A stretch of 64,000 nucleotides of DNA, from the IMG/VR virus record IMGVR_UViG_2891442665_000011; one strand, given 5' to 3'. The notes under the pieces are model-generated. The model had not been told where the DNA came from and ran no database searches. It saw only the letters and a list, made by a program, of their open reading frames with translations. The translations under genes and the position numbers were made by a program. Shown here in pieces: positions 1 through 64,000 of this stretch (position 1 is its first letter; each line of letters starts with the position of its first letter). The DNA is from an uncultured virus (IMG/VR IMGVR_UViG_2891442665_000011) (Duplodnaviria > Heunggongvirae > Uroviricota > Caudoviricetes).

Positions 1-228
1 TTAAAACTCCAAAAATTTACAGGCTGGTGTATCCAACGCCTTAGCAATCCGCAACAGTGTGGTCAGGGAAATCGGTTTATACATCCCCGCCGCCTCAATC
101 TGCCCGATATAGGAGGTTGCAACATCCAGCCTTTCCGCCAGCATTTCCTGTGTCAAACCTGCCAGCTTGCGGTAATAGGCAATTTTCAAACCAATCTTCT
201 TGTATTCCTGCTCAAATTCATATTTCAT
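1..228 (-). CDS. XRE-family helix-turn-helix regulator
   Basis: IGLKIAYYRKLAGLTQEMLAERLDVATSYIGQIE HTH_3 pattern; GGAGGTG RBS upstream of ATG at 228. Host or phage origin unclear. Confidence 0.85.
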   Translation of the reverse strand: MKYEFEQEYKKIGLKIAYYRKLAGLTQEMLAERLDVATSYIGQIEAAGMYKPISLTTLLRIAKALDTPACKFLEF

Positions 229-368
229 GGGATACACCTCCCCGCATTTCATTCTACCGAAGTAGAGCAGGCGGTAGTATCCGAAAAATATATTGGAAAC
301 AAAAAATCCAGTGTTTTCAATGCTTTCATCGGTGAAGTGTAGGAATAGTCAAGAAATAAACGACTTTT

Positions 369-620
369 CTACACTTTCCGATACACTGTTTTACCCTTTA
401 TCGCAGAACCAGAAATATCTTCAATCCGGTTTCCATCCAAATCCTGAAGGGTATCGTAAAAGCACTGTTCGGCTGGATAATTGCTGAACAACGTTCCGGT
501 AACTATTGTACCATCTGCCATGTGTGCGGTACAACCCTTGAATAAGGTATCGGGAGTAACCGTATCGTTCGTGAGGTCGATTAGAATTTCTGTACCGTAA
601 ACGACCTTATTTACAGCCAT
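369..620 (-). CDS. Small tail-associated protein, paralog of the N-terminus of 625..1203
   Basis: MAVNKVVYG..LIDLT.DTVT vs MAINKVIYG..LIDLT.DSVT. Confidence 0.65.
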   Translation of the reverse strand: MAVNKVVYGTEILIDLTNDTVTPDTLFKGCTAHMADGTIVTGTLFSNYPAEQCFYDTLQDLDGNRIEDISGSAIKGKTVYRKV

Positions 621-624
621 CTAA

Positions 625-1203
625 TCACCCCGCAATCGTTACCGTTGTACCCCCTGCCGAATTAGCAGACTCAACGTAGGCGATAGGATTTATCACAACC
701 TGGGATAGATAATCAACTCCGTCATCAGGAAGGATTGTTTGCTTTACCGTAGAAGGCGTCGCTGTCTTTGCCTGCGCCGTAACGTCCGAAGATGGTTCAC
801 AGTCACCCTCTACTCCCAGAACATTGACACCCTTCTTAATATTGCCGGGTATGAGCTTAGCCCTTTCAGTTGCATCAAGCTGTACCGTGCCTGAGCCGTC
901 GTGATAACCGATTGGAATCGTATAGACCGAATCTTTGTCTGTAATCTCCTCGGAAACGGCCCCATTGTTCTTCATGGTACCGGAAACTTTGTTACCTCTT
1001 GCGTAGGCTGTTTGCCCGTTGAGAATTTCAGCAGCGGTTGCAGTAGCATCCGTAGAATCCACATCAAACAGGCAAGTGCCTTCGATTACTTCACCGCTCT
1101 TGTCGTGGGCAGTATAACCGGCCAGCAGTTTATCTTTTGTAACACTGTCACCGGTCAAATCAATCAAAGTATTGCCCCCGTAAATCACTTTATTGATCGC
1201 CAT
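625..1203 (-). CDS. Putative tail/baseplate-associated protein
   Basis: Thr/Gly/Asp-rich ORF with internal DATATAAEIL.G.TAY-type repeat; GGAGG RBS; distal structural module. Confidence 0.6.
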   Translation of the reverse strand: MAINKVIYGGNTLIDLTGDSVTKDKLLAGYTAHDKSGEVIEGTCLFDVDSTDATATAAEILNGQTAYARGNKVSGTMKNNGAVSEEITDKDSVYTIPIGYHDGSGTVQLDATERAKLIPGNIKKGVNVLGVEGDCEPSSDVTAQAKTATPSTVKQTILPDDGVDYLSQVVINPIAYVESANSAGGTTVTIAG

Positions 1204-1495
1204 TTGCATCCACCTCCTTTGCAATATAAGCGGTCGTGCCGTTGGACTCGTTGCTGGTTTCCCAATAAGGAACCTCCGTAACCAAAATATCCTCCTTCAG
1301 CACCTTATTTGCGGTGTTCAAAATTTGAGAACCGGATGCTTTGGGAACGACCTTATAATCCCCGGAGTAAGTGTCATATTCCCTTGTCACGCAGATTGAC
1401 CCATTCAGACTTTCAATCCCTGAAAGAGTCCCTTTCAGAACAGATTCGCCCGATATTTTTCCGCTTAACGAATCCAGCGCCCGTATACCGCTCAT
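1190..1495 (-). CDS. Hypothetical phage structural protein
   Basis: Translationally coupled ORF in the same operon. Confidence 0.55.
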   Translation of the reverse strand: MSGIRALDSLSGKISGESVLKGTLSGIESLNGSICVTREYDTYSGDYKVVPKASGSQILNTANKVLKEDILVTEVPYWETSNESNGTTAYIAKEVDANGDQ

Positions 1496-1496
1496 A

Positions 1497-1829
1497 TCAG
1501 CACACCTCCTCCGTTATTTTAATTTTAGAGGCAGTGATGAACGTATCCACTTCTCCGGACTCCTTCGTCAATTGGACATCGTACACATAAGTTCCAAAAG
1601 CGAGGTCTTTTGTATCTTCCGGGTTCAAAACCAGTTTCAGCGTATCAATCGGAATATCTTTTACCAGCAAAGTATCTTCATCCGTATAGTTGGATTTCAT
1701 CGCGAAACGAACAGAATCCCCTTCGGATGGTACATATGGATCTCCATTTGATTGGGTAATGGAAATCTGAGCCATGAAAGTATCGCCCCGCGTAAGAGTA
1801 ATGGTTGTTCCGGAAACCTTATAGCTCAT
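1497..1829 (-). CDS. BppU-N-like baseplate-associated protein
   Basis: ITLTRGDT...GTYVYDVQL pattern; GGAGGAG RBS. Confidence 0.55.
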   Translation of the reverse strand: MSYKVSGTTITLTRGDTFMAQISITQSNGDPYVPSEGDSVRFAMKSNYTDEDTLLVKDIPIDTLKLVLNPEDTKDLAFGTYVYDVQLTKESGEVDTFITASKIKITEEVC

Positions 1830-1953
1830 AGCTCTCCTCCATTTCTGTCTGGCAATCAAAAACGGCTATACCCTCCACAATAATAAAAGCCGCCCACACA
1901 CGATAGGCAGCGAATCATAGAAGAGTATAGCCATAAAGATTGCATTTGCGATG

Positions 1954-2160
1954 TTATTTGGCGTCCTTGTTGTAGTTTGCAGCGCTGATTCCCAGAAGAA
2001 CGCCCAGGAAAGTGTCAACAGCCGTAATGGTACCGACTACCTGCTCGCCACAGGGCAGACCCCAGATGCCGGCCAGAGCAAAATATAAAGTGCCGGCTGC
2101 CGGAAGCAGATACTGCGCAATCCATTTCAGGGTATCGTAGGTTTTGTTACTCATCTTCAT
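1954..2160 (-). CDS. Holin (Dp-1-like)
   Basis: 68 aa, MSNKTYDTLKWIAQYLLPA, two hydrophobic segments. Confidence 0.8.
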   Translation of the reverse strand: MKMSNKTYDTLKWIAQYLLPAAGTLYFALAGIWGLPCGEQVVGTITAVDTFLGVLLGISAANYNKDAK

Positions 2161-2174
2161 GATTTGTTTCCTCC

Positions 2175-2507
2175 TTAAAATCCAAGTTGTTTAAAAATAT
2201 ATCCGAGAATGATTCCGATAATGGCGGTTACTGCGTAACCAACTACTTTCCGCCACATATCTCCATCCCGGCTTTCCAACGTTTCCAAACGTTTTCCCTG
2301 AGAGACCTGTTCTTTTAACATGTTCTCCATGTTTAAAGCGAGTTTCTCCACAGAGGTGCTGATAAAAGCGACCTGTTTTACGGTTTCTTCAAGAACTTCC
2401 AAACGATGATTCTGCCGGTTGTTCTCGTCTTCTAACCGCTTATTTTCCGCATCCATGCTGCGTCGAAACTCGTTGTGTTCTTCACGAGAAATATAATCTC
2501 CTTCCAT
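2175..2507 (-). CDS. XhlA/holin-associated coiled-coil protein with C-terminal TM helix
   Basis: Coiled coil plus a C-terminal hydrophobic helix; directly upstream of the holin. Confidence 0.55.
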   Translation of the reverse strand: MEGDYISREEHNEFRRSMDAENKRLEDENNRQNHRLEVLEETVKQVAFISTSVEKLALNMENMLKEQVSQGKRLETLESRDGDMWRKVVGYAVTAIIGIILGYIFKQLGF

Positions 2508-2513
2508 GCTTAT

Positions 2514-3710
2514 TTATTCCTCCTTATCAAATATAACAAGCTTTTTCCCAACAATTGAAAGCGTCTTATCAAACAAGTCTTCATACAGCGTTATAAGATT
2601 TTTTCGTTGTTGTCTTGATAAAAGCTTGTAGAAACTGCCCATCCAGCCTCGGAACATATTCTCAATATTCTCGTATGGGATTTCTCCATTAGCAACTTTT
2701 ATAGCCAGTTTCTTTAGCTTTCTGCGCATAGTCGTAACCCTATCCGGGTTGATTCTTTTAACGATTTTTCCATCCTTGGTAAGTGTGTATTTCACTTGCA
2801 GGAATTTGTATGTACTGGATATTTTAACGATGCGAGTCTTCTTCTCGTTGATGTGAATACCCAGTTCTTTGGCGATTACACGAATATGCTCAAGCAAGTC
2901 CACCAGTTCTTCTTTGCTTAGGTTCATGATGTACCAGTCATCCATATAACGACCGTAAAATTTCTGGCTTCTTACATATTTCACATAGTTGTCAATGCGG
3001 TATGGATAGTAAATCCCGATGACTTGTGAAAGCTGATCGCCAATGTTTACCGATTTTTCCATCCACTTCTCGCCGGTTAATTGTTCCTTGGGTATTTCCC
3101 TGTAATCCAGCTTGTTAAACGTTTCGGTCATACAATTGGCGTATTCTTCATCTGTCATGTAAGAAACATCAATTTTGAACCCGTCAAATATAAGTGTTAG
3201 AAGCCAGTCAATAAACTCGTCATCGTCAAAGAGCTTTAACAGTTCCCGCTTCGCTATCTCATGAATGATATTGTCGTAGAATTTTGAGAAGTCTCCGAAC
3301 AGAATCCATCCTTCGTTGCCATACTGCTTGTAGTACCGTCGGAGATGCACCTCAAAACGCTCTCTTTGGTGTGAAATTCCTCTACCTTTGATGGAAGCGC
3401 CATTATCATAAATAATATGCTTCTTGACCTCTGGTAACAAAATCTCGTCACATAAAGCATGGCGAACAATACGGTCTCTGATTCGGATACTTGATATAGG
3501 TCTTACTCGGCCCCGCTCAGACAGAGAAAACTCCTCAACAGGACCATTTTCTAAAGTCCGGTTAAGAAGGTCTTCCTGGATAGAAAATATGTACCTTAGA
3601 AAGTTCATCATGAACTTCTGCGTCGTTTCTTTCCATTTACTGCCTTTTACGGAAGCCTTGTAAGCCCTATACAAGTTGTTGGCGTCAGACAAAATCTCTT
3701 CATACGTCAT
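2514..3710 (-). CDS. DGR reverse transcriptase
   Basis: 398 aa; RYMDD catalytic motif, IGDQLSQ (DGR-type SQ), DFSKFYDNI, RDRIVRH; adjacent to TR and avd. Confidence 0.96.
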   Translation of the reverse strand: MTYEEILSDANNLYRAYKASVKGSKWKETTQKFMMNFLRYIFSIQEDLLNRTLENGPVEEFSLSERGRVRPISSIRIRDRIVRHALCDEILLPEVKKHIIYDNGASIKGRGISHQRERFEVHLRRYYKQYGNEGWILFGDFSKFYDNIIHEIAKRELLKLFDDDEFIDWLLTLIFDGFKIDVSYMTDEEYANCMTETFNKLDYREIPKEQLTGEKWMEKSVNIGDQLSQVIGIYYPYRIDNYVKYVRSQKFYGRYMDDWYIMNLSKEELVDLLEHIRVIAKELGIHINEKKTRIVKISSTYKFLQVKYTLTKDGKIVKRINPDRVTTMRRKLKKLAIKVANGEIPYENIENMFRGWMGSFYKLLSRQQRKNLITLYEDLFDKTLSIVGKKLVIFDKEE

Positions 3711-3819
3711 AATTATTCACCGTGATAGCAATACTTACCGTAGTAAATTGCGTCCAGCTTTGTCATTTATCCTTGATGGAAAGGACAACGTCTCCTTCTC
3801 AGTTGGTTAGACAGAGAAT

Positions 3820-3908
3820 CCGGACGAACCCCGTTAGAGTTCGAAGCGTTGTTGTAGTTCGTATTGTCATTGCTGTTCACATTGGCGAAATTAGCCGAAG
3901 AAACGACG
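3820..3908 (-). repeat. DGR template repeat (TR)
   Basis: AAC/AAT-rich non-coding 89-nt segment between avd and RT; differs from 4991-5079 and 53902-53988 only at TR adenines. Confidence 0.97.
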
Positions 3909-3912
3909 CGAT

Positions 3913-4407
3913 TTAGACATTGCCCTGTAAGTATGCTTTGATTTTGTTGTCACGCTGACGCCATTTCTTTATCAAACCGATTTCTCGGTCGATAGCATTA
4001 ACATATCTGCCATAGGTATTAACATCCACCTCGAAGATTTCCACGATTCGCTGAAGCTCTTTGAGAATCTGCTCGCAATTTATAATCGCATTGTTCTGAT
4101 AGTCCCGCCGCTGTTCATACTCGCGCATAGAAGTGGGATACGTTGAATTAGCTGCCCTTACGTTGCTCGTCAATTGAGATGCCAACTGGTCGATTCGATT
4201 TTTAAAATTAGTCATCAAATATCGATACTTCGCAAAGTCTTCCGTCTCATCCTTTCCATAGGCATAACGGACCCGTACCAGATGGTCTAAATCTTTTACC
4301 CCAAAACTTCTCTGCATGAAGTCAAGCAGCATGTCATGTAAATCTATCGAGAAGGTAATGGCCTCAAATTTGGATTCCTTACGTTTACTTGCCAGGACGC
4401 TCATCAA
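3913..4407 (-). CDS. avd: DGR accessory variability determinant (Avd-like four-helix bundle)
   Basis: 164-aa basic helical protein (MSVLASKRKES...WRQRD) ending immediately before TR. Confidence 0.85.
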   Translation of the reverse strand: MMSVLASKRKESKFEAITFSIDLHDMLLDFMQRSFGVKDLDHLVRVRYAYGKDETEDFAKYRYLMTNFKNRIDQLASQLTSNVRAANSTYPTSMREYEQRRDYQNNAIINCEQILKELQRIVEIFEVDVNTYGRYVNAIDREIGLIKKWRQRDNKIKAYLQGNV

Positions 4408-4544
4408 TAAGCGGCTCCGGTAATCTCAGCAAACTCTTCCTCGGTAATCCAGCCCTTTACTACGGCATTACGAACGCGGGTCAGATCCCACAGTTTTCTG
4501 TTGTAGAAACCCTTTACTTTGTCGTAATTCTTGCTATGTTCCAT
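4404..4544 (-). CDS. XkdX-like small protein
   Basis: 46 aa, KVKGFY...AVVKGWITEEEFAEITG pattern; AAAGGAGA RBS. Confidence 0.75.
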   Translation of the reverse strand: MEHSKNYDKVKGFYNRKLWDLTRVRNAVVKGWITEEEFAEITGAAY

Positions 4545-4558
4545 GGTGCTCTCCTTTC

Positions 4559-4867
4559 TTAAAGCTCGACGTCGCACATCATAGCGAGATATTCGAGGTC
4601 GGACTTGAGCTTTGTCTGTTCCAGTTCTTTCTGCGGAATATCCCGAAGGACAAACCACGACTTTTTATCAACAGTCGTCACCTGAACCAAATCCATGTGT
4701 TCATGAACTTCTTCATTGGTTCCGTCGTTGATGATGACCGGGGAACACGTTCCGTCGAAGATGGAAGCGTCAATAGCCTCCTCGGAAATGAAATTGTTCC
4801 CGTTCATGGTAAGGTTGTCAAGGATGGTTCCATCGGCAAGGGTGATTCTATAAGTTTTCTCATCCAT
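4559..4867 (-). CDS. XkdW-like tail-fibre-associated protein
   Basis: C-terminal KSDLEYLAMMCDVEL; directly upstream of the XkdX-like gene. Confidence 0.55.
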   Translation of the reverse strand: MDEKTYRITLADGTILDNLTMNGNNFISEEAIDASIFDGTCSPVIINDGTNEEVHEHMDLVQVTTVDKKSWFVLRDIPQKELEQTKLKSDLEYLAMMCDVEL

Positions 4868-4898
4868 TTTGATTCTTCCTTTCACTTAATTTTTTACT

Positions 4899-4929
4899 GT
4901 TATAACACAAGATTCTGTCACCTGAGTAC
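4899..4929 (-). promoter_or_regulatory. Putative promoter for the xkdW-xkdX-avd-TR-RT operon
   Basis: GTACTCAGGTGACAGAA-N5-TG-N-TATAAC; near-identical motif with the same spacing at 59055-59085. Confidence 0.55.
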
Positions 4930-4949
4930 GGTGTTTTCTTTCGGAGCGA

Positions 4950-4966
4950 GGGGGCACGAGGCCCCC
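4950..4966. other. DGR target-recognition hairpin downstream of VR1
   Basis: GGGGGC-ACGAG-GCCCCC, 4 nt after the target stop codon. Confidence 0.8.
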
Positions 4967-4970
4967 AGAT

Positions 4971-5951
4971 TTAGCCAACCAACCCGAAGACCGGACGAAC
5001 CCCGCGAGAGTCCGAAGCGCCGGCGCAGTTCGCACGGCCAATGCTGCCCACATGGGCGAAAAGAGCCGAAGAAACGACGTCTCTCAGCCAATACCAATAT
5101 CTCCCAGGATTGATGAATCTCGGATACATCTTCATCAACGCCAACTGGGTCTTGTCGATGGTGTAACGGTTCGGAACGAAAGAACCGTCTCCGGCCGGGG
5201 TAAACACCAGACTCCCGTACATCATGATTTCATTCGGAAGTTCAACCGTAGAATCGTACCAGGCGCCGGCAGAAGGATAACCATTGGTTACGGCATTAGT
5301 CAGATATTCCCTGTGTGTGAGAATATTGGTAGAACCGAAAGCCGAGTTCACCAAAGTCTTTGCATTGGCCAGATTAGCCGTATACATCAGTGAGCCGACA
5401 TAACCGCCGGTGGTGATATTGGTTTCATTCATCTTGGCGTTATACAAAGCGGCATCCGGCATAATTACCAGATGAGGAGTTGTACAGGAAGTGTCGCCAG
5501 AATTCAACCAATAGTTGATATCGACAATTCTCCAAATCCTGTCTCCGATGCTCCAATAATCCCCGATGAAGAACCCTTTGAATGTGCCAGCCCTGATCTG
5601 GGCTTTCTGAGCCGTAGTCAAAGCCGTTCCAAGATTCTTTCCACGGAAAATATTCCGGCGCTGCTCTACAGAGATGACAGCATCCAAAATCCCCCAGAAA
5701 GCATCGTTGACCGTAATGCCCTTATTGCCGTCCGCAGCAGAAACCATCAGCCTGTCCGTTGCGGAAACTGAAGAAACCTGAGTAAGCTGTGAGACATTCA
5801 TCTTGGCGAGGTAATCCTGAGAAGAACTAACCGCAACAAGTGCTGCGAGCAAATCTCTCGCAAGAATTGTCTTTGTCCCGCCGTCCCCGTCAACAAGCAG
5901 AACGTTGTTGGCGAGGAGCTGTGTTACTTTTTCGTAATCTGTAATTTTCAT
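4971..5951 (-). CDS. DGR target 1: tail-associated protein with C-terminal C-type-lectin-like (DUF6273-like) variable domain
   Basis: C-terminal YWYWLRD...GVRPVF contains VR1; located in the tail-fibre region. Confidence 0.9.
   Translation of the reverse strand: MKITDYEKVTQLLANNVLLVDGDGGTKTILARDLLAALVAVSSSQDYLAKMNVSQLTQVSSVSATDRLMVSAADGNKGITVNDAFWGILDAVISVEQRRNIFRGKNLGTALTTAQKAQIRAGTFKGFFIGDYWSIGDRIWRIVDINYWLNSGDTSCTTPHLVIMPDAALYNAKMNETNITTGGYVGSLMYTANLANAKTLVNSAFGSTNILTHREYLTNAVTNGYPSAGAWYDSTVELPNEIMMYGSLVFTPAGDGSFVPNRYTIDKTQLALMKMYPRFINPGRYWYWLRDVVSSALFAHVGSIGRANCAGASDSRGVRPVFGLVG
4991..5079 (-). repeat. DGR variable repeat 1 (VR1)
   Basis: 18 mismatches to TR, all at TR adenines (24 A in the core). 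Confidence 0.97.
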
Positions 5952-5970
5952 TACTTAATCCGCCTTTCTT

Positions 5971-6297
5971 TTAATTTCTAACAAATATAGCCTGACTGAA
6001 AATCGGGTTGTTCCCGCCGTCAAGAATTTGTTCAGTTGAATAAGACCGACCGTTCAAACCTCTGGATTCACTGTCTTTAACAGCATCCTCCACAGAGTCT
6101 AATACAGAATATAAACCCCTTCTTGCATTATCTCTGAGGTATCCGGAGACCTGAAATTCTTTCGGTATGCCTTCCATGAATTTAGCCAACAGATCAGAAT
6201 AAGTCCGGCTCTCAATCGGATTCTCATTGTTGTCCATAACCGGATTCTTCTCCGCATCTGTAATTGCCGATAGGAACACAAAGATGTTATCAAACAT
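5971..6297 (-). CDS. Hypothetical tail-region protein with D-x-x-x-N-P-I repeats
   Basis: AGGAGG RBS; repeats resemble the C-terminus of 6309..7817. Confidence 0.6.
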   Translation of the reverse strand: MFDNIFVFLSAITDAEKNPVMDNNENPIESRTYSDLLAKFMEGIPKEFQVSGYLRDNARRGLYSVLDSVEDAVKDSESRGLNGRSYSTEQILDGGNNPIFSQAIFVRN

Positions 6298-6308
6298 AGG
6301 CTCCTCCT

Positions 6309-7817
6309 TTACTTCGTGACAAATATGGTTTTGCCTCTGATGACATCGCCTTTATCATCAAGGAGCTGCTCTGTCTGATCTGCATCCGGATTGTTCACAT
6401 ACAGCCATGTACCGCCATCGGTCAGAATCTGATAAACCGTAAATTCGTTGGCGAGTCCGTCAAACGCCTGCTCAATAGCCGCTAAGCGTCGTTTCACATC
6501 TTCGAGCTCTTCGCTGACATCAGAACCCTTCTTAACAACGAATGTAACCCTTTTTCCCTCAATCGGCTTATTATCGCCATCCAGAACCGATGAATCCGAA
6601 GAGTCGTTAAGACTGTCATAAATCGAATGGGTATTTGTAAGCTCATTTTGAAAATCTACAAGCTTATTTATCCGCTCGTTGAGAATGACAAGTTCATTGG
6701 CGAATGCCGAAACATCCTCGCCATCAATGAGATCCTTAATGGAATCCCACCAGTCCCGGAAATCCTTATCAATGGAACTTTTCCAATCAGCAAACTCTTT
6801 GGTATTGGCATTCACATAATCGTAGAACCAACCGCTCCAAAGAGCTTTCCAATTAGCGTTCGTCTCCTGCATTTCCGTAGTTTGACTGCTGAAAAACTCC
6901 TCCCACTGATGTTCCCAGTTCAGATAGGCTTCCTGAATCTCTGTTGTCTGAGCTTCAAACCATATCCTCCACTGATTTTTCCAGAAAGAGCTGTACTCTG
7001 TGAAATCGTCTGTTACAAGCTTTTTCCAGTATGCCAGCTCCCGGCTGCTGTTGTTGACGTAGTCATAAAACCACTTTTGCCACATATCTTTCCAGTAATC
7101 AGCAGTGTCGGTAATCTCGTTCACATGTGCGTTATAAAACTCCTCCCACTGATGTTCCCAGTTCAGATAGGCTTCCTGAATCTCTGTTGTCTGAGCTTCA
7201 AACCATATCCTCCACTGATTTTTCCAGAAAGAATTTGCAGACTCCATATCGGCAGTCTGAGCACCATAGAACGCTTTCCACTGGTCCCCCCACTGCGCCA
7301 CCAAAGCATCGATAGACATCTTTTCAAGTGGGGCTGTGACAAACGGACACGCCGATGTACCGACACAGTTTGTAATGTTCGCCTGCCTGATTGCTGTCAC
7401 GCCGGCATTCACACGAATATAAGCAAGCGGATACTGCCAGCGGTCATTCGTCTTTATCAGTGTCGGATTCTTCGGGCTGGATGCGGGAGTTCCTTTGATA
7501 ATCTTTATTGAATTTGCCCGCACCGATTCCCTGGCATCGACTTCCAACACAACCGCGTCAATCCGGTTAAGAATTACTTCCGATAAGGGAAGGGTCAGAG
7601 GCAATAGGGCGTCGTTCAATGTCCATGTGTGATTAAACCATGCTCTGCCGATTCCAACATTAACCATCATGCCTTCGGATTCCTTAACCATCATGGCAGT
7701 TCCAAAATGCTGCAAAACTCCGTCCCGAATAATTCCGTCAAAAATACTGGACATTTGAATTGCGTCGTATCTTCGATCACGGTTTTTGGAATTGTAAAAC
7801 CCATAGGTAACACTCAT
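6309..7817 (-). CDS. Baseplate/tail protein with Trp-rich coiled-coil repeats
   Basis: YGFYNS...RYDA N-terminus typical of siphophage minor tail proteins; follows the Gp37-like gene. Confidence 0.7.
   Translation of the reverse strand: MSVTYGFYNSKNRDRRYDAIQMSSIFDGIIRDGVLQHFGTAMMVKESEGMMVNVGIGRAWFNHTWTLNDALLPLTLPLSEVILNRIDAVVLEVDARESVRANSIKIIKGTPASSPKNPTLIKTNDRWQYPLAYIRVNAGVTAIRQANITNCVGTSACPFVTAPLEKMSIDALVAQWGDQWKAFYGAQTADMESANSFWKNQWRIWFEAQTTEIQEAYLNWEHQWEEFYNAHVNEITDTADYWKDMWQKWFYDYVNNSSRELAYWKKLVTDDFTEYSSFWKNQWRIWFEAQTTEIQEAYLNWEHQWEEFFSSQTTEMQETNANWKALWSGWFYDYVNANTKEFADWKSSIDKDFRDWWDSIKDLIDGEDVSAFANELVILNERINKLVDFQNELTNTHSIYDSLNDSSDSSVLDGDNKPIEGKRVTFVVKKGSDVSEELEDVKRRLAAIEQAFDGLANEFTVYQILTDGGTWLYVNNPDADQTEQLLDDKGDVIRGKTIFVTK
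6893..7232. repeat. Perfect 97-bp direct repeat (6893-6989 and 7136-7232)
   Basis: Identical copies 243 bp apart, encoding FWKNQWRIWFEAQTTEIQEAYLNWEHQWEEF twice. Confidence 0.9.
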
Positions 7818-8890
7818 TATTCATCGCCTCCTTCCGTTGTTTTAAATGTTGGATATACGGATGCCCCTTCGGAATCTTCAGTCATAACGATTTCCACAAT
7901 CCTGGCTTTCGTTTCATGTCCATACTCGTTTGCAATCTGAATGACATCTCCATTAAAGAAATCCTCACCGTATTTAAACATAACGGTAGTTTCCACCTGT
8001 CCTTCAAAAGATGTTACATCTGTATTCTCCGCTAACTTTTCTTTACCCCTTTGTTGCAGTAATGCCGTATACTCTGCATCGGTTAAGGTGACATCGTTAC
8101 CGACATCCGAAGAAATATCTCTTGCATCGGTAAAAAGCTCCCGGCGGTTCAAACCGCTTCCGCCGCCAACTGTCGTGTATCTTCTTGAAGAACCTTCTCC
8201 CTCACCGCCAACCAGCGTGACATTTTTCAACGCCGACTTTGATTCGACATAATTGCTGTTGATGATATTTTCGAAATTGGGGGAAAAGACCACATATGGA
8301 TTTGCTGTCTGGTCGTAAGACCTGTCAACACCGGAATAGAGTTTAAACACGAACTGCTTTTTATCGTTCAGTGTAATCTTGAACCCGATATCACGCTCAC
8401 TGCAAATCTTGTTTATCACACTATACAGATTATCCCCCGTATACTGAGCGTCGATTGTCAGCTTTGTAATCGCCGGGTCGGTAGATGCTTCAAAAATGAA
8501 ATTGCTGATACGGCGATTGCTATCGGAAGGGGAAATGACGTTTTTGTTCAGGAGTGTCCGGATTCCATTTTGAAGATTTCCCCTTATGGTCTGTTGCCCC
8601 CAGACAATTCTCCTGTCCAAGATAGATTCCAGCGACCTACCGGTTACGGTGATATGATTTCCGTCCTCGGAATCTGAGGTGATTCTTATCTTTTCGATAA
8701 TCATACAATGCTCCGATTCCCGATTCTGCAAATAGTAATCCTGCCGTATGTAACTAAGAATGGTGCTTGTCATGGATGTGAAAAGCTCGAAATCACCATA
8801 CTCATAATACCGGTCTGTCCAGATAAAAGACTCGTATACATCCACGATGGAGACCGCATCCAGATTTGTGTTTAAAACTATCAAATCCAT
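7817..8890 (-). CDS. Minor tail protein (ReqiPepy6 Gp37-like)
   Basis: YESFIWTDRYYEYGDFEL...RRELFTDARD pattern; follows the distal tail gene. Confidence 0.75.
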   Translation of the reverse strand: MDLIVLNTNLDAVSIVDVYESFIWTDRYYEYGDFELFTSMTSTILSYIRQDYYLQNRESEHCMIIEKIRITSDSEDGNHITVTGRSLESILDRRIVWGQQTIRGNLQNGIRTLLNKNVISPSDSNRRISNFIFEASTDPAITKLTIDAQYTGDNLYSVINKICSERDIGFKITLNDKKQFVFKLYSGVDRSYDQTANPYVVFSPNFENIINSNYVESKSALKNVTLVGGEGEGSSRRYTTVGGGSGLNRRELFTDARDISSDVGNDVTLTDAEYTALLQQRGKEKLAENTDVTSFEGQVETTVMFKYGEDFFNGDVIQIANEYGHETKARIVEIVMTEDSEGASVYPTFKTTEGGDE

Positions 8891-8892
8891 CG

Positions 8893-9807
8893 CTATACCC
8901 CCTCATAAATGATTCGATTCTCTATCTTGAACTGTAAATTACTGCTTCCTTCTTCTGCCGTATACGCAAACACGTTGTCACCTTTTGCAAGCTGAAACCA
9001 GTCAGCTTCTTTATCCAGGCAGTTTAGAATATTGGTTGTTTTTCCGTTTCGGAGAAGGGTAATTGACTTTTTCCCTTTGACGGTACAGATAGTGATTTCA
9101 TCGCCCGCCACAATTCCGGAACCCGTAAAAGCCTTCATCTTGTCAGTGTCGATACGCATAACCTCACGGGTTCCAGTATTGTATATGGTGATGTTTCGTG
9201 CTTCACCGATGGCATGAATTGTAATCGTCACACCAATCTCAGCATCTCCGCTGTACACAACTGTTTTTTCCATCTGATTCTGGATCTCGCCCATTTCCAG
9301 CAAGCATTCATACAGAGATTCGTTGCTGAAAGGAAATTCAAACAACGGCTCCACACCATAGAAAATAGTAGTATTAACCCCATCTTCCCCGGCAGAGTAA
9401 AAGAAAGGATTCGGACATACAATGGAGACATCCGAACCCTCATCTTTACTGAATATATCCGGTTCATTCGATTCGGTATATCCGTCAATTTCTGCTGAAC
9501 GGTTGTCCGTTTCAATCAGCAGCGTAAGTTTTTTCTTTATCGGAAAATACTTATACGATAACTGACGCACATCCTCAATCGAATCTTTCCAAAGATACTT
9601 CAAGGAAATGACTATGTTCCGTTTCTGGAGTCTGGCAGAATTGAACAAATCCCCGTCATTTGTAGCAATTTCGGTGGTATTGATGTTCGCCTTTCCAGAC
9701 CCCAGACCGGTTACAGAGGTAACTACGAAACCGGATTCCTCCGGCCTCGCAAGTACCAGTTTAATACTATCGCCAAGATAGTTTGTCACGGTGATTGACT
9801 TAATCAC
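8893..9807 (-). CDS. Distal tail protein (Dit)
   Basis: Directly after the tape measure; C-terminal WFQLAKGDN. Confidence 0.75.
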   Translation of the reverse strand: MIKSITVTNYLGDSIKLVLARPEESGFVVTSVTGLGSGKANINTTEIATNDGDLFNSARLQKRNIVISLKYLWKDSIEDVRQLSYKYFPIKKKLTLLIETDNRSAEIDGYTESNEPDIFSKDEGSDVSIVCPNPFFYSAGEDGVNTTIFYGVEPLFEFPFSNESLYECLLEMGEIQNQMEKTVVYSGDAEIGVTITIHAIGEARNITIYNTGTREVMRIDTDKMKAFTGSGIVAGDEITICTVKGKKSITLLRNGKTTNILNCLDKEADWFQLAKGDNVFAYTAEEGSSNLQFKIENRIIYEGV

Positions 9808-12800
9808 GCTTTCACCATCCTTTCCATCGCCGAGAACTGATTCTTTGTCTGCCGATAAATCTCAACTCTCGACAGTGCCTTAGGCGAATAGTTGTTTTGA
9901 GTAAATGTGAATGTGCTTCCTGAATTCGGAGAAGTTTCTCCATTTTGAACATCTGCGGTTTCCTGCTGATTCATGCCTCTGCTGATGGACAATGCCTGCG
10001 TTCTGCTGAACATAGCATTCAATCTGTTTGTCCCAGCTTCCACATTTGACAAATCAAGCACTGGACGAATGGTCGGCTGAGCATCAATGTCACTGTCAAT
10101 GAAATCTTTGACCTTGGAGATTGCATTACCAAGTCCCGTTCTTGCGGCTTTCGCCATCCCGGAGCCGGCTTTGTATGCTTTCTCGGTGTAATCGCCAATC
10201 GCATTTACAAACGCCACGCCGAAGAAATCGCCAATCCGATAACCAACCTTTGAAGGAGAGTGTTCGTCAAGTTCTTCCTCCGCAGCCCTAGCAGCCGCAG
10301 CCGCCATAGCTCTCGCTTTCGCCTCAGCTTTGTATGTATTTTCACTGATACCTTTTGCAAATCCATCCACGAGATAGGAACCCGCATCGTAGAATTGCCC
10401 GTAGTAATCCCTAATCCCGGAGATAGCCCCGCCAAGACCAGAGGTAAATGCACTCTTTGCATCTGCATCCTTACTCCTTACCCCGGCGATGAATTTCACC
10501 ATACACTGTTCGCCAGCGCTTTGAAACTCCGAATACTTATTCTTAATCGCAGTCAAACAACCGCTGATGATGTTGATAAATGTGTTTCTGGCATCCACAT
10601 CTTTCGCTCGAACACCCGCAATAAACTTCACCATCGTCTGCGTTCCAACTGACTGAAACTCCGAATACTTATTCTTAATAGCAGTCAAACAACCGCTGAT
10701 GATGTTGGTAAATGTGCTCCGAGCACTGTTATCCTGAGTTTTCACCCCGGCGATGAATTTCACCATCAAGGTAGAACCCGCAGTTTGGAAATCCCGCTGC
10801 TTCGCATTGATGGCTGTAAGCACCGCCTGAACCAACGCTGTGAACGTCGTTGTCAATGTGGTTTTCTTGGCATTTGCCGCATTCACAAAGGTTGTCAGCA
10901 TATTGGAGGCGGCCGCTGTTACCTTTGAATTTGCGTTATTGAATGCGTCAATAAAACCAGTAATTCCAGCTTCTCCAAGCTTCGTCAGCGCGGAACTGAA
11001 CGATGTCATTCCACTGGTGTCCAATCCAGCCATACCGTTTGCCATGTCAACCAATCTGTTTGTCTGTGTGATTACGCTGGATAACAGTCCAGTATCAATA
11101 CTGCTAATATAACCGTAGTAGGAACTGAAATATGAGCCAAAAGAAGCCATATCGCTTCCAAAACTGGCTAAGGTCATATCATCCGAGAACCAGCCACCTT
11201 CTTTCGGTAAACTCTTTTGAAGCTCAACGATAGACGTAGCGGCATTTGTAGTTGCTGTAACGATACCAGCATCAACCGTTCTCATAAAATCGGAATACTT
11301 TGCAAAATTCGCACCAAAAGATACAAGACTGTTTCCAAATTCCCCGATATCGTTATCACCAGTAAACCAACTTACAACACCGCCCGTATTCGGAAGCGTA
11401 TTCGCCAGCTCGACTAAAGACTTTCCTGCTGTTGCAGAATTTGTTATAGCGTCTACATCAATTCCGGATATTGCATCCGAGTAGGACTTCATTGCTTTTC
11501 CAAACGGAACGAGTTGTTTTCCGAACTCGCCAATGTCATTCTCGCCTGCGAAGAAACCGACAACCCCGCCCGAATTTGGAATAGTGGATGCCATCTCAGC
11601 CATAGCTTTTCCGGCAGTTGCAGCATTCGTCACCGTATCCGCGTTAAGACCTGTCACCGCAAGCGAAAATTCCATCATAGCCTCGCCAAAAGGTACAAGC
11701 TGCTCCCCAAAAGCTTTCATGTCGTTCTCGCCAGCAAAGAAACCGAGGACCCCACCGCTGTTCGGGAGTGTTGCAGCCATTTCCGCCAATGCCTTACCTG
11801 CTGTAGCCGCCTGCTCTACTACTTCGCTCTTCATATCGCCTATCGCAATCGAAAAGTCCCTCATGGCTTCTCCGAATGGAACGAGCTGCTCCGCAAAATC
11901 TGACATGGATGAACCACCAGTAATCCAAGAGGCTATACCCTGAAGAATATCGGCCGCCGTAAGAATCAGAATTGTTTCAGCTAATGCTTTTACCCCGGAC
12001 ATTGCCGCTTCGTCTAAGTTTTTTACCCCCTCAAAGAACGGGGAGGCATTTTCCATAAACGAAGACAAATTTGTCCCTATCTCCGGAAGCCCGGACGTCG
12101 CGCCGGCAACAAACCCGCCTATGATATTCCCAAAGAAGGAGCCCAGCCCGTATCCGACTTTTTCAAGAAGGGAAAGACCCTTGTTTAAGAATTCTTCCAT
12201 TCCTGGATAATGCTTGGCAAGTGCACCGATTCCAATCATAAGCCCGCCAACAGCGGTAATAAGAGTCAGTAACGCACCGACCCCGATAAAAGCCGCTGGA
12301 CCTGTGGCGCCGACAGCGCTCAATATCAGGCATGATGCCGATAATGATAACAACAGAACCGATAATCCTTCCGCTATTTCCAAAACAGATCCAACATTCA
12401 TGTAAGCAAGCACGCCTATAATTCCAGCTAGACCGGCTACAACCAAAGTCATAACGCCAAGCGTGACGTACGCTCCCGGAGCTACGTTTCCGGCTTTACT
12501 AATAATGAGCATGGATGCCGACAAGGACAATAGCAGCAACGATAATGCTGCAGAAACGCCCATTACTGAATCCACTGGTAAGCCGGACAATAAATATAAA
12601 ACCCCGCCCAAAGCTATCACTACCCCCGTTAAAACAACAAGAGTCCCATTAGCCTTTTTTGCCAGTGACGTAGAGGCAACAAGGGCACCAAACATCGCCA
12701 TCACCATGGATAATGACAAAGATGCTGCGAAAAGATTTTCCGGGTTAATCATAGAAAGCGTACCAAGCGCGACTGCCAGAATTCCGATTGTTACAGAAAT

Positions 12801-15800
12801 AAGGGTTAAAGTGCTCTTACAGTCTTTCGCCAGATATGAAACAGCGATCAATCCCGCAAATAAAATCTCAAGCAGAGCTATAGCTTTTAATGCTTGGTTT
12901 AATCCATCCGGTTTTATGTGACTGATAATTACCATTGCCCCGGATAAAATCAATAAAGCCCCTGACATCAGCAACAGCATCGCTCCTGCCTTAACAGCAT
13001 TTGCCCCCGCGAACTTAGACACAGCGACCACTCCGGCAAACAGTACAAGCAACTGCGCAACGGCACCGGTAGCTTTCCGCAAATCACCGGCTTCCATTTT
13101 TCCAAGTATCTTTAAGGTTGCCGTTATCAAAAGAAGCGCCGCAGACATAGCCAGAATACCAACCCCAGCCTTAGCCGCATTTGCCCCGGCAAACTTGCTA
13201 GAGATCATAAGGACGGCAAAAGTTCCAAAAATCCCTACAAAAGCCTCCATGTTGGTTTTCATCTTTGTAGTATCCAGATTTGCTATATCGTCAAATACTC
13301 CTACAAAGATTTTTAATGCCACCACGGTAGCAAGAATCGTAACTGCGGAACCAAGCTTGATATTTTTACAGATTACAGCCAGAGCCACAAGACCGCCCAT
13401 CGCACCAAGAAGAATCTTAATCGATTGATCCAGATTGTTCAGTTGCAGGCTGTCCAAATCCTTAAATGCGCTGACCATGATTTTCAAAGAACCAGAAATC
13501 ACCAGCAACGCGACAGAACCTTTCGATAGCTTCGGTGCAAATTTTCCGAGCAGTCCAGCCATAACAGCAAGGCCGGAAGCCATCACACCAAGAACAGCCA
13601 CATTCTGCCATACTTTATCCTGGTCAAGACCTTCCATGGATTTCAGTGTATGAATAAGAATCAGTAGAGAAGCGGCGATTCCAAGCATAGACGTTGATCC
13701 TTTTCCGCCACCAATTTTGCCAATGATTCCCATTGCCGCAGAAACACCGAGAAGACCGGCAGATAAAACGCCAAGCGCTCCAACAGCAGACCAGAGCTTT
13801 GTCTGATCAACAAGCGTTAAAGCAACAATGGAAGCCGCAAGAATACCGACGGATATGGCGACATTCATTAACGCTTGGGATTTTGTCTTCATCGCAAAAG
13901 CGTTGATCGCCTTAGATGCACTCTTAAGCAATTTGTCAAACCCGCTCAGAATTCCTGACAAATCATCAAATGGGCCGGCCAGCGTTTCCAAAGCATCTCC
14001 AATTTTCTTGACGAACAAAATCAAACTGCCGCCAAGACCAATAGTCAGGATTTCCCCTATGCCGATATGGTCGCTGAATTTCTGCTTTATGGATTTTGCA
14101 AAATTGAAGATTTTCTCTTTTAAGCCGTCAAGATCTTCTCCGACAGACGCAAAATGCTTCTTGACATCATCTTTAAACTCCCTGATAGCTTTCTTAATGT
14201 CGTCAAACTTCCCGTCAACATCCAGAAAATAATCAATCACGTTATCCTTGAAATCCCTGAAAATATTATTGAGATCATCTAAGGTAATATGGTCCAGAGC
14301 TTTCACACGTTCAATAAAATCGTTAATCCGGTCAATTCCGCCCCGGAAATACTTGCCAAATTCGGAGAACGTATTGCTAAAGGCAGTTTCAAAGCGTGTG
14401 ATATTCTTCTGCACCACCGGAAGCGCCATAAAAGCATCAATCCACTTTTTAACCTCCGTACAGGCTGTTTTTATCCCGCTGGCCGCCGCCTTGACGCCCC
14501 TGGTCACACGGTCATTGTTGAGAATGAAATCACGGAATCCTGAAATCAGATCACCCACCTTCGCCGTCAGATCAAGAACATCCATGTCAAACGCATTTAA
14601 AATCACAGACAACCCTTTAAACGCAAGGCGTAATCCGCCTCCCGTAACTGTCATGACGATATCGAGAATAGCAAACAGTCCTTTAAAAGTTCTTGTGATC
14701 TTATCTGCCTTATCGTCGGTAATCTCTAATTTTTCGGTAAATGTGTTAATGGCTTTAATCAGGTTATAGAGTTTTTCAGAACGTTCTTTGATGATATCAT
14801 CTTCGGTCATTCCATGGTGAAATGTATCGTTCCACGCTTTCTTGACCGCGCCGAGAGAATCCACAACACTATGGATTACATTGAGAACGGACCCCCACAC
14901 CAACTCAGCTCCCGATGGTTTCTCAAAATCGTTTATCAACTCATCTATGGACGAACCGGCTGTATTTGCTTCCCTCTGCAAATCACGGAGCGCGGTAATC
15001 TGTTCTTCCGTATACCCCTTGTTTTTCAACTGCTCGTCCGATAAAGAAGCCAGACTGTCAGCATTTTTCAACTGTTCTTCCGTCAGGGAAGACATATGGC
15101 GGACACTACTGCCAAGTTTCTCATTAACCAAATTCTGAACCGTTGCATAATCATAACCGGCTTCGGTCAGTGCTTTTATTCTTGCTTCCCCGCTGCCAAA
15201 GTCTCCACGGATAACTTTATCAACGATTTCACCGTACTTTTCCATCTGTCCGGCCATTTCTTCCGTAGACTTTGTTGCTCCGGTAAGATCCCCCACCAAG
15301 CTTTTAAGTGCATCCTTCAGGATACTCTTATTTAGAGTTCCGTCGTTAAAGGCTTTTTTTAAAGCTTTTTCAAAGGAACCCTCTTTTTCTATCATTGCAT
15401 CCAGGTCAACATTGTGGCTCTTAGCCAGTTCCTTGACCTTGTTCTGAAAAGTTTCTGTTTCAATGCCAGCAGTATTAAGCTTGTTTACAAGCACATCCCA
15501 TTTTGAACTGAACGCACCCTCCAAGACTGCATTTCTGCTGTCCGCCGAACGTCCGATAATTCCGCTGAATATATCTGATAACTCCGTCAGCCGCTCTTTC
15601 GCTTTTTCAAAGTCGCCAATGATGATTTCCCAACTCTGAGTCCATCCTGACTGAGCCGCTTCCTTCAATGTGTCAAATAACTGGGTAAAAGTCTTCACCT
15701 TTGTCGCGGCATCATTCGCAGTCTGTCCCATCTTTATGATGGATTTGATCTGCTCCTCCGTATACCCCATGGTCTTGAGCTGTTTCTCGTTCAGATCACC

Positions 15801-16631
15801 CGTAAATTTCGAGAGTGTTTCTGTTAAAATGTCCGATGTGAGCCAGCCTTTACTTAACGTCTCACGGAAAGAGCCCTCATCTTCAATCATCTGGTCAATT
15901 GCTATACCATGCACCCTGGCCGTCTCTTTTAGGGAATCCTGAAATACCTGACCGCCCATACCGGCATTTACAACCGAATTCCAGTCCTGAAGCTTCACTG
16001 TTCCCGCCGCCAACGCCTGGGATAACTGGTACATAGCCGTGCTTGCCTGTTGGGAAGTAGAACCGGATACAGCAGCGAGGTTAGCGATACCTTTAATTGC
16101 CGCTACGGAAGTATCCAAATCAACGCCAGCCGCAGTGAACGTACCAATATTACGGGTCATTTCCGTAAAATTGTAAATGGTCATATCGGCATAGTGATTC
16201 AGTTCATCCAGTGCCTTATTTACCTGCTCCAGCGTCGTCCCTTTGGAAGACGTATTTGCAAGAATTGTCTGGACGGCGTTGATCTGTGTTTCATACTCCT
16301 GAAAACCGGACTTAACCGGGTCAATCGTAAGGGCCGAAATAATATTTTTACCTGCGGCAAGCGCAGAATTGGTTATGTTCTGGAGAGCCGTAATCGCCAT
16401 TACCTCCATCGCGGAGAACTTTACCCTTACAGTCTCCACCGCATTGCTAAGGGGGTTCATGTCACATTTACGGGCTGCGGAATTTACTTCTTCCAATCCT
16501 TTTGCGGCGCCGGTCAGATTTAATTTCTGTTTCAGTTTATCAAGCGTGGAGAGACTGGTCTGAACGTTCTGTTCAAACTGCTTATTGTCAAACCGCATTG
16601 AAACGACTCTTTCGTCAATCGTCTTACTCAT
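9804..16631 (-). CDS. Tape measure protein
   Basis: About 2275 aa, Ala/Gly-rich, hydrophobic middle, periodic repeats, HSPS motif near the C-terminus. Confidence 0.93.
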   Translation of the reverse strand: MSKTIDERVVSMRFDNKQFEQNVQTSLSTLDKLKQKLNLTGAAKGLEEVNSAARKCDMNPLSNAVETVRVKFSAMEVMAITALQNITNSALAAGKNIISALTIDPVKSGFQEYETQINAVQTILANTSSKGTTLEQVNKALDELNHYADMTIYNFTEMTRNIGTFTAAGVDLDTSVAAIKGIANLAAVSGSTSQQASTAMYQLSQALAAGTVKLQDWNSVVNAGMGGQVFQDSLKETARVHGIAIDQMIEDEGSFRETLSKGWLTSDILTETLSKFTGDLNEKQLKTMGYTEEQIKSIIKMGQTANDAATKVKTFTQLFDTLKEAAQSGWTQSWEIIIGDFEKAKERLTELSDIFSGIIGRSADSRNAVLEGAFSSKWDVLVNKLNTAGIETETFQNKVKELAKSHNVDLDAMIEKEGSFEKALKKAFNDGTLNKSILKDALKSLVGDLTGATKSTEEMAGQMEKYGEIVDKVIRGDFGSGEARIKALTEAGYDYATVQNLVNEKLGSSVRHMSSLTEEQLKNADSLASLSDEQLKNKGYTEEQITALRDLQREANTAGSSIDELINDFEKPSGAELVWGSVLNVIHSVVDSLGAVKKAWNDTFHHGMTEDDIIKERSEKLYNLIKAINTFTEKLEITDDKADKITRTFKGLFAILDIVMTVTGGGLRLAFKGLSVILNAFDMDVLDLTAKVGDLISGFRDFILNNDRVTRGVKAAASGIKTACTEVKKWIDAFMALPVVQKNITRFETAFSNTFSEFGKYFRGGIDRINDFIERVKALDHITLDDLNNIFRDFKDNVIDYFLDVDGKFDDIKKAIREFKDDVKKHFASVGEDLDGLKEKIFNFAKSIKQKFSDHIGIGEILTIGLGGSLILFVKKIGDALETLAGPFDDLSGILSGFDKLLKSASKAINAFAMKTKSQALMNVAISVGILAASIVALTLVDQTKLWSAVGALGVLSAGLLGVSAAMGIIGKIGGGKGSTSMLGIAASLLILIHTLKSMEGLDQDKVWQNVAVLGVMASGLAVMAGLLGKFAPKLSKGSVALLVISGSLKIMVSAFKDLDSLQLNNLDQSIKILLGAMGGLVALAVICKNIKLGSAVTILATVVALKIFVGVFDDIANLDTTKMKTNMEAFVGIFGTFAVLMISSKFAGANAAKAGVGILAMSAALLLITATLKILGKMEAGDLRKATGAVAQLLVLFAGVVAVSKFAGANAVKAGAMLLLMSGALLILSGAMVIISHIKPDGLNQALKAIALLEILFAGLIAVSYLAKDCKSTLTLISVTIGILAVALGTLSMINPENLFAASLSLSMVMAMFGALVASTSLAKKANGTLVVLTGVVIALGGVLYLLSGLPVDSVMGVSAALSLLLLSLSASMLIISKAGNVAPGAYVTLGVMTLVVAGLAGIIGVLAYMNVGSVLEIAEGLSVLLLSLSASCLILSAVGATGPAAFIGVGALLTLITAVGGLMIGIGALAKHYPGMEEFLNKGLSLLEKVGYGLGSFFGNIIGGFVAGATSGLPEIGTNLSSFMENASPFFEGVKNLDEAAMSGVKALAETILILTAADILQGIASWITGGSSMSDFAEQLVPFGEAMRDFSIAIGDMKSEVVEQAATAGKALAEMAATLPNSGGVLGFFAGENDMKAFGEQLVPFGEAMMEFSLAVTGLNADTVTNAATAGKAMAEMASTIPNSGGVVGFFAGENDIGEFGKQLVPFGKAMKSYSDAISGIDVDAITNSATAGKSLVELANTLPNTGGVVSWFTGDNDIGEFGNSLVSFGANFAKYSDFMRTVDAGIVTATTNAATSIVELQKSLPKEGGWFSDDMTLASFGSDMASFGSYFSSYYGYISSIDTGLLSSVITQTNRLVDMANGMAGLDTSGMTSFSSALTKLGEAGITGFIDAFNNANSKVTAAASNMLTTFVNAANAKKTTLTTTFTALVQAVLTAINAKQRDFQTAGSTLMVKFIAGVKTQDNSARSTFTNIISGCLTAIKNKYSEFQSVGTQTMVKFIAGVRAKDVDARNTFINIISGCLTAIKNKYSEFQSAGEQCMVKFIAGVRSKDADAKSAFTSGLGGAISGIRDYYGQFYDAGSYLVDGFAKGISENTYKAEAKARAMAAAAARAAEEELDEHSPSKVGYRIGDFFGVAFVNAIGDYTEKAYKAGSGMAKAARTGLGNAISKVKDFIDSDIDAQPTIRPVLDLSNVEAGTNRLNAMFSRTQALSISRGMNQQETADVQNGETSPNSGSTFTFTQNNYSPKALSRVEIYRQTKNQFSAMERMVKA

Positions 16632-17005
16632 AGCTTCGTAACCTCCCTCCACGCTTCGTTAGCAATTCTGTCAAAAATAGGCTGGATAGCAGGATTGATA
16701 TAATCTCGCCCCTGTACCCAGCCGCCGTTTCTTGTTCCGTGCCCGTATTGCAGAATGATGGCAATCGGAACTCCATTTTGAATATTTGAATTCTTGAATG
16801 AGATCGTTGCAGATCCATTCCTGTTCGTAATCTCGTATGACCACGAAGCCGCTGTCAGCCCCGAATCGACAGGTGTTGCAGACGCAAGGGCGGCAACTCC
16901 CTCTCGGCCATACTTGTCAAGGTCTCCGAGTTTAACGACCTCTTTTGCCCTCTCCAAATATCTTGTCAGTTTGGAGAAGTCGCCCTTTTGTCTGAACGTT
17001 ATCAT
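16628..17005 (-). CDS. HK97 gp10-like tail-completion protein
   Basis: ATPVDSG.TA.SW...LQYGHGT pattern. Confidence 0.7.
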   Translation of the reverse strand: MITFRQKGDFSKLTRYLERAKEVVKLGDLDKYGREGVAALASATPVDSGLTAASWSYEITNRNGSATISFKNSNIQNGVPIAIILQYGHGTRNGGWVQGRDYINPAIQPIFDRIANEAWREVTKL

Positions 17006-17017
17006 TGGAACACTCCT

Positions 17018-18616
17018 TTACTTTTTCAGATACACACTGGAGCTGAAACCGGTGTACTGAATACCATCCATGACAAACTGGATGTACAGCCACTTTGTTC
17101 CGTTGTACGCCGTGTAATAACCGTAGCACTGAACTTCCGTTCCATGTGGAATGAGACACAGCGCCTTCTTGTTTGTTCCGGCATCGTTACGGCAGTAGAG
17201 TCCATCCTTTGCAGTCACCTTATATGTACCTGACAAACTCTTATTGAGAGATTTCGCATAAGCCGTAGCCGTGACTTTCTTCGATGCCGGCTGATTCTGG
17301 TTCTGAACTGCGCTACTGGGTTTCGTCGCCGAACCATTCAAAATTTCATTGACACGGGTCTGAACCTCGTCATAATCGTACCCTTTTTCGGTCAGAGCAG
17401 CTTTACGATCTGGCCCATTCCCCCAGATACCAGTGATAACCTCATGAGCAATAGTGCCGATGCTCTTTTTCTCGCTCTGCGCAGGCGGAGCAACCGTCCC
17501 CTCATCATACTTAGGTGTAATGAAACCGCGGATAAATTTTCCGTTAATCGACAAGGTACGCCGCTTTACCGCATTGCTGAAGTTCCCCTCGATAACCGTA
17601 ATGTAACCGCCGGATACATACTCAACAGTACCGATGTGATCCGGATTACCGGTGTTATCACCGATTCCGGAATCCTCCCAGTCATACAAAACCGCATCGC
17701 CGGGAGAGGGTACATACGCATCATCCTCAACCCAGCATCCCATCCTCTTTGCAGCTTCGATGATGTAATAGCAGCTAATCTCAATCGGCATAATTGCCGT
17801 ATAACCAAGCTTAACCGCCAGGGCAGACCACGTTGCCGCACACCACGCCCAACCGTAAAGCATCTTTGTTCCGCGGGGAAAACTTCCGGTATAGGAATTG
17901 TAAATATCGATGATTTCTTTATACGAACCATCGGACTCGTTCTTTCCGATCCAGGACCTTGCCAAATCGACTACAGCCTGTCTTGAGTAGCTCATGGACG
18001 CTTCCTCCTTCTTTTCATCAGAATTGACGAAGCGGTAATCCATGTCCACATTCCCTTTGATTCCGTCCACGACGCCTTTGCTTGTATACTGGTGGAAATC
18101 ACAGGGATAATCAGCTTCCCCGCTCCAATCCGCCAGCCAGAATACATACTTGTCCAGCAGGTCGTGGTCGAACATATTCCTGTAATAATCGATATTGGAA
18201 TAGATGCCAGCTCTGTATCCTTTCTCCGTGACATATTCACAAAACGCCTTGGTATGGGCGTTGCATTCAGCCCGTCCTAAACTAACCCCGGCAACCTTTG
18301 CTTTCGTGATCGTGTCGTACTCGAAATCGAAAAACACGATAACGTCTTTTCCAAGACCGGCTGCTTCCAACTGTGAAATACAGAAAACGGCTTCCTGCCT
18401 GGCCTGCTCAACGTTCATCGCATAGCTGAAATGGTAAACGCCAAGAACCGAGATTCCTGCCGCTTTAGCTGCCTTTACATACCCGTGAAATCTTCCGTCA
18501 ACTGTCTGGCGATAGCTTGACCGGAGAATCAGGAACTGGATTCCGGAAGCTTTAACTTTGTTGAAATCCACATCCCCCTGCCAGGTCGAAATATCTGCTC
18601 CACGCTCTTTAGACAT
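17018..18616 (-). CDS. Multidomain lysin: GH25 muramidase + CHAP + cell-wall-binding (Cpl-7/SH3-like)
   Basis: GADISTWQG..DFE (GH25); WCAATWS...DHIGTVE...IEGN (CHAP); EVITGIWGNG..RK..L (Cpl-7-like); C-terminal SH3-like. Confidence 0.85.
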   Translation of the reverse strand: MSKERGADISTWQGDVDFNKVKASGIQFLILRSSYRQTVDGRFHGYVKAAKAAGISVLGVYHFSYAMNVEQARQEAVFCISQLEAAGLGKDVIVFFDFEYDTITKAKVAGVSLGRAECNAHTKAFCEYVTEKGYRAGIYSNIDYYRNMFDHDLLDKYVFWLADWSGEADYPCDFHQYTSKGVVDGIKGNVDMDYRFVNSDEKKEEASMSYSRQAVVDLARSWIGKNESDGSYKEIIDIYNSYTGSFPRGTKMLYGWAWCAATWSALAVKLGYTAIMPIEISCYYIIEAAKRMGCWVEDDAYVPSPGDAVLYDWEDSGIGDNTGNPDHIGTVEYVSGGYITVIEGNFSNAVKRRTLSINGKFIRGFITPKYDEGTVAPPAQSEKKSIGTIAHEVITGIWGNGPDRKAALTEKGYDYDEVQTRVNEILNGSATKPSSAVQNQNQPASKKVTATAYAKSLNKSLSGTYKVTAKDGLYCRNDAGTNKKALCLIPHGTEVQCYGYYTAYNGTKWLYIQFVMDGIQYTGFSSSVYLKK

Positions 18617-18623
18617 ATAATCA

Positions 18624-19169
18624 TCACCCCTTCGAATTTAACTGTTTTCTTCGTGCCGCATTTAAAGCGGCATTGCGTTTCATGATTTCCCTTCTGCTTC
18701 TCTTTTTAGGCGGCGAATTTTTGATGTTACATACCTTAATAAGAGTAAGAAGACGATTGAGATGCCACTTCTGACACTCAAACGGAATATTCAGGGCAAT
18801 CATCCAGTAGTAAATAATCTCTGCTGTAACCTGTTCCCTGCTGGCTTTTACTGCCTTTTCCTCTGTAAAATGAGTGGCGGTCATCGGAGCATCGATGTAT
18901 TGGTTAATTTGGTCGATACAGGATGTCGTCAGATAGTTATACACTTCCGGATTCACATTCTGCGTAAGCGTCATACATTGCACGTAATCCAACATTTCCT
19001 CAAGCGTCTTTTCCTGTTTGGTAAGGAAGGGCTTGCACCATTTGGATTCCCATTTTGAAAGGGAGACAAGGGAATGCTCCAACTGCAATGTTTGCTCTTT
19101 GGGGTAGATAAACATCTGGTTTATTTCATCCCATTGTTCCTCGCCAGCAGGTATTGTAATTCGCAGCAT
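18624..19169 (-). CDS. Putative tail assembly chaperone (second)
   Basis: Downstream of the major tail and first chaperone genes; LEHSLVSLSKWESKW. Confidence 0.55.
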   Translation of the reverse strand: MLRITIPAGEEQWDEINQMFIYPKEQTLQLEHSLVSLSKWESKWCKPFLTKQEKTLEEMLDYVQCMTLTQNVNPEVYNYLTTSCIDQINQYIDAPMTATHFTEEKAVKASREQVTAEIIYYWMIALNIPFECQKWHLNRLLTLIKVCNIKNSPPKKRSRREIMKRNAALNAARRKQLNSKG

Positions 19170-19196
19170 CCCTTTCGCCTCCTCCTGTTTTCAGAT

Positions 19197-19598
19197 TTAA
19201 TTTGCTACCGGAGCCAACGCCGGTGCAGGAACTCCCTGCCTGGAATTCGGGACGATACCGTTTACAAACTTTGCCGCTGCATCGGCATCCGTCGCAAGCT
19301 CCATAAACAGCACAGAATAAGCCTCCGTTTCAGAAAAAGCCTTGGACAGTTCATCAGACTTGACAAACCGTCTTCCATCCGGGCTTTTCTCACCGTAAGC
19401 TTTCAGAATCAGATCCTTGAAAATCTTAATGATCGCGGGCGCATCCTGAGCCGCCACGATTCCACGAATCATTTCAGCCAGCCCGCCGGCCGTACTCATC
19501 TCCATTTCCATAACTTCAGCCTCAGAAAGATTGAAGTAATGGTCCTCGGTGCGCTCAGTTCCGTTGTAATCCTTGTAGGTAATCGTTTTCTTTAACAT
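19197..19598 (-). CDS. Putative tail assembly chaperone
   Basis: Directly downstream of the major tail protein. Confidence 0.6.
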   Translation of the reverse strand: MLKKTITYKDYNGTERTEDHYFNLSEAEVMEMEMSTAGGLAEMIRGIVAAQDAPAIIKIFKDLILKAYGEKSPDGRRFVKSDELSKAFSETEAYSVLFMELATDADAAAKFVNGIVPNSRQGVPAPALAPVAN

Positions 19599-19621
19599 AA
19601 TGTTTTTCTCCTTTCAACAAT

Positions 19622-19662
19622 AAAAAAAAAGGAGCCGCCAGCTTTTACCCTGAAACGGCTCC
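19622..19662 (-). terminator. Intrinsic terminator after the major tail gene
   Basis: GGAGCCG...CGGCTCC stem followed by T9 on the minus strand. Confidence 0.7.
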
Positions 19663-19689
19663 CAATCTGCTTAAATATGAAAATGTGAA

Positions 19690-20397
19690 TTAGCCCGCTG
19701 TCTGAGACTCCTGATAAAGCTTCAGAATCTCATCCGGCAGCGGCAGCCTTGCAGTAGTTCCGTCATCGCCGTCCTCGGTGGTAGGCTCTGTACCGTACAG
19801 AATCTCCTCAAGCTTAGCCATGAACTTGGCATCAAACTTGGTGGAATCGAAAGTAAGGCACGCCGTCGGCTTGAGCTTCTTACCATCGATAACCGTGTTG
19901 ATAGCCACCGGAGTCGTGCTGATCTCCCAGGAAAGGGTGATGGGTTCCGGACTATCATTGATAGTCGAGTAGCCTTTCTCCGAAGGAGCCGCCAAAGCAC
20001 CGTAAATCAGATGCAGCTTATAGCCGTAATCATTGTTATCAACATCGTTGCCCAGAATCGTCCGGTAAGAGAGACCAAACGTTTTTCTGGACTGCTGCCC
20101 TGCAAACATACCGGGCACAACCTCAACCGACCCATCGCACTCTGCGAATTCATCAGGGTACATATATGCCTCGATGGTAGCCCCGAATTCCTCCGCGGAC
20201 ATCAGATTCAGATACTTGATGTTATCCGCATAAATCGGAGAAGCCTCCGCTCCGGAAGGGCTTTCCGATACAGCACTCAGACCATTCCACGCAACGCCTT
20301 TACTGTAAACGCCGCCAGCCTGAATAGGGTAAAGAACGCCATGATCCACACCGGTCTCATACAGACGCTCGCCAGTTTTATCCCAAACAAGTTTCAT
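19690..20397 (-). CDS. Major tail protein
   Basis: GVAWNGL..VSESPSG...YADNIKY pattern of siphophage tail tubes. Confidence 0.85.
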   Translation of the reverse strand: MKLVWDKTGERLYETGVDHGVLYPIQAGGVYSKGVAWNGLSAVSESPSGAEASPIYADNIKYLNLMSAEEFGATIEAYMYPDEFAECDGSVEVVPGMFAGQQSRKTFGLSYRTILGNDVDNNDYGYKLHLIYGALAAPSEKGYSTINDSPEPITLSWEISTTPVAINTVIDGKKLKPTACLTFDSTKFDAKFMAKLEEILYGTEPTTEDGDDGTTARLPLPDEILKLYQESQTAG

Positions 20398-20411
20398 AGA
20401 TTTGTTCCTCC

Positions 20412-20732
20412 TTATTCATAAATAATTTCAAGTCCGTAAGCTTTAGCAGCTTCGTGTTCCAGCTTACATCCTCTCGCGTTTTCCCAACCCTTACAAAAAT
20501 ACGCTGCGTGACAAAGCGACATATTTTCAAGACTTTTGGCGAGAAAGCAAAGCGGAATTTGTTCTACACCCCGTTCGACCATTTTTTCGTTGCTATACCA
20601 CTCATCTGTAAAAAGAGTGTTGATGATCGTATAACCTCGTTCTTCTAATGTCTTAATCGCCTTTTCTCTTGTAGCGATGATCTCCTCCTCTGTCTTACCA
20701 GCCATAGGCTGAGACAACATGGCTTTCTTCAT
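20412..20732 (-). CDS. DUF4406-like / nucleoside-deoxyribosyltransferase-fold protein
   Basis: MLSQPMAG...GWENARGCKLEH..A..YG. Confidence 0.65.
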   Translation of the reverse strand: MKKAMLSQPMAGKTEEEIIATREKAIKTLEERGYTIINTLFTDEWYSNEKMVERGVEQIPLCFLAKSLENMSLCHAAYFCKGWENARGCKLEHEAAKAYGLEIIYE

Positions 20733-20744
20733 TTTTGTTCCTCC

Positions 20745-21056
20745 TTAAAAGAATATGGTAAAGACATCATGATTCAGGTTGTCTTTTTCGTAGTGCCGGA
20801 TAAACCGACAAGTGGGCAAAGTGGCTACTTTACCTACGAGCGGACTATCCGGATCTTTATCGATGACTGTTACTGAATATTTTCGATAAGACAAATAAAC
20901 CCCGTCATTCGCATACGTGTTCTCGATACCGTCAAGACCGTATACGATGGCGGGGTAATTCATCTTAACCGATTCCGGGGGTTGAAAATAAGCGTTCCTC
21001 GTTCCAAGGATTTCACAGAATATCTCATGTAGCAGAAGACGTCTGTTCGTCGCCAT
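20745..21056 (-). CDS. Tail terminator / head-tail protein
   Basis: YFQPP...YPAIVY pattern; position in the module. Confidence 0.6.
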   Translation of the reverse strand: MATNRRLLLHEIFCEILGTRNAYFQPPESVKMNYPAIVYGLDGIENTYANDGVYLSYRKYSVTVIDKDPDSPLVGKVATLPTCRFIRHYEKDNLNHDVFTIFF

Positions 21057-21363
21057 GATATACACCCCCTATTGTCAGAATCAGCCTTGGGTACTGAACT
21101 TCTACATTTGAAATCTTCCATTTAGCACCCATAAACCCAACGTACCGCATCGAATGAAAATTCTCATTGGCAAACGGATCGGCAACAATGCTGATCTCAT
21201 TTGCGACATTGATGTCGTCGTTGAGCGTTTCAGCGCTTTGGAGCCTGCGCATATTACGAGTCAAATCACCAAAGTACATACGCTCGGTAATCTGCTCCTC
21301 CCATACGCCAGGTCTCGTTTCCACTGTCTCAGCATAGCCGATTGGTCCGTAAAATTTCGCCAT
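21025..21363 (-). CDS. Head-closure / head-tail adaptor
   Basis: Directly after the capsid gene; ISIVADPF. Confidence 0.6.
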   Translation of the reverse strand: MAKFYGPIGYAETVETRPGVWEEQITERMYFGDLTRNMRRLQSAETLNDDINVANEISIVADPFANENFHSMRYVGFMGAKWKISNVEVQYPRLILTIGGVYHGDEQTSSAT

Positions 21364-21386
21364 TTTGAATTTCCACCTCCTGGACA

Positions 21387-23240
21387 TTAGCCGCTGACAG
21401 ACTCAGCTTTCTCCTCGATGACGATAGCAGACTTGATTCTGGTAAGCTGACCGGACTTGCGCGTCTCCAGCAGCGACTGAAGCTGATTGAACTTGATGTC
21501 GAAGTCGGTGAAGTGAGTCACATCGCCGCCCTTGGAAGCGCCGTATCCGTAGTCAGCCATATTCACGCAAATCGCGTGCAGCTTGTGCTTGACGCCGTCG
21601 GAATCGGTACGAACCTTCCCCTCGAACTGCGTAACCTCATAGATATTGGCAACGCCCAAAGCCGCAGCAAGCTCGGTATCCGTCTCGTAAATACGGCGGC
21701 CATTGCGGTCACGAGCGAGAATCATGGTGTTGTGCATATCAGTGGTAATGAACAGATCCGGCTTACCGGTACCACGGAAGTCCTTGCGAGCTTTACGCAG
21801 AGCCGTAACCATAGCCTCTGCATAAATGAAGCTTTCGCCGAAATACTGCTCGGTGTTGGCACCCTGAAGCTCTTTTGCCATGGCTGCAAAGTCCACATCC
21901 TTGTGGATGGTGTACAGCTCATCGTCAGTCCAGATGGGACGAATCTTGTCCGGGAAGATTTTCTCAGGGTCACTGTTAGGACGCTCATCACCCAGCATGG
22001 TAGCAACAGCCAAAGTTTCCTTCAAAGAAATCTGGTCGATGCTGTACTGGAACTGAACATAGTCGAAATCTTCGATGTCCACCACATCGTCACGATGCAG
22101 TTCGGAAGTGACGTATACCGTCTGGGGGTCAGTGGTACGCCTTACCAGCTCGTAGTTGCCGGTGATTTTCTTCTCGTTTCCTTTCTGATAACCCTTGGCG
22201 GACAGTGCATCGATGTTCCGAATATCTACATGAGAAGTACGAACCCGACCGTGAGGGATTTTCTGAGTCTTGGCCATGATAGCGTCAACCCATCCCATAT
22301 CATTGGTGATAAGTTCGGGAGTGCGGCTGGGATGCGCCTCAACATATTCCGGGAACATGGTAGTAATGTTTCCGTTGCCGGTCTGAAGAAAGCCGCTGAT
22401 GTCGGCGTGCTGAAGTTCATGCTCCTCGCTGTAGATTTTAATCGCAGCCTGAAGAGAACCAACGCTGCTGGACTTGGCAAGTTTCAGAATTTCACTCTGA
22501 GCCGCATGGGACAGAACATTATCCTGAGACTTGCCCTTTTTGTCAAATACATTATGTTTCATATCTTCGTTTCCTCCTTTAGAATCGTTATTATCCTCTG
22601 ACCCTCCCTTTTTATCAAGAGCTGCCATACCGATCATTGTAAACACTACATCCTGTTCCTTATCGGAAAGCTTATGCCGGATTCTTTCCATGACCTCGTC
22701 GACCGTTTCATCATCGTTTTCCGGATTTTCCTCTTTAGAACCGCCATCATCCGGCTTCTTGTCTTTGTTTTCAGCCCCATCGTCAGAATGATAGAGCATG
22801 ATGTTCTCATTGTAATTGATAATCAGCTCATCCTCGACGGCAACGCCGTGATTCATAACCGTATCAATATAGGCTCCGGGATTTGCCCCGGCCAAAACGA
22901 GACTCACCTCACGGATAATACCATGAACCACATCTTTCCCCATCTGCTTCAACTGATTCGCTGCAATGGACAGAGAAACAACGTCCCCGTGCCGAACCAA
23001 CTTTTTAGCTGTCTGGCCGGATTCCGTATCATTGAATGTACAATAGGCATAAACCCCGTCGTCTCTGTTTTCCAGCAATGCGTGTCCCAAAACATTATCC
23101 TGGGAATCATGCTGATGGTTCCAAACAAGGCTTACAGTCTCGCCGTCCTGCTGTTTAAAAGCATTCTTACGGATAATTCTTCCGTCGGCGCACTGCAAAT
23201 CATTTCTTGTGGCCCAGCCACTGAAATCAAATTTTGCCAT
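21387..23240 (-). CDS. Prohead protease-major capsid fusion
   Basis: N-terminal HK97-type protease (FSGWAT, LVWNH, SLSI, EVSLVLAGANP), acidic linker, capsid-sized C-terminal domain. Confidence 0.85.
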   Translation of the reverse strand: MAKFDFSGWATRNDLQCADGRIIRKNAFKQQDGETVSLVWNHQHDSQDNVLGHALLENRDDGVYAYCTFNDTESGQTAKKLVRHGDVVSLSIAANQLKQMGKDVVHGIIREVSLVLAGANPGAYIDTVMNHGVAVEDELIINYNENIMLYHSDDGAENKDKKPDDGGSKEENPENDDETVDEVMERIRHKLSDKEQDVVFTMIGMAALDKKGGSEDNNDSKGGNEDMKHNVFDKKGKSQDNVLSHAAQSEILKLAKSSSVGSLQAAIKIYSEEHELQHADISGFLQTGNGNITTMFPEYVEAHPSRTPELITNDMGWVDAIMAKTQKIPHGRVRTSHVDIRNIDALSAKGYQKGNEKKITGNYELVRRTTDPQTVYVTSELHRDDVVDIEDFDYVQFQYSIDQISLKETLAVATMLGDERPNSDPEKIFPDKIRPIWTDDELYTIHKDVDFAAMAKELQGANTEQYFGESFIYAEAMVTALRKARKDFRGTGKPDLFITTDMHNTMILARDRNGRRIYETDTELAAALGVANIYEVTQFEGKVRTDSDGVKHKLHAICVNMADYGYGASKGGDVTHFTDFDIKFNQLQSLLETRKSGQLTRIKSAIVIEEKAESVSG

Positions 23241-23255
23241 TTTGAATTTTCCTCC

Positions 23256-24095
23256 TTACTTCTTTTTCTGTGATGATTTACGCTTGCGCTTGGACACCTT
23301 CGGCATCTCGGCGGCAATCTTGTCAAACTCCCTTTGATAAATTTCCTCATAAGAAGAGTCCAAAGACTCCTTTGCGGCTTTATAGGCTTCCCTCGCTGCG
23401 GAGATTGCCGATTTTAACCTGCTGGCAACCTGTTTTCGTTCAGCCGAAGCATTGGCAGAATTAGCCGCGCGGTCTTCTTTTGTTTCTTCTGACACCTGTT
23501 GCTTTCTCGCAGTGGCATCGGAACGGACACCTTCTTTACTGGACTGGGATTCTTCGCTTACTTTCGATTTTGCCGCTTTCGAATCCGAACGCAACTTGGC
23601 AATTTTCTCGTTACGCTCGGCTATCCGTTTTGCTCGTTCAGCTTTTGGCAAACTGTCCGGAATCTTTTCAGCCATAAGACGTTCTATCGCAGAATTAGTC
23701 TTGGATGTTATCCTTTCCTTCTCTGCCGTCGAGGTTTTTTCGATATCTTCCAAATCGGATTTTTTATCCGAATCGATTGCCTCTTTTTTACGAGATGCCC
23801 TTTTGGTTAGAGCATCATTCAACTCCTTCAGACGTGCAGAGATTTGTTCCCTTGTGGCCGATGCTCTTTCTCTTAGCGCTGTTATAGTCTGTTTTCGCTT
23901 TTCCTGTTCCCCCTCAACCTTGGCCTTTTTCTCGGCTTTGATTTCGTTTTTGGTATAGGACCAGACTTTCTTTCCTTCATCCGAAAGCTTGGTAGCTGAG
24001 CGGCGTCCTTTCAATTCCCTGGTTCGCATGTAATATTCATGAGCTTTTTGGGGGTCGTAATAGGGAGAGGCATAATGCTGAAGATTATTGTCCAT
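23256..24095 (-). CDS. Charged coiled-coil head-module protein
   Basis: Between portal and capsid; N-terminal LQHY. Confidence 0.6.
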   Translation of the reverse strand: MDNNLQHYASPYYDPQKAHEYYMRTRELKGRRSATKLSDEGKKVWSYTKNEIKAEKKAKVEGEQEKRKQTITALRERASATREQISARLKELNDALTKRASRKKEAIDSDKKSDLEDIEKTSTAEKERITSKTNSAIERLMAEKIPDSLPKAERAKRIAERNEKIAKLRSDSKAAKSKVSEESQSSKEGVRSDATARKQQVSEETKEDRAANSANASAERKQVASRLKSAISAAREAYKAAKESLDSSYEEIYQREFDKIAAEMPKVSKRKRKSSQKKK

Positions 24096-25454
24096 CTACG
24101 AATCCTCCTCCTCTTCCTCATCATCGGAAATATAATCGCCGATTATCTTTTCTATTTCAGATTCAAGACTATCCAGCAATTCATTTACGATGCGGTCCTG
24201 TTCGCTCTCACCAGTTGAAGTTCCTTCGTCAGCCATCGTCGGATTTCCGGAATTAACCTCGCCTTCTGTCTGATTGAGATTTTTATTCCGAAGTTCATCC
24301 GCTTTCGGGTCTTTTGACGGTTTCCATCCGATCGTCTGCCGCATCTCATTCGAAGTCGCAATCTCATTACGAGTCAGCTTATCAGAGATTTCAGCCAATT
24401 CCGTAACAGGCACCAGCTTGAACGGGTCTCTGAAGAACATAATTGACTGCTTCTGAGACCGAGCAGTTTTGGTCAGAAACTTCCGTTTCATCTCGTCAAC
24501 AATAGCAGAAACAATCGGCTCAATCGTTCGGTTGTAGTAGTTGAGCATTGTCGTTTCGTCGGCTGTACCATCTAAAATACTCTGAGTGATTCCCAACTGG
24601 CTGTATAGCATACTCGTTAAGTATTCAATCTGAGACATTAGATTGTTTCCAACGGAACGATTTAGCTGCGTTATATGCTCCGTACCATCGGTATAAGCGA
24701 TACCATACTTAGAACCGGACAACTGCTGCTCAATATCTTTACGCCGTTTTTCGGCCTGCTGACGTCTTGCATCTGTCTTGATAACATACGGAAGCTGAAT
24801 GATTAAATCCAACTTTCCGGAACTGCTTTGCTCATCGACAACGTCCAAGAGATTCAATTTTCGAATTAACCGTTGCATTGTGGAATTCGGTTCGTTGATA
24901 ACCGCATAAAGCGGATTTTCAATAATCGCAACCGCTTCCTTTGGCATAAGAATATCTTCTTTCAAACCGGTGTTCTCGTTGTAAACCTGAACACGAACAT
25001 GCTTCGGATACCATTCGAGAATTTTTCCAGTTCGCATCTTGTCAATATCGAATGAACCTGCTACTCCGTCTTCCGGATCATCATCGGTGTCGGTAGGTAC
25101 AATGGCTACGCATCCTTCGTCCAACATCGACATGACAATATCCTGAATAAAAGAACGCCCAGTTTGATCTATATTGGCTTCCAAAGAAAGACAATTGTTC
25201 AAACCGGACTTTATAACTTCAAGAAATCGTTCATTATCATCCAAACGGACGTGCTGAATGTTGATGGCAGCCGCATCCAATGCAATACGGTTGTATACGG
25301 AAGTGACAATAGACCTTTCATTTCCTCTGGTAAGCCGAGGACGGTCCGGTCTGTAAGAATATCCCGTTCCGATATCACGGTAATAGTTTTGCTGACCGTT
25401 ATTTCGGAAAGCATTCCAGGCATGTTTAAACCTGGAGCCAATCGCTATATCCAT
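24096..25454 (-). CDS. Portal protein
   Basis: 452 aa between terminase and capsid; SVYNRIA, TSNEMR..G..P. Confidence 0.85.
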   Translation of the reverse strand: MDIAIGSRFKHAWNAFRNNGQQNYYRDIGTGYSYRPDRPRLTRGNERSIVTSVYNRIALDAAAINIQHVRLDDNERFLEVIKSGLNNCLSLEANIDQTGRSFIQDIVMSMLDEGCVAIVPTDTDDDPEDGVAGSFDIDKMRTGKILEWYPKHVRVQVYNENTGLKEDILMPKEAVAIIENPLYAVINEPNSTMQRLIRKLNLLDVVDEQSSSGKLDLIIQLPYVIKTDARRQQAEKRRKDIEQQLSGSKYGIAYTDGTEHITQLNRSVGNNLMSQIEYLTSMLYSQLGITQSILDGTADETTMLNYYNRTIEPIVSAIVDEMKRKFLTKTARSQKQSIMFFRDPFKLVPVTELAEISDKLTRNEIATSNEMRQTIGWKPSKDPKADELRNKNLNQTEGEVNSGNPTMADEGTSTGESEQDRIVNELLDSLESEIEKIIGDYISDDEEEEEDS

Positions 25455-25469
25455 TTTTTCATCACCTCC

Positions 25470-25922
25470 CTACGCCTTATCCAGCACTGTCTTTTTGTAA
25501 GCAACCCGACCGGAAGCCCATACACCATTTCGGAGCTGCGCCATGTTGTAACCTTCATCAGCGAGCGCCATCATAACGCCAATTTCCCCTCGTTTTGCTA
25601 CGAATTGAACAACCTTTCCAGACGGAGACCGAATCTTTGAAGCTGACTGACTCATAAGTTCAGCCATTTTCTTGTTGTAGGCGTTGATCGCCGAGGAACT
25701 CAATTTTCCCGATTTATTTACAGCGCCGGGAGACCGAAGTATTTCATTTGCATATCGGCTCATTTCTTTTGAAGATTTTCTGCGAGCCTGTTCCGTAATC
25801 TTCTCGCTTTTCTTCTTGACCCAATTTGCATCTTTTTTACTGAGATTTCCGAGTTGAGCCGGGGTACGGCGGATGCCCCATTTCTGTCCCAAAATCCCAT
25901 GATGTTCTATCATCTCTGACAA
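25470..25922 (-). CDS. Basic protein with HHGILGQKWGIRR motif
   Basis: N-terminal motif shared with 27694..28113. Confidence 0.7.
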   Translation of the reverse strand: MSEMIEHHGILGQKWGIRRTPAQLGNLSKKDANWVKKKSEKITEQARRKSSKEMSRYANEILRSPGAVNKSGKLSSSAINAYNKKMAELMSQSASKIRSPSGKVVQFVAKRGEIGVMMALADEGYNMAQLRNGVWASGRVAYKKTVLDKA

Positions 25923-25937
25923 ACGCGCTCACCTCCT

Positions 25938-27683
25938 TTACTCAAACGCATCTCTGTTCAGCTTATAGGCGATGTAAGCATCCATCATAGCCGCCACAGC
26001 ATCAATCTTTTGGTCGCCCCGCTTTTTGTAAAGCTTTCGGTTCCCGTTAGTGTCTGTGATGGTAATGCAATTGCCCATACAGAAAGACATCAATTCTTCA
26101 TCAAATAAAAGCATCCGCTCCTCGGAAAGTTTCTTTAACTCTCCTAAAGGAACGGATTCTGTTTTTGCCCCCTGTATTACTTTTTCGATACCAAACGGTC
26201 CATTTTCAGATGCCCATCTCTCAACAAACTCTTTGGCATTGTAAGGGTCATACCCGAAACAACGAACGTCGTATCCACGTTCTACGATATGGTTATCCAG
26301 ATCTTCATACACCTGCATCATATCCAAAACAGTGCCTTCCATGACAATCAAACTGCCTTCCAGTATGAACTGCTCATATTTACTTCGCATTGCCGACGGA
26401 AGTTTCCGAAACGTCAGGTCTGAAATATACGCCCTGGTTTTGATTCCGAATGTTCCGTTTGATAAAGGGAACATAAAAGTGAAATCACAGAAGTCATCCC
26501 CTCTCGATAAATCGCCGCCCATAGAACAAGGCATACCAGAAAAATCACGCTTACGATATTTCAAAGTTTCTTCATAAGTAAAGTAATAGGTATAACCCTC
26601 CATTGGTAGACCAAACCGCTTCGCCAAAATATCATTTCTGGCTGCCGGAGCATTTTCGGCTCTTTCTACATCACGCTGGTATACTTCAAAAGTAACGGTT
26701 TTTCCAAGGTTTGGGTTGGCTTTCAGCCACTTGTTAGGCTCAGAAATCTCATCAATGGAATCGAGCTTATACCACCAGATGGAAGTATTGATTGCCGGGT
26801 ATTCGCCCTTTAGGATTTTCATCAATTCCATTTTGATTGTATCGCCGCTTCCGTTCCGAACGGTTCCTTCAGAGCTGGTCGCAATGATAAGGTAATCGTC
26901 AAGTTTTGAAGCGCCTTGCTCAATGGCTCCAACCACGTCTTCCCTTACATCACCGGACAGCCACTCATCGATTGTTGATACTTTAGTCCTCAAGCCTTGA
27001 AGTTTATCGATAGACATCGGACGAACCTCTATCAGAGAACCCGTGAAAAAATTTTCGATTCCCTTTTTGGTTGAGGCAAGCTTTACACGGTTTGCTTTGG
27101 CACCCGTGGTATTTTGTAACGACCCTTCCGTAAGAAACCGGAACAACGGACCTTTGGCTCTTGTGATGGCTGTCTTTATCGGCTGTATTACTTCCTCTGC
27201 CTGTTTCATAGTCGGAGCGGTTGTTATCTGGTGAGTCGTAGAAGTATCAATGTTTTCGAAATAGGATTGGATGCAGGAATCGTACAAAGACTTGGCGGCC
27301 CCTCGCCCAACAATCAAATACTGCTTATTGATAAGCCGCTTCTTGATGGTTTTTACTACAAAATGCCCGCCGGGACCATTCGGGTTTGGCTCCCATACTT
27401 CCCTCTCCTCGAAGTAGTACCAACCAAATATCTGCTCACCCCAAAGTTTAAAAGTGTCAAGCATAACAAGATTGGCACCATCGGTTAAAGTGAGTTCCTC
27501 CTCACAATATGCAATCCACCCCTCAACCGGACGGTCGTCATAATAAATCCCACGGTCTGCGATAAGTTCGTCGATCCGGTTCATTTCCATCTCGATTTCA
27601 CGGCAGACAGGTATTTCTCCCCGAATTACGGCATCTCTGAACGCGCCGTAATACTTTGGAACGGCAGTGTTCGACAATGCCAT
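25938..27683 (-). CDS. Terminase large subunit
   Basis: VGRGAAKS Walker A, IDE Walker B, KANPNLG, GGDLS, YDPY, KIDAVAA. Confidence 0.93.
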   Translation of the reverse strand: MALSNTAVPKYYGAFRDAVIRGEIPVCREIEMEMNRIDELIADRGIYYDDRPVEGWIAYCEEELTLTDGANLVMLDTFKLWGEQIFGWYYFEEREVWEPNPNGPGGHFVVKTIKKRLINKQYLIVGRGAAKSLYDSCIQSYFENIDTSTTHQITTAPTMKQAEEVIQPIKTAITRAKGPLFRFLTEGSLQNTTGAKANRVKLASTKKGIENFFTGSLIEVRPMSIDKLQGLRTKVSTIDEWLSGDVREDVVGAIEQGASKLDDYLIIATSSEGTVRNGSGDTIKMELMKILKGEYPAINTSIWWYKLDSIDEISEPNKWLKANPNLGKTVTFEVYQRDVERAENAPAARNDILAKRFGLPMEGYTYYFTYEETLKYRKRDFSGMPCSMGGDLSRGDDFCDFTFMFPLSNGTFGIKTRAYISDLTFRKLPSAMRSKYEQFILEGSLIVMEGTVLDMMQVYEDLDNHIVERGYDVRCFGYDPYNAKEFVERWASENGPFGIEKVIQGAKTESVPLGELKKLSEERMLLFDEELMSFCMGNCITITDTNGNRKLYKKRGDQKIDAVAAMMDAYIAYKLNRDAFE

Positions 27684-27693
27684 AATGAATCAC

Positions 27694-28113
27694 CTACTTA
27701 TCTTTCTGTCCCTTTTTAGGATTAACAATCTCGGAACCGGCCAGCTTATTCACCGCTGTTCCCATCATGTAAGTTGTAAACTGTGTTGCGATGTTTTTCC
27801 CGGATTTTTCAAGGACGTCAGCAACAAAGTCCCGCCCCTTTGCACTGCGCACCTGTTCCTCGCTTTTGGATAAATCACGGTAACGCTTTTCCAGTTCCAG
27901 ACGGCTTATCAGTTCTTTCAGCTCGGCATCTGTCATGTCTTTGACAGCTTTACGGCCGGAATTTCCAGAAGATACTTTTCCTTTCCCTCCGGCTTTTTTA
28001 ATTTCTTCTTTGTCGCCTCCTGAAGATTTCTTTCTGCCCAACTGTGCAGGAGTACGCCGAACTCCCCATTTCATTCCAAGCACACCGTAATGGGTTAAAA
28101 TGTTATCATCCAT
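27694..28113 (-). CDS. Basic protein with HYGVLGMKWGVRR motif
   Basis: GAGGAGG RBS; paralogous N-terminus to 25470..25922. Confidence 0.7.
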   Translation of the reverse strand: MDDNILTHYGVLGMKWGVRRTPAQLGRKKSSGGDKEEIKKAGGKGKVSSGNSGRKAVKDMTDAELKELISRLELEKRYRDLSKSEEQVRSAKGRDFVADVLEKSGKNIATQFTTYMMGTAVNKLAGSEIVNPKKGQKDK

Positions 28114-28477
28114 TTTGATTTTCCTCCTCTCCACTCGAATCAGATGCAACCTGGATACGCCACTCAAGCTCTTTTATCTGTTGGTTCATACATTCGATAA
28201 CCGCAGAAGCAAGCGGTGGATCAAAGAGTAGTTTAACCTTCAGATGCATATAGGACTTTACGAATTCAATCTTAGATTTTTCAGGAATGAAATCGGTCCA
28301 TAAAGCGTCTTCATCTTCAATGGAAAATCCATCAGCAGGACCGACGCCAAGCTGTGTCAAAATTGAAAACGCAGAGTTAATATGCATGATGAGATCAGCA
28401 TCGTATACCTGGTATTCTTCTGCGATTCCGAGCAACTTTTTTATTGATGTCAGTATGCTTGGTATGTTCTTTTCCAT
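28106..28477 (-). CDS. Head-tail connector-like protein
   Basis: SILTSIKKLLGI...KVKLLFDPP. Confidence 0.6.
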   Translation of the reverse strand: MEKNIPSILTSIKKLLGIAEEYQVYDADLIMHINSAFSILTQLGVGPADGFSIEDEDALWTDFIPEKSKIEFVKSYMHLKVKLLFDPPLASAVIECMNQQIKELEWRIQVASDSSGEEENQNG

Positions 28478-28495
28478 CGCGGTCCTCCTTTTTAC

Positions 28496-28729
28496 TTAAA
28501 CTGTGATGAACTGTTTCATACAAAAGCCTTCCAAACCGGAATCGGTATAAACCTTGTAGAACTCGCCGATAGATTTATCCTTGTCAACTATAACTTCCGT
28601 ATTGACCGGAATCGTGCCAAGAACCTCAGCCTTGTCATCCGGTTCTTTACGGATTCTGAGATTCGCACAATTGCTCACCAGACCGATTACAGGCTCTTTC
28701 TGTATTGCAGTCATTTCTTTAGATTCCAT
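28496..28729 (-). CDS. SH3b-domain small protein
   Basis: NLRIRKEP...VLGTI...GFCM. Confidence 0.65.
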   Translation of the reverse strand: MESKEMTAIQKEPVIGLVSNCANLRIRKEPDDKAEVLGTIPVNTEVIVDKDKSIGEFYKVYTDSGLEGFCMKQFITV

Positions 28730-28743
28730 AATTTGTTTCCTCC

Positions 28744-29157
28744 TTAATGTCTCCATGGACAGGTATCGTTTTTTGTTCGTTCAACTGGAATATGGGGGAT
28801 TGGAGTTTCGTCTCCATAGTGAATTGCGTTGTGGGTTGAAAGTTTTGTAGACACAACGTTGTCTGGGTCAAACACGCATGGATTCCGATTCAGAATATCT
28901 TCATAGGTTATAGGATTGATGTGGTGAATAATAATCGACCCAAAAATCTCAAATCCCTCTAAAGCCAAATCACACCCATTATCTCGAATGATGATTTTGT
29001 TTCTGAATCTTATCCATTCGTCGGAATGATAGAATTCCTGATTAAGCCAACGTTTAAAACCAAAAGTTTCTTCTGCAACTTTTCCACAAAGTCTGAGATA
29101 CTGATACCGTTCCTCAAAAGTTGGAATTCGGATTAACTCACTATAAGTCTTCTTCAT
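28744..29157 (-). CDS. HNH endonuclease (packaging-associated)
   Basis: RDNGCD...HHINP...HNAIH. Confidence 0.8.
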   Translation of the reverse strand: MKKTYSELIRIPTFEERYQYLRLCGKVAEETFGFKRWLNQEFYHSDEWIRFRNKIIIRDNGCDLALEGFEIFGSIIIHHINPITYEDILNRNPCVFDPDNVVSTKLSTHNAIHYGDETPIPHIPVERTKNDTCPWRH

Positions 29158-29485
29158 CCGAATCCTCCTCTCCGCTATACCGTCGAAACGCTTTCAGTGC
29201 ATTTTCGTACAATTCCTCTGACCGATGTGCAGATTGCAGCGATTCCACTTTTGCCCTTAATAACTCGTTTTCACGTTCTATCTTCTCCCTCTCCAGACGC
29301 TCCCTCGTAGATCCCAGTTTTAAATAATGTGTTATGACCTGAGAGGAGGCTGTTCCCTCCATCAATTGTTTCTCAGCAAGATCTACCGCAAGAGAAATCA
29401 TTTGATTTTCCCTCGCTTCGGGTGTCAACGCCGGTCGCATCTTTCTTGAAGAATTAGAAGAGCTTGCAGCCTTGGCTTTTCCCAT
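29141..29485 (-). CDS. Putative terminase small subunit
   Basis: First gene of the packaging operon; helical, 114 aa. Confidence 0.5.
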   Translation of the reverse strand: MGKAKAASSSNSSRKMRPALTPEARENQMISLAVDLAEKQLMEGTASSQVITHYLKLGSTRERLEREKIERENELLRAKVESLQSAHRSEELYENALKAFRRYSGEEDSDEEDL

Positions 29486-29546
29486 ACTTGCCGCCTCCTC
29501 TCGATTAGTTTGTTACTCGTTTTTCATACCTTTTAGAATAGTTCTC

Positions 29547-29667
29547 CTACGGTGTTTAAAAGAACTCACGAAGCCGGCAAATATACTTTTTCGCTGAAAG
29601 GAGAAAAAGAGCAAAAGAACCACAGCCAATGCCACGCCAACCCCGCGAGTTCGTTTAAACACCGTAG
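29547..29667 (-). ncRNA. Putative structured RNA (24-bp stem) upstream of the packaging operon
   Basis: Inverted repeat 29547-29570 / 29644-29667, 22 of 24 complementary, with one mismatch a G-U pair on the minus strand. Confidence 0.45.
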
Positions 29668-29858
29668 AAGAACGACAAGGGTAAATCCAAAATATACCCC
29701 CGGAGAATTTTTAAAGACCGCCGCGATGTGGGAGGGGGTGCATTTTCAGCGACCCTCCCCTATGTCTTTCATCTGTCAGTCTCATGGGCCGTTTAAGCCT
29801 TGTTTAAGTCGAAAAGCGACAACGCATATAAAAACTTAATTTTTTCAAATTCTCTTTT

Positions 29859-30110
29859 TTATGCAGTTGCAACTTGTTGTATTACTTTTCGATAGATGTT
29901 GGTGAAGTCGTACTTGATAATCTCATCAATTGCTCTTTCAATTTCCTGATTGTTTTCTTCATCCGAAAGCTGATCGGAAGTCCGAGCAATTCGACCCAAG
30001 TATGAACTCGAATGATAACCTTTTTCCTCATCGAACAGGAACCATGAAGTGAACTGTTCAAATGGATTGTAAGGATTATCAACCGTTGTTAAAGCACATT
30101 TTCTAGCCAT
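29859..30110 (-). CDS. Conserved hypothetical phage protein
   Basis: AAAGGAGTGA RBS; LTTVDNPYNPF. Confidence 0.65.
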   Translation of the reverse strand: MARKCALTTVDNPYNPFEQFTSWFLFDEEKGYHSSSYLGRIARTSDQLSDEENNQEIERAIDEIIKYDFTNIYRKVIQQVATA

Positions 30111-30132
30111 GATACTTAGCTCACTCCTTTCA

Positions 30133-32835
30133 TTAGAGGTATTTGTTCACGGTCGAAGGTGATACACCGAGCGCTTCAGCTATCTCGGCTGTACTATACC
30201 CAGAAGCACTCATAGACGCAATCTTGTTTACCTTGGCTGTGCTAAGAGTTGTAGTTATTCTCGGTGTTGCACGTTGCCTGAGGGTATCGATATCAATGTT
30301 GTTAATGATTTGGGTGAGTCTGTTCTCGCTAATAGCGCCAGCCTGAATTGCTTCCCATTCACGGTCACTTATTGAAATGGTTTCCCGGGAGGCTCCTACA
30401 GAACTACGGGCCGCAGTCAACGCCTGCTGGGAGGCTTTCTTTATTTCGCTTCTCGTCATATCCGGGTTTTCCTGTTTCTTGGCAGCCACGGTAGCATTTG
30501 CAATAACCTGGGCCTGCCTTTCACGGGGGGCGTTCATGAGGGCTACATTTAACTGGGCCATCAGGTGATCTACTTCCTCCTGGTAGGTCTCTTTGGCGGA
30601 GGCAGAGTAGGCGATCTTACCGGTGCTTACCATTTCCTTACGAGCCCGGTTAGCAAGGGTCTTCATCTCATTGGCATAGGTAGCGTAGGCTCTCTCCTGC
30701 GGGGTGTCGGCATCTGATACCAGACTGAATGCATCCCTGGTCTCCGCCATTTTTGTGCTTGCCTGGGTCCTTACTCTGGTATGTCCATTCCGGTCGGTAT
30801 ATTCTTCATAAACTTCCTTGTAGCTTTGTTCTCCGGTTTCCGGGTCTATAATCGGACTTCCTTTTCTTTTAAGAACGGAGGTTTCAGACTTAGCTCTGGA
30901 AATCAAAGTTGCAGCCCCTTCATGATACCGACCATCCTCATCATAGCTTCCCTGATATTTCTTTTTCAGAGACGCAATCCCGTTATCCACCTCACTCTGC
31001 TTGTAATCGAGTTTGTGTTTTTCAGCATCGATTACAACCATGCTGTGCCGTACCGCACGGGCAAGTTCTTCCGGAGTAGCACCGCGAAGAGTCATGTCTG
31101 TAATGAGGTTTGAAATCTTACCCATTTCAGTCTGGGTATTCTTCATAGCCTTAAAACTTCCTTCCGGTTTTCCGCCGTATTCAAGCTTAGGGTCGAATCC
31201 TTCCAAACCTTTCAACGCATGAGTCGATGTGATCTTAACCTTTCCGCCAGTCGGGATTACCATAACGGTATCGCCATCGAAGTCTGCTCCCGATAAACGC
31301 TCTGCAACCTTACTGTTAATCCCCACAGCATCTTTGGCATTGCCGAGAATCCGCTTTGCATCTGCCTGTTTATTGTTTACCACAAGAACCGGAATTTCAA
31401 AGGTGCCGCCATGTGGAAAACGGATAAGGGCAACCTGCTCACCATTCTTATAGTTAGGGGCGTATACTTCATTGTCCTTCATAGAGGTGATAGGTAAGAT
31501 AACCTGATACTTTTGTCTGGGCAAAGCCGCAGCCTGTAGATGAACCGCCGCAGAATCACAGTCATCAGCAAAGGATTTCAGCAGAGCTTTCTTTACTGTC
31601 GGGTTTGTAAGGGAACAAATTTCATCAAACTCTGCCTGCTTATCGGCAGACGCCAATCCAAGCTGTTTTTTGATAAGAGACAGGCTCTGCTTGGACAGAA
31701 ACTGAGAAGGTAAATGATCGCTCCATTCCCCCCAGTCCCCTTCCTCGGCACGTTTGTTAATGAGAGACAAGGATTGTTTCCTTCCTGTCATCGGATCGGT
31801 ATATTTTCCTTTTGGATCGTCATAATAACTTTGTCCGCCATGTTCCTTAATCAGCGAACCAAACGGATTATCCGGATCGTCCTTTATCTTTTTTAAAACA
31901 TCCATAACTGGAGTTCCGGTTTTTTTGTTGGTGTTGAACAGGACATCGACTCCGTCTGGCAGATCATCGGAATAAATAGCCATTCCTTTTAAGTAATGGG
32001 TTCCGTCTACCATGATACGAACCTGGGCATAATGAGCATCACCCAATGACAAGTCCTTTACTCCTCGCCGAAGTTCAATAACGCCATCTTTGTCGGAACC
32101 TCCATCATCACCATAACGAATCTTTAATCTGGCAGAATCCATACTGGCCGGATACTCAAAAGCTTTTCTAAATGTCTCGCCACCGTCTTGGGAAATGTAA
32201 TCGCTCAAAGAATGGACATTCTCAAAATTGTAGATCTCCCTATGTTCCGTTCCAGGAGGACAGATAACTTTGATGTTTGTCTGTTTACCAGGATTTGTAA
32301 CCTGTGGAACACCTCCGCCGTAAACCGGATAACCTTCCTGTTCCAATATGTAAAGTGCCTGATTCAGTTTCTCTTTTGAAATTCCGAGTTCTCGCTCAAC
32401 GCCGGTTCCAACGTCAATCATTCCTTTTTCTTCGATTTGTTTCTTAAGGAATTCGGCGGTCTTTTTTGCCTGATTCATTCGGGCCTCAGACCCTTCATTC
32501 AAAAGAGAGCGGACAGAAGAATCATTAGAGAACCCCATAATCTCTGCAATTTCATTCAGGCTTTTTCCATCCTCGCGGAGAGACCTGGCTCTTGCCACAT
32601 CCAACGCGCGCCTTTCATCTTTGGCTAACGATTTCTGAACACGATACTGTGTTGTGGTGAGACCCATTGATTTTGCAATCTCAGTTTCGCTTAATCCCTT
32701 CTTTTTTAATTCCTCAACACGGCTCAAAAAATCTCCGCTGCGCTGATAAGGGTTATCTCCAGAACCCCAAGGATATCTGCCGGAACGTCTCGGCATCCCG
32801 TAATGCATTAACATTTCTTCCGCAATGGGATTCAT
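30133..32835 (-). CDS. Phage DNA-dependent RNA polymerase, single-chain double-psi-barrel (YonO-like), with HTH ends
   Basis: LSGADFDGD (DFDGD at 31270-31284), upstream IRFPH and KG motifs; N- and C-terminal HTH-like segments. Confidence 0.8.
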   Translation of the reverse strand: MNPIAEEMLMHYGMPRRSGRYPWGSGDNPYQRSGDFLSRVEELKKKGLSETEIAKSMGLTTTQYRVQKSLAKDERRALDVARARSLREDGKSLNEIAEIMGFSNDSSVRSLLNEGSEARMNQAKKTAEFLKKQIEEKGMIDVGTGVERELGISKEKLNQALYILEQEGYPVYGGGVPQVTNPGKQTNIKVICPPGTEHREIYNFENVHSLSDYISQDGGETFRKAFEYPASMDSARLKIRYGDDGGSDKDGVIELRRGVKDLSLGDAHYAQVRIMVDGTHYLKGMAIYSDDLPDGVDVLFNTNKKTGTPVMDVLKKIKDDPDNPFGSLIKEHGGQSYYDDPKGKYTDPMTGRKQSLSLINKRAEEGDWGEWSDHLPSQFLSKQSLSLIKKQLGLASADKQAEFDEICSLTNPTVKKALLKSFADDCDSAAVHLQAAALPRQKYQVILPITSMKDNEVYAPNYKNGEQVALIRFPHGGTFEIPVLVVNNKQADAKRILGNAKDAVGINSKVAERLSGADFDGDTVMVIPTGGKVKITSTHALKGLEGFDPKLEYGGKPEGSFKAMKNTQTEMGKISNLITDMTLRGATPEELARAVRHSMVVIDAEKHKLDYKQSEVDNGIASLKKKYQGSYDEDGRYHEGAATLISRAKSETSVLKRKGSPIIDPETGEQSYKEVYEEYTDRNGHTRVRTQASTKMAETRDAFSLVSDADTPQERAYATYANEMKTLANRARKEMVSTGKIAYSASAKETYQEEVDHLMAQLNVALMNAPRERQAQVIANATVAAKKQENPDMTRSEIKKASQQALTAARSSVGASRETISISDREWEAIQAGAISENRLTQIINNIDIDTLRQRATPRITTTLSTAKVNKIASMSASGYSTAEIAEALGVSPSTVNKYL

Positions 32836-32838
32836 GGC

Positions 32839-33396
32839 TTAGCCCTCCTGTTCTTTGATTTTATTGATAATCTTATCAAAGGTGATAATCTTATCGATGA
32901 TTGGAACAATTTCTTCAGCCGTTGGAGCGTGATACAAAATTTCATTGTTCTGATACAGACGCAATTCGATTTCAATTTCGCCAGGCTTCACTTTATATTC
33001 CAAACAAAAAAGAGCAGCGTAAATCATAAGCTGCTCCATGTGTGCCGGAATCACACCGGTCTTCAAATCGTGAATTCTAAGCAAACCGTTTCTAAACGCA
33101 ATGCTGTCCGCTGTTCCAAAGCAATTCTCCGAATAAAAGAGAACCTGTTCAGGAACCATTTTGAATCCGATGGCATCGTTCACATACATATTCAATGTTT
33201 TCTGCGACTTCGGCAGCTTTTGCCCTAACCGAATACACTGTGCTGCGAACTCATGAAGAACAGTTCCTTTTTGTGTTGCCAAAAACTTTGAATAGGATTC
33301 GGCGACCTTGGACTCATCATAGTTAATCCAATGATATTTACTTGCGCCGAGAAAAGCGTGTTGCCCTTCAAGATTCAAATGATTGTTGAAGTTCAT
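32839..33396 (-). CDS. PD-(D/E)XK (Cas4-like) exonuclease
   Basis: GTVLH...EQ...FGTAD...IHDLKTG...QL..YA. Confidence 0.75.
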   Translation of the reverse strand: MNFNNHLNLEGQHAFLGASKYHWINYDESKVAESYSKFLATQKGTVLHEFAAQCIRLGQKLPKSQKTLNMYVNDAIGFKMVPEQVLFYSENCFGTADSIAFRNGLLRIHDLKTGVIPAHMEQLMIYAALFCLEYKVKPGEIEIELRLYQNNEILYHAPTAEEIVPIIDKIITFDKIINKIKEQEG

Positions 33397-33658
33397 ATAA
33401 CACTTCCTCCTTGTTCTCCGGACAGATGAATCTTGAAAACGACATCTCGTTCATCAATCCGACATAGTATTCTTGATTTGGCTGCTTTTTTGCTCCAGCG
33501 CTTTTCTTACATTCCAAGGAAGCCCACTTGTTCTTGTAGAGGATGGTCAAATCCGGAATGCCCTGAATATAACTGGAATCGTTCTTTGTAACGATGCAAC
33601 CGGGAAACATTTTTTTCAGTTCTTTTATCAACTGCGCCTGAAAATTGCTCTCCAACAT
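33368..33658 (-). CDS. VRR-NUC / Holliday-junction resolvase-like nuclease
   Basis: E..FQ...GIPDL...LECK...Q. Confidence 0.75.
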   Translation of the reverse strand: MLESNFQAQLIKELKKMFPGCIVTKNDSSYIQGIPDLTILYKNKWASLECKKSAGAKKQPNQEYYVGLMNEMSFSRFICPENKEEVLYELQQSFES

Positions 33659-33740
33659 TTCAGCGAGCCTCCTTTCTTTGTTTTTCAGAAAACGAAAAAG
33701 AGAATGTAGTCTTTAAAAATGGCTATTTTATCCTCTCTCT

Positions 33741-33766
33741 TCATAAAAGGGAATGTTTTTTTCGCG
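33741..33766 (-). promoter_or_regulatory. 26-bp phage promoter-like motif (upstream of the nuclease-RNAP operon)
   Basis: CGCGAAAAAAACATTCCCTTTTATGA, matches the 15-copy consensus. Confidence 0.65.
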
Positions 33767-33814
33767 AGGCAAAAAAGAGCAAAAGAAAGAGCCGTTGTTG
33801 GCGGCTCCGTCTCT

Positions 33815-33997
33815 TTAAATCCATTTTTTAAAACGTTCAACAGCTTCCTCAAACAATTCAACATCAGCCTGAATACAGCTATATCCCTTACGACATTTAT
33901 CGGGAAGCAAACTGATTCCAATAAAGAACCACAGTGCCACCGTAACAAATACATAAAGTCCTCCAAACACCTTCAAACCTTTAATAATTTTTTTCAT
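33815..33997 (-). CDS. Small membrane protein in a promoter-terminator cassette
   Basis: Motif copy at 34030-34055, AAAGGAGA RBS, terminator at about 33781-33807. Confidence 0.7.
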   Translation of the reverse strand: MKKIIKGLKVFGGLYVFVTVALWFFIGISLLPDKCRKGYSCIQADVELFEEAVERFKKWI

Positions 33998-34124
33998 GAT
34001 AGTTTTCTCCTTTCAGAAAATGAATTTTTCCATAATAGAGCTTGTAATTTAAGCGTAAAAAAAACAGAGACACTCAAAAGCATCTCTGTATAATGAAGCT
34101 CTATTTAGTTGTGTTCTTTTTCTG

Positions 34125-34940
34125 TTATTGAGCAACTTCCAATAATTTCTGAGAAATCCGCGCCGACACCTCAGTATAATAAGCTACTTCGGCCGTTGAT
34201 AACTCATCCTGATTTATTGTGTCCATCTTTTCCATTGTTTCGGTATACTTAGTCATATAATCCGTATAATCGGCAAGCATCGATGCGGCGTCATCAGAAT
34301 TTGTATACTTCTTCATAAACTCACAATACTCATTAAAGAATTCTTCGTAACTGTCCATTGCCTCTTTAAATTCTGGACTGATATTACTATTGTTAGAAGT
34401 TTCTTCCGATGTCGCGGGTTCTTTTGGAGTTTCGCTTTCCTCTGATGCTGTACTAGAATCGCCTCGGTCTTTTGTACTCTCTTTGCAAATAATATCGACA
34501 GCTTCAATTTGATATCCCAACATTACTTGTAGATAATATTTTCCGTCACCGCTATAGGCATAAAACATTTTTCCACCGTCGTTCTCGCCCTCATATGTAA
34601 CATCGTCAAACCCATTTGATTTACACGCCTCAATATATTCTTCGTATTCTCCATCCTGATAGTTTGCAACACGAAAAGAATAGGCTGTTCCACCATCTGG
34701 GTCGATGATTGAAATCTCTCCGTTCTTAAAATAATCAGTAGTAACCGGGAGCAAATCCGCATAATGAATCTCGTCTTCGCTACTTTCTGTTTTTGTATCG
34801 GATGTCGAAGAATCCTGTTCCTCAGTTGTTCCAACAGATTCAGACTCCATTTCAATCTCATCCGACGCAGGCTTCCAGCCACATGCCGACATAACCAGCA
34901 TCATAATGCCGATTAAAAAAATTGTTATTGCTCTTTTCAT
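34125..34940 (-). CDS. Acidic lipoprotein (moron-like; possible superinfection exclusion)
   Basis: Signal peptide with lipobox VMSAC; Ser/Glu/Thr linkers; own upstream regulatory region. Confidence 0.7.
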   Translation of the reverse strand: MKRAITIFLIGIMMLVMSACGWKPASDEIEMESESVGTTEEQDSSTSDTKTESSEDEIHYADLLPVTTDYFKNGEISIIDPDGGTAYSFRVANYQDGEYEEYIEACKSNGFDDVTYEGENDGGKMFYAYSGDGKYYLQVMLGYQIEAVDIICKESTKDRGDSSTASEESETPKEPATSEETSNNSNISPEFKEAMDSYEEFFNEYCEFMKKYTNSDDAASMLADYTDYMTKYTETMEKMDTINQDELSTAEVAYYTEVSARISQKLLEVAQ

Positions 34941-35223
34941 CTCGTCTCCTCCAATTATTCAATATTTTAGCGCAATAAAAAAGTGCGCCCCAATGATGAG
35001 ACGCACCCGCAAAAGTGAATCCCTCATTGTTGCGACACAATCTCATCCCGTTTAAGGCATAAGTAAAGAGAAAAAACACCCTTTGCCAAAGTGATTTCCC
35101 TTAAACGAGATATATGAAATTGTGTCGCAGAATAAGTATAGCACAACCAGCCGAAAAAAGAAACACTTTCCAAGAAATTTTCCGTCAATCGCTTGACATT
35201 TTCGGAAATTTGTGCTATAGGCT

Positions 35224-35406
35224 TTATGCCGTAATCAATTGTCCCCGCTGCTCCATATAGTCATAGACCATCTTCGTACCATCCATAAAATATACCAGTA
35301 TGGACAGATACCCATTCGGCTGGTAGCGGGCAGCGTTTTTTGACAGCCTCGGAAACCTCCTCTGAAAGTCCTTGTAGATTTCAAGCCATGTAACTTTTTT
35401 ACTCAT
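35224..35406 (-). CDS. Hypothetical protein
   Basis: GAGGTG RBS; 60 aa. Confidence 0.55.
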   Translation of the reverse strand: MSKKVTWLEIYKDFQRRFPRLSKNAARYQPNGYLSILVYFMDGTKMVYDYMEQRGQLITA

Positions 35407-35429
35407 ATAACACCTCTTTTCTTGCTTGT

Positions 35430-35760
35430 GGCCAAAAACCCACTTTTTCCGTCCCTATTTATATATACTATTAAACTTTCTATCATAATAGTTTAAGAAA
35501 AAAAGTGGGCAAGTGGGCTTTTTAATTTTTCAAAACCCGCAAACCCGCATAAATACTGGGTTTTTCGATGGTCGAATCTCCAAATTTGTGGCCAAATTCA
35601 TGTTTTAAAAGTGGGCAGAAAGTGGGCAAGTGGGCAGAAACCCGGGTAAAATCGTCCGTACAAATCTCAAAAGGCTGCCCAAATTCTACCCAGATTCACC
35701 CCAAACCCACTTTTTCTGACCAAAAGCCCATTTTCAAAAACCAAAAGTGGGCAGAGATTT
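35430..35760. repeat. Iteron-like AAGTGGGC repeats, putative replication origin
   Basis: At least 8 direct or inverted AAGTGGG(C) copies around an AT-rich tract in a non-coding gap. Confidence 0.6.
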
Positions 35761-35813
35761 TTAACCTAGATTAGCCTTCATCGGGCTCCGAAGACCGATA
35801 CGGACGACAAAAT

Positions 35814-36044
35814 TCACCGTAAATTGACGTCGGGTTTCTTATCGTAGAATCTGCATACCGGATCTTTCCGCTCTATAAAATCAACATCTTTCGGAAATTC
35901 TTCGTACACTCTCTCGGATTTCTTGAGAAATTCCATGTATGTTTCGATGTTTTTGCATACTTTTCTGTGTGTACAACGAGTACACATTGTCTCCCTAACT
36001 CCTCCGTCCACAAACTTCACCTCCAATTTTTCACATGTTGCCAT
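35814..36044 (-). CDS. Cys-rich hypothetical protein
   Basis: CTRCTHRKVC. Confidence 0.5.
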   Translation of the reverse strand: MATCEKLEVKFVDGGVRETMCTRCTHRKVCKNIETYMEFLKKSERVYEEFPKDVDFIERKDPVCRFYDKKPDVNLR

Positions 36045-36239
36045 AAGTTCTACCTCCAAATCTTTCCTGTCTGCTCGTCCCGTAAAACGATTCGCTCCTC
36101 CAGATGGAAGCCGGCCAGTTCACACATATCAAAGATGGTATGTAACAGTTTGTGAAACCGCTCGTCATCCCTATCCAGATTCTTCATAGCCTCATAAGCA
36201 GTCGGGTCAGAATAACCCTCTGCATTCTTTCGTAAATCT

Positions 36240-36587
36240 CTATCCGTCAAAAGACTTCTCACCTCCTTCTTCACGCCATTTTTCCAGATCGATTCCATAT
36301 TGCTTCAATAAATATGTACAAAGCCAAACTTTATCGTTCTCCTCCATAACATATCGTTCGAGAAGTTCTGCTATGGCTTTGTTGAATCGGTCATAGAACC
36401 TACGCAGCCTTTTTTCTCCAAAACCGAACTCTGAATGGAGAACCCATAAAATGAGCGCGTCAATTTCTGTCGCGTGTTTTTTATCGTACTCTGCGAGTTG
36501 CCTCTGAATTTCGAGGTTCATAGCTTTTTTCTCGGCAACAGTCATAGCGGCTCCGTATACTTTCCCAGCAGCTTTCTTTATCCGCAT
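36240..36587 (-). CDS. Hypothetical protein
   Basis: LHSEFGFGEKRLRRF. Confidence 0.6.
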   Translation of the reverse strand: MRIKKAAGKVYGAAMTVAEKKAMNLEIQRQLAEYDKKHATEIDALILWVLHSEFGFGEKRLRRFYDRFNKAIAELLERYVMEENDKVWLCTYLLKQYGIDLEKWREEGGEKSFDG

Positions 36588-36883
36588 CTCACAGCCCTCC
36601 TCACATAATCCAGTTCTCCTTTGCAAAGAAGAGCGGTAGTCCCATTATCAGGGTGAATATAAAAGCCGTTGCATCATATTCAATCGGGATGCTAAGGGCT
36701 CCCAGAGAGATAAGCGCAGCGGAATATAATTTGTTCTTTATCAATTCACGCCTCCACATAATATCCTCCCTTTACGACGGCAACGGTGCGCCCGATCTCC
36801 AGGCAATCCAAGCCACGAAAAAAGCGACTGCAATCAATAAGACCACAATCGCTGCCAAAGTCAGAACAAAATGAAGAATCAAC

Positions 36884-37099
36884 TTATGAAACTGTTTCTT
36901 TGACATTGTCCTTCTCCTTTTTCGATTTCATGATACCTGCCTCTACATCATCCATCTTTACCAGCACACCGTTTTCTCTGAATTTGGAATATGCTCTGGC
37001 GGTCGCACAGTGCTCAATACACTGGCACACTCTGTTAATCAGCGCATACGCGCAAAGATAGAGGACCAAAAAAGCAAGCATATACTGTACAAAATTCAT
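36884..37099 (-). CDS. Small membrane protein
   Basis: AAAGGAGA RBS; N-terminal TM segment. Confidence 0.55.
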   Translation of the reverse strand: MNFVQYMLAFLVLYLCAYALINRVCQCIEHCATARAYSKFRENGVLVKMDDVEAGIMKSKKEKDNVKETVS

Positions 37100-37620
37100 A
37101 AATTTTCTCCTTTCGAATTAGATTCGGAAAGCTTCTCTTTCATCTTTTCAAGAATGGCTTCAACCGACTTCCGAGTTTTCGGACTCATTTTTATGTAAGC
37201 CTTATGCTCGTCATACCAGTTGAATATCTCATTGAGATTATCCTTCTGCCAACTGAACGCCCACCAATCGCAAATCATTTCGAGAATATAATTGTAAGGT
37301 ATATCCAGGGCAATCTCACCCTCTTTGGGGTCATCGTTAATGAGAACCCAGTGCTGCCAATGATGAGGATTTCTATGAATATGCAGAAGCCAAGCCCGTC
37401 TGTACTCCTGAACAACCTGATAAGATTTGTTGTTGCCATAGAAATACCGGTCGTAGGCTTCATACTCATCCGGCTCATTCTTGGAAGTATCGTGTGCAAA
37501 CTCTGTCTGCCAAGCCACACCATCTACCAACAGTTCGGGAAGGTTCTCCTGAATCCACCGAAAGCCTTTATAGACGTTGTTGCGGTGCTGCTGCAAATAT
37601 AAATCATACTGTGCACTCAT
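37096..37620 (-). CDS. HD-like hydrolase (DUF5662-like)
   Basis: H...HDTSK...HIHRNPHH...EMICDW. Confidence 0.7.
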   Translation of the reverse strand: MSAQYDLYLQQHRNNVYKGFRWIQENLPELLVDGVAWQTEFAHDTSKNEPDEYEAYDRYFYGNNKSYQVVQEYRRAWLLHIHRNPHHWQHWVLINDDPKEGEIALDIPYNYILEMICDWWAFSWQKDNLNEIFNWYDEHKAYIKMSPKTRKSVEAILEKMKEKLSESNSKGENL

Positions 37621-37843
37621 TGGAATCCTCCTTACTGTAGATATTTTTCCATGAATAAGAGTCACGATAACTATAATCGTATACGCTTCCCTCTTGAGTA
37701 AAAACAATTTCGTTTTTTGCTTCGTTGTAATACACGCCATTCATTTCTGTCGCATCGCATTCCCACCCGCTATCGCTCGTTAAATGAACATTTGATGGAA
37801 TGTTATTTTCTTTGATGATTTTTTGCAGAATATCAAAAGTCAT
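37604..37843 (-). CDS. Hypothetical protein
   Basis: GAGGTGA RBS; coupled ORF. Confidence 0.55.
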   Translation of the reverse strand: MTFDILQKIIKENNIPSNVHLTSDSGWECDATEMNGVYYNEAKNEIVFTQEGSVYDYSYRDSYSWKNIYSKEDSNECTV

Positions 37844-37844
37844 T

Positions 37845-38564
37845 TCAGTTCACCTCTTTCCCGTCAGCATACATTTTTTCCGAATCCCCAGTAATAATCT
37901 CGCTGTACGGAAGTTGTTTAATCCACCGACAGAACTCACGCCATTCATCCAGCTTGTGATCTTTACGCCAGCGATAAATACCGACAAGCACTTCGTAGTT
38001 CAGCATAACCGTCCGTTTCTGGTTGTAGGAAGAGGGGAGTAGCTGAATCATTCTATACCACAGCTCTTTATCTTTCTTGTTGCTCTCCAAATATAAATCT
38101 CTCGTCTTATTGAGCATTTCGATTGTTTCACGGAGAGGAGTCTCCCAGAACCCGATCAGGTGTTCATGCGAAAAATCCTCCAACGTAAACTCCTTAGCAT
38201 GGATTTTATGCATGGTCGAACAGGAGTTGGCTACGGTACCTACTTTATAGGTATCGAACTCCTTCCACCAGTAGAGCGGAGCAGTAATATCCAGGTACAC
38301 CGTAATCATCCGGCGGTACTTTGCGTGAACCGGCCCGCCTGCTGCCAGTTTCATCATCAGCTCGTGATCGGCTTTACCAAGCTGGAAGGAGTGGTCGTAT
38401 GTATGCTCGCAGGGAACCTCTTTCGCACAGTTCTCACAGCCGATACCATCGTCACCGCCTTTACAAATCCCGCTGTCGGACTTATCCCAACTGTTCATCG
38501 GGTTACGCATCCCTCTGATGGTCTCCTCCAGACCATGAATACTTACCTTTTCAATCTTAATCAT
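37845..38564 (-). CDS. ThyX-like (flavin-dependent thymidylate synthase-fold) protein
   Basis: APLYWWKEFDTY...SCSTMH...LLPSSY...RKDHKLDEW. Confidence 0.55.
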   Translation of the reverse strand: MIKIEKVSIHGLEETIRGMRNPMNSWDKSDSGICKGGDDGIGCENCAKEVPCEHTYDHSFQLGKADHELMMKLAAGGPVHAKYRRMITVYLDITAPLYWWKEFDTYKVGTVANSCSTMHKIHAKEFTLEDFSHEHLIGFWETPLRETIEMLNKTRDLYLESNKKDKELWYRMIQLLPSSYNQKRTVMLNYEVLVGIYRWRKDHKLDEWREFCRWIKQLPYSEIITGDSEKMYADGKEVN

Positions 38565-38753
38565 CTTCTTTGCTCCTTTCCTCACACACTTTGCAGCGGC
38601 AATCGTTATCCGGCTTTCCTTTCTTATATAAACCGCAGTATGCACACTCATTATCATCGGGTCGAATTCGTATTTTTCTTATTTTGCATCTGTACCTACC
38701 CCAAGAAGAACAAAATATAGCTTCTGTGCAGGTGGTACAATTTTTTACATCAC

Positions 38754-39074
38754 TCATCGGCAATTCTCTCTTTCTCTCTGTAATTTTACGTCAATAGCCT
38801 TTTGCAAATCCTCTGGCTTGACATCAAAAATGGACTCCAGAAAAGATAAGCAAATATAAGCGTCTGCTATCTCTTCCAAGAGTCCAAGTTTGTCACCATA
38901 TCCACGAATCTGTTTACTGACCTGTTGCTGCAACTCGGCGAACTCCTCCATAGCGACAGTGCATTTCAGTTTCCATGGATACTTTTTTATGCTGTTCCGA
39001 ATAATTCGCCGGCGTTCTTTTTCTGAAAGCTGAATGTCGCTTTTCAGTCCCTGAATAAATCTACTTCGGTTCAT
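38754..39074 (-). CDS. MazG-like NTP pyrophosphohydrolase
   Basis: MEEFAEL...EEIAD. Confidence 0.7.
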   Translation of the reverse strand: MNRSRFIQGLKSDIQLSEKERRRIIRNSIKKYPWKLKCTVAMEEFAELQQQVSKQIRGYGDKLGLLEEIADAYICLSFLESIFDVKPEDLQKAIDVKLQRERENCR

Positions 39075-39537
39075 CGCTGTTCCTCTTTTCCCAGTAAGAA
39101 TCGTAATCTCCCTTTACAAAATTCTTGGCGTGAGATATATCCGAAGTGTGCTTACATTCCGCCGACGGACAGGAATCACCACACTGTTTTCCGTCACAGA
39201 GATAAAGAATGTCCGCTACCTCCTTTGAAGGAAGCCAAGCATTCCGGTCGTCAATATATTCGTTGGCAAATATCTTTCTCGTATCCGTCCCGAAAGATGC
39301 CACAATTTCCGGCAGGTTCTCGTTGACAGCATCAAACACAAGTCCCTGCTCGGCAGACCAGCTAATTGCATTTTTCAGCATATCGTCCACCCGACATGTC
39401 CAGAGGATGAGCTTGTATCCATTCGCCTGCCGGTCTTTCAGATATGTAATCATCTCTTTGTTTGCTTCTCCGATTTCCGGCCACTTGTTTTTGCACAAAG
39501 TACCGTCAAAATCCACCGCAATAATTTTGTTTTCCAT
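39061..39537 (-). CDS. HAD-family phosphatase
   Basis: IIAVDFDGT, WTCR, YIDD. Confidence 0.8.
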   Translation of the reverse strand: MENKIIAVDFDGTLCKNKWPEIGEANKEMITYLKDRQANGYKLILWTCRVDDMLKNAISWSAEQGLVFDAVNENLPEIVASFGTDTRKIFANEYIDDRNAWLPSKEVADILYLCDGKQCGDSCPSAECKHTSDISHAKNFVKGDYDSYWEKRNSDEPK

Positions 39538-39563
39538 CTCTTTTTCTCCTTTCAGAAAACCAA

Positions 39564-39824
39564 TTAGTAATTACGCCGTTGATAGGGGAGATGCTTTTGA
39601 ATTCTCCTTTCCACCTTATATCTCGGCGTGTAGTTTTTTAGATACTGATTCTTTTTACAATGAGGCACAAACATTGCTTTTTCTTTGGCGCGTTTTTCTT
39701 CCTCATCACGAATCTGTCCAAATATTTTTGCGAGTGTGTCCGCAGCCTGCCTAACAGTAACTGCAAATTGTTCCTATGCTTCCGTGAGCTTATTAAGTAA
39801 CGCATTCCATTCATCCGTAGTCAT
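39564..39824 (-). pseudogene. Probable disrupted small gene
   Basis: GGAGG RBS + ATG; in-frame TAG at 39774-39776 after 16 codons, then the frame stays open for about 50 codons. Confidence 0.45.
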
Positions 39825-39828
39825 CGAA

Positions 39829-40101
39829 TCATCCTCCATATTGTAGTCCAAAATGAGAATATAAATGGTTGTATAGTTGCTTTTCTATCTCATCCTTATA
39901 GACCACCACCGGTTTTCCTGCTATATGAATTGTCATGGTTTCACGGAGCAGAGGTTGTGCTGCATCTATACCCGCAGATTGAGAAGCATTCATTGCTATT
40001 TGCGGTTCGGGTAAATATGCCAGAGCTTCCATTCGTTTATGATCGCATTTATCAACAAAAGGACACTTCCGACATCTTTCAGATAACTGTGATAGTCCCA
40101 T
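39829..40101 (-). CDS. Hypothetical Cys-containing protein
   Basis: CRKCPF; coupled ORF. Confidence 0.5.
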   Translation of the reverse strand: MGLSQLSERCRKCPFVDKCDHKRMEALAYLPEPQIAMNASQSAGIDAAQPLLRETMTIHIAGKPVVVYKDEIEKQLYNHLYSHFGLQYGG

Positions 40102-40288
40102 TCACACTTCTCCTTTCTTCATTGTAAGTTTCTGATATAACTCCTTTGCTTCATCGCCCTTAAAAGCGTTGATAATATCAATCTCGCCTTTATCTTTTCT
40201 ACCAACAATCAGTACCGGAATATCCCCATGTGTATAGTCAAAGCTTACAAGGATGGTATCGGCTTTCCCCTTCATTAAATTCTCCTTT

Positions 40289-41545
40289 CTATGCGGCTTT
40301 AGGTAATGCTTCGGGAGTAAATGTATACCGCTTCGCATATCCTGTTGCATTAAAATCTTTCTTTTCTTTTAACGTCCTACTAATTGCCAAATCAATCCCC
40401 GAACGAGATTTCAAATGGTAATAATATAAATCCTTGAACGGTGTATTTAACCTATCAATTCGTCCAGACGATTGCTTCATGATTTTGTAGGAATAGTTTT
40501 GTGAGTAAAATATAATGGTATCCGTCTTGATACAGTTCCAACCTTCAGCACCAGCATTATACTGAACCAAATACACCCACTTTTTACTATCCGGAACCGG
40601 TTGATGACAATGCCCATTCCATTCTGCAATTTCAACATCATTTCCGTAAGCCAAATTCTTCAATATATCAAGTTCGTAGTCAAAATTGTAGAATATAATA
40701 GCTCTGGGATGCTTCTCGATGATTTCCAGTAATGCCACTTGCCTTGATTGGTCGGTATTTACAATCTTTCTCCAGACATAACAAAGCTCACCCGCATTGA
40801 CAATTGGCTCGTCCTTATAAGGATTCCATCTGGTTCTTCCCACATCTTTGTACTTCTCGATGTTGTACCTAACAAAGACATCTTCATGATGCGAAACGGT
40901 TGTTCTCTTGAAATCCATGTTTACCAAAATATCATTCCGCCGTCGTATCAACCGACCAGTATTCAAATATCTATCCACTTTCGGAAATTTGCTGAATCGG
41001 CTGTAAACAATATGCTCTCTGGTAAACTCGGTTCTATTCCGATAAAACCCATTTGCAATAAAGACCGGAATATAATCCTGCCAAGTATCTCCCGGAGTAG
41101 CGGAAAGAAGAATCCATTGATTCCTTTTTGCTATTTGCAGAAACGACTTCACCCATGTACCAGAGCCAACCACACGCTGCTCATCAAATATAAAGAAGGC
41201 GCCCGTAATCTCTGCGTATTTTTTTATGTTATTCCACGAATCTACAATTACTTTGTTTCGATACAGATTGAATTCGTGAGAAGTAGAAAGAAGGAAGGGC
41301 GATAACTCACCCTCCCATTCCTTCGTATCCCGTTTACGAGCGGTTGTGATGATATAAAGGTCTTTAATTCCAACGTCATCCATCACCGCATACTCTTCGG
41401 TATCGATTTCTCCGCCATTGCAAATATAATAGTAAGCAAGTGCAGTTCGTGATTTTCCACTACCTACGCCACCACAAAGAATGCAGCCATTTTTCATCTT
41501 CTTGACAGCATCCAATTGATAGTCGTAGAGCTGCACCCCCGCCAT
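40289..41545 (-). CDS. SF2 (SNF2/DEAD-like) helicase
   Basis: GVGSGKS, FDE, LSATP, EGWN, QSSGRIDR. Confidence 0.85.
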   Translation of the reverse strand: MAGVQLYDYQLDAVKKMKNGCILCGGVGSGKSRTALAYYYICNGGEIDTEEYAVMDDVGIKDLYIITTARKRDTKEWEGELSPFLLSTSHEFNLYRNKVIVDSWNNIKKYAEITGAFFIFDEQRVVGSGTWVKSFLQIAKRNQWILLSATPGDTWQDYIPVFIANGFYRNRTEFTREHIVYSRFSKFPKVDRYLNTGRLIRRRNDILVNMDFKRTTVSHHEDVFVRYNIEKYKDVGRTRWNPYKDEPIVNAGELCYVWRKIVNTDQSRQVALLEIIEKHPRAIIFYNFDYELDILKNLAYGNDVEIAEWNGHCHQPVPDSKKWVYLVQYNAGAEGWNCIKTDTIIFYSQNYSYKIMKQSSGRIDRLNTPFKDLYYYHLKSRSGIDLAISRTLKEKKDFNATGYAKRYTFTPEALPKAA

Positions 41546-41547
41546 AA

Positions 41548-42012
41548 TCAACTTTCCTCGTTGTAGTCGTTGGTCCATCTCTTAATCTTGTTAAAATAGC
41601 TGCCCTTATTACCCAACGCTTTCTTTGCGATAGCCATCGCCAGACCCTTCTCCGGATCGAAGTCTTCATTTTTTGCCTTTACTACTGTCTTGGTGCCGTC
41701 TGCCCAGAAGACAATGGTTACTGGATTGTTGAAGATGACTTTCTTGATCTCCAGTGCCATTTTTCTATGCAGTTCCGCAGTACCGAACACATCGTTCACC
41801 GCATATTTAAAAGCATCAAGACGATTCTCCGCCTCCGTTGCCCTCCGGTTCGCTTTGCTGATTTCAGTGGCAGCATACATCAATTCCGGCTTATCAGTAT
41901 CGGCTGCGTATACATAACCGCCTCTCATGTCACCAATCAGCTTCTGATTCGGAGAGTTGATCAATCCCTCCATGGTTTTCATAAACTCGCGTGCGTTCAT
42001 TTCCTTGCTCAT
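41548..42012 (-). CDS. Hypothetical phage protein
   Basis: TIVFWADGTKTVVK...FDPEKG. Confidence 0.65.
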   Translation of the reverse strand: MSKEMNAREFMKTMEGLINSPNQKLIGDMRGGYVYAADTDKPELMYAATEISKANRRATEAENRLDAFKYAVNDVFGTAELHRKMALEIKKVIFNNPVTIVFWADGTKTVVKAKNEDFDPEKGLAMAIAKKALGNKGSYFNKIKRWTNDYNEES

Positions 42013-42169
42013 GATTTTTCTCCTTTCAATGTTTGTTTACATGTCTTCAAGCACCGCTTCGATGCTGTTTTTCAGATTCGCCATATCGGAATACATTTCG
42101 TTTTCCTTATTAGTGCAGTCATCTTCTATGGGAGAATTGTTCAAGAAGAAATCAATCTCCCTCAGCAGA

Positions 42170-43123
42170 TTAGTCAGCCTTTCTTTCATCAGATTCTCCT
42201 TTCAAAAGCTCGTCCATTTTACGAACCATTCTTCGCATTGCCCACACATCGGAAAAATACATCATTGTAAACCAGTAATTTTCCGTCGAGTCACCCTCAG
42301 CAATAGGTTCTGTAAAGGTGTTACCGACCTTGATATAAGCTGCCACGCCCAGCAGAGAAAGCTGAATATAGCACATCAGAGCCACAATCTCGTCAATATC
42401 CTGTGCAACTACCAAAACGTGGTTCTGATAATTCAAAGGTTCCTTCTCCAACTGCTTTCTTGCGGCATGAACACCAGCAATCAAAGTGGCTCCCGCGCCA
42501 CAGCATGAGTCACAGATAGTTATGTAGCCCTGTTCATTAACCTGCTGAGCCACATTATCACCTAAGGCAATTTCCGCCATAAGTTCACAAACGTGATACG
42601 GTGTAAAGAATTGCCCTCCGGACTCATTGCCTAAATTGAGTTCCATAAAAATACTGCCCAGAAAGTCCTGTTCCTGGTTTTCTTCCAAGGCCAAGACTGT
42701 CTGAGCAGCAAGTTCAGGAAATATCGCCTGTTCCTGTTTATTGTATTTCTTGATGATTTTCATATATCTGGCTTCCCGCTCATCATAATGGAATTTATCC
42801 ACTGGATTCGAGAGCGAGCAGGCAAACATGATTACGAAATCCCTCCAAATATCCCAAGCTCTATGACGATAGGTAAGTTTTCTGAAAGAATCCAAGAACT
42901 CCTTTCTACCGTCATTTTTTCTGGGACTTGTTTTGGGTTTCGGCTCCGGCTTTTTGGGAACTTCTGAATCAACATCTTTGCTCGGCGGTTTGTAGGTCGG
43001 CATTGAAATCGTAGGTTTCCATTCCGGAACCGGCTTCATTTTTGGCGAATCCGTCTTAGGCGAAGTGGCAGGCGTTTTCTTTTTGGCTGTGGTCTGCTTC
43101 TTCTTTTTCTTCCAAAACGCCAT
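42170..43123 (-). CDS. N6-methyltransferase-like protein (SAM-binding part only)
   Basis: GQFFTP and DSCCGAG motifs; no NPPY/DPPY before the stop. Confidence 0.65.
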   Translation of the reverse strand: MAFWKKKKKQTTAKKKTPATSPKTDSPKMKPVPEWKPTISMPTYKPPSKDVDSEVPKKPEPKPKTSPRKNDGRKEFLDSFRKLTYRHRAWDIWRDFVIMFACSLSNPVDKFHYDEREARYMKIIKKYNKQEQAIFPELAAQTVLALEENQEQDFLGSIFMELNLGNESGGQFFTPYHVCELMAEIALGDNVAQQVNEQGYITICDSCCGAGATLIAGVHAARKQLEKEPLNYQNHVLVVAQDIDEIVALMCYIQLSLLGVAAYIKVGNTFTEPIAEGDSTENYWFTMMYFSDVWAMRRMVRKMDELLKGESDERKAD

Positions 43124-43149
43124 AGTTTCTCCTTTCAAAAATATAAGTC

Positions 43150-43650
43150 TTAGTTGAATGGAAGCTCGTCCGGGCCCTCCATTTCGGCATACTTTTCCGC
43201 AAATTCATCTTCCTCGATGGTGACATACATATTTTTTAAATATGCCTTAACCCCAGATTTCTCGTTCTTCGTTCCTTCCTGGATTACCCAGTTGTAGGGC
43301 CGAATGGTCAAATCCACATTACGAATCTCAGCATAGTCCAGAGAGTCAATCGCCTCCTCGTCCAACTGCGTTTTCGTTCTTCTGGTAATCATGAACACCT
43401 TTGGTGGGATATTTTCAAAGCTTACCGCGACCTGGAGATAGTGCTTCGGCTCATCGCCCTCATCCTTCGGGGTAAGAACACGGATGTTCCACCCCTCCTC
43501 AGCCAATCTCTGGGCCAGTTCCGGGTCGTCAATCACAACACAGAAATTGCGGCTTCCAGCTCTGTTATACTTTCCCTCTTTACCGGAAAAGTTCCGGAAG
43601 ATGATACGGGCATTCTCCATGATGATGTTGTCGTTTACTCTTTTAGACAT
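43150..43650 (-). CDS. Putative single-stranded DNA-binding protein
   Basis: Follows the polymerase; acidic C-terminus ending ELPFN. Confidence 0.65.
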
Positions 43651-43668
43651 AATCGTTCTCCTTTTCTT

Positions 43669-46600
43669 TTAAAATGGTAAATATTCTTCATTGGGATTGT
43701 CTTCCGGCGGATTCATGGAATGGCTCATAATCACATCCGAAATATCGTACCCAAGGTTACAGTCCATATGGAACTTGTCGTTATGGAAGTTCGGACAATC
43801 AAAGCACGTCGCATATTTCATTTCCCCGCAAGGCGGCATCCACGATGGAACCTCGGAATCAACATCAGCGTCGTTGGCACCAAGCTCCTTAATATACGGG
43901 TCGTCGGAAACAAACCATTCGAAATCGCCATACTCCGAAATAGTCTTAACTGCATCATCAACTAACTTGTCATAATAGCTGCGGTCGATATCATCTTGCT
44001 TGTCCAACTCCCGAACCATTTCCGATTCCAGCCACCTGTATCCTTTTGAACCAGTAGCGGCGTAGTATCTTCCATTTTTCTCCCGCATTAAGAGTCCGCC
44101 GCCGCACCCGTCCTTGATAGGGCAGAACTGTCCGATTTTTCCGATGAAACGATAGCAGTGCCCATCAGCAATAATCTTTCCAAGTCTTTCAAATTCCTGA
44201 CATTCATCAGTCATCGGATCTTCGAGTTTTGATACATCGCTAAGTTCTTTTAGCAACTTTGCGTATTGCTTTTCTTCTTCAGACACATCTGGCAGCCCTT
44301 CGTTCATATCCAAATATAAAGCGCTACTTACAGATTTGGTCTCGCACATATCCTCGAAAGCAATATCTTCTCCACTGAAAAGTTTCTTGAACACATAAGG
44401 AACTGCAAACTGGGTACCGGTAGCTGTCCATTCGCCGGCGTGCTTACCATCTTTGTACTTGGCAATATAGACCGCGTCATTCACCAAGCACATCCGGTCG
44501 TATGTAGCCTCGTGCTCAAATGTGTACCCATACCGTTTACCATAATCCATAACAAACTGGATAATTTCCGGCGTAGCGTCAGGAATCTTGATAGAATCTG
44601 TCTTGATATGGGCAACAGTAAAGCCCCGTTCCTGCACCTCATGTTTGAGGTTAATCATGAACAGAGCTCCTCGTTTAGCTACAATATTGTCTTTGTTTCT
44701 CGGATCGCGGAATGCGTTCTCGAAAGAGGCAGAAGTAAGGCCGTAAACCGAATTGATTGCTGTCTTCAGAGCATCAGCAAGCTGCTTGGATGTCATTTCA
44801 CCGTCAATTACTTTCTGGATATACGGTGTGAGCTTTCCATCCAGCATCGTATTGACAATATCCCATGCTTCATGCTTGATGCTTACACGCCCTTCGACAA
44901 TATCCCGAAATGCTCTTGTGAATTTCACGCCGAATAGGACTTCTGCGATTGCGCTGTGTGGATGCATTGAGGAAACGTCCAGCAACGCCACATTCCCATA
45001 CATCCCAGGTTCGGCATAGACATACCCGCCTTCGCCGACTTCTTCGTCGCGGTAAGTGGATTTTCCATTTTCGAACTTGTAACCAGGAAAATATGGAAGA
45101 AAACTGCCTGCTTCACCGTGAGTTCGTTCCATCATCTCCGGACACGCTTCAGCAAGGAATGAATATGTTTCCTCGTCCAAATCATGCACCGGTTCTGCCA
45201 GATTACGGTAGTGGAACTGATCCTGCGGCTTTCGGTTATTTCCAAATATAATTCTGGTAGTTAGGCTGTTCGTCGTGTCGTTGACGGTCATATCCGCCAA
45301 ATCCGCCAGAATCTGCCTTGCCGTCCAATCCGCTTTCAAGTAAACAAAAGACGCCTCGGTAGCAATTACATCGTTATCACAGTATTCGGCAACCTTTGTC
45401 CAAAGTTCTTCCGGTACAGGTTGATCCCACGGTAAGCCAAGCTCCTGGTGATGGGTTCCCGCTTTGATGATTCTAATTTCGTCATCGGAAAACCCTTTCT
45501 TTTTCAGCTCCTTTTCTGTGACATTTCCCATTTCGATTTCCAACTTCTTCAGGCTTTTTTTGTTTCCGGCAGAAGCGAAGTCATAAACGTCTGTATAACT
45601 GACATTGTAGGCTTCTCCGAAGAAACAATTTGCGCTGCCATTGATAATTTTCTGGGACAGATTATAGAGCTGCTCGTTTGAATATCCCATAAGCCGGGCG
45701 TACAGAATATGATTGTCATACCTGCGGCAATTAAATCCAACTAAACGGAACCTCATTAAGTCCTCTATCTCAGATGGCGTCGGGTTAATCATCCGTACAA
45801 CCGGCTTTCCCTCACCTTCGATTTTCCAGTTTACAAGAAACAGGTTGGGAAAGACCTCAACGTCATAAAATATCAGTTTCGCATTCTCATTTTTCACGGC
45901 TGTGGACGTGTCGGCAGATTTAAACTGCATCTTGTTTACCAACTTGATACAGTAATCAGCCTGATGAGAACTGTTCGCTGCAAATGCCAATACTGCATTC
46001 CTCATATCCGTGACATCATATTTTAAGTCACTGGAATATGCATCCTCCAGTATTTTGTAAATAAAGTCGATACTGGGCTTAGTACCCGGATGAATCTCTT
46101 TGTTGAGATTACGTTTTATCAGTGTTCTAAGCCCTTTCTCGCTTTGAACTGCTTCAAAATTTACCATTTTATTTTCTCCTTTCAGCGGTAAACCAGAGCT
46201 AATTGTCGCGATAGGCAGGTTGTTGCATTTCGACACTTTTCGTCTTAATGAACTGTTGCCTGTGAACACCTTAACTTCTACATGGTCATCATAAATGCGG
46301 CTCAGTCTTGCCGGATCTCCCGTATAAATATAATGCAGATGCACTCCGCATCCGCTTTTACTGAGTTCCGCATAAGTTGGCGGCCATTTACTTGCTTCTT
46401 CTACATTCCTTTCAAAAGATTTATTTCCCTCCTCGTCCGGAATATCAAAATCAATTACGATATGGTTTTCGGGAACCTTGACATAGTGTAATTGTGAAGT
46501 ATCCAAAGAGGCCAAGGTTGTTTTGACATTCGCCCACTTTTTCCCAGGCGTACCAGCATCTGTTCCGTATTGGGCCGGGCAGGTTTCACATTCCTTGTCG

Positions 46601-47976
46601 AAAACAGATTCCTGCTCTTTGAACTCGATGGATGTTGGTTTTGTTTCCGCATTTTCACCTGCCGGATTTTTTTCGGTTTCAAATTTCTCAGTCCGGAATC
46701 CGGAATAGTAACTGCGAACCCGCGAACCATCTTCAAGATTGAACCGTTCCTTGTAGTCCCGAAAATAGTTTTTCAATTCCTCCTTAAAGATTCTTTGGGA
46801 GAATGGAAAAGACACCTTTGCTTCATCACAGTAGGTCTTGTACATCTCCCATGCCGCTTTCATTGTCGTTCCGTCTTCTTTTTTGAACACATGGTACGAA
46901 TCAACAATGAAGTTATAGAAATCATTGGACGCCCCAAGCATAGCAATCGGAATATAATCGTCATACATACCCGGAGTGGATAAATATACTTCCTGACAGT
47001 GATACGCAATCGCCCCCAGTTCAAATCCAACCCGTTTTACAATATCCTTGTAATCGTTAGGATTCAGTTTGTTGCCTGTTGGCGAAACGTCTATCAATCT
47101 CCGAATCAAACCGGACTTCGCGTCTGTAATCTTCACCGGCTTATTTGTTCCCATAAAGAGAAAGCACTTGAATCGGTTGGCGTAGGTCGATTTGAACTTT
47201 TCGTTCACCGTCATAAGTTCATGAGAAACCAGACTGTTAAGCCTTGTGTTATCTTCAATTCTGGACAGGTCGCCGTCATGCTGAATCGCCACAAGAGGGT
47301 TGCTTTTAAATGCCTCCAACGCAAAAGAATTACTGGATGACCCCAGTGCTTTTGCGTCGAATACTGAGTAATACCCTTCAAAAAGCTGCTGGATGATGTT
47401 CAGGACTGTGGATTTACCTGTTCCTGCGGCTCCATATAACACCATGAATTTCTGCAACCGTTTGGATTCTCCTGACACAATCGACCCAATCGCCCATTCA
47501 ATCTTCCGTCGTTCTTCCTCGGAATATAAAGTTGACATCAGCTTTTCGTAGGCAGACAAATCGCCAGCTTCAAGCGGATAATTCAGCTTTTTACTGGCGT
47601 AATCTTTTTTATTGGTCTCTGTGTTGAAAAAAATAAGTTTTTCATCCAGCATGTGGAATGAGTCCCGCATCTGCTTTTGGCAATACTTATGCCAGGAGTC
47701 AATCATGCCTGATTCTGCATCCCACATATGCAGGACTTTTATGTCGGAGTCAAAGCGCCGGCGGTTTTCTTCTGCATATCTATCCAGTTCGCGGTCAATG
47801 AGCTGCAAAGCATCCTGCTCGTCCGTAGACCATAAACCACGTTCCTCAATCCAGATAGCGTAGAAGTCACCACCTCGAATCATCAGATCGGAGCTTTTTT
47901 TAATAATGAACTTCGGATAGATTTCTATTACACCACGCTTTGTACTACGTGTTGAAATCATCAAAAAGTCGATCAT
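43669..47976 (-). CDS. SF3 helicase - primase - 3'-5' exonuclease - family B DNA polymerase fusion
   Basis: GAAGTGKST; SKSGCGVHLHY (prim-pol-like); YDVEVF, FNCRRYD, YCDND (exo); DVSSMHP, KTAINSVYG, KTDS (PolB A/B/C-like). Confidence 0.85.
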   Translation of the reverse strand: MIDFLMISTRSTKRGVIEIYPKFIIKKSSDLMIRGGDFYAIWIEERGLWSTDEQDALQLIDRELDRYAEENRRRFDSDIKVLHMWDAESGMIDSWHKYCQKQMRDSFHMLDEKLIFFNTETNKKDYASKKLNYPLEAGDLSAYEKLMSTLYSEEERRKIEWAIGSIVSGESKRLQKFMVLYGAAGTGKSTVLNIIQQLFEGYYSVFDAKALGSSSNSFALEAFKSNPLVAIQHDGDLSRIEDNTRLNSLVSHELMTVNEKFKSTYANRFKCFLFMGTNKPVKITDAKSGLIRRLIDVSPTGNKLNPNDYKDIVKRVGFELGAIAYHCQEVYLSTPGMYDDYIPIAMLGASNDFYNFIVDSYHVFKKEDGTTMKAAWEMYKTYCDEAKVSFPFSQRIFKEELKNYFRDYKERFNLEDGSRVRSYYSGFRTEKFETEKNPAGENAETKPTSIEFKEQESVFDKECETCPAQYGTDAGTPGKKWANVKTTLASLDTSQLHYVKVPENHIVIDFDIPDEEGNKSFERNVEEASKWPPTYAELSKSGCGVHLHYIYTGDPARLSRIYDDHVEVKVFTGNSSLRRKVSKCNNLPIATISSGLPLKGENKMVNFEAVQSEKGLRTLIKRNLNKEIHPGTKPSIDFIYKILEDAYSSDLKYDVTDMRNAVLAFAANSSHQADYCIKLVNKMQFKSADTSTAVKNENAKLIFYDVEVFPNLFLVNWKIEGEGKPVVRMINPTPSEIEDLMRFRLVGFNCRRYDNHILYARLMGYSNEQLYNLSQKIINGSANCFFGEAYNVSYTDVYDFASAGNKKSLKKLEIEMGNVTEKELKKKGFSDDEIRIIKAGTHHQELGLPWDQPVPEELWTKVAEYCDNDVIATEASFVYLKADWTARQILADLADMTVNDTTNSLTTRIIFGNNRKPQDQFHYRNLAEPVHDLDEETYSFLAEACPEMMERTHGEAGSFLPYFPGYKFENGKSTYRDEEVGEGGYVYAEPGMYGNVALLDVSSMHPHSAIAEVLFGVKFTRAFRDIVEGRVSIKHEAWDIVNTMLDGKLTPYIQKVIDGEMTSKQLADALKTAINSVYGLTSASFENAFRDPRNKDNIVAKRGALFMINLKHEVQERGFTVAHIKTDSIKIPDATPEIIQFVMDYGKRYGYTFEHEATYDRMCLVNDAVYIAKYKDGKHAGEWTATGTQFAVPYVFKKLFSGEDIAFEDMCETKSVSSALYLDMNEGLPDVSEEEKQYAKLLKELSDVSKLEDPMTDECQEFERLGKIIADGHCYRFIGKIGQFCPIKDGCGGGLLMREKNGRYYAATGSKGYRWLESEMVRELDKQDDIDRSYYDKLVDDAVKTISEYGDFEWFVSDDPYIKELGANDADVDSEVPSWMPPCGEMKYATCFDCPNFHNDKFHMDCNLGYDISDVIMSHSMNPPEDNPNEEYLPF

Positions 47977-47984
47977 CGCATTTT

Positions 47985-48218
47985 TTACTCTCCTTCCGAG
48001 CGCTTTAATTCCTCAATCTCATTCCTGAGTTCCTTTATTTTTTTATTCTGTTCCCGGCGGTCCAATTCCGTCATAACTACATAAGCGGTCATGGCGCAGG
48101 CCCAAAGTCCGACATTGCGGTTGAACCTGCTCTGATGCTTAAGAGTGACACGGATTCCCTTGATTGCCGTTTCCGATGACCGTAAACTTCCAAAAATATA
48201 ACCAAGCATCTCGCACAT
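47985..48218 (-). CDS. Hypothetical protein
   Basis: Coupled ORF. Confidence 0.5.
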   Translation of the reverse strand: MCEMLGYIFGSLRSSETAIKGIRVTLKHQSRFNRNVGLWACAMTAYVVMTELDRREQNKKIKELRNEIEELKRSEGE

Positions 48219-48430
48219 CAGCCTTTTCCTCCTTTCATGCCTTTGATAAAACTTTTAGCGGTTTCAAACCGCCAGTCGTCTTTGCCACCATAGGTAAATA
48301 TAAATTCAGCGCCATTGGTCTGCCGGACTCGGATGCTGTTTTTACCGTTTGGAAACCATGTGGCAGCATTCTCACCCGCATAAAGCGGAAAATATAGTTC
48401 AAACCATTTATATACTTCGTTGTGAGTCAT
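48218..48430 (-). CDS. Hypothetical protein
   Basis: GGAGG RBS; loosely similar to 35224..35406. Confidence 0.55.
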   Translation of the reverse strand: MTHNEVYKWFELYFPLYAGENAATWFPNGKNSIRVRQTNGAEFIFTYGGKDDWRFETAKSFIKGMKGGKG

Positions 48431-48445
48431 ACGAAACCTCCAAAA

Positions 48446-48997
48446 CTATACGATTTCGTCTAAGTACCAGCACATCTGATACCAGATTTCTACCGTTCTC
48501 AAATCCCGTCGGCAGTGTTCCACCGTAAACAGGCCACCCTCCCCATTTCGCTTGTATCTTCGGTCTAAGAATCTCTGAATAATCTCGTCTGCATAATCCT
48601 CATCGAATCTTGCATCTGTCATTTTCCGTAAACCGAGATTCTCAATCATACCCCAGAACCATTGCCCGGTACGATTCCCGATATCCGGGTCGTCCATGAT
48701 ATGTTCTTCACAACGAATAGCGAGAGCAATCATCATTTCTAAAACACTACAAGGACTATTATCCAAGTAGCTTGAAATCATGGCGTTTTCGTATGAATTC
48801 TCGTAGCCAAACCGGTACCGGAGATCTATCCCATCTTCTTCTCGGTTTCCATCCATTTCAATCGTGTAATTAAAATCCACGTTATGGAGGAACCGTAAAA
48901 GTTTCTGATAGGACAGACCTCTGGTATACCGGCGGTTGCATACGAGCTGACACATCCAATCGAAGTATTCGCTATTCAGCTCGCTCCTTGTCATCAT
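48446..48997 (-). CDS. Hypothetical phage protein
   Basis: DGNREEDGIDLR; coupled ORF. Confidence 0.65.
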   Translation of the reverse strand: MMTRSELNSEYFDWMCQLVCNRRYTRGLSYQKLLRFLHNVDFNYTIEMDGNREEDGIDLRYRFGYENSYENAMISSYLDNSPCSVLEMMIALAIRCEEHIMDDPDIGNRTGQWFWGMIENLGLRKMTDARFDEDYADEIIQRFLDRRYKRNGEGGLFTVEHCRRDLRTVEIWYQMCWYLDEIV

Positions 48998-49593
48998 ACC
49001 TCCGTCTGATGCGGCCTCTGCTTAATAACGTCTGAATAAGTCCTCTGATCCAGAAGAATTTCGTAGTCGCATTTCAGCCTGTCATTTCTGACAAAGACTG
49101 AATCGTCTTCAAACTCCCCAAAGTGGGTCAAAGATTCCAGACCTACAACATTATCCACATCTTCTACTTTTTCATCGTCTTCATCTGCCAGAATCTGGTC
49201 TGCATAGTAACTGAGGCTGATTCGTTCATAATCCTCAAACTCGCCAAATTCATCCGGTGAGATTACATAGGGTTTCATCTCCATCGCTTCCTGCTCCTCT
49301 TTTTTCTCTCCGGCGCTTGCGTTCGAGTAGTTAGTATATCCTTCCCGTTCCAACCTTGCAGCGTATTCGGAAATATCCGGTTTTTCTTCCGGCTTACCAA
49401 CCTTTGCTGTCTGCGGCTCAGGAGTGACAATCTCAACATCCGCAGCCGATTCCCGTCTGGAGAATATCTCCTTTACCGAATCAATTTCCTCCTGGGCAAT
49501 CTGCTCATATTTTTTCTTGGTGTATTGCCAGGTCACTACGGAACCAACAGCCGCGCCTAAAACAAACATCACAAAGCCCGCTGCTTTATTCAT
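48994..49593 (-). CDS. Membrane-anchored acidic protein
   Basis: N-terminal TM segment; PYVISPDEF. Confidence 0.65.
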   Translation of the reverse strand: MNKAAGFVMFVLGAAVGSVVTWQYTKKKYEQIAQEEIDSVKEIFSRRESAADVEIVTPEPQTAKVGKPEEKPDISEYAARLEREGYTNYSNASAGEKKEEQEAMEMKPYVISPDEFGEFEDYERISLSYYADQILADEDDEKVEDVDNVVGLESLTHFGEFEDDSVFVRNDRLKCDYEILLDQRTYSDVIKQRPHQTEV

Positions 49594-49765
49594 TTTCTTC
49601 ATCCTCCTCTTCTTCATCCTCCTCGTTCTTTATAGTCATTACCGTAAGAGCCAGTCCTCCGAAGAGTAAGGATACACTCAGTAAGATACCGCCGGTAATA
49701 TGTCTTTTCCTTTTTGTATCCAGCACATAATCGAGCATGGATATCAGATTCCCGATTCCATCCAT
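49586..49765 (-). CDS. Small membrane protein (59 aa, not in the ORF track)
   Basis: MDGIGNLISMLDYVLDTKRKRHITGGILLSVSLLFGGLALTVM...; AAGGAG RBS. Confidence 0.6.
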   Translation of the reverse strand: MDGIGNLISMLDYVLDTKRKRHITGGILLSVSLLFGGLALTVMTIKNEEDEEEEDEENE

Positions 49766-49884
49766 GATTACTGCTCCTTTCCGCCGGATAACACGGCAAG
49801 ACCGCCGACAAAACAGATTCCGGCCATAGCAGCCAGCGTGTAAGATACCAATGTTAAAAAGCCATTCATAAGGTTAATCTCCTT

Positions 49885-50436
49885 TCATTCATAACTTGAA
49901 AAATAGTGGTGTTCTACTTGGAACATGGGAACGCCGTAATCGCTGTAACAGCCAGCGGTAAAGAATATAACATCGTAGTTTGTCCGAACTTCCAGTTCTT
50001 CTTTGACAAGCTGACAAATATCATCCCTCACCTCGCAGCGGTCTACACGTCCGTTCCACATTGAGGAAAACTGATATGGTTGATAGATAACATCGTAAAC
50101 CGTATCGGGAAAATGCTCCGAATCCATGCGATTGAGTATGGTGTCGATTACCAATCGCTTTCCTTTTTCGCATTCTCCTTCTGCCTCTGCCATCGTTACC
50201 AATGCTATCAGCGAAATATCTTCCTCTGATAAAAGTTCTTCCTCTGCAATTTCTTCTGCGCTTGACTCTGAAATATCCTCTATCGGAATATAAGTAACCA
50301 CCGGCATAGATACCGGAGTGATTTCTATTGCCTGTGAATCAGCAGAGATTTCACTTCCGGCAGAGTGCGTAGTGATTGAAAATATCAGAATCACGCACAA
50401 AGAAAAAGCTGAAGCTATTACAGTTATTTTTTTCAT
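49885..50436 (-). CDS. SleB/Hydrolase_2-type cell wall hydrolase
   Basis: Signal peptide; AEAEGE...GK..V..ILNR...FPDT...VIYQPYQFS. Confidence 0.8.
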   Translation of the reverse strand: MKKITVIASAFSLCVILIFSITTHSAGSEISADSQAIEITPVSMPVVTYIPIEDISESSAEEIAEEELLSEEDISLIALVTMAEAEGECEKGKRLVIDTILNRMDSEHFPDTVYDVIYQPYQFSSMWNGRVDRCEVRDDICQLVKEELEVRTNYDVIFFTAGCYSDYGVPMFQVEHHYFSSYE

Positions 50437-50554
50437 GTACGTCTCCTTAAAAATATCCGGCTGCCCTCCGCCAGTCTTTTGAACCGAGCCAAGGGCAGTC
50501 TGCCATATCCCGATAGGGATTCCCTGTGCCAACGCTATCCAATCCATCCGTCAG

Positions 50555-51520
50555 TCACATCAGTTCCCAGATGTTTCCGTCCACGTTGAAATCCAAAAGA
50601 ATGGCCGGCTCAAAACCATTCGCAAAATCGGAATAACTCAGATTGTCCGCATACAAACCGAAGTCAACATAGTTGTCGCCGATAGGATGCTCTGCATCAT
50701 AAACCCATCCAACAACCTGACCGGCTTTTGTCGGAGGCAGCCCCAGCATGTCGTAAACATCGTTCAAGAAAAGGCGTTTCTTTGCCCTGAGCAAATCGTT
50801 GGCGTACTTTTCCTGTGCTTTCAGGAACATCAGATTGTACTCGTTGTTGCTTTCCCAGTGAGGGTTCAGGACGCTGTTTCCGTCTTCGTCCATCGTGTAC
50901 TTCTCAAAGAATCGGGCGTATCCGCTTACATCGGACGGGTTGACAACGAAAGCGGTTTTCTTCACTTTCTTTTCTTTGCCGGTTTCCTCATCGATAACGG
51001 TCTCGCTTACCTTCTCCGCTTTGATATTGTATTTAAGCTCCCGGTCGATCTCCTTGCCGAAGCGCTCAATAACCCGTTTCCGATATTCCTTGAAACTCTT
51101 ATCCACAGTTGCATAAGCCGCAGCCAGAGCGACATTCCTTTTCCGAAGAATATTGTTCGATGCCAAAATGCTGGTGATAGATAACGCGCCAAGAGCCACA
51201 GCGGGAGCATACAGCTTGGCGAGTTTAACTCCGGTCTGAAGATAAACAACAGACAGGTCTTTCTTGGAATCCTCAATGGAGTAGTCTTCGCCAGCCTTGG
51301 TGACTCCCTTTTCTGTCGCATCGTGAATCTCGTCCACATCGTTCTTCGTCTTGTCGATGATTTTTCCGACCTTCGTTGTTGCCCGGCACGCCATAACCGT
51401 ACTCGCTACCGTTCCGACGATACCTGCCACAATGAGAATCTCCGGGCTGTGTTTTTTCAACTGAAAGCCGACTTTATTGAAAGTTCCGCTTACCTTCGTC
51501 ATGATTTCTTCTTTTTTCAT
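50555..51520 (-). CDS. DUF6353-like protein, paralog 1
   Basis: KKHSPEIL...LAAAY...LNDVY..LG. Confidence 0.7.
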   Translation of the reverse strand: MKKEEIMTKVSGTFNKVGFQLKKHSPEILIVAGIVGTVASTVMACRATTKVGKIIDKTKNDVDEIHDATEKGVTKAGEDYSIEDSKKDLSVVYLQTGVKLAKLYAPAVALGALSITSILASNNILRKRNVALAAAYATVDKSFKEYRKRVIERFGKEIDRELKYNIKAEKVSETVIDEETGKEKKVKKTAFVVNPSDVSGYARFFEKYTMDEDGNSVLNPHWESNNEYNLMFLKAQEKYANDLLRAKKRLFLNDVYDMLGLPPTKAGQVVGWVYDAEHPIGDNYVDFGLYADNLSYSDFANGFEPAILLDFNVDGNIWELM

Positions 51521-51522
51521 GG

Positions 51523-51774
51523 TTAATTGTTCTCCTTTTCCAAATTTTTGAGATGGTCAATAAGATGCTGCGTGTACCACATGATTTTCTCCAAATCCTG
51601 GATTCCGTTCTTTTTCTTCCAACGGCACGCATATTTGATGATGTTACCGGTATCCACCGCTTCAATACCCTTGAGGTCGAACGTAAAAGCTTCTATTGCC
51701 TCGATTACTTCCAACCCTGTTTCTGACTGGTAGTGATCGGGATGGGATACCATTTTGTCCCTTGATTCATACAT
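51523..51774 (-). CDS. DUF3310-like protein
   Basis: VSHPDHY...GNIIKY..RWKKKNG.QDLEK..WY. Confidence 0.75.
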   Translation of the reverse strand: MYESRDKMVSHPDHYQSETGLEVIEAIEAFTFDLKGIEAVDTGNIIKYACRWKKKNGIQDLEKIMWYTQHLIDHLKNLEKENN

Positions 51775-51787
51775 GGCAAATCCCTCC

Positions 51788-52408
51788 CTAATTCAGCGGA
51801 AGCGCTTTAGGCAGCTTAAGAATATAACCGTCTCTTACCCGAACGGGCTTGCATCCGCTGATATCTGTCCAGCCGTACTTATTCACGGCATAGTTGTTTG
51901 TTGATACATCAGCCAAATCATACAAATCGCCAACGCTGACCACTCCATACTGGCTGATAATGTCGTTCATAGCATCGAGAACTGACTCAGCGTCCCCACG
52001 GGTTTCAAATATAATGTCGTCGTAATCATACCCGCCCCTCGTCCCCGCTGAACGATAATCCCTCCTCCGGTCAGAATCCCGGTCATAGAATTTTCCGTAA
52101 GATACCTTGGATGCTGTCGAGTTTTTCTTGGTACGTCCTGTTTCACCGTAAAGAATCATGTCAATTCCGTTCGTCACAATATCTGAGATTGCTTTCTTTA
52201 CCGCAGGTACCAAAACCTCCATAATGATATAGGATTTGACATTCCCGACATCCTCGGAAATAAAGACATCGGCAAACTTCTGCATTTCACCTTTCTTTTT
52301 TGATTTGGCAGAGCCGGTGATTACTTTCCCTACTTTTTTCTCAGGTAAAGCATCGGATTCTCGCTGTTCTTCTTTGGATTTATGAGAATTCGGCTTGTAT
52401 TCTTCCAT
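51788..52408 (-). CDS. Hypothetical phage protein
   Basis: AAAGGAGA RBS; VSVGDLYDL..YGW. Confidence 0.65.
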   Translation of the reverse strand: MEEYKPNSHKSKEEQRESDALPEKKVGKVITGSAKSKKKGEMQKFADVFISEDVGNVKSYIIMEVLVPAVKKAISDIVTNGIDMILYGETGRTKKNSTASKVSYGKFYDRDSDRRRDYRSAGTRGGYDYDDIIFETRGDAESVLDAMNDIISQYGVVSVGDLYDLADVSTNNYAVNKYGWTDISGCKPVRVRDGYILKLPKALPLN

Positions 52409-52612
52409 TTACTTTCTCCTTTCACCAGCCGCAATCAGCTTCCCAGGTAACGTAATTCTCGTATTCGGAAGTCTGTTGTGCTGCTTTTTAAATTGATACA
52501 CAAGATTACTCCTTGCTTTTTTCTCAGACACGGCATAGGTGGTCGATTTCCAACGATGCGCGACACAGTTTTCAAACTCCATAACCGGTCCATCATATGC
52601 ATACTGGTTCAT
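52409..52612 (-). CDS. Hypothetical protein
   Basis: GGAGGTG RBS. Confidence 0.55.
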   Translation of the reverse strand: MNQYAYDGPVMEFENCVAHRWKSTTYAVSEKKARSNLVYQFKKQHNRLPNTRITLPGKLIAAGERRK

Positions 52613-52704
52613 AAAAACACCTCCTGCAAAAAGGAAAAAGGGAAAGCACCTTGTTTCAGATACTCTCCCTCGCATGATCCACCAAATATCATACACGCAG
52701 ATTT

Positions 52705-52965
52705 TTATTTTTCTGATTCTTCATCGGTTTCGGCAACCTCGACATCGACATCTACCACCACGTCGGACTCCATACGCTTTGCCTCTCTCCGTGCTTTGAT
52801 TTTGGCCATTACCGGTTTAGCCAGCTTGCAGATTGCCATACCTGCAAGGATGCCCAAACCGAAACCAGCCGCCACCTTACAGCCGCAGCGAGAACTCGCT
52901 TCAACAACTTCCTCCGTTGTAGTTTCGATAAGTTCCTCGTTTGCCATAACTTCGTTAGGTTCCAT
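52705..52965 (-). CDS. Small membrane protein in a promoter-terminator cassette
   Basis: Motif copy at 53005-53030; central TM segment. Confidence 0.65.
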   Translation of the reverse strand: MEPNEVMANEELIETTTEEVVEASSRCGCKVAAGFGLGILAGMAICKLAKPVMAKIKARREAKRMESDVVVDVDVEVAETDEESEK

Positions 52966-53032
52966 AATTGTTCTCCTTTCGTTTATGAAATAATGTGGAT
53001 TACTCCATTAAAGACATTGTTTTTTTCGCGCA

Positions 53033-53803
53033 TTAACCGTTGCTGAAATCGTATCTCGGAGCGATGTGATACTCAATTACAAGGCAAGGCGTTCCGTCGT
53101 CAGCCAATTGCGAGCTGAATGACACATCAATATACCCTTGGTCAATGTTCCAGCCGAGTTCATCTCCGATGGAAGTCCCGTTCAAACCGATTTCGTAATA
53201 GAACTCGTTCAGAGAAATATACATCTCATCCCGCATCCGTAAGTTAAGCTCATTGACAGCCTTCTTTATCTTCTCGATATCGGACTTAAAATATCGCCCG
53301 GACACAGTATCGAAGCAGAGAGTGTTTCCACGCTCAAGAATAACCACCTCACGATTGCTTACCGGATTCTTCTCGATTTTATCCTTAGCAACCGCATCCC
53401 GGATTCCCTGTTCTTTTTTCTCTCCGATGGTTTCCACCACTTTTTCCTGATACTCTTTCAAAGCCGATTCCGAAAGTGTATAAGCCGTAGCAAGCGCCGC
53501 TCTGCGCCGTATATTTACTGAACTGGCTCCGATTAAACAGGCTATTGAAACAGTTCCGATAACAGCCGTTGGAATGTAACAAGCCCACGCAGCCTGAACG
53601 GTTTCTTTCGGTGTGAGATCGTTTACCTCCAGCTCGTCCTTCCTTTCTTCAATGAGAATTAGAGCTTTTGGTGTAGCCCGGACCGCCATCACGGTTGTTG
53701 TAATCATCCCGGCAATCCCGATACCGGTTAGAATTTCCGGACTGTGTTTTTTCACGGCAGTTCGCATGTTTCGGATAGCTGCCGCTATTGTTTTTTTGTC
53801 CAT
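53033..53803 (-). CDS. DUF6353-like protein, paralog 2
   Basis: KKHSPEILTGIG...SLNEFY..IG; start at MDKK with AAAGGAGA RBS. Confidence 0.7.
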   Translation of the reverse strand: MDKKTIAAAIRNMRTAVKKHSPEILTGIGIAGMITTTVMAVRATPKALILIEERKDELEVNDLTPKETVQAAWACYIPTAVIGTVSIACLIGASSVNIRRRAALATAYTLSESALKEYQEKVVETIGEKKEQGIRDAVAKDKIEKNPVSNREVVILERGNTLCFDTVSGRYFKSDIEKIKKAVNELNLRMRDEMYISLNEFYYEIGLNGTSIGDELGWNIDQGYIDVSFSSQLADDGTPCLVIEYHIAPRYDFSNG

Positions 53804-53862
53804 CGATGTTCTCCTTTCGAATCTGGTCGCACATAAGCGCATCCCCTTTCTAAAATATAAAA

Positions 53863-53879
53863 CCGCCCACAAGGGGCGG
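53863..53879. other. DGR target-recognition hairpin downstream of VR2
   Basis: CCGCCC-ACAAG-GGGCGG, 3 nt after the stop codon. Confidence 0.8.
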
Positions 53880-53882
53880 CGA

Positions 53883-54431
53883 TTATTTAACCAACCAGAA
53901 CTCCGGACGAACCCCGCCAGAGGCCGAAGCGCCGTAGTAGTCCGCAACGTCACGGCTGCCCACAACGGCGAAATGAGCCGAAGAAACGCTCCTCTTGGTT
54001 GCATTGCGAAGCCACCACCAGCACCAGTCATCCTTAAAATCGCAGACTCTGTTTCCGCGCCGCTTCATAAGCTCGAACTGCTCATCGTTATCCGGCTCAA
54101 AGTTTTCGTAAAAATCGTCGTGACCGAAAATCTCCCCGTATGTAGGAAGCGTAATCTCACGAATTTTGGTTCTCAGCTTTTCCGGAAATGACGGAAGAAC
54201 CGTTTCGCGGAGCCACCTGCACATATCCGATTTGTCGAAACCGCCCTCATTGGTGTTGGTCTCATTCATCGGATGCCGGGCGATAACATCGTCAAACAGG
54301 AAAAGAATTCCCTTGTCCGTCACTCTCTGAGCCGTGGCCGTAAACTTTCCGAAGCCGCTCAGCCTCACCGTAATCTGATCTCCTACACAAATTTCGTTTG
54401 TCTTGAACAGCACCTTTCTTGCTACCTTCAT
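53883..54431 (-). CDS. DGR target 2: stand-alone C-type-lectin-like (DUF6273-like) protein in the early region
   Basis: MNETNTNEGG...LP...WWWLR...GVRP shared with target 1; contains VR2. Confidence 0.9.
   Translation of the reverse strand: MKVARKVLFKTNEICVGDQITVRLSGFGKFTATAQRVTDKGILFLFDDVIARHPMNETNTNEGGFDKSDMCRWLRETVLPSFPEKLRTKIREITLPTYGEIFGHDDFYENFEPDNDEQFELMKRRGNRVCDFKDDWCWWWLRNATKRSVSSAHFAVVGSRDVADYYGASASGGVRPEFWLVK
53902..53988 (-). repeat. DGR variable repeat 2 (VR2)
   Basis: 18 mismatches to TR, all at TR adenines. Confidence 0.96.
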
Positions 54432-54460
54432 GATTTTTTTCTCCTTTCAATTTTGGCTAA

Positions 54461-54766
54461 TTATTTCAAACATCTTGTAATTTCCAAGATGTCTGTTGCT
54501 ATTTCATAGGCAACATTAAATATCTGCCTGTCTCTTTTATCAGCGTGGTCTTTCATAGAAAATTCTCGTGTCTTTGTTGCGAAGTCCGAAATGATATCAA
54601 TTGGGTCTTGTTCCGGATTTTTGCGAATACAATTCAAGAGTTCGTTTCCAGCCCATCGTTGATAACTAACTTCCTTGAACCAATGCTTATCCCAACTTCG
54701 TTGTGGTTCTGTGAAATCGAAAATATAATCCTCAATAATCAAAATAACCTGTTCATACTTAGACAT
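54461..54766 (-). CDS. Hypothetical protein
   Basis: GGGGAG RBS. Confidence 0.6.
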   Translation of the reverse strand: MSKYEQVILIIEDYIFDFTEPQRSWDKHWFKEVSYQRWAGNELLNCIRKNPEQDPIDIISDFATKTREFSMKDHADKRDRQIFNVAYEIATDILEITRCLK

Positions 54767-54801
54767 AGCTCTCCCCTTATAACAGAAAAGAAGAGTCCCT
54801 G

Positions 54802-54972
54802 TTAGGACTCCTCAATTTCGTCATCTCTTTTGGCAAGTGCTTCGTTTACTTTTTCTTCGATTTTTTCATCCATCTTCTGCTCGTTGACCCAATCGGTTAC
54901 AAGCGTTGCCGCCACTCCTATAAAAGTCGCCGCCAGACCAAGAACTTTAATCAATTTACTCTTAGTAGCCAT
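54802..54972 (-). CDS. 56-aa membrane protein cassette (not in the ORF track)
   Basis: MATKSKLIKVLGLAATFIGVAATLVTDW...EES*; motif at 54991-55016; stop codon lies inside the terminator hairpin. Confidence 0.7.
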   Translation of the reverse strand: MATKSKLIKVLGLAATFIGVAATLVTDWVNEQKMDEKIEEKVNEALAKRDDEIEES

Positions 54973-55018
54973 AAAGCGATTACCTCCTTTTCATAATAGA
55001 ACTTGCAATTTTTGCGAA

Positions 55019-55795
55019 CTAAGAAATATCCAATTTCCCATCAAATTTGTTAGGGTCCCAGACAGCGGATATCACACAACATTCCAAACCGTCTTCCATC
55101 ACAGTGCGATGATTTTCAAAGTCAAGCCACATAATTCCACCTTCCATAAGATCGTCCATAGCCCAGGCTATTTCATCTCCGTATTTGATTCCGTCAAGAC
55201 CAAGGAAATCATAGAACTCATTTATAGTTGTATAGCCTCGAAGTTGAAGATTTCGATTTATATGATACTGAGCGTTCACTATGGCGGCCATTGTTGCAGT
55301 AAAATATCTCTTGGAAAACATGTCATAACAAAGAATTTTTTCGCTTTCCGAGTCCATATCCGCCGAATAGACACCTAACCCGTCAGCCGAAATATAGGTT
55401 TCTTTAGCTATTTCAGCATGGATTTTGTTATCAGCATCTTCGCCATAAACTTTTTTGGCTGCTTGTTGGTACTGCTTGTAGGATTCGTTAAGCATAGCGT
55501 ATGCGCTCGTCAAAGCCGCCTGATTGCGCTTGTCCATTACACCAATACCAACAATACACGTAACGGTGCCAATACCTATCAAGACTGACGGAATATAACA
55601 TTGCCAAGTCGTCTGTACAAGTTCCATAGGTGTAAGCTTATCCGTTTCCAGCTCATCTTTCTTGGCTTTAATAAGCCGCAATGCTTTAGGTGTTGCTCGT
55701 ACTGCCGTTACAGCCGTACCAACAACGCCGACGATTCCTAAAGCAGTTAGGATTGTCGGGGATGATCGTCGCAACCCCATTGTAAATTTGCCCAT
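55019..55795 (-). CDS. DUF6353-like protein, paralog 3
   Basis: SSPTILTALG...AVRATPKA...TINEFY..LG. Confidence 0.7.
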   Translation of the reverse strand: MGKFTMGLRRSSPTILTALGIVGVVGTAVTAVRATPKALRLIKAKKDELETDKLTPMELVQTTWQCYIPSVLIGIGTVTCIVGIGVMDKRNQAALTSAYAMLNESYKQYQQAAKKVYGEDADNKIHAEIAKETYISADGLGVYSADMDSESEKILCYDMFSKRYFTATMAAIVNAQYHINRNLQLRGYTTINEFYDFLGLDGIKYGDEIAWAMDDLMEGGIMWLDFENHRTVMEDGLECCVISAVWDPNKFDGKLDIS

Positions 55796-55854
55796 ATGTT
55801 TTCTCCTTTCATTTTTGGCAAAAATAAAAGAGCCGTTGCCGACTCCAAACTTAA

Positions 55855-55926
55855 GAGAAGCAGATAGGACTCGAACCTATAACTTCCACGGGTGTGTGGC
55901 GCTCTACCAATTGAGCTACTGTCTCT
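55855..55926 (-). tRNA. tRNA-like element with a degenerate anticodon arm
   Basis: TAGCTCAATTGGTAGAGC D-arm; ATAGG-TTCGAGT-CCTAT T-arm; anticodon arm only CCAC-ACACCC-GTGG; acceptor stem has an A-C mismatch; no CCA. Confidence 0.65.
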
Positions 55927-55981
55927 CCATAATATAACCTGTAAATTTCGCGTAAAAAGAAAAAGAGCCGTTGTTAGCGGC

Positions 55982-56149
55982 TCACTTCCTTCGCTTGATA
56001 ATGTATCTAATAATGATAACTATTAGACCGATACATATAATCACATCACCAAACATCAGTATAAATACTATTCCACATGTTCCAATCGTGAAAATAGCAC
56101 ATACACTAAATACCAGTAACAGAATCAATAACACCGTAAATAATATCAT
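55982..56149 (-). CDS. 55-aa hydrophobic membrane protein cassette
   Basis: Motif at 56167-56192; terminator at 55954-55983. Confidence 0.7.
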   Translation of the reverse strand: MILFTVLLILLLVFSVCAIFTIGTCGIVFILMFGDVIICIGLIVIIIRYIIKRRK

Positions 56150-56228
56150 ATCGTTACACCATCCTTTCATAATACGCAATGTAAATATCGCGCAAAAAGA
56201 AAGAGCCCTTGTTAGGACTCCACTCCTG

Positions 56229-56369
56229 TTAAAAATAGTGTTCTTTCGGTATACCGTTCCATCCTTCGATCTGGTTAATTTCTTTCCCAATTTGTTTCAG
56301 CATTCTTACGATTTTAAACTGCGTCCCCAAAATAAGAATCCCCGTAACCAATAAAATAATAGTAAGCAT
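56229..56369 (-). CDS. 46-aa membrane peptide cassette (not in the ORF track)
   Basis: MLTIILLVTGILILGTQFK...; AAGGAGG RBS; motif at 56394-56419. Confidence 0.6.
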   Translation of the reverse strand: MLTIILLVTGILILGTQFKIVRMLKQIGKEINQIEGWNGIPKEHYF

Positions 56370-56466
56370 ACTTTCATCCTCCTTCTATTTTTTTCATAAA
56401 AGAAGTTGTATTTTATGCGAAGAAAAAAGAGAACCCGTTTAAACGCATTCCCTTTTTACATTTTTG

Positions 56467-56544
56467 CTAATCGTTGGTATCGTTTCTACCTTTTATCAGA
56501 ATTAACACCCCAATCAAAATCAGTGCACATCCTAATAAAGTCAT
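56467..56544 (-). CDS. 25-aa hydrophobic peptide cassette (not in the ORF track)
   Basis: MTLLGCALILIGVLILIKGRNDTND; motif at 56562-56587. Confidence 0.5.
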   Translation of the reverse strand: MTLLGCALILIGVLILIKGRNDTND

Positions 56545-56606
56545 AACTCTTCACCATCCTTTCATAATACGCAATGTAAATATCGCGCAAAAAGAAAGAG
56601 CCCTTG

Positions 56607-56795
56607 TTAGGACTCCTCCTCGTTTTTCTTAAACCTACTCTTGATGTACTCTGTGATGTCGCTCCAGTAGAACCAAAGGTACGGAACAATCATCGAAATC
56701 ACCAGTAACACCGAATATCCTTTCCAGTGCCTCCTCAGCCATTTCCATGACGGTCTCATAACCATTTCGTTGTATTCTTTTAATGCTCTCATCAT
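56607..56795 (-). CDS. Small membrane protein cassette
   Basis: Motif at 56827-56852; ends EES* inside the terminator. Confidence 0.7.
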   Translation of the reverse strand: MMRALKEYNEMVMRPSWKWLRRHWKGYSVLLVISMIVPYLWFYWSDITEYIKSRFKKNEEES

Positions 56796-56894
56796 AATTG
56801 TACCCTCCTGAAATTAGTTTATTTTTTCATAAAAGCCCTTGTAAATTTTGCGTATGTAAAAGCGAAGAGACCGTGTTTCCACAGTCTCAACTCT

Positions 56895-57110
56895 TTATAA
56901 ACCAATCGCTGCCAGGAGCTTTGTAAGCTCATCTTTTCCCAATTCCGCATCTATATTCAAGTGAACATGAGCCGTTCCGTCTGTAACCGTTGCGGTGAAT
57001 TCATTCAACTGGATATCCACTTCATATCCGGCTTTTTTCTTTACCTCTCTTTTTACAAACTTGGCAATCAAGTTCCTCAAGAATTTTGAGTTGATTTTCA
57101 TTTCGTCCAT
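56895..57110 (-). CDS. Small protein cassette
   Basis: Motif at 57143-57168; MDEMKINSK. Confidence 0.7.
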   Translation of the reverse strand: MDEMKINSKFLRNLIAKFVKREVKKKAGYEVDIQLNEFTATVTDGTAHVHLNIDAELGKDELTKLLAAIGL

Positions 57111-57187
57111 ACTCCTTTTTCTCCTTTCCAAACGTTGGTTTTTCATAAAGGGGGTTGTATTTTAAGCGCAAAAAGAAAGAGCCCTTG

Positions 57188-57343
57188 TTAGGACTCTCTC
57201 TCATACTGTAATTTCTGTAATGATATACGCATCTTTGCAAGTTCACTTCTGAGTGTTTCCATTTCATAGACATTTTTACTTCGTAGCAGCATATCCTCAA
57301 ATATGCGTATCTTACTGCTTAAATGCTTTTCTGTTTTGCTCAC
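57188..57343 (-). CDS. Small basic protein cassette (GTG start)
   Basis: Motif at 57375-57400; AAAGGAGA RBS; ends RES* inside the terminator. Confidence 0.6.
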   Translation of the reverse strand: MSKTEKHLSSKIRIFEDMLLRSKNVYEMETLRSELAKMRISLQKLQYERES

Positions 57344-57401
57344 TTTTTTTCTCCTTTCATAAATGCATAATTTTCCATAAAAGGAGCTGTAAATTTTGCG
57401 T

Positions 57402-57761
57402 CTAAATATCACGTCTGTCAAAGACCGTTTCCCACCGTTCTCTCGCAATTGGCTTCATCTTCAACGCCCACATAATCTGCCGGATGGTAACAGTAGGGTA
57501 GAGACCATCTTTACATTCTCCAGCTCGTTCGTCAAAGTATTTCTTGAATCCCGGATGCAAATATAAATCATCTGTCAGCCATGGGTCAACTTCACTCCAC
57601 CACGTACTCTTTGTCTCTGAGTCATATCGTTGCTGAATGACGGCTAATCCTTTATCACTAATCTGAAAAAGAGTGCAACTGTTATAAACTGGATGTTCAC
57701 AAATATAAAGTTTACCATACATCGAAAGATAAATAGCAGGCTTTTTGTAATGGTATCTCAT
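57402..57761 (-). CDS. Hypothetical protein
   Basis: GGGAGG RBS. Confidence 0.65.
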   Translation of the reverse strand: MRYHYKKPAIYLSMYGKLYICEHPVYNSCTLFQISDKGLAVIQQRYDSETKSTWWSEVDPWLTDDLYLHPGFKKYFDERAGECKDGLYPTVTIRQIMWALKMKPIARERWETVFDRRDI

Positions 57762-57824
57762 GCCAGCCTCCCAAAAGCAAAAGAAAGAGCCCTCGTCAGG
57801 ACTCCCTCTTGTGTTGATAATTCT

Positions 57825-58139
57825 TTAATCGTCAAATAGTTTACATGACGTTTTGCAATGCGGATATGGACCTCCGCAGGCTCTGCATCCTGCCGGTGGA
57901 ATATCACCTCCAAAACTCTTATGTACGCTTGATGTCCATTCTACTTCTTCGTCATCTTCGTACTCATATTCCATTTCATCCACTTCCCATCCACATGATG
58001 GGCAGGCGTAAATATCACATCCACCGTTTAGATCTTCTCTGCGGTCCATTACAGCCCCACATTTGTTGCAAATCGCATACCCGTTATTCAGGTATTCTAC
58101 CAATTCCATACCTTCGGGTCTGATAATTTTTTGGCTCAT
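57825..58139 (-). CDS. Zinc-ribbon protein
   Basis: CNKC, CPSC, CRAC; AAGGAGG RBS; sigmaA-like promoter TTGACT-N18-TACAAT at 58180-58209. Confidence 0.7.
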   Translation of the reverse strand: MSQKIIRPEGMELVEYLNNGYAICNKCGAVMDRREDLNGGCDIYACPSCGWEVDEMEYEYEDDEEVEWTSSVHKSFGGDIPPAGCRACGGPYPHCKTSCKLFDD

Positions 58140-58324
58140 AAAGTCATTACCTCCTTGATAATCCGAAAGTAACAGCATTATTGTACGGTTACTCTCTATA
58201 TTAAGTCAAGAGATAAAGAGCTCTTTTGCATCTCCATTCCATAATAGGGACTGTAAAAATCACGTAGAAAAACGAAAAGGACATGCTTTTCACACGTCCT
58301 CTCGTTCCGAAACTCTCAAATTCC

Positions 58325-58714
58325 TTATTTCTTCGTCGGTCTAAAACGGTTAAATAATCCTCTGAATGTTGTTGAGGTGTATGTTCCGCTTTCCTCGAAC
58401 TTAAATCCCCTGCGCATCCAGATTGCATAGAACATCAACGGCAATATTAACTCGGCCGCTGCCGTACCAAGCCTGAAGTATCGGTCTTTGACCTGTTCAG
58501 CTAACTGGTTCTTCTTAAACTCATCATCGTTTTTACGATTTTCTGATTTCTCCTCGAAGTCCAGTGCTGTTTTAGTCTCATCGACCCTCAGCTTGTACAA
58601 CGTTGCCAGATTTTCTGTCGCTGTCAAATGTTCTTTGCTCCCGAATTGCATAGAAGATAATGCTTCGATTTCTGCTTTAATCTCCTCGTCCAATAAGTTG
58701 CGGATTTCTTCCAT
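58325..58714 (-). CDS. Hypothetical protein with a TM-like segment
   Basis: Motif at 58750-58775. Confidence 0.65.
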   Translation of the reverse strand: MEEIRNLLDEEIKAEIEALSSMQFGSKEHLTATENLATLYKLRVDETKTALDFEEKSENRKNDDEFKKNQLAEQVKDRYFRLGTAAAELILPLMFYAIWMRRGFKFEESGTYTSTTFRGLFNRFRPTKK

Positions 58715-58764
58715 TTTGTTTTTCTCCTTTCACTCGGTTTTATCAGTTTCCATAAAAGGAACTG

Positions 58765-58995
58765 TTATTTCTGCGAAATATAACTTTTGAGGTTGACTTT
58801 AAGAATTACATACTTCTTGGATGCTACGGTATCTACATCCTTGGATAGTTCCAGAAACATAAATGGTCCATCCGGGTCAGAGGTATCAATCCGTAAAGTG
58901 CCAATATCCAAAGGTTTAGTTATAATCTTGGTTATAATTGAAGCAATTACAATGTCGATCGCAAAGATAATTACAAGGATAATTACAAGTTCCAT
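58765..58995 (-). CDS. Small membrane protein
   Basis: N-terminal TM segment; GTLRIDTSDPDGP. Confidence 0.65.
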   Translation of the reverse strand: MELVIILVIIFAIDIVIASIITKIITKPLDIGTLRIDTSDPDGPFMFLELSKDVDTVASKKYVILKVNLKSYISQK

Positions 58996-59054
58996 AGAGT
59001 TCTCCTTTCAAATTGTTTTTTCAAATTTTTCCACCCGGGAATTTTTCAGATATC

Positions 59055-59085
59055 AAAATACCATGTTTTTCCGTCACCTGCGTAC
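59055..59085 (-). promoter_or_regulatory. Second-class promoter-like motif
   Basis: GTACGCAGGTGACGGAA-N5-TG-N-TATTTT; 15 of 17 identical to the 4913-4929 box. Confidence 0.55.
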
Positions 59086-59127
59086 TGGAATTCTAAGCTA
59101 GAATAAAAAGAAAGAGCCATTGCTGGC

Positions 59128-59235
59128 TCAGTCTTTTAAAAGTCTTGTGATAAGGTATTCTGTTCCGATAATCCCTATAATGCAGATGCCAATCCAAGGG
59201 ATAAGCCCTGCTATGTATGGATTTTTGATTTTCAT
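59128..59235 (-). CDS. 35-aa membrane peptide cassette (not in the ORF track)
   Basis: MKIKNPYIAGLIPWIGICIIGIIGTEYLITRLLKD; motif at 59253-59278; terminator at 59105-59129. Confidence 0.6.
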   Translation of the reverse strand: MKIKNPYIAGLIPWIGICIIGIIGTEYLITRLLKD

Positions 59236-59267
59236 AAAATATCACTCTCCTTTCATAATAGGAGCTG

Positions 59268-59486
59268 TTATTTCTGCGAACCCTCACCTTCATAGACGAT
59301 TTTCTTCCTCAAATCAGACCACGAAATATAACGTTCCTTCCGGCAGACTGGGCAGAAGAATTTAATCACTTTGCCGCCGATGTCCTCCAAATCCTGACTG
59401 TCCGCTTCCAACCGGCTTTGACAATTCGGGCAGTTGAATCGGTACACTTTTTTCACCGCAACATCTACAATCTTCATATCAACCAC
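59268..59486 (-). CDS. Zinc-ribbon protein
   Basis: CPNC...CPVC. Confidence 0.65.
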   Translation of the reverse strand: MVDMKIVDVAVKKVYRFNCPNCQSRLEADSQDLEDIGGKVIKFFCPVCRKERYISWSDLRKKIVYEGEGSQK

Positions 59487-59898
59487 GCTCCTTGTTTAGC
59501 AGCCAGAAGAATCGTCTGTACAAGTCGTAATAGACATCCTTACAGCATGGAATATCTAATCTAGCTTTCAAACAATCGTAAGAGATGCCATTTGTAACAG
59601 CCTGTAAAATATAACTTCCAAGTACCGCATCGGTTTCTTCGGCTACCAGTTTCACCAATTCCATTCTGTCGGAGTAAAATATCCTCGCCTCAGCGCATTT
59701 TGCTGTCGGATCACCAAGATGCTGCTGACTCGAAAACAAAACCAAATCTGTCGGTCTCTTAGCCAGCCCGTTCAAGGCTAAGTATGCTTTTTTCCAGATA
59801 GGATACTGGAGACAGAAATGTTTCAACTCATAATACCGGTGTTTTTCAATCCAATAGGGATTCTTCTCGGACAACTCCGGTCGTATCGTCGTTCCCAT
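59479..59898 (-). CDS. Putative ArpU/RinA-like transcriptional activator
   Basis: Size and C-terminal YYDLYRRFFWLL helix resemble phage activators. Confidence 0.45.
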   Translation of the reverse strand: MGTTIRPELSEKNPYWIEKHRYYELKHFCLQYPIWKKAYLALNGLAKRPTDLVLFSSQQHLGDPTAKCAEARIFYSDRMELVKLVAEETDAVLGSYILQAVTNGISYDCLKARLDIPCCKDVYYDLYRRFFWLLNKERG

Positions 59899-60149
59899 TA
59901 GCGTTTCTCTCCTTTCCACAAATAGCCTGTTTCTTCATAGAGGAGCTTCGGAGAGATATAGAAATTGATACGTCCGTACCTCGAATTCATCTCCTCAATG
60001 TTGGTTACAAGTTTGCCGTTTCGAGTGGCCTTTCCGATTGGAAGCCATCCGGATATGATTCCGGCTCTGACCCAGGATGCATCCTTACCGTACACTCTGG
60101 CCGCGACGACCACCGGCACCGAACCCGACTCAAATATAATTTCTTCCAT
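59898..60149 (-). CDS. Excisionase-like winged-HTH protein
   Basis: VPVVVAARVYGKDASWVR; near the integrase; promoter TTTACT-N17-TAGAAT at 60175-60203. Confidence 0.55.
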   Translation of the reverse strand: MEEIIFESGSVPVVVAARVYGKDASWVRAGIISGWLPIGKATRNGKLVTNIEEMNSRYGRINFYISPKLLYEETGYLWKGEKR

Positions 60150-60244
60150 TGGCTCTTGCCTCCTTTCAACGGCTATTCTAGGATAAGAACCGCTTTTAGT
60201 AAAAACAACCTCGGTGGTATGGCGGCAAAAAGAAAGAGTCCTTG

Positions 60245-60484
60245 TTAGGACTCCATCTCGTCTACATACTTTCCAAATGCTTTAATTTCTCTTTTAAGTT
60301 TTATTTTGTCTTTCCACAGATCAACAGTTTCGATTCCGAATATAATCAGCGCCGAGAAAGCTGCTCCGATTCCTACTCCAATAAGGACGTCTTTTGCGCC
60401 TTTATTATAGCAAGAATTTGCAAACTCGCTAAGTGCTTTCATAGCTTCTTCTTCCGTTACTGTTGTTTTAATTTCTTCTGACAT
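60245..60484 (-). CDS. Small membrane protein cassette
   Basis: Motif at 60518-60543; ends MES* inside the terminator at 60236-60253. Confidence 0.7.
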   Translation of the reverse strand: MSEEIKTTVTEEEAMKALSEFANSCYNKGAKDVLIGVGIGAAFSALIIFGIETVDLWKDKIKLKREIKAFGKYVDEMES

Positions 60485-60517
60485 AATAATTCTCCTTTCG
60501 AAATATAAACAATTCTT

Positions 60518-60844
60518 TCATAATAGCAGTTGTAATTTTTGCGAAGATTTCCACCGAATCATCGTCATCTCGCAAGGATAATCCTCATATCCAATCGTCT
60601 CACAAGTAATAAGTCCCTCTATCACGCCTCGGATAATTTCCGCCTCATACTGCTTGTACGGAAAAATATCATCTGGAAGCTCTCTATGTAAATGTCCACA
60701 TTTGATACAGCGTAATCTCCGAACCTTAATCCAGCTTGTACTTCTCCTTTTTGTTCGTACAATTCTTGGAACGCTGTCGTAGTATTTCAACGCTCCGCCG
60801 CAATCAGGACAGGTTGATTCGTCATGAGTAACCATATACATCAC
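60518..60844 (-). CDS. Zinc-ribbon protein (DUF6431-like)
   Basis: CPDC...RLRCIKC..H.ELP...PYK.Y; divergent from the integrase. Confidence 0.65.
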   Translation of the reverse strand: MMYMVTHDESTCPDCGGALKYYDSVPRIVRTKRRSTSWIKVRRLRCIKCGHLHRELPDDIFPYKQYEAEIIRGVIEGLITCETIGYEDYPCEMTMIRWKSSQKLQLLL

Positions 60845-60861
60845 CTCCAGAGTGAAAAATA

Positions 60862-60903
60862 AGTGTAGGAGTAGTTGACAATTCCTACACTATGATATAT
60901 GAT
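60862..60903 (+). promoter_or_regulatory. SigmaA promoter of the integrase with an overlapping inverted repeat
   Basis: TTGACA(60875)-N17-TATGAT(60898); AGTGTAGGA/TCCTACACT flank the -35 box. Confidence 0.75.
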
Positions 60904-60960
60904 TACTAATGGCAAATCAACAGAAACTCTGAGATTTGTCAAGAAAGGAGTGAGCGCACC

Positions 60961-62199
60961 ATGCTGATGCAATGTCCCGAATGCCAACTGCAAGTAAGCG
61001 ATAAGGCAACATACTGTCCTCATTGTGGCTATCCGATGCAGCCAGACATAAAACCAAGAAAGCCTCGCAAATCCAACAAGCGAAGAAGACTGCCAAATGG
61101 ATTCGGACAGATAAGTGAAATCAAAGGAAGAAATCTTCGAAATCCATTTCGAGCTATGGTTACAGTTGGAAAAACTCCGACTGGACGGCCTATTTGTAAG
61201 CCACTCAAACCGGAGTCATACTTTCCCACTTATAATGATGCCTATGCTGCTTTGGTAGAATATAACAAGAATCCGTATGATTTAGAGCCAGCCATAACAG
61301 CGAAAGAACTCTATGAAAAATGGACAGAAGAATATTTCAAGACTCTGAAGAACGATGCGAGTGCGAGGGCCGTTACCTCTGCCTGGGCTTATTGCTCATC
61401 TGTCTACGATATGCGGGTAATGGACATTCGGGCGCGCCATGTAAAAGGCTGTATGGAAGAAGGAATAGCTGTAGTTAGGGGGAAAGAGCAGCGGCCTAGT
61501 GCGTCCATGAAAAATAAAATTAAATCTCTGTTCAACCTTATGTTGGATTATGCTTTGGAATATGAGATTGTTGACCGTAACTACTCCAGAAGTTTCAATC
61601 TGACGGAAGAAACCATCAAAGAAATCCAGACCGTTAAAAAGGAACACATCCCGTTTACGGATGAAGAAATTGCATTGCTTTGGGAACATGTGGATGATAA
61701 ACGGTATGTTGACGCAATCCTGATTCAATGCTATTCTGGATGGAGACCGCAGGAACTTGGATTGATACGGTTGGAAGATGTTGATTTGGAGAATTGGACT
61801 TTCAAAGGCGGTATGAAAACAGATGCCGGTACCGATAGGGTTGTTCCGATTCATTCAAAGATACAGTCGCTAGTGCTCAGAAAATATAAAGAGGCAGAAT
61901 CCCTGGGGAGCGAATTCCTTTTCAATTGCACCGATCCGGACAGAAACCGGAAAAATATAAAGTTCACGTACAACCGGTATCAAAAGGGATTTACAAGAAT
62001 CCGTGATGAGCTGAAGTTGAATCCAGACCATAGACCACATGACGGACGAAAACATTTCGTAAGTATGGCAAAAAAATATGGCATCGATGAATACGCCATC
62101 AAATATATGGTCGGACATAAGATTTCTGACATCACTGAAAAAGTGTACACAGCAAGAGAGTTTGACTGGCTGCGAGAGGAAATAGAAAAAATAAAATAG
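60961..62199 (+). CDS. int: Tyrosine recombinase (phage integrase) with N-terminal zinc ribbon
   Basis: SGWRPQEL, K in MKT, HDGR, VGH, terminal VY; CPEC/CPHC at the N-terminus. Confidence 0.93.
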   Translation: MLMQCPECQLQVSDKATYCPHCGYPMQPDIKPRKPRKSNKRRRLPNGFGQISEIKGRNLRNPFRAMVTVGKTPTGRPICKPLKPESYFPTYNDAYAALVEYNKNPYDLEPAITAKELYEKWTEEYFKTLKNDASARAVTSAWAYCSSVYDMRVMDIRARHVKGCMEEGIAVVRGKEQRPSASMKNKIKSLFNLMLDYALEYEIVDRNYSRSFNLTEETIKEIQTVKKEHIPFTDEEIALLWEHVDDKRYVDAILIQCYSGWRPQELGLIRLEDVDLENWTFKGGMKTDAGTDRVVPIHSKIQSLVLRKYKEAESLGSEFLFNCTDPDRNRKNIKFTYNRYQKGFTRIRDELKLNPDHRPHDGRKHFVSMAKKYGIDEYAIKYMVGHKISDITEKVYTAREFDWLREEIEKIK

Positions 62200-62512
62200 A
62201 ATGTCTTTTGTGTAGGAATGTTGGTATAGGAGTGGTGCAGGAATAATATATGATTTACATACATTTCCCTGCTTTTTACCACTTCTAACCGCTTTTAAAA
62301 GTATTGATTTTACTGGTTTTTTCGCAAGTAGTCAGCTTAGGAAGTTTTTATTTTACAATTATAACTGTATTAGTTATAATAATAATTAAAACAGTTGTAT
62401 TTATAGCTAAATCGCCACAGAGAAAAATTTTTTCGTTGGTTTTCAACTGCGTCAATGGTTGTCTACCTTGTTTGCTATACTACTATACTATAGGTAAGGG
62501 GGCGGAGCTGCG

Positions 62513-63457
62513 ATGGAAAATCTGACGGAGGCGAAGTCCTCACGACTTCTGGTCATCTATTCCCGCTTGGTAAAGGGAGAAACCGTATCCAAAGCTGATT
62601 TGAGTGAGCAATACCATGTATCGGAGCGGAGCATACAACGAGATATGGAGGCCCTGCGTTGCTTTATTTCCAATCAGTCTTTGGGACAGGATATTGTCTA
62701 CGACTACAAGCTGCGAGGTTATCGGCTGGTGAACGATCTGTCCAAAGGGTTAAGCAACAGCGAGGTTTTGGCTGTTTGCAAAATCCTTTTGGAAAGCCGC
62801 TCTATGCGAAGGGATGAAATGCTGCCGATTTTGGACAAGCTAATCGACTGCGCCGTGCCGGAAGAAAACCGCCGTGCAGTAGTAGAGCTGATTTCAAACG
62901 AAAAGCACCATTACATAGAGCCGCACCATGGCAAACCTATTTTGAAGGGACTGTGGGAGTTTGGACAGGCTATCAAGCATCATCAGTACATGGAGATTGA
63001 GTATGAACGGATAAAAGGGCCAAAGTGTGTACATCGGCGAATAAAGCCAGTCGGCATCATGTTTTCCGAGTATTATTTTTACCTCACAGCCTTTTTAGAG
63101 GATAAGACCGATTTTGAAAACCCGGACGATCTGTTTCCCACCATTTACCGCATCGACCGCATCCGTTCTTTTCAAGTGCTGGACGAGCACTTTTATGTGC
63201 CATACAGAGACCGTTTTGAGGAAGGGGAGTTTCGCAAACGGGTACAGTTTATGTACGGCGGAAGGTTGGAACGGATCAGGTTTCGCTACACTGGACCATC
63301 CGTGGAGGCAGTGCTGGACCGGCTGCCTACTGCGGAGATTGTCAGTACAGACAAGGAAGGGTGGACGATTCAGGCAGAAGTATTCGGCAAGGGGGTTGAG
63401 ATGTGGCTGAGGAGCCAGGGAGACTATGTTCAAATCATGCGGGAGGATACGCAATGA
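62513..63457 (+). CDS. WYL-domain transcriptional regulator (HTH-WYL)
   Basis: VSERSIQRD HTH; YFYL..., YRIDRI. Confidence 0.88.
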   Translation: MENLTEAKSSRLLVIYSRLVKGETVSKADLSEQYHVSERSIQRDMEALRCFISNQSLGQDIVYDYKLRGYRLVNDLSKGLSNSEVLAVCKILLESRSMRRDEMLPILDKLIDCAVPEENRRAVVELISNEKHHYIEPHHGKPILKGLWEFGQAIKHHQYMEIEYERIKGPKCVHRRIKPVGIMFSEYYFYLTAFLEDKTDFENPDDLFPTIYRIDRIRSFQVLDEHFYVPYRDRFEEGEFRKRVQFMYGGRLERIRFRYTGPSVEAVLDRLPTAEIVSTDKEGWTIQAEVFGKGVEMWLRSQGDYVQIMREDTQ

Positions 63458-64000
63458 AGCATAAACTACAAAAGATTAAGGAAGAATCACAGGAGCTATG
63501 TACGGAAATTTCTTCTGATTTGCGTATATCGAAAGGGCATTTAGAGCAGATTGGGGACGAGTATCATCGGGTTACAGAACTGTCTCATGCGCCGATGGTC
63601 GTTATCAACGAGATTGACAGGCAGTTTGCAAAAGCAACCAAGCTCAACGATGTAGACATAGCATTTTTATTTGTTGCGGCCGCACTACAATGTATCCGCC
63701 AGTACATATTTACACCAACACAGGAACGCTTGAACGATCAAGAAGCGGCCAACAAAGTAAAGAGCGGAAAAGAGCATTCAGACCGTTCCCACAGACTGTA
63801 TAACCCCAGCCTGGAAGAAATTATTTCAAACCCAGTTCCTTTTGATATTACGGCTGGAAGTCGTGGCGTTCTCAAGGGATATGGTTCATTAGGCCATAGA
63901 GGGGCTACTGTAGGGCATGATCCGCTGTGGGGGTTGCTATATGGCACTGCAAACATCGCCACCAGCACGGTCACGATTTGGGGCAAAGATATTCCCGTTT
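63454..64000 (+). CDS. Partial hypothetical protein coupled to the WYL gene
   Basis: ATG overlaps the WYL stop (ATGA); frame appears open toward the window end. Confidence 0.6.
   Translation, partial: MKHKLQKIKEESQELCTEISSDLRISKGHLEQIGDEYHRVTELSHAPMVVINEIDRQFAKATKLNDVDIAFLFVAAALQCIRQYIFTPTQERLNDQEAANKVKSGKEHSDRSHRLYNPSLEEIISNPVPFDITAGSRGVLKGYGSLGHRGATVGHDPLWGLLYGTANIATSTVTIWGKDIPV

Follow-up and report, generated by a model that had tools for sequence, protein, structure and literature searches.

A remote small lectin-fold gene as second target of the DGR in a mouse-gut prophage

The locus described here raises the question of whether the 3' end of a small gene lying far from a DGR cassette is a second variable repeat of that cassette and, if so, what the protein encoded by this gene does. 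The window, by which is meant the whole stretch of 64,000 nucleotides that was analysed, represents a prophage of about 62 kb from a mouse-gut bacterium, a relative of Faecalibacterium phage FP_oengus, and the nearest provirus record (G002) maps to window positions ~369-62540. The features of interest are collected in Table 1.

Table 1. Positions of the DGR components, the second target and its neighbours in the window
Feature	Position	Strand	Description
DGR reverse transcriptase (RT), 398 aa	2514..3710	-	PHROG phrog_1423 E 7.8e-63; Pfam RVT_1 E 3.8e-17
Template repeat (TR)	3819..3908	-	between Avd and RT; 25 adenines in 90 nt; matches VR1 over 90 nt, VR2 over 87 nt
Avd accessory protein, 164 aa	3913..4407	-	PHROG phrog_3206 'Avd protein of DGR' E 7.5e-14
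Hairpin after VR1	4950..4966	-	6 G-C pairs, 5-nt loop CTCGT
VR1 target ('large' target), 326 aa	4971..5951	-	directly after tail genes; VR1 = 4990-5079
Cell-wall hydrolase (Hydrolase_2)	49885..50547	-	Pfam; closes the early block
phrog_4079 early protein	51788..52408	-	C-terminal domain fused to small-target domain in other phages (P0133, P0153)
DUF6353 membrane protein	53033..53806	-	Pfam DUF6353; two hydrophobic segments near N-terminus (translation)
Hairpin after VR2	53862..53880	-	7 pairs (6 G-C), 5-nt loop CTTGT, then T-run; z -3.47
VR-specific 3' motif (IMH-like)	53883..53901	-	reaches into stop codon; 3' of 14-nt G+C-rich block
VR2 target ('small' target), 182 aa	53883..54431	-	single DUF6273 / C-type-lectin-fold protein; Pfam DUF6273 E 4.3e-13; PHROG phrog_21980 E 1.8e-67
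VR2	53902..53988	-	87 nt, residues 148-176; 18 A-only differences from TR; hypervariable among relatives at adenine-templated sites only
Conserved 101-aa ORF	54461..54766	-	phrog_10740; directly upstream of small target
Tyrosine integrase	60961..62196	+	PHROG phrog_1 E 1.8e-42, Pfam Phage_integrase; prophage end nearest VR2

The DGR of the prophage is complete, comprising the VR1 target, Avd, the TR and the RT. The RT translation contains an I-G-x-x-x-S-Q motif, a mark of DGR RTs, together with YMDD, and in NCBIfam the protein has only sub-threshold matches to group II/Drt RTs. The TR sits 108 nt upstream of the RT and in frame provides ten AAY codons, whilst Avd has no match in Pfam or NCBIfam. 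In VR1, 19 of the 25 TR adenines are altered and there are no non-adenine mismatches over 90 nt. The large target is 50% identical over 70% of its length to ORF23 of Lactobacillus phage JCL1032, a protein annotated as a structural/tail fiber protein, and its C-terminal half aligns with the small target (28% identity, E 9e-11). The system belongs to the same mechanism family as the DGR of Bordetella phage BPP-1 (Mtd, Avd, TR, Brt), which is characterised by adenine-specific mutagenic homing from TR to VR, by a C-terminal variable face on a C-type-lectin fold, and by a G+C-rich end and a hairpin at the target. BPP-1 has one target, adjoining the cassette, and this protein, Mtd, carries N-terminal tail-fibre modules. 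The window DGR, in contrast, has two targets, the smaller of which is without N-terminal modules of the Mtd type.

The second repeat was identified through its match to the TR. On the minus strand, positions 53988..53902 align with TR 3905..3819 over 87 nt without gaps, at an offset of 50083, and the two differ at 18 places (A>G 12, A>C 3, A>T 3); 18 of the 25 TR adenines are altered and there are no non-adenine mismatches. Re-alignment thus returned the same counts as an earlier, sequence-only reading of this DNA. The alignment which that reading placed at TR 3820-3908 is real, but its ends were off by 1-3 nt, the aligned part of the TR being 3819-3905; the remaining three bases, TR 3906-3908, match VR1 and not VR2. 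VR2 is also, as had been claimed, distinct from VR1, with 20 differing positions across TR 3812-3908. Both strands of the window were scanned with the 90-nt TR as query, scored on its 65 non-adenine positions only. The TR itself and VR1 gave 0 mismatches and VR2 gave three, at its three 5' bases, whereas the next best site had 32 of 65 (background mean 49.4, sd 3.7). Because the background at its best has 32/65 mismatches, chance is excluded as the source of the match between VR2 and the TR. The search for further VRs took in the window and the relatives G001-G004. VR1 and VR2 both show A-only differences from the same TR. The proposal of one RT and one TR serving two targets is borne out, and the 3' end of gene 53883-54431 is almost certainly a genuine second variable repeat of this DGR.

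Comparison with relatives adds a record of change at this site. Provirus G002, with flanks 99% identical to the window, and a prophage in G001 (96%) are laid out alike, yet their VR2 alleles are not the same; pairwise comparison gives 14-16 differences, 13-14 of them at TR-adenine positions. A SNP at position 25 of the G001 TR recurs in both VR1 and VR2 of G001. Across 41 homologues of the small target (84-93% identity) column entropy averages 1.23 bits within the VR versus 0.12 outside it, and the ten columns above 2.5 bits are all accounted for by the ten AAY codons of the TR. Nine IMG/VR loci hold eight distinct VR2 alleles. Loci L018 and L026 each have two copies of the small target, and L026 has its own TR, the private SNPs of which are repeated in both early-region VRs of that locus. 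Four runs were compared at the level of contigs, and in DNA run X2 the contig spanning VR2 carries 13 differences (counted per contig, not by position) against 0 in five other long contigs. Polymorphism at the A positions of VR2, on which the sequence-only reading depended, is therefore present among relatives and confined to adenine-templated sites, and these comparisons indicate that VR2 is under active DGR rewriting in natural populations. The RT makes cDNA from TR RNA with the adenines miscopied, and this cDNA takes the place of VR2 as it does of VR1. An origin of the VR2/TR similarity outside the DGR, be it by chance, by ordinary paralogy or through gene conversion involving two lectin genes, is refuted and has practically no probability left. 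All 18 of the 18 differences fall at template adenines, where the window background has at least 32/65 mismatches, relatives vary at adenine-templated sites only, and SNPs of the TR reappear as copies in the VRs. Moreover, the homologous VR2 of Roseburia phage Shimadzu has been shown experimentally to undergo DGR-type rewriting, the available portion of the report by Cornuault et al. describing reads with DGR-type changes in both Shimadzu VRs (bioRxiv 10.1101/575076).

VR2 carries the same predicted recognition elements as VR1, with the hairpin at the same spacing (24 nt from hairpin start to the end of the G+C-rich homology block at VR1, 22 nt at VR2). A 14-nt G+C-rich block at the 3' end is common to the TR, VR1 and VR2. 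On the 3' side of this block VR1 and VR2 agree at 14 of 20 bases, including GGTTGGTT, whereas the TR agrees with VR2 at only nine of the same 20. The hairpin that had been attributed to VR2 was found, and with its seven pairs, six of them G-C, it stands first among the listed terminator-like sites in 49.5-61 kb. One relative has lost the stop codon of the small-target gene, so that the hairpin lies inside the reading frame and hence persists where a terminator role for the gene is impossible. By sequence, the G+C-rich block, the VR-only motif and the hairpin are present at both VRs and in relatives.

Remote from the structural genes, the small target is encoded in the interval from the DNA polymerase (43669-47976) to the integrase, and gene order in this integrase-proximal region agrees with its earlier placement among early genes. 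The TR-VR2 distance of about 50 kb given by the sequence-only reading stands for the integrated prophage only, since the provirus spans window ~369-62540 and its ends are joined in the circular phage, where the figure becomes about 12 kb (range about 9-12 kb). An ORF of 98-101 aa is found at the same place as the conserved upstream ORF in three relatives (L025, L030, L034). Three DUF6353 paralogs flank the small target (53033-53806, 55019-55795 and 50555-51520; Pfam E 3e-88, 4.5e-67 and 2e-84), and DUF6353 neighbours are also found in L025-L030; a literature search on DUF6353 found no paper. The cell-wall hydrolase gene likewise follows the block in L027 and L030. A likeness seen by eye between the C-terminal domains of the phrog_4079 and DUF6353 proteins ('S-x-x-D/E-x-Y') was rejected as a sign of homology, with an hhalign probability of 0.33% and E 0.18. 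In the ESM Atlas, the product of window 41551-42012 and the phrog_4079 C-terminus matched only viral clusters without names. PADLOC was run on 21 proteins (18 from the early region, 41551-42012, 4562-4885 and a WYL protein) and gave no matches save the WYL protein, which is encoded just outside the prophage; in this search the early region yielded no match to a known defence family. Megablast of window 48-58 kb against GenBank phages gave no match. Contigs from RNA libraries of three studies cover the small-target gene and all of 45-57 kb alike and derive from relatives, and for both reasons they are mute on timing or lysogenic expression.

The novelty that the sequence-only reading implied for a remote small second target is not borne out, as this layout is already in print. 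DGRs with a remote small DUF6273 target are described, in the accessible text of the respective reports, for Shimadzu (orf43), Toutatis (gp24) and Lelie/CP11 (bioRxiv 10.1101/575076; bioRxiv 10.1101/2024.10.15.618418; PMC11792537), and a 2025 Nature paper noted distal VRs near counter-defence genes and suggested a link. The window represents a new FP_oengus-like siphovirus lineage within this published pattern, in which a tail-side adhesin is combined with a small free DUF6273 protein. In the five lineages surveyed, which are not a systematic sample (the window phage, Fontainebleau, Shimadzu, Toutatis and G003), the small-target gene lies in the early/replication module and the DGR cassette beside tail genes, with different TRs. 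In their 3' tails the homologous small targets likewise differ from the TR of the same phage at adenines only.

The nearest named relative of the small target is a hypothetical protein (9330-9899) of Acutalibacter phage Fontainebleau (ON453893.1), with 41.3% identity over 99%, and the same phage provides the nearest named relative of the large target (41.5% identity). In Fontainebleau the small-target gene is flanked by DNA polymerase I and a helicase, and over 88 nt its tail departs from the TR of this phage at 15 positions, all of them TR adenines. Fontainebleau is, however, a 39-kb siphovirus, compared with the window prophage of ~62 kb. When the family members P0143 and P0220 were compared with GenBank phages by tblastn, only Fontainebleau was retrieved, and no loci related to P0220 were found. 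Shimadzu orf43 is also a DUF6273 protein (Pfam), with 37.6% identity over 46% of the query in tblastn (E 4e-6). Its 3' end likewise forms a VR, which over 111 nt departs from the Shimadzu TR at 15 positions, all of them TR adenines, and a G+C hairpin comes next. Within the early module the gene has a methyltransferase on one side and Erf on the other, and a cell wall hydrolase is nearby; a stretch of ~14 kb that includes the integrase separates it from the TR. Unlike the window phage, Shimadzu is a Roseburia myovirus with another TR sequence, and orf43, at 210 aa as against 182 aa, overlaps the DNA methyltransferase gene. DUF6353 neighbours were seen in none of two Shimadzu records, and the control genomes were likewise without signal.

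FP_Toutatis also encodes its second DUF6273 target, gp24, far from the TR and in the early region, between a repressor and a replication initiator, and the gp24 VR shows 13 A-only differences from its own TR in 100 nt. The distance from TR to second target is 17,480 nt by the count its authors give in the available part of their preprint (bioRxiv 10.1101/2024.10.15.618418), and adenine-specific variation among cognate genomes at both VRs is described in excerpts of two reports (bioRxiv 10.1101/2024.10.15.618418; PMC11792537). A '3D domain' protein lies near the small target of Toutatis, where the window has the cell-wall hydrolase. Toutatis differs in being a myovirus, in having its VR end ~120 nt before the stop codon and in its first target, a Hoc-like/tentaclin protein downstream of the RT; the window small target has no tblastn match in Toutatis at E 1e-5. 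Further counterparts are nd4_tgt2 and nd12_tgt2 of gut myophages, which the accessible sections of Baykov et al. 2023 present as single-domain DUF6273 C-type-lectin proteins that share a TR with a first target and whose 3' VR folds into a beta-hairpin (PMC10743442). By the same account they differ from the window protein in being encoded inside the cassette and in having 234-294 aa with flanking helices. In the same sections they are read as Mtd-like receptor binders, Mtd itself having its lectin domain joined to the tail fibre by N-terminal beta-prism and beta-sandwich modules (PMC10743442).

A structure model of the small target was obtained from a 78-sequence alignment with a pLDDT of 97, an earlier shallow alignment of 19 sequences having given 64. 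Compared with solved structures by VIA-align, the model is closest to the DUF6273 domain of an IgA peptidase (9qa6, Z 15.1), followed by the DGR variable protein TvpA (2y3c, Z 8.2), a Bacteroides tip pilin (4eps, Z 7.7) and, at Z 6-7, numerous C-type lectin domains. A Foldseek search of the PDB returned a single match at E<=0.001, again 9qa6, and the lectin fold emerged only with VIA-align. The model consists of one domain, residues ~13-182, with nothing preceding it, and strands 153-157, 163-167 and 171-174 at its C-terminus carry the ten AAY-templated residues. Translation and model contain no signal peptide, transmembrane segment or attachment domain, and the beta-prism and beta-sandwich modules by which Mtd is attached to the tail fibre are absent from the model. 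The earlier description of a stand-alone 182-aa lectin-like domain with the VR at its C-terminus, and without signal peptide or fibre stalk, is therefore upheld by both the DUF6273 match and the C-type-lectin fold.

The wider DUF6273 family was examined through 150 listed representatives. Of these, 99 stand alone, none of which has a hydrophobic N-terminus in a crude test, and 35 have extensions of at least 60 aa. Early or cytoplasmic-type domains are carried by nine of the 35, in counts that rest on gene calls from metagenomes: the phrog_4079 C-terminus in two (P0133, P0153), the DUF6353 C-terminus in one, the domain of window gene 41548-42012, which lies beside the helicase, in four (one shared with the phrog_4079 group), a deoxyribosyltransferase-like domain in one and an HTH regulator in two. 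One of the 35 (P0146) is fused to the tail-protein domain phrog_376, and 25 have extensions without a recognisable family. At least six giant multi-repeat proteins are found among the listed relatives, and the best solved match, 9qa6, is the N-terminal domain of an IgA peptidase that is secreted and anchored to the wall, both of which indicate that the DUF6273 family as a whole often works outside the cell.

On a slight balance of probability, the small protein is a DGR-diversified, free and soluble binder from the early module that likely acts on a variable partner inside the cell. That it is not a built-in part of the virion has about an even chance of being correct. This is argued from its lack of a signal peptide, transmembrane segment or attachment domain, from the position of the gene in the early/replication module in five lineages with the cassette beside tail genes, and from the mostly early or cytoplasmic types of extra domain in the family. 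An intracellular role is plausible from the gene position and the domain fusions; within the infected or lysogenic cell the protein would bind a variable partner, for example a host defence protein or a protein of a rival phage. The published reading is a different one. The accessible parts of the reports on nd4/nd12 tgt2 and Toutatis gp24 (PMC10743442; bioRxiv 10.1101/2024.10.15.618418) treat such proteins as receptor binders, and the authors of four papers, in the text available, take small targets of this kind as receptor-binding proteins. The small protein would accordingly be a virion-associated or adsorption-related Mtd-like receptor-binding protein, and thus a second, independently evolving adhesin, docked non-covalently on the tail or capsid or released at lysis, with its ligand on the host or gut surface and its gene merely lying outside the structural module. 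The protein has the fold of the DGR adhesins, as the matches to TvpA and the tip pilin illustrate, it shares with the tail-side target a TR that tunes both, DUF6273 domains are known in secreted surface proteins, and P0146 provides a fusion to a tail-protein domain. However, the window protein is a single domain from residue 1, with no adhesin-type module, stalk or signal peptide. Its gene keeps to the early module in five lineages although the cassettes sit by tail genes, and fusions run 9 to 1 in favour of early or cytoplasmic-type domains, HTH regulators included. Moreover, the small target of Toutatis is described in the available part of its report as a core gene, kept even without a DGR (bioRxiv 10.1101/2024.10.15.618418). 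On this evidence a receptor-binding role is possible but rather unlikely.

VR2 could also be a collateral target, having gained its recognition elements when the lectin-fold module was duplicated, in which case the variability would have no selected role or the protein would function independently of its variable face. The C-terminal module shared by the small and large targets is in keeping with this, the paired copies in L018 and L026 point to easy duplication, and the retention of the gene by Toutatis phages without a DGR, as given in the portion of the report at hand, could be understood in the same way (bioRxiv 10.1101/2024.10.15.618418). Yet none of the 41 close homologues, heavily rewritten as they are, has lost the reading frame or the fold, and the non-templated positions are nearly invariant, their 0.12 bits indicating purifying selection on the scaffold. 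Five divergent phage lineages that differ in TR sequence, moreover, show the same arrangement, and a collateral origin is accordingly improbable.

A broader proposal, advanced tentatively and as something short of probable, is that temperate gut phages use one DGR both for host recognition and for a hypermutating cytoplasmic lectin-fold binder, giving adaptive counter-defence or superinfection exclusion. Such a binder would be expressed together with the early genes and might work alongside the membrane-anchored DUF6353 and the phrog_4079 proteins; changes in its variable face would redirect it to intracellular partners that themselves change quickly, for instance defence proteins of the host or parts of rival phages. 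If the small protein does act intracellularly, DGRs would have a part in the arms race between phage and host that goes beyond the recognition of receptors. The 2025 Nature paper hints at such a role without testing it, and what is added here is the conserved early-module position in five lineages, the short distance in the circular form and the mainly early or cytoplasmic types of fusion. The prophage family may be a practical experimental system, since it is common in mouse-gut data: in 20 of the 24 listed runs, drawn from 16 studies, at least half of the sampled words are present.

In the small target, the second variable repeat (VR2, 53988..53902 on the coding strand) aligns without gaps over 87 nt with the template repeat (TR, 3905..3819), and all 18 differences lie at TR adenines (12 G, 3 C and 3 T), with 18 of the 25 adenines altered. 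This origin from the TR with A-only mismatches had been proposed in the sequence-only reading, whose repeat coordinates are correct to within 1–3 nt on realignment. The VR1 of the large target carries 19 A-only differences in 90 nt. A scan of both strands of the window, scored at the 65 non-adenine TR positions only, returned the TR, VR1 (0 mismatches) and VR2 (3 mismatches, all in the first three bases, which are outside the VR2 homology), and no other place in the window fell below 32 mismatches (mean 49.4, sd 3.7).

Judged from its alleles, VR2 is evidently undergoing rewriting in nature. The provirus G002 (flanks 99% identical) and the G001 prophage (96%) have the layout of the window yet contain different VR2 alleles, and the pairwise differences number 14–16, of which 13–14 are at TR-adenine positions. 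The A-restricted polymorphism whose absence was to count against a second target is thus present among the relatives. The G001 TR has a C-to-T change at position 25 that recurs in both VR1 and VR2 of G001, which shows TR transfer to both targets after the lineages split; in the related locus L026, private base changes of its own TR recur in both of its early-region VRs. The window lineage has 8 distinct VR2 alleles in 9 IMG/VR loci. When the window protein is aligned with 40 close metagenomic homologues (84–93% identical), the mean column entropy is 1.23 bits in residues 148–177 and 0.12 bits elsewhere, and the 10 columns that exceed 2.5 bits, each with 9–14 residue types, coincide exactly with the ten AAY codons of the TR. 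In the DNA sequencing run X2, the contig spanning VR2 has 13 differences from the window, against 0 in the five other long contigs.

TR position 42 (~3867) is A in the window and G in G002 and G001, and therefore the template also drifts at adenine positions. The loci L018 (6373 and 8310) and L026 (7527 and 10441) each have two small early-region DUF6273 genes, and every such gene ends in a VR that has a hairpin of its own; at least three DGR targets are therefore present in these phages.

The nearest virus record, G002 (62,157 bases), has 93% of sampled words in common with the window and maps to ~369–62540; in essence the window is thus a single prophage, flanked by short stretches of host DNA. 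Nearly all genes are on the minus strand. The integrase heads the gene order. After it come small early genes, then the primase-polymerase, which has 59.5% identity with its counterpart in Faecalibacterium phage FP_oengus, and then helicase and terminase, portal, head and tail genes. The 2282-aa tape measure and the distal tail proteins are next, and the DGR cassette and lysis genes complete the order. Public runs containing the early region are mostly mouse-gut metagenomes, with at least half of the words found in 20 of the 24 rows listed, from 16 studies. The separation of about 50 kb between TR and VR2, as originally read, holds for the integrated prophage only; 3.4 kb separate the cassette from one prophage end and 8.6 kb separate VR2 from the opposite end, which puts the two ~12 kb apart in the circular phage, with lysis genes, attachment site and integrase between them. 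Two contigs with the junction intact confirm this order, namely G003 (TR 5688–5776, VR2 15029–15117; 9.3 kb apart) and L026 (TR at 593, ahead of its two VRs).

Coordinates of the DGR repeats, their targets and other features of the window
Feature	Position	Strand	Remark
TR	3819-3908	-	template repeat
VR1	4990-5079		in large target
Large target	4971-5951	-	326 aa
Endolysin	17018-18616	-	532 aa
Deoxyribosyltransferase-like gene	20412-20732	-	
phrog_4291 protein	30133-32835	-	900 aa
Gene beside helicase	41548-42012		
Primase-polymerase	43669-47976	-	after small early genes
DUF6353 paralog	50555-51520		
phrog_4079 gene	51788-52408		
DUF6353 paralog	53033-53806		
Small target	53883-54431	-	182 aa, DUF6273
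VR2	53902-53988		in small target
Repeated stem-loop	54790-54813	-	between early genes
DUF6353 paralog	55019-55795		
tRNA-like gene	55855-55925	-	
Stretch skipped by contigs	55917-56573		
Repeated stem-loop	56202-56221	-	between early genes
Repeated stem-loop	57781-57810	-	between early genes
Repeated stem-loop	60235-60254	-	between early genes
Tyrosine integrase	60961-62196	+	heads gene order
WYL/HTH regulator	62513-63457	+	

A 14-nt G+C-rich block at the 3' end of the homology is common to TR, VR1 and VR2. Past this block VR1 equals VR2 at 14 of 20 bases, GGTTGGTT among them, whereas TR and VR2 are identical at only 9 of 20, as would be expected if the VRs carried an IMH (the VR-specific 3' motif) and the TR a different sequence. 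A hairpin of 6–7 pairs with a 5-nt loop comes after each VR and begins 22 nt (VR2) or 24 nt (VR1) past the block. The loop is CTCGT after VR1 and CTTGT after VR2, where the hairpin already ascribed to VR2 has 7 pairs, 6 of them G-C, and with the T-run that follows is the first-listed terminator-like site in 49.5–61 kb. In L030/G003 the small gene has lost its stop codon, and the hairpin, which there lies inside the reading frame, is kept although it cannot serve as the terminator of that gene. This retention fits a role of the VR2 hairpin in target recognition.

The stop-loss lineage (L030 7001–7858, which is G003, and the family representatives P0132, P0134 and P0138) continues through the translated hairpin into a coiled-coil-like tail of ~100 aa. 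Separate ORFs occupy the place of this tail, as likened by position, in L026 (10590–10871, 93 aa) and L027 (10627–10947, 106 aa), and an ORF of this kind is absent from the window. Terminator-like sites number 27 in 49.5–61 kb against 8.6 expected from shuffles, and a near-identical stem-loop (GGAGTCCTAACA..GG.CTC and a T-run) recurs between early genes; it may act in the early operon as a repeated terminator or regulatory element.

The small target is assigned to DUF6273 in Pfam (E 4.3e-13) and, in PHROG, to the unknown-function family 21980 (E 1.8e-67). Its model (pLDDT 97, from a 78-sequence alignment) is a single domain from residue ~13 to 182, with VR2 on strands 153–157, 163–167 and 171–174. 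Compared with 48,161 chains by VIA-align, the model matches best the DUF6273 N-terminal domain of the Thomasclavelia IgA peptidase (9qa6; Z 15.1, 154 residues, rmsd 2.2), followed by the C-terminal domain of Legionella Lcl (Z 8.6), the Treponema DGR variable protein TvpA (2y3c; Z 8.2), a Bacteroides tip pilin (4eps; Z 7.7) and dozens of C-type lectin domains (Z 6–7). The description as a stand-alone lectin-like domain lacking a signal peptide or stalk is borne out. The large target has only the C-terminal module in common with the small target (28% identity, E 9e-11); its match to a Lactobacillus phage protein with a structural/tail fiber annotation is at 50% identity.

Second targets of this kind have been published. 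Roseburia phage Shimadzu has a second VR in orf43, described as 'of unknown function', with DGR-type changes in ~2% of virion reads at both VRs, both of which were mutated in 5/5 isolates from mice (10.1101/575076). The Faecalibacterium phages Lelie and CP11 each carry two DUF6273 targets, a 'large' and a 'small' one, and CP11 shows adenine-specific variation at both VRs among 37 cognate genomes (PMC11792537). In Toutatisvirus the second DUF6273 target lies 17,480 nt from the TR; 98.8% of phages carry this core gene, whose product is interpreted as a receptor binder (10.1101/2024.10.15.618418). In nd4 and nd12, the tgt2 proteins consist of a single DUF6273 domain and are interpreted as Mtd-like (PMC10743442). 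The window layout therefore joins an already described pattern, and the arms-race reading has likewise been floated in print. By tblastn the window protein is 41.3% identical to that of Fontainebleau (99% coverage) and 37.6% to Shimadzu orf43 (46% coverage). Compared with their own TRs, the small-gene tails have 15 A-only differences in 111 nt (Shimadzu), 15 in 88 nt (Fontainebleau), 14 in 67 nt (G003) and 13 in 100 nt (Toutatis gp24). In all four the gene is in the early/replication module, between DNA polymerase I and helicase in Fontainebleau, methyltransferase and Erf in Shimadzu, and repressor and replication initiator in Toutatis; the early block of G003 is identical in kind to that of the window.

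Whether the small target acts outside the virion is evenly poised in our judgement; if so, its role is probably intracellular. Its place among early genes, as first reported, is within the early block between integrase and polymerase. This early-module position is constant in five lineages, with the cassettes beside tail genes, and within the lineage of the window the block order is conserved, consisting of a DUF6353 membrane protein, a 101-aa ORF, the small target, 1–3 further DUF6353 paralogs and a cell-wall hydrolase. The protein also lacks a signal peptide, a membrane segment and an attachment module. Against this, a receptor-binding role is preferred by four author groups, secreted surface proteins occur in the wider DUF6273 family, and a PADLOC scan revealed no defence-related family near the gene. 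The first two of these favour a virion component or adhesin, which we regard as possible but doubtful. That VR2 is a collateral target appears improbable.

The domain fusions of the family point the same way as the non-virion, intracellular role, although they are unverified metagenomic gene calls, which counts against that role. A profile search gave 2126 clusters at E<=0.001, and the 150 listed representatives comprise 99 stand-alone proteins (a hydrophobic N-terminus in 0/99 by a crude test), 23 with N-terminal and 12 with C-terminal extensions of at least 60 aa, 6 giant repeat proteins and 10 fragments. Among the 35 extended representatives of those listed, 9 have early/cytoplasmic-type domains, 1 has a tail-protein domain (P0146), and for the remaining 25 no family is recognisable. 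The fused domains include the C-terminus of phrog_4079 (P0133, P0153) and of DUF6353 (P0160), the domain of the window gene beside the helicase (P0153, P0157, P0181, P0202), a deoxyribosyltransferase-like domain (P0144) and HTH regulators (P0179, P0190).

The three DUF6353 paralogs of the window lie in one early block, each having two hydrophobic segments at the N-terminus and a soluble C-terminal portion. With at least 7998 proteins at E<=1e-10 the family is very large, and a literature search found no mention of it. Between early genes is a tRNA-like gene with an anticodon uncalled by ARAGORN; RNA-library and other contigs in two runs skip 55917–56573, so its neighbourhood varies among relatives. 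In the RNA library X17 a contig over the integrase (60953–62351) has a depth of 237 against ~33 for the remaining early region, which hints at most at strong transcription of the integrase region or at a shared element, contig depth being a poor measure.

Elsewhere, the WYL/HTH regulator crosses the inferred prophage end (~62540), starting just inside, and matches the PADLOC 'CAS associated signaling' WYL models (E 1.2e-20). The 900-aa protein, with a C-terminal HTH, matches phrog_4291 at E 0, whose label 'RNA-dependent RNA polymerase' is surprising in a dsDNA siphovirus. The endolysin is within the tail module upstream of the tape measure, residues 471–514 of which form a short endolysin-like stretch, and the deoxyribosyltransferase-like gene is flanked by those for the major tail protein and tail terminator.
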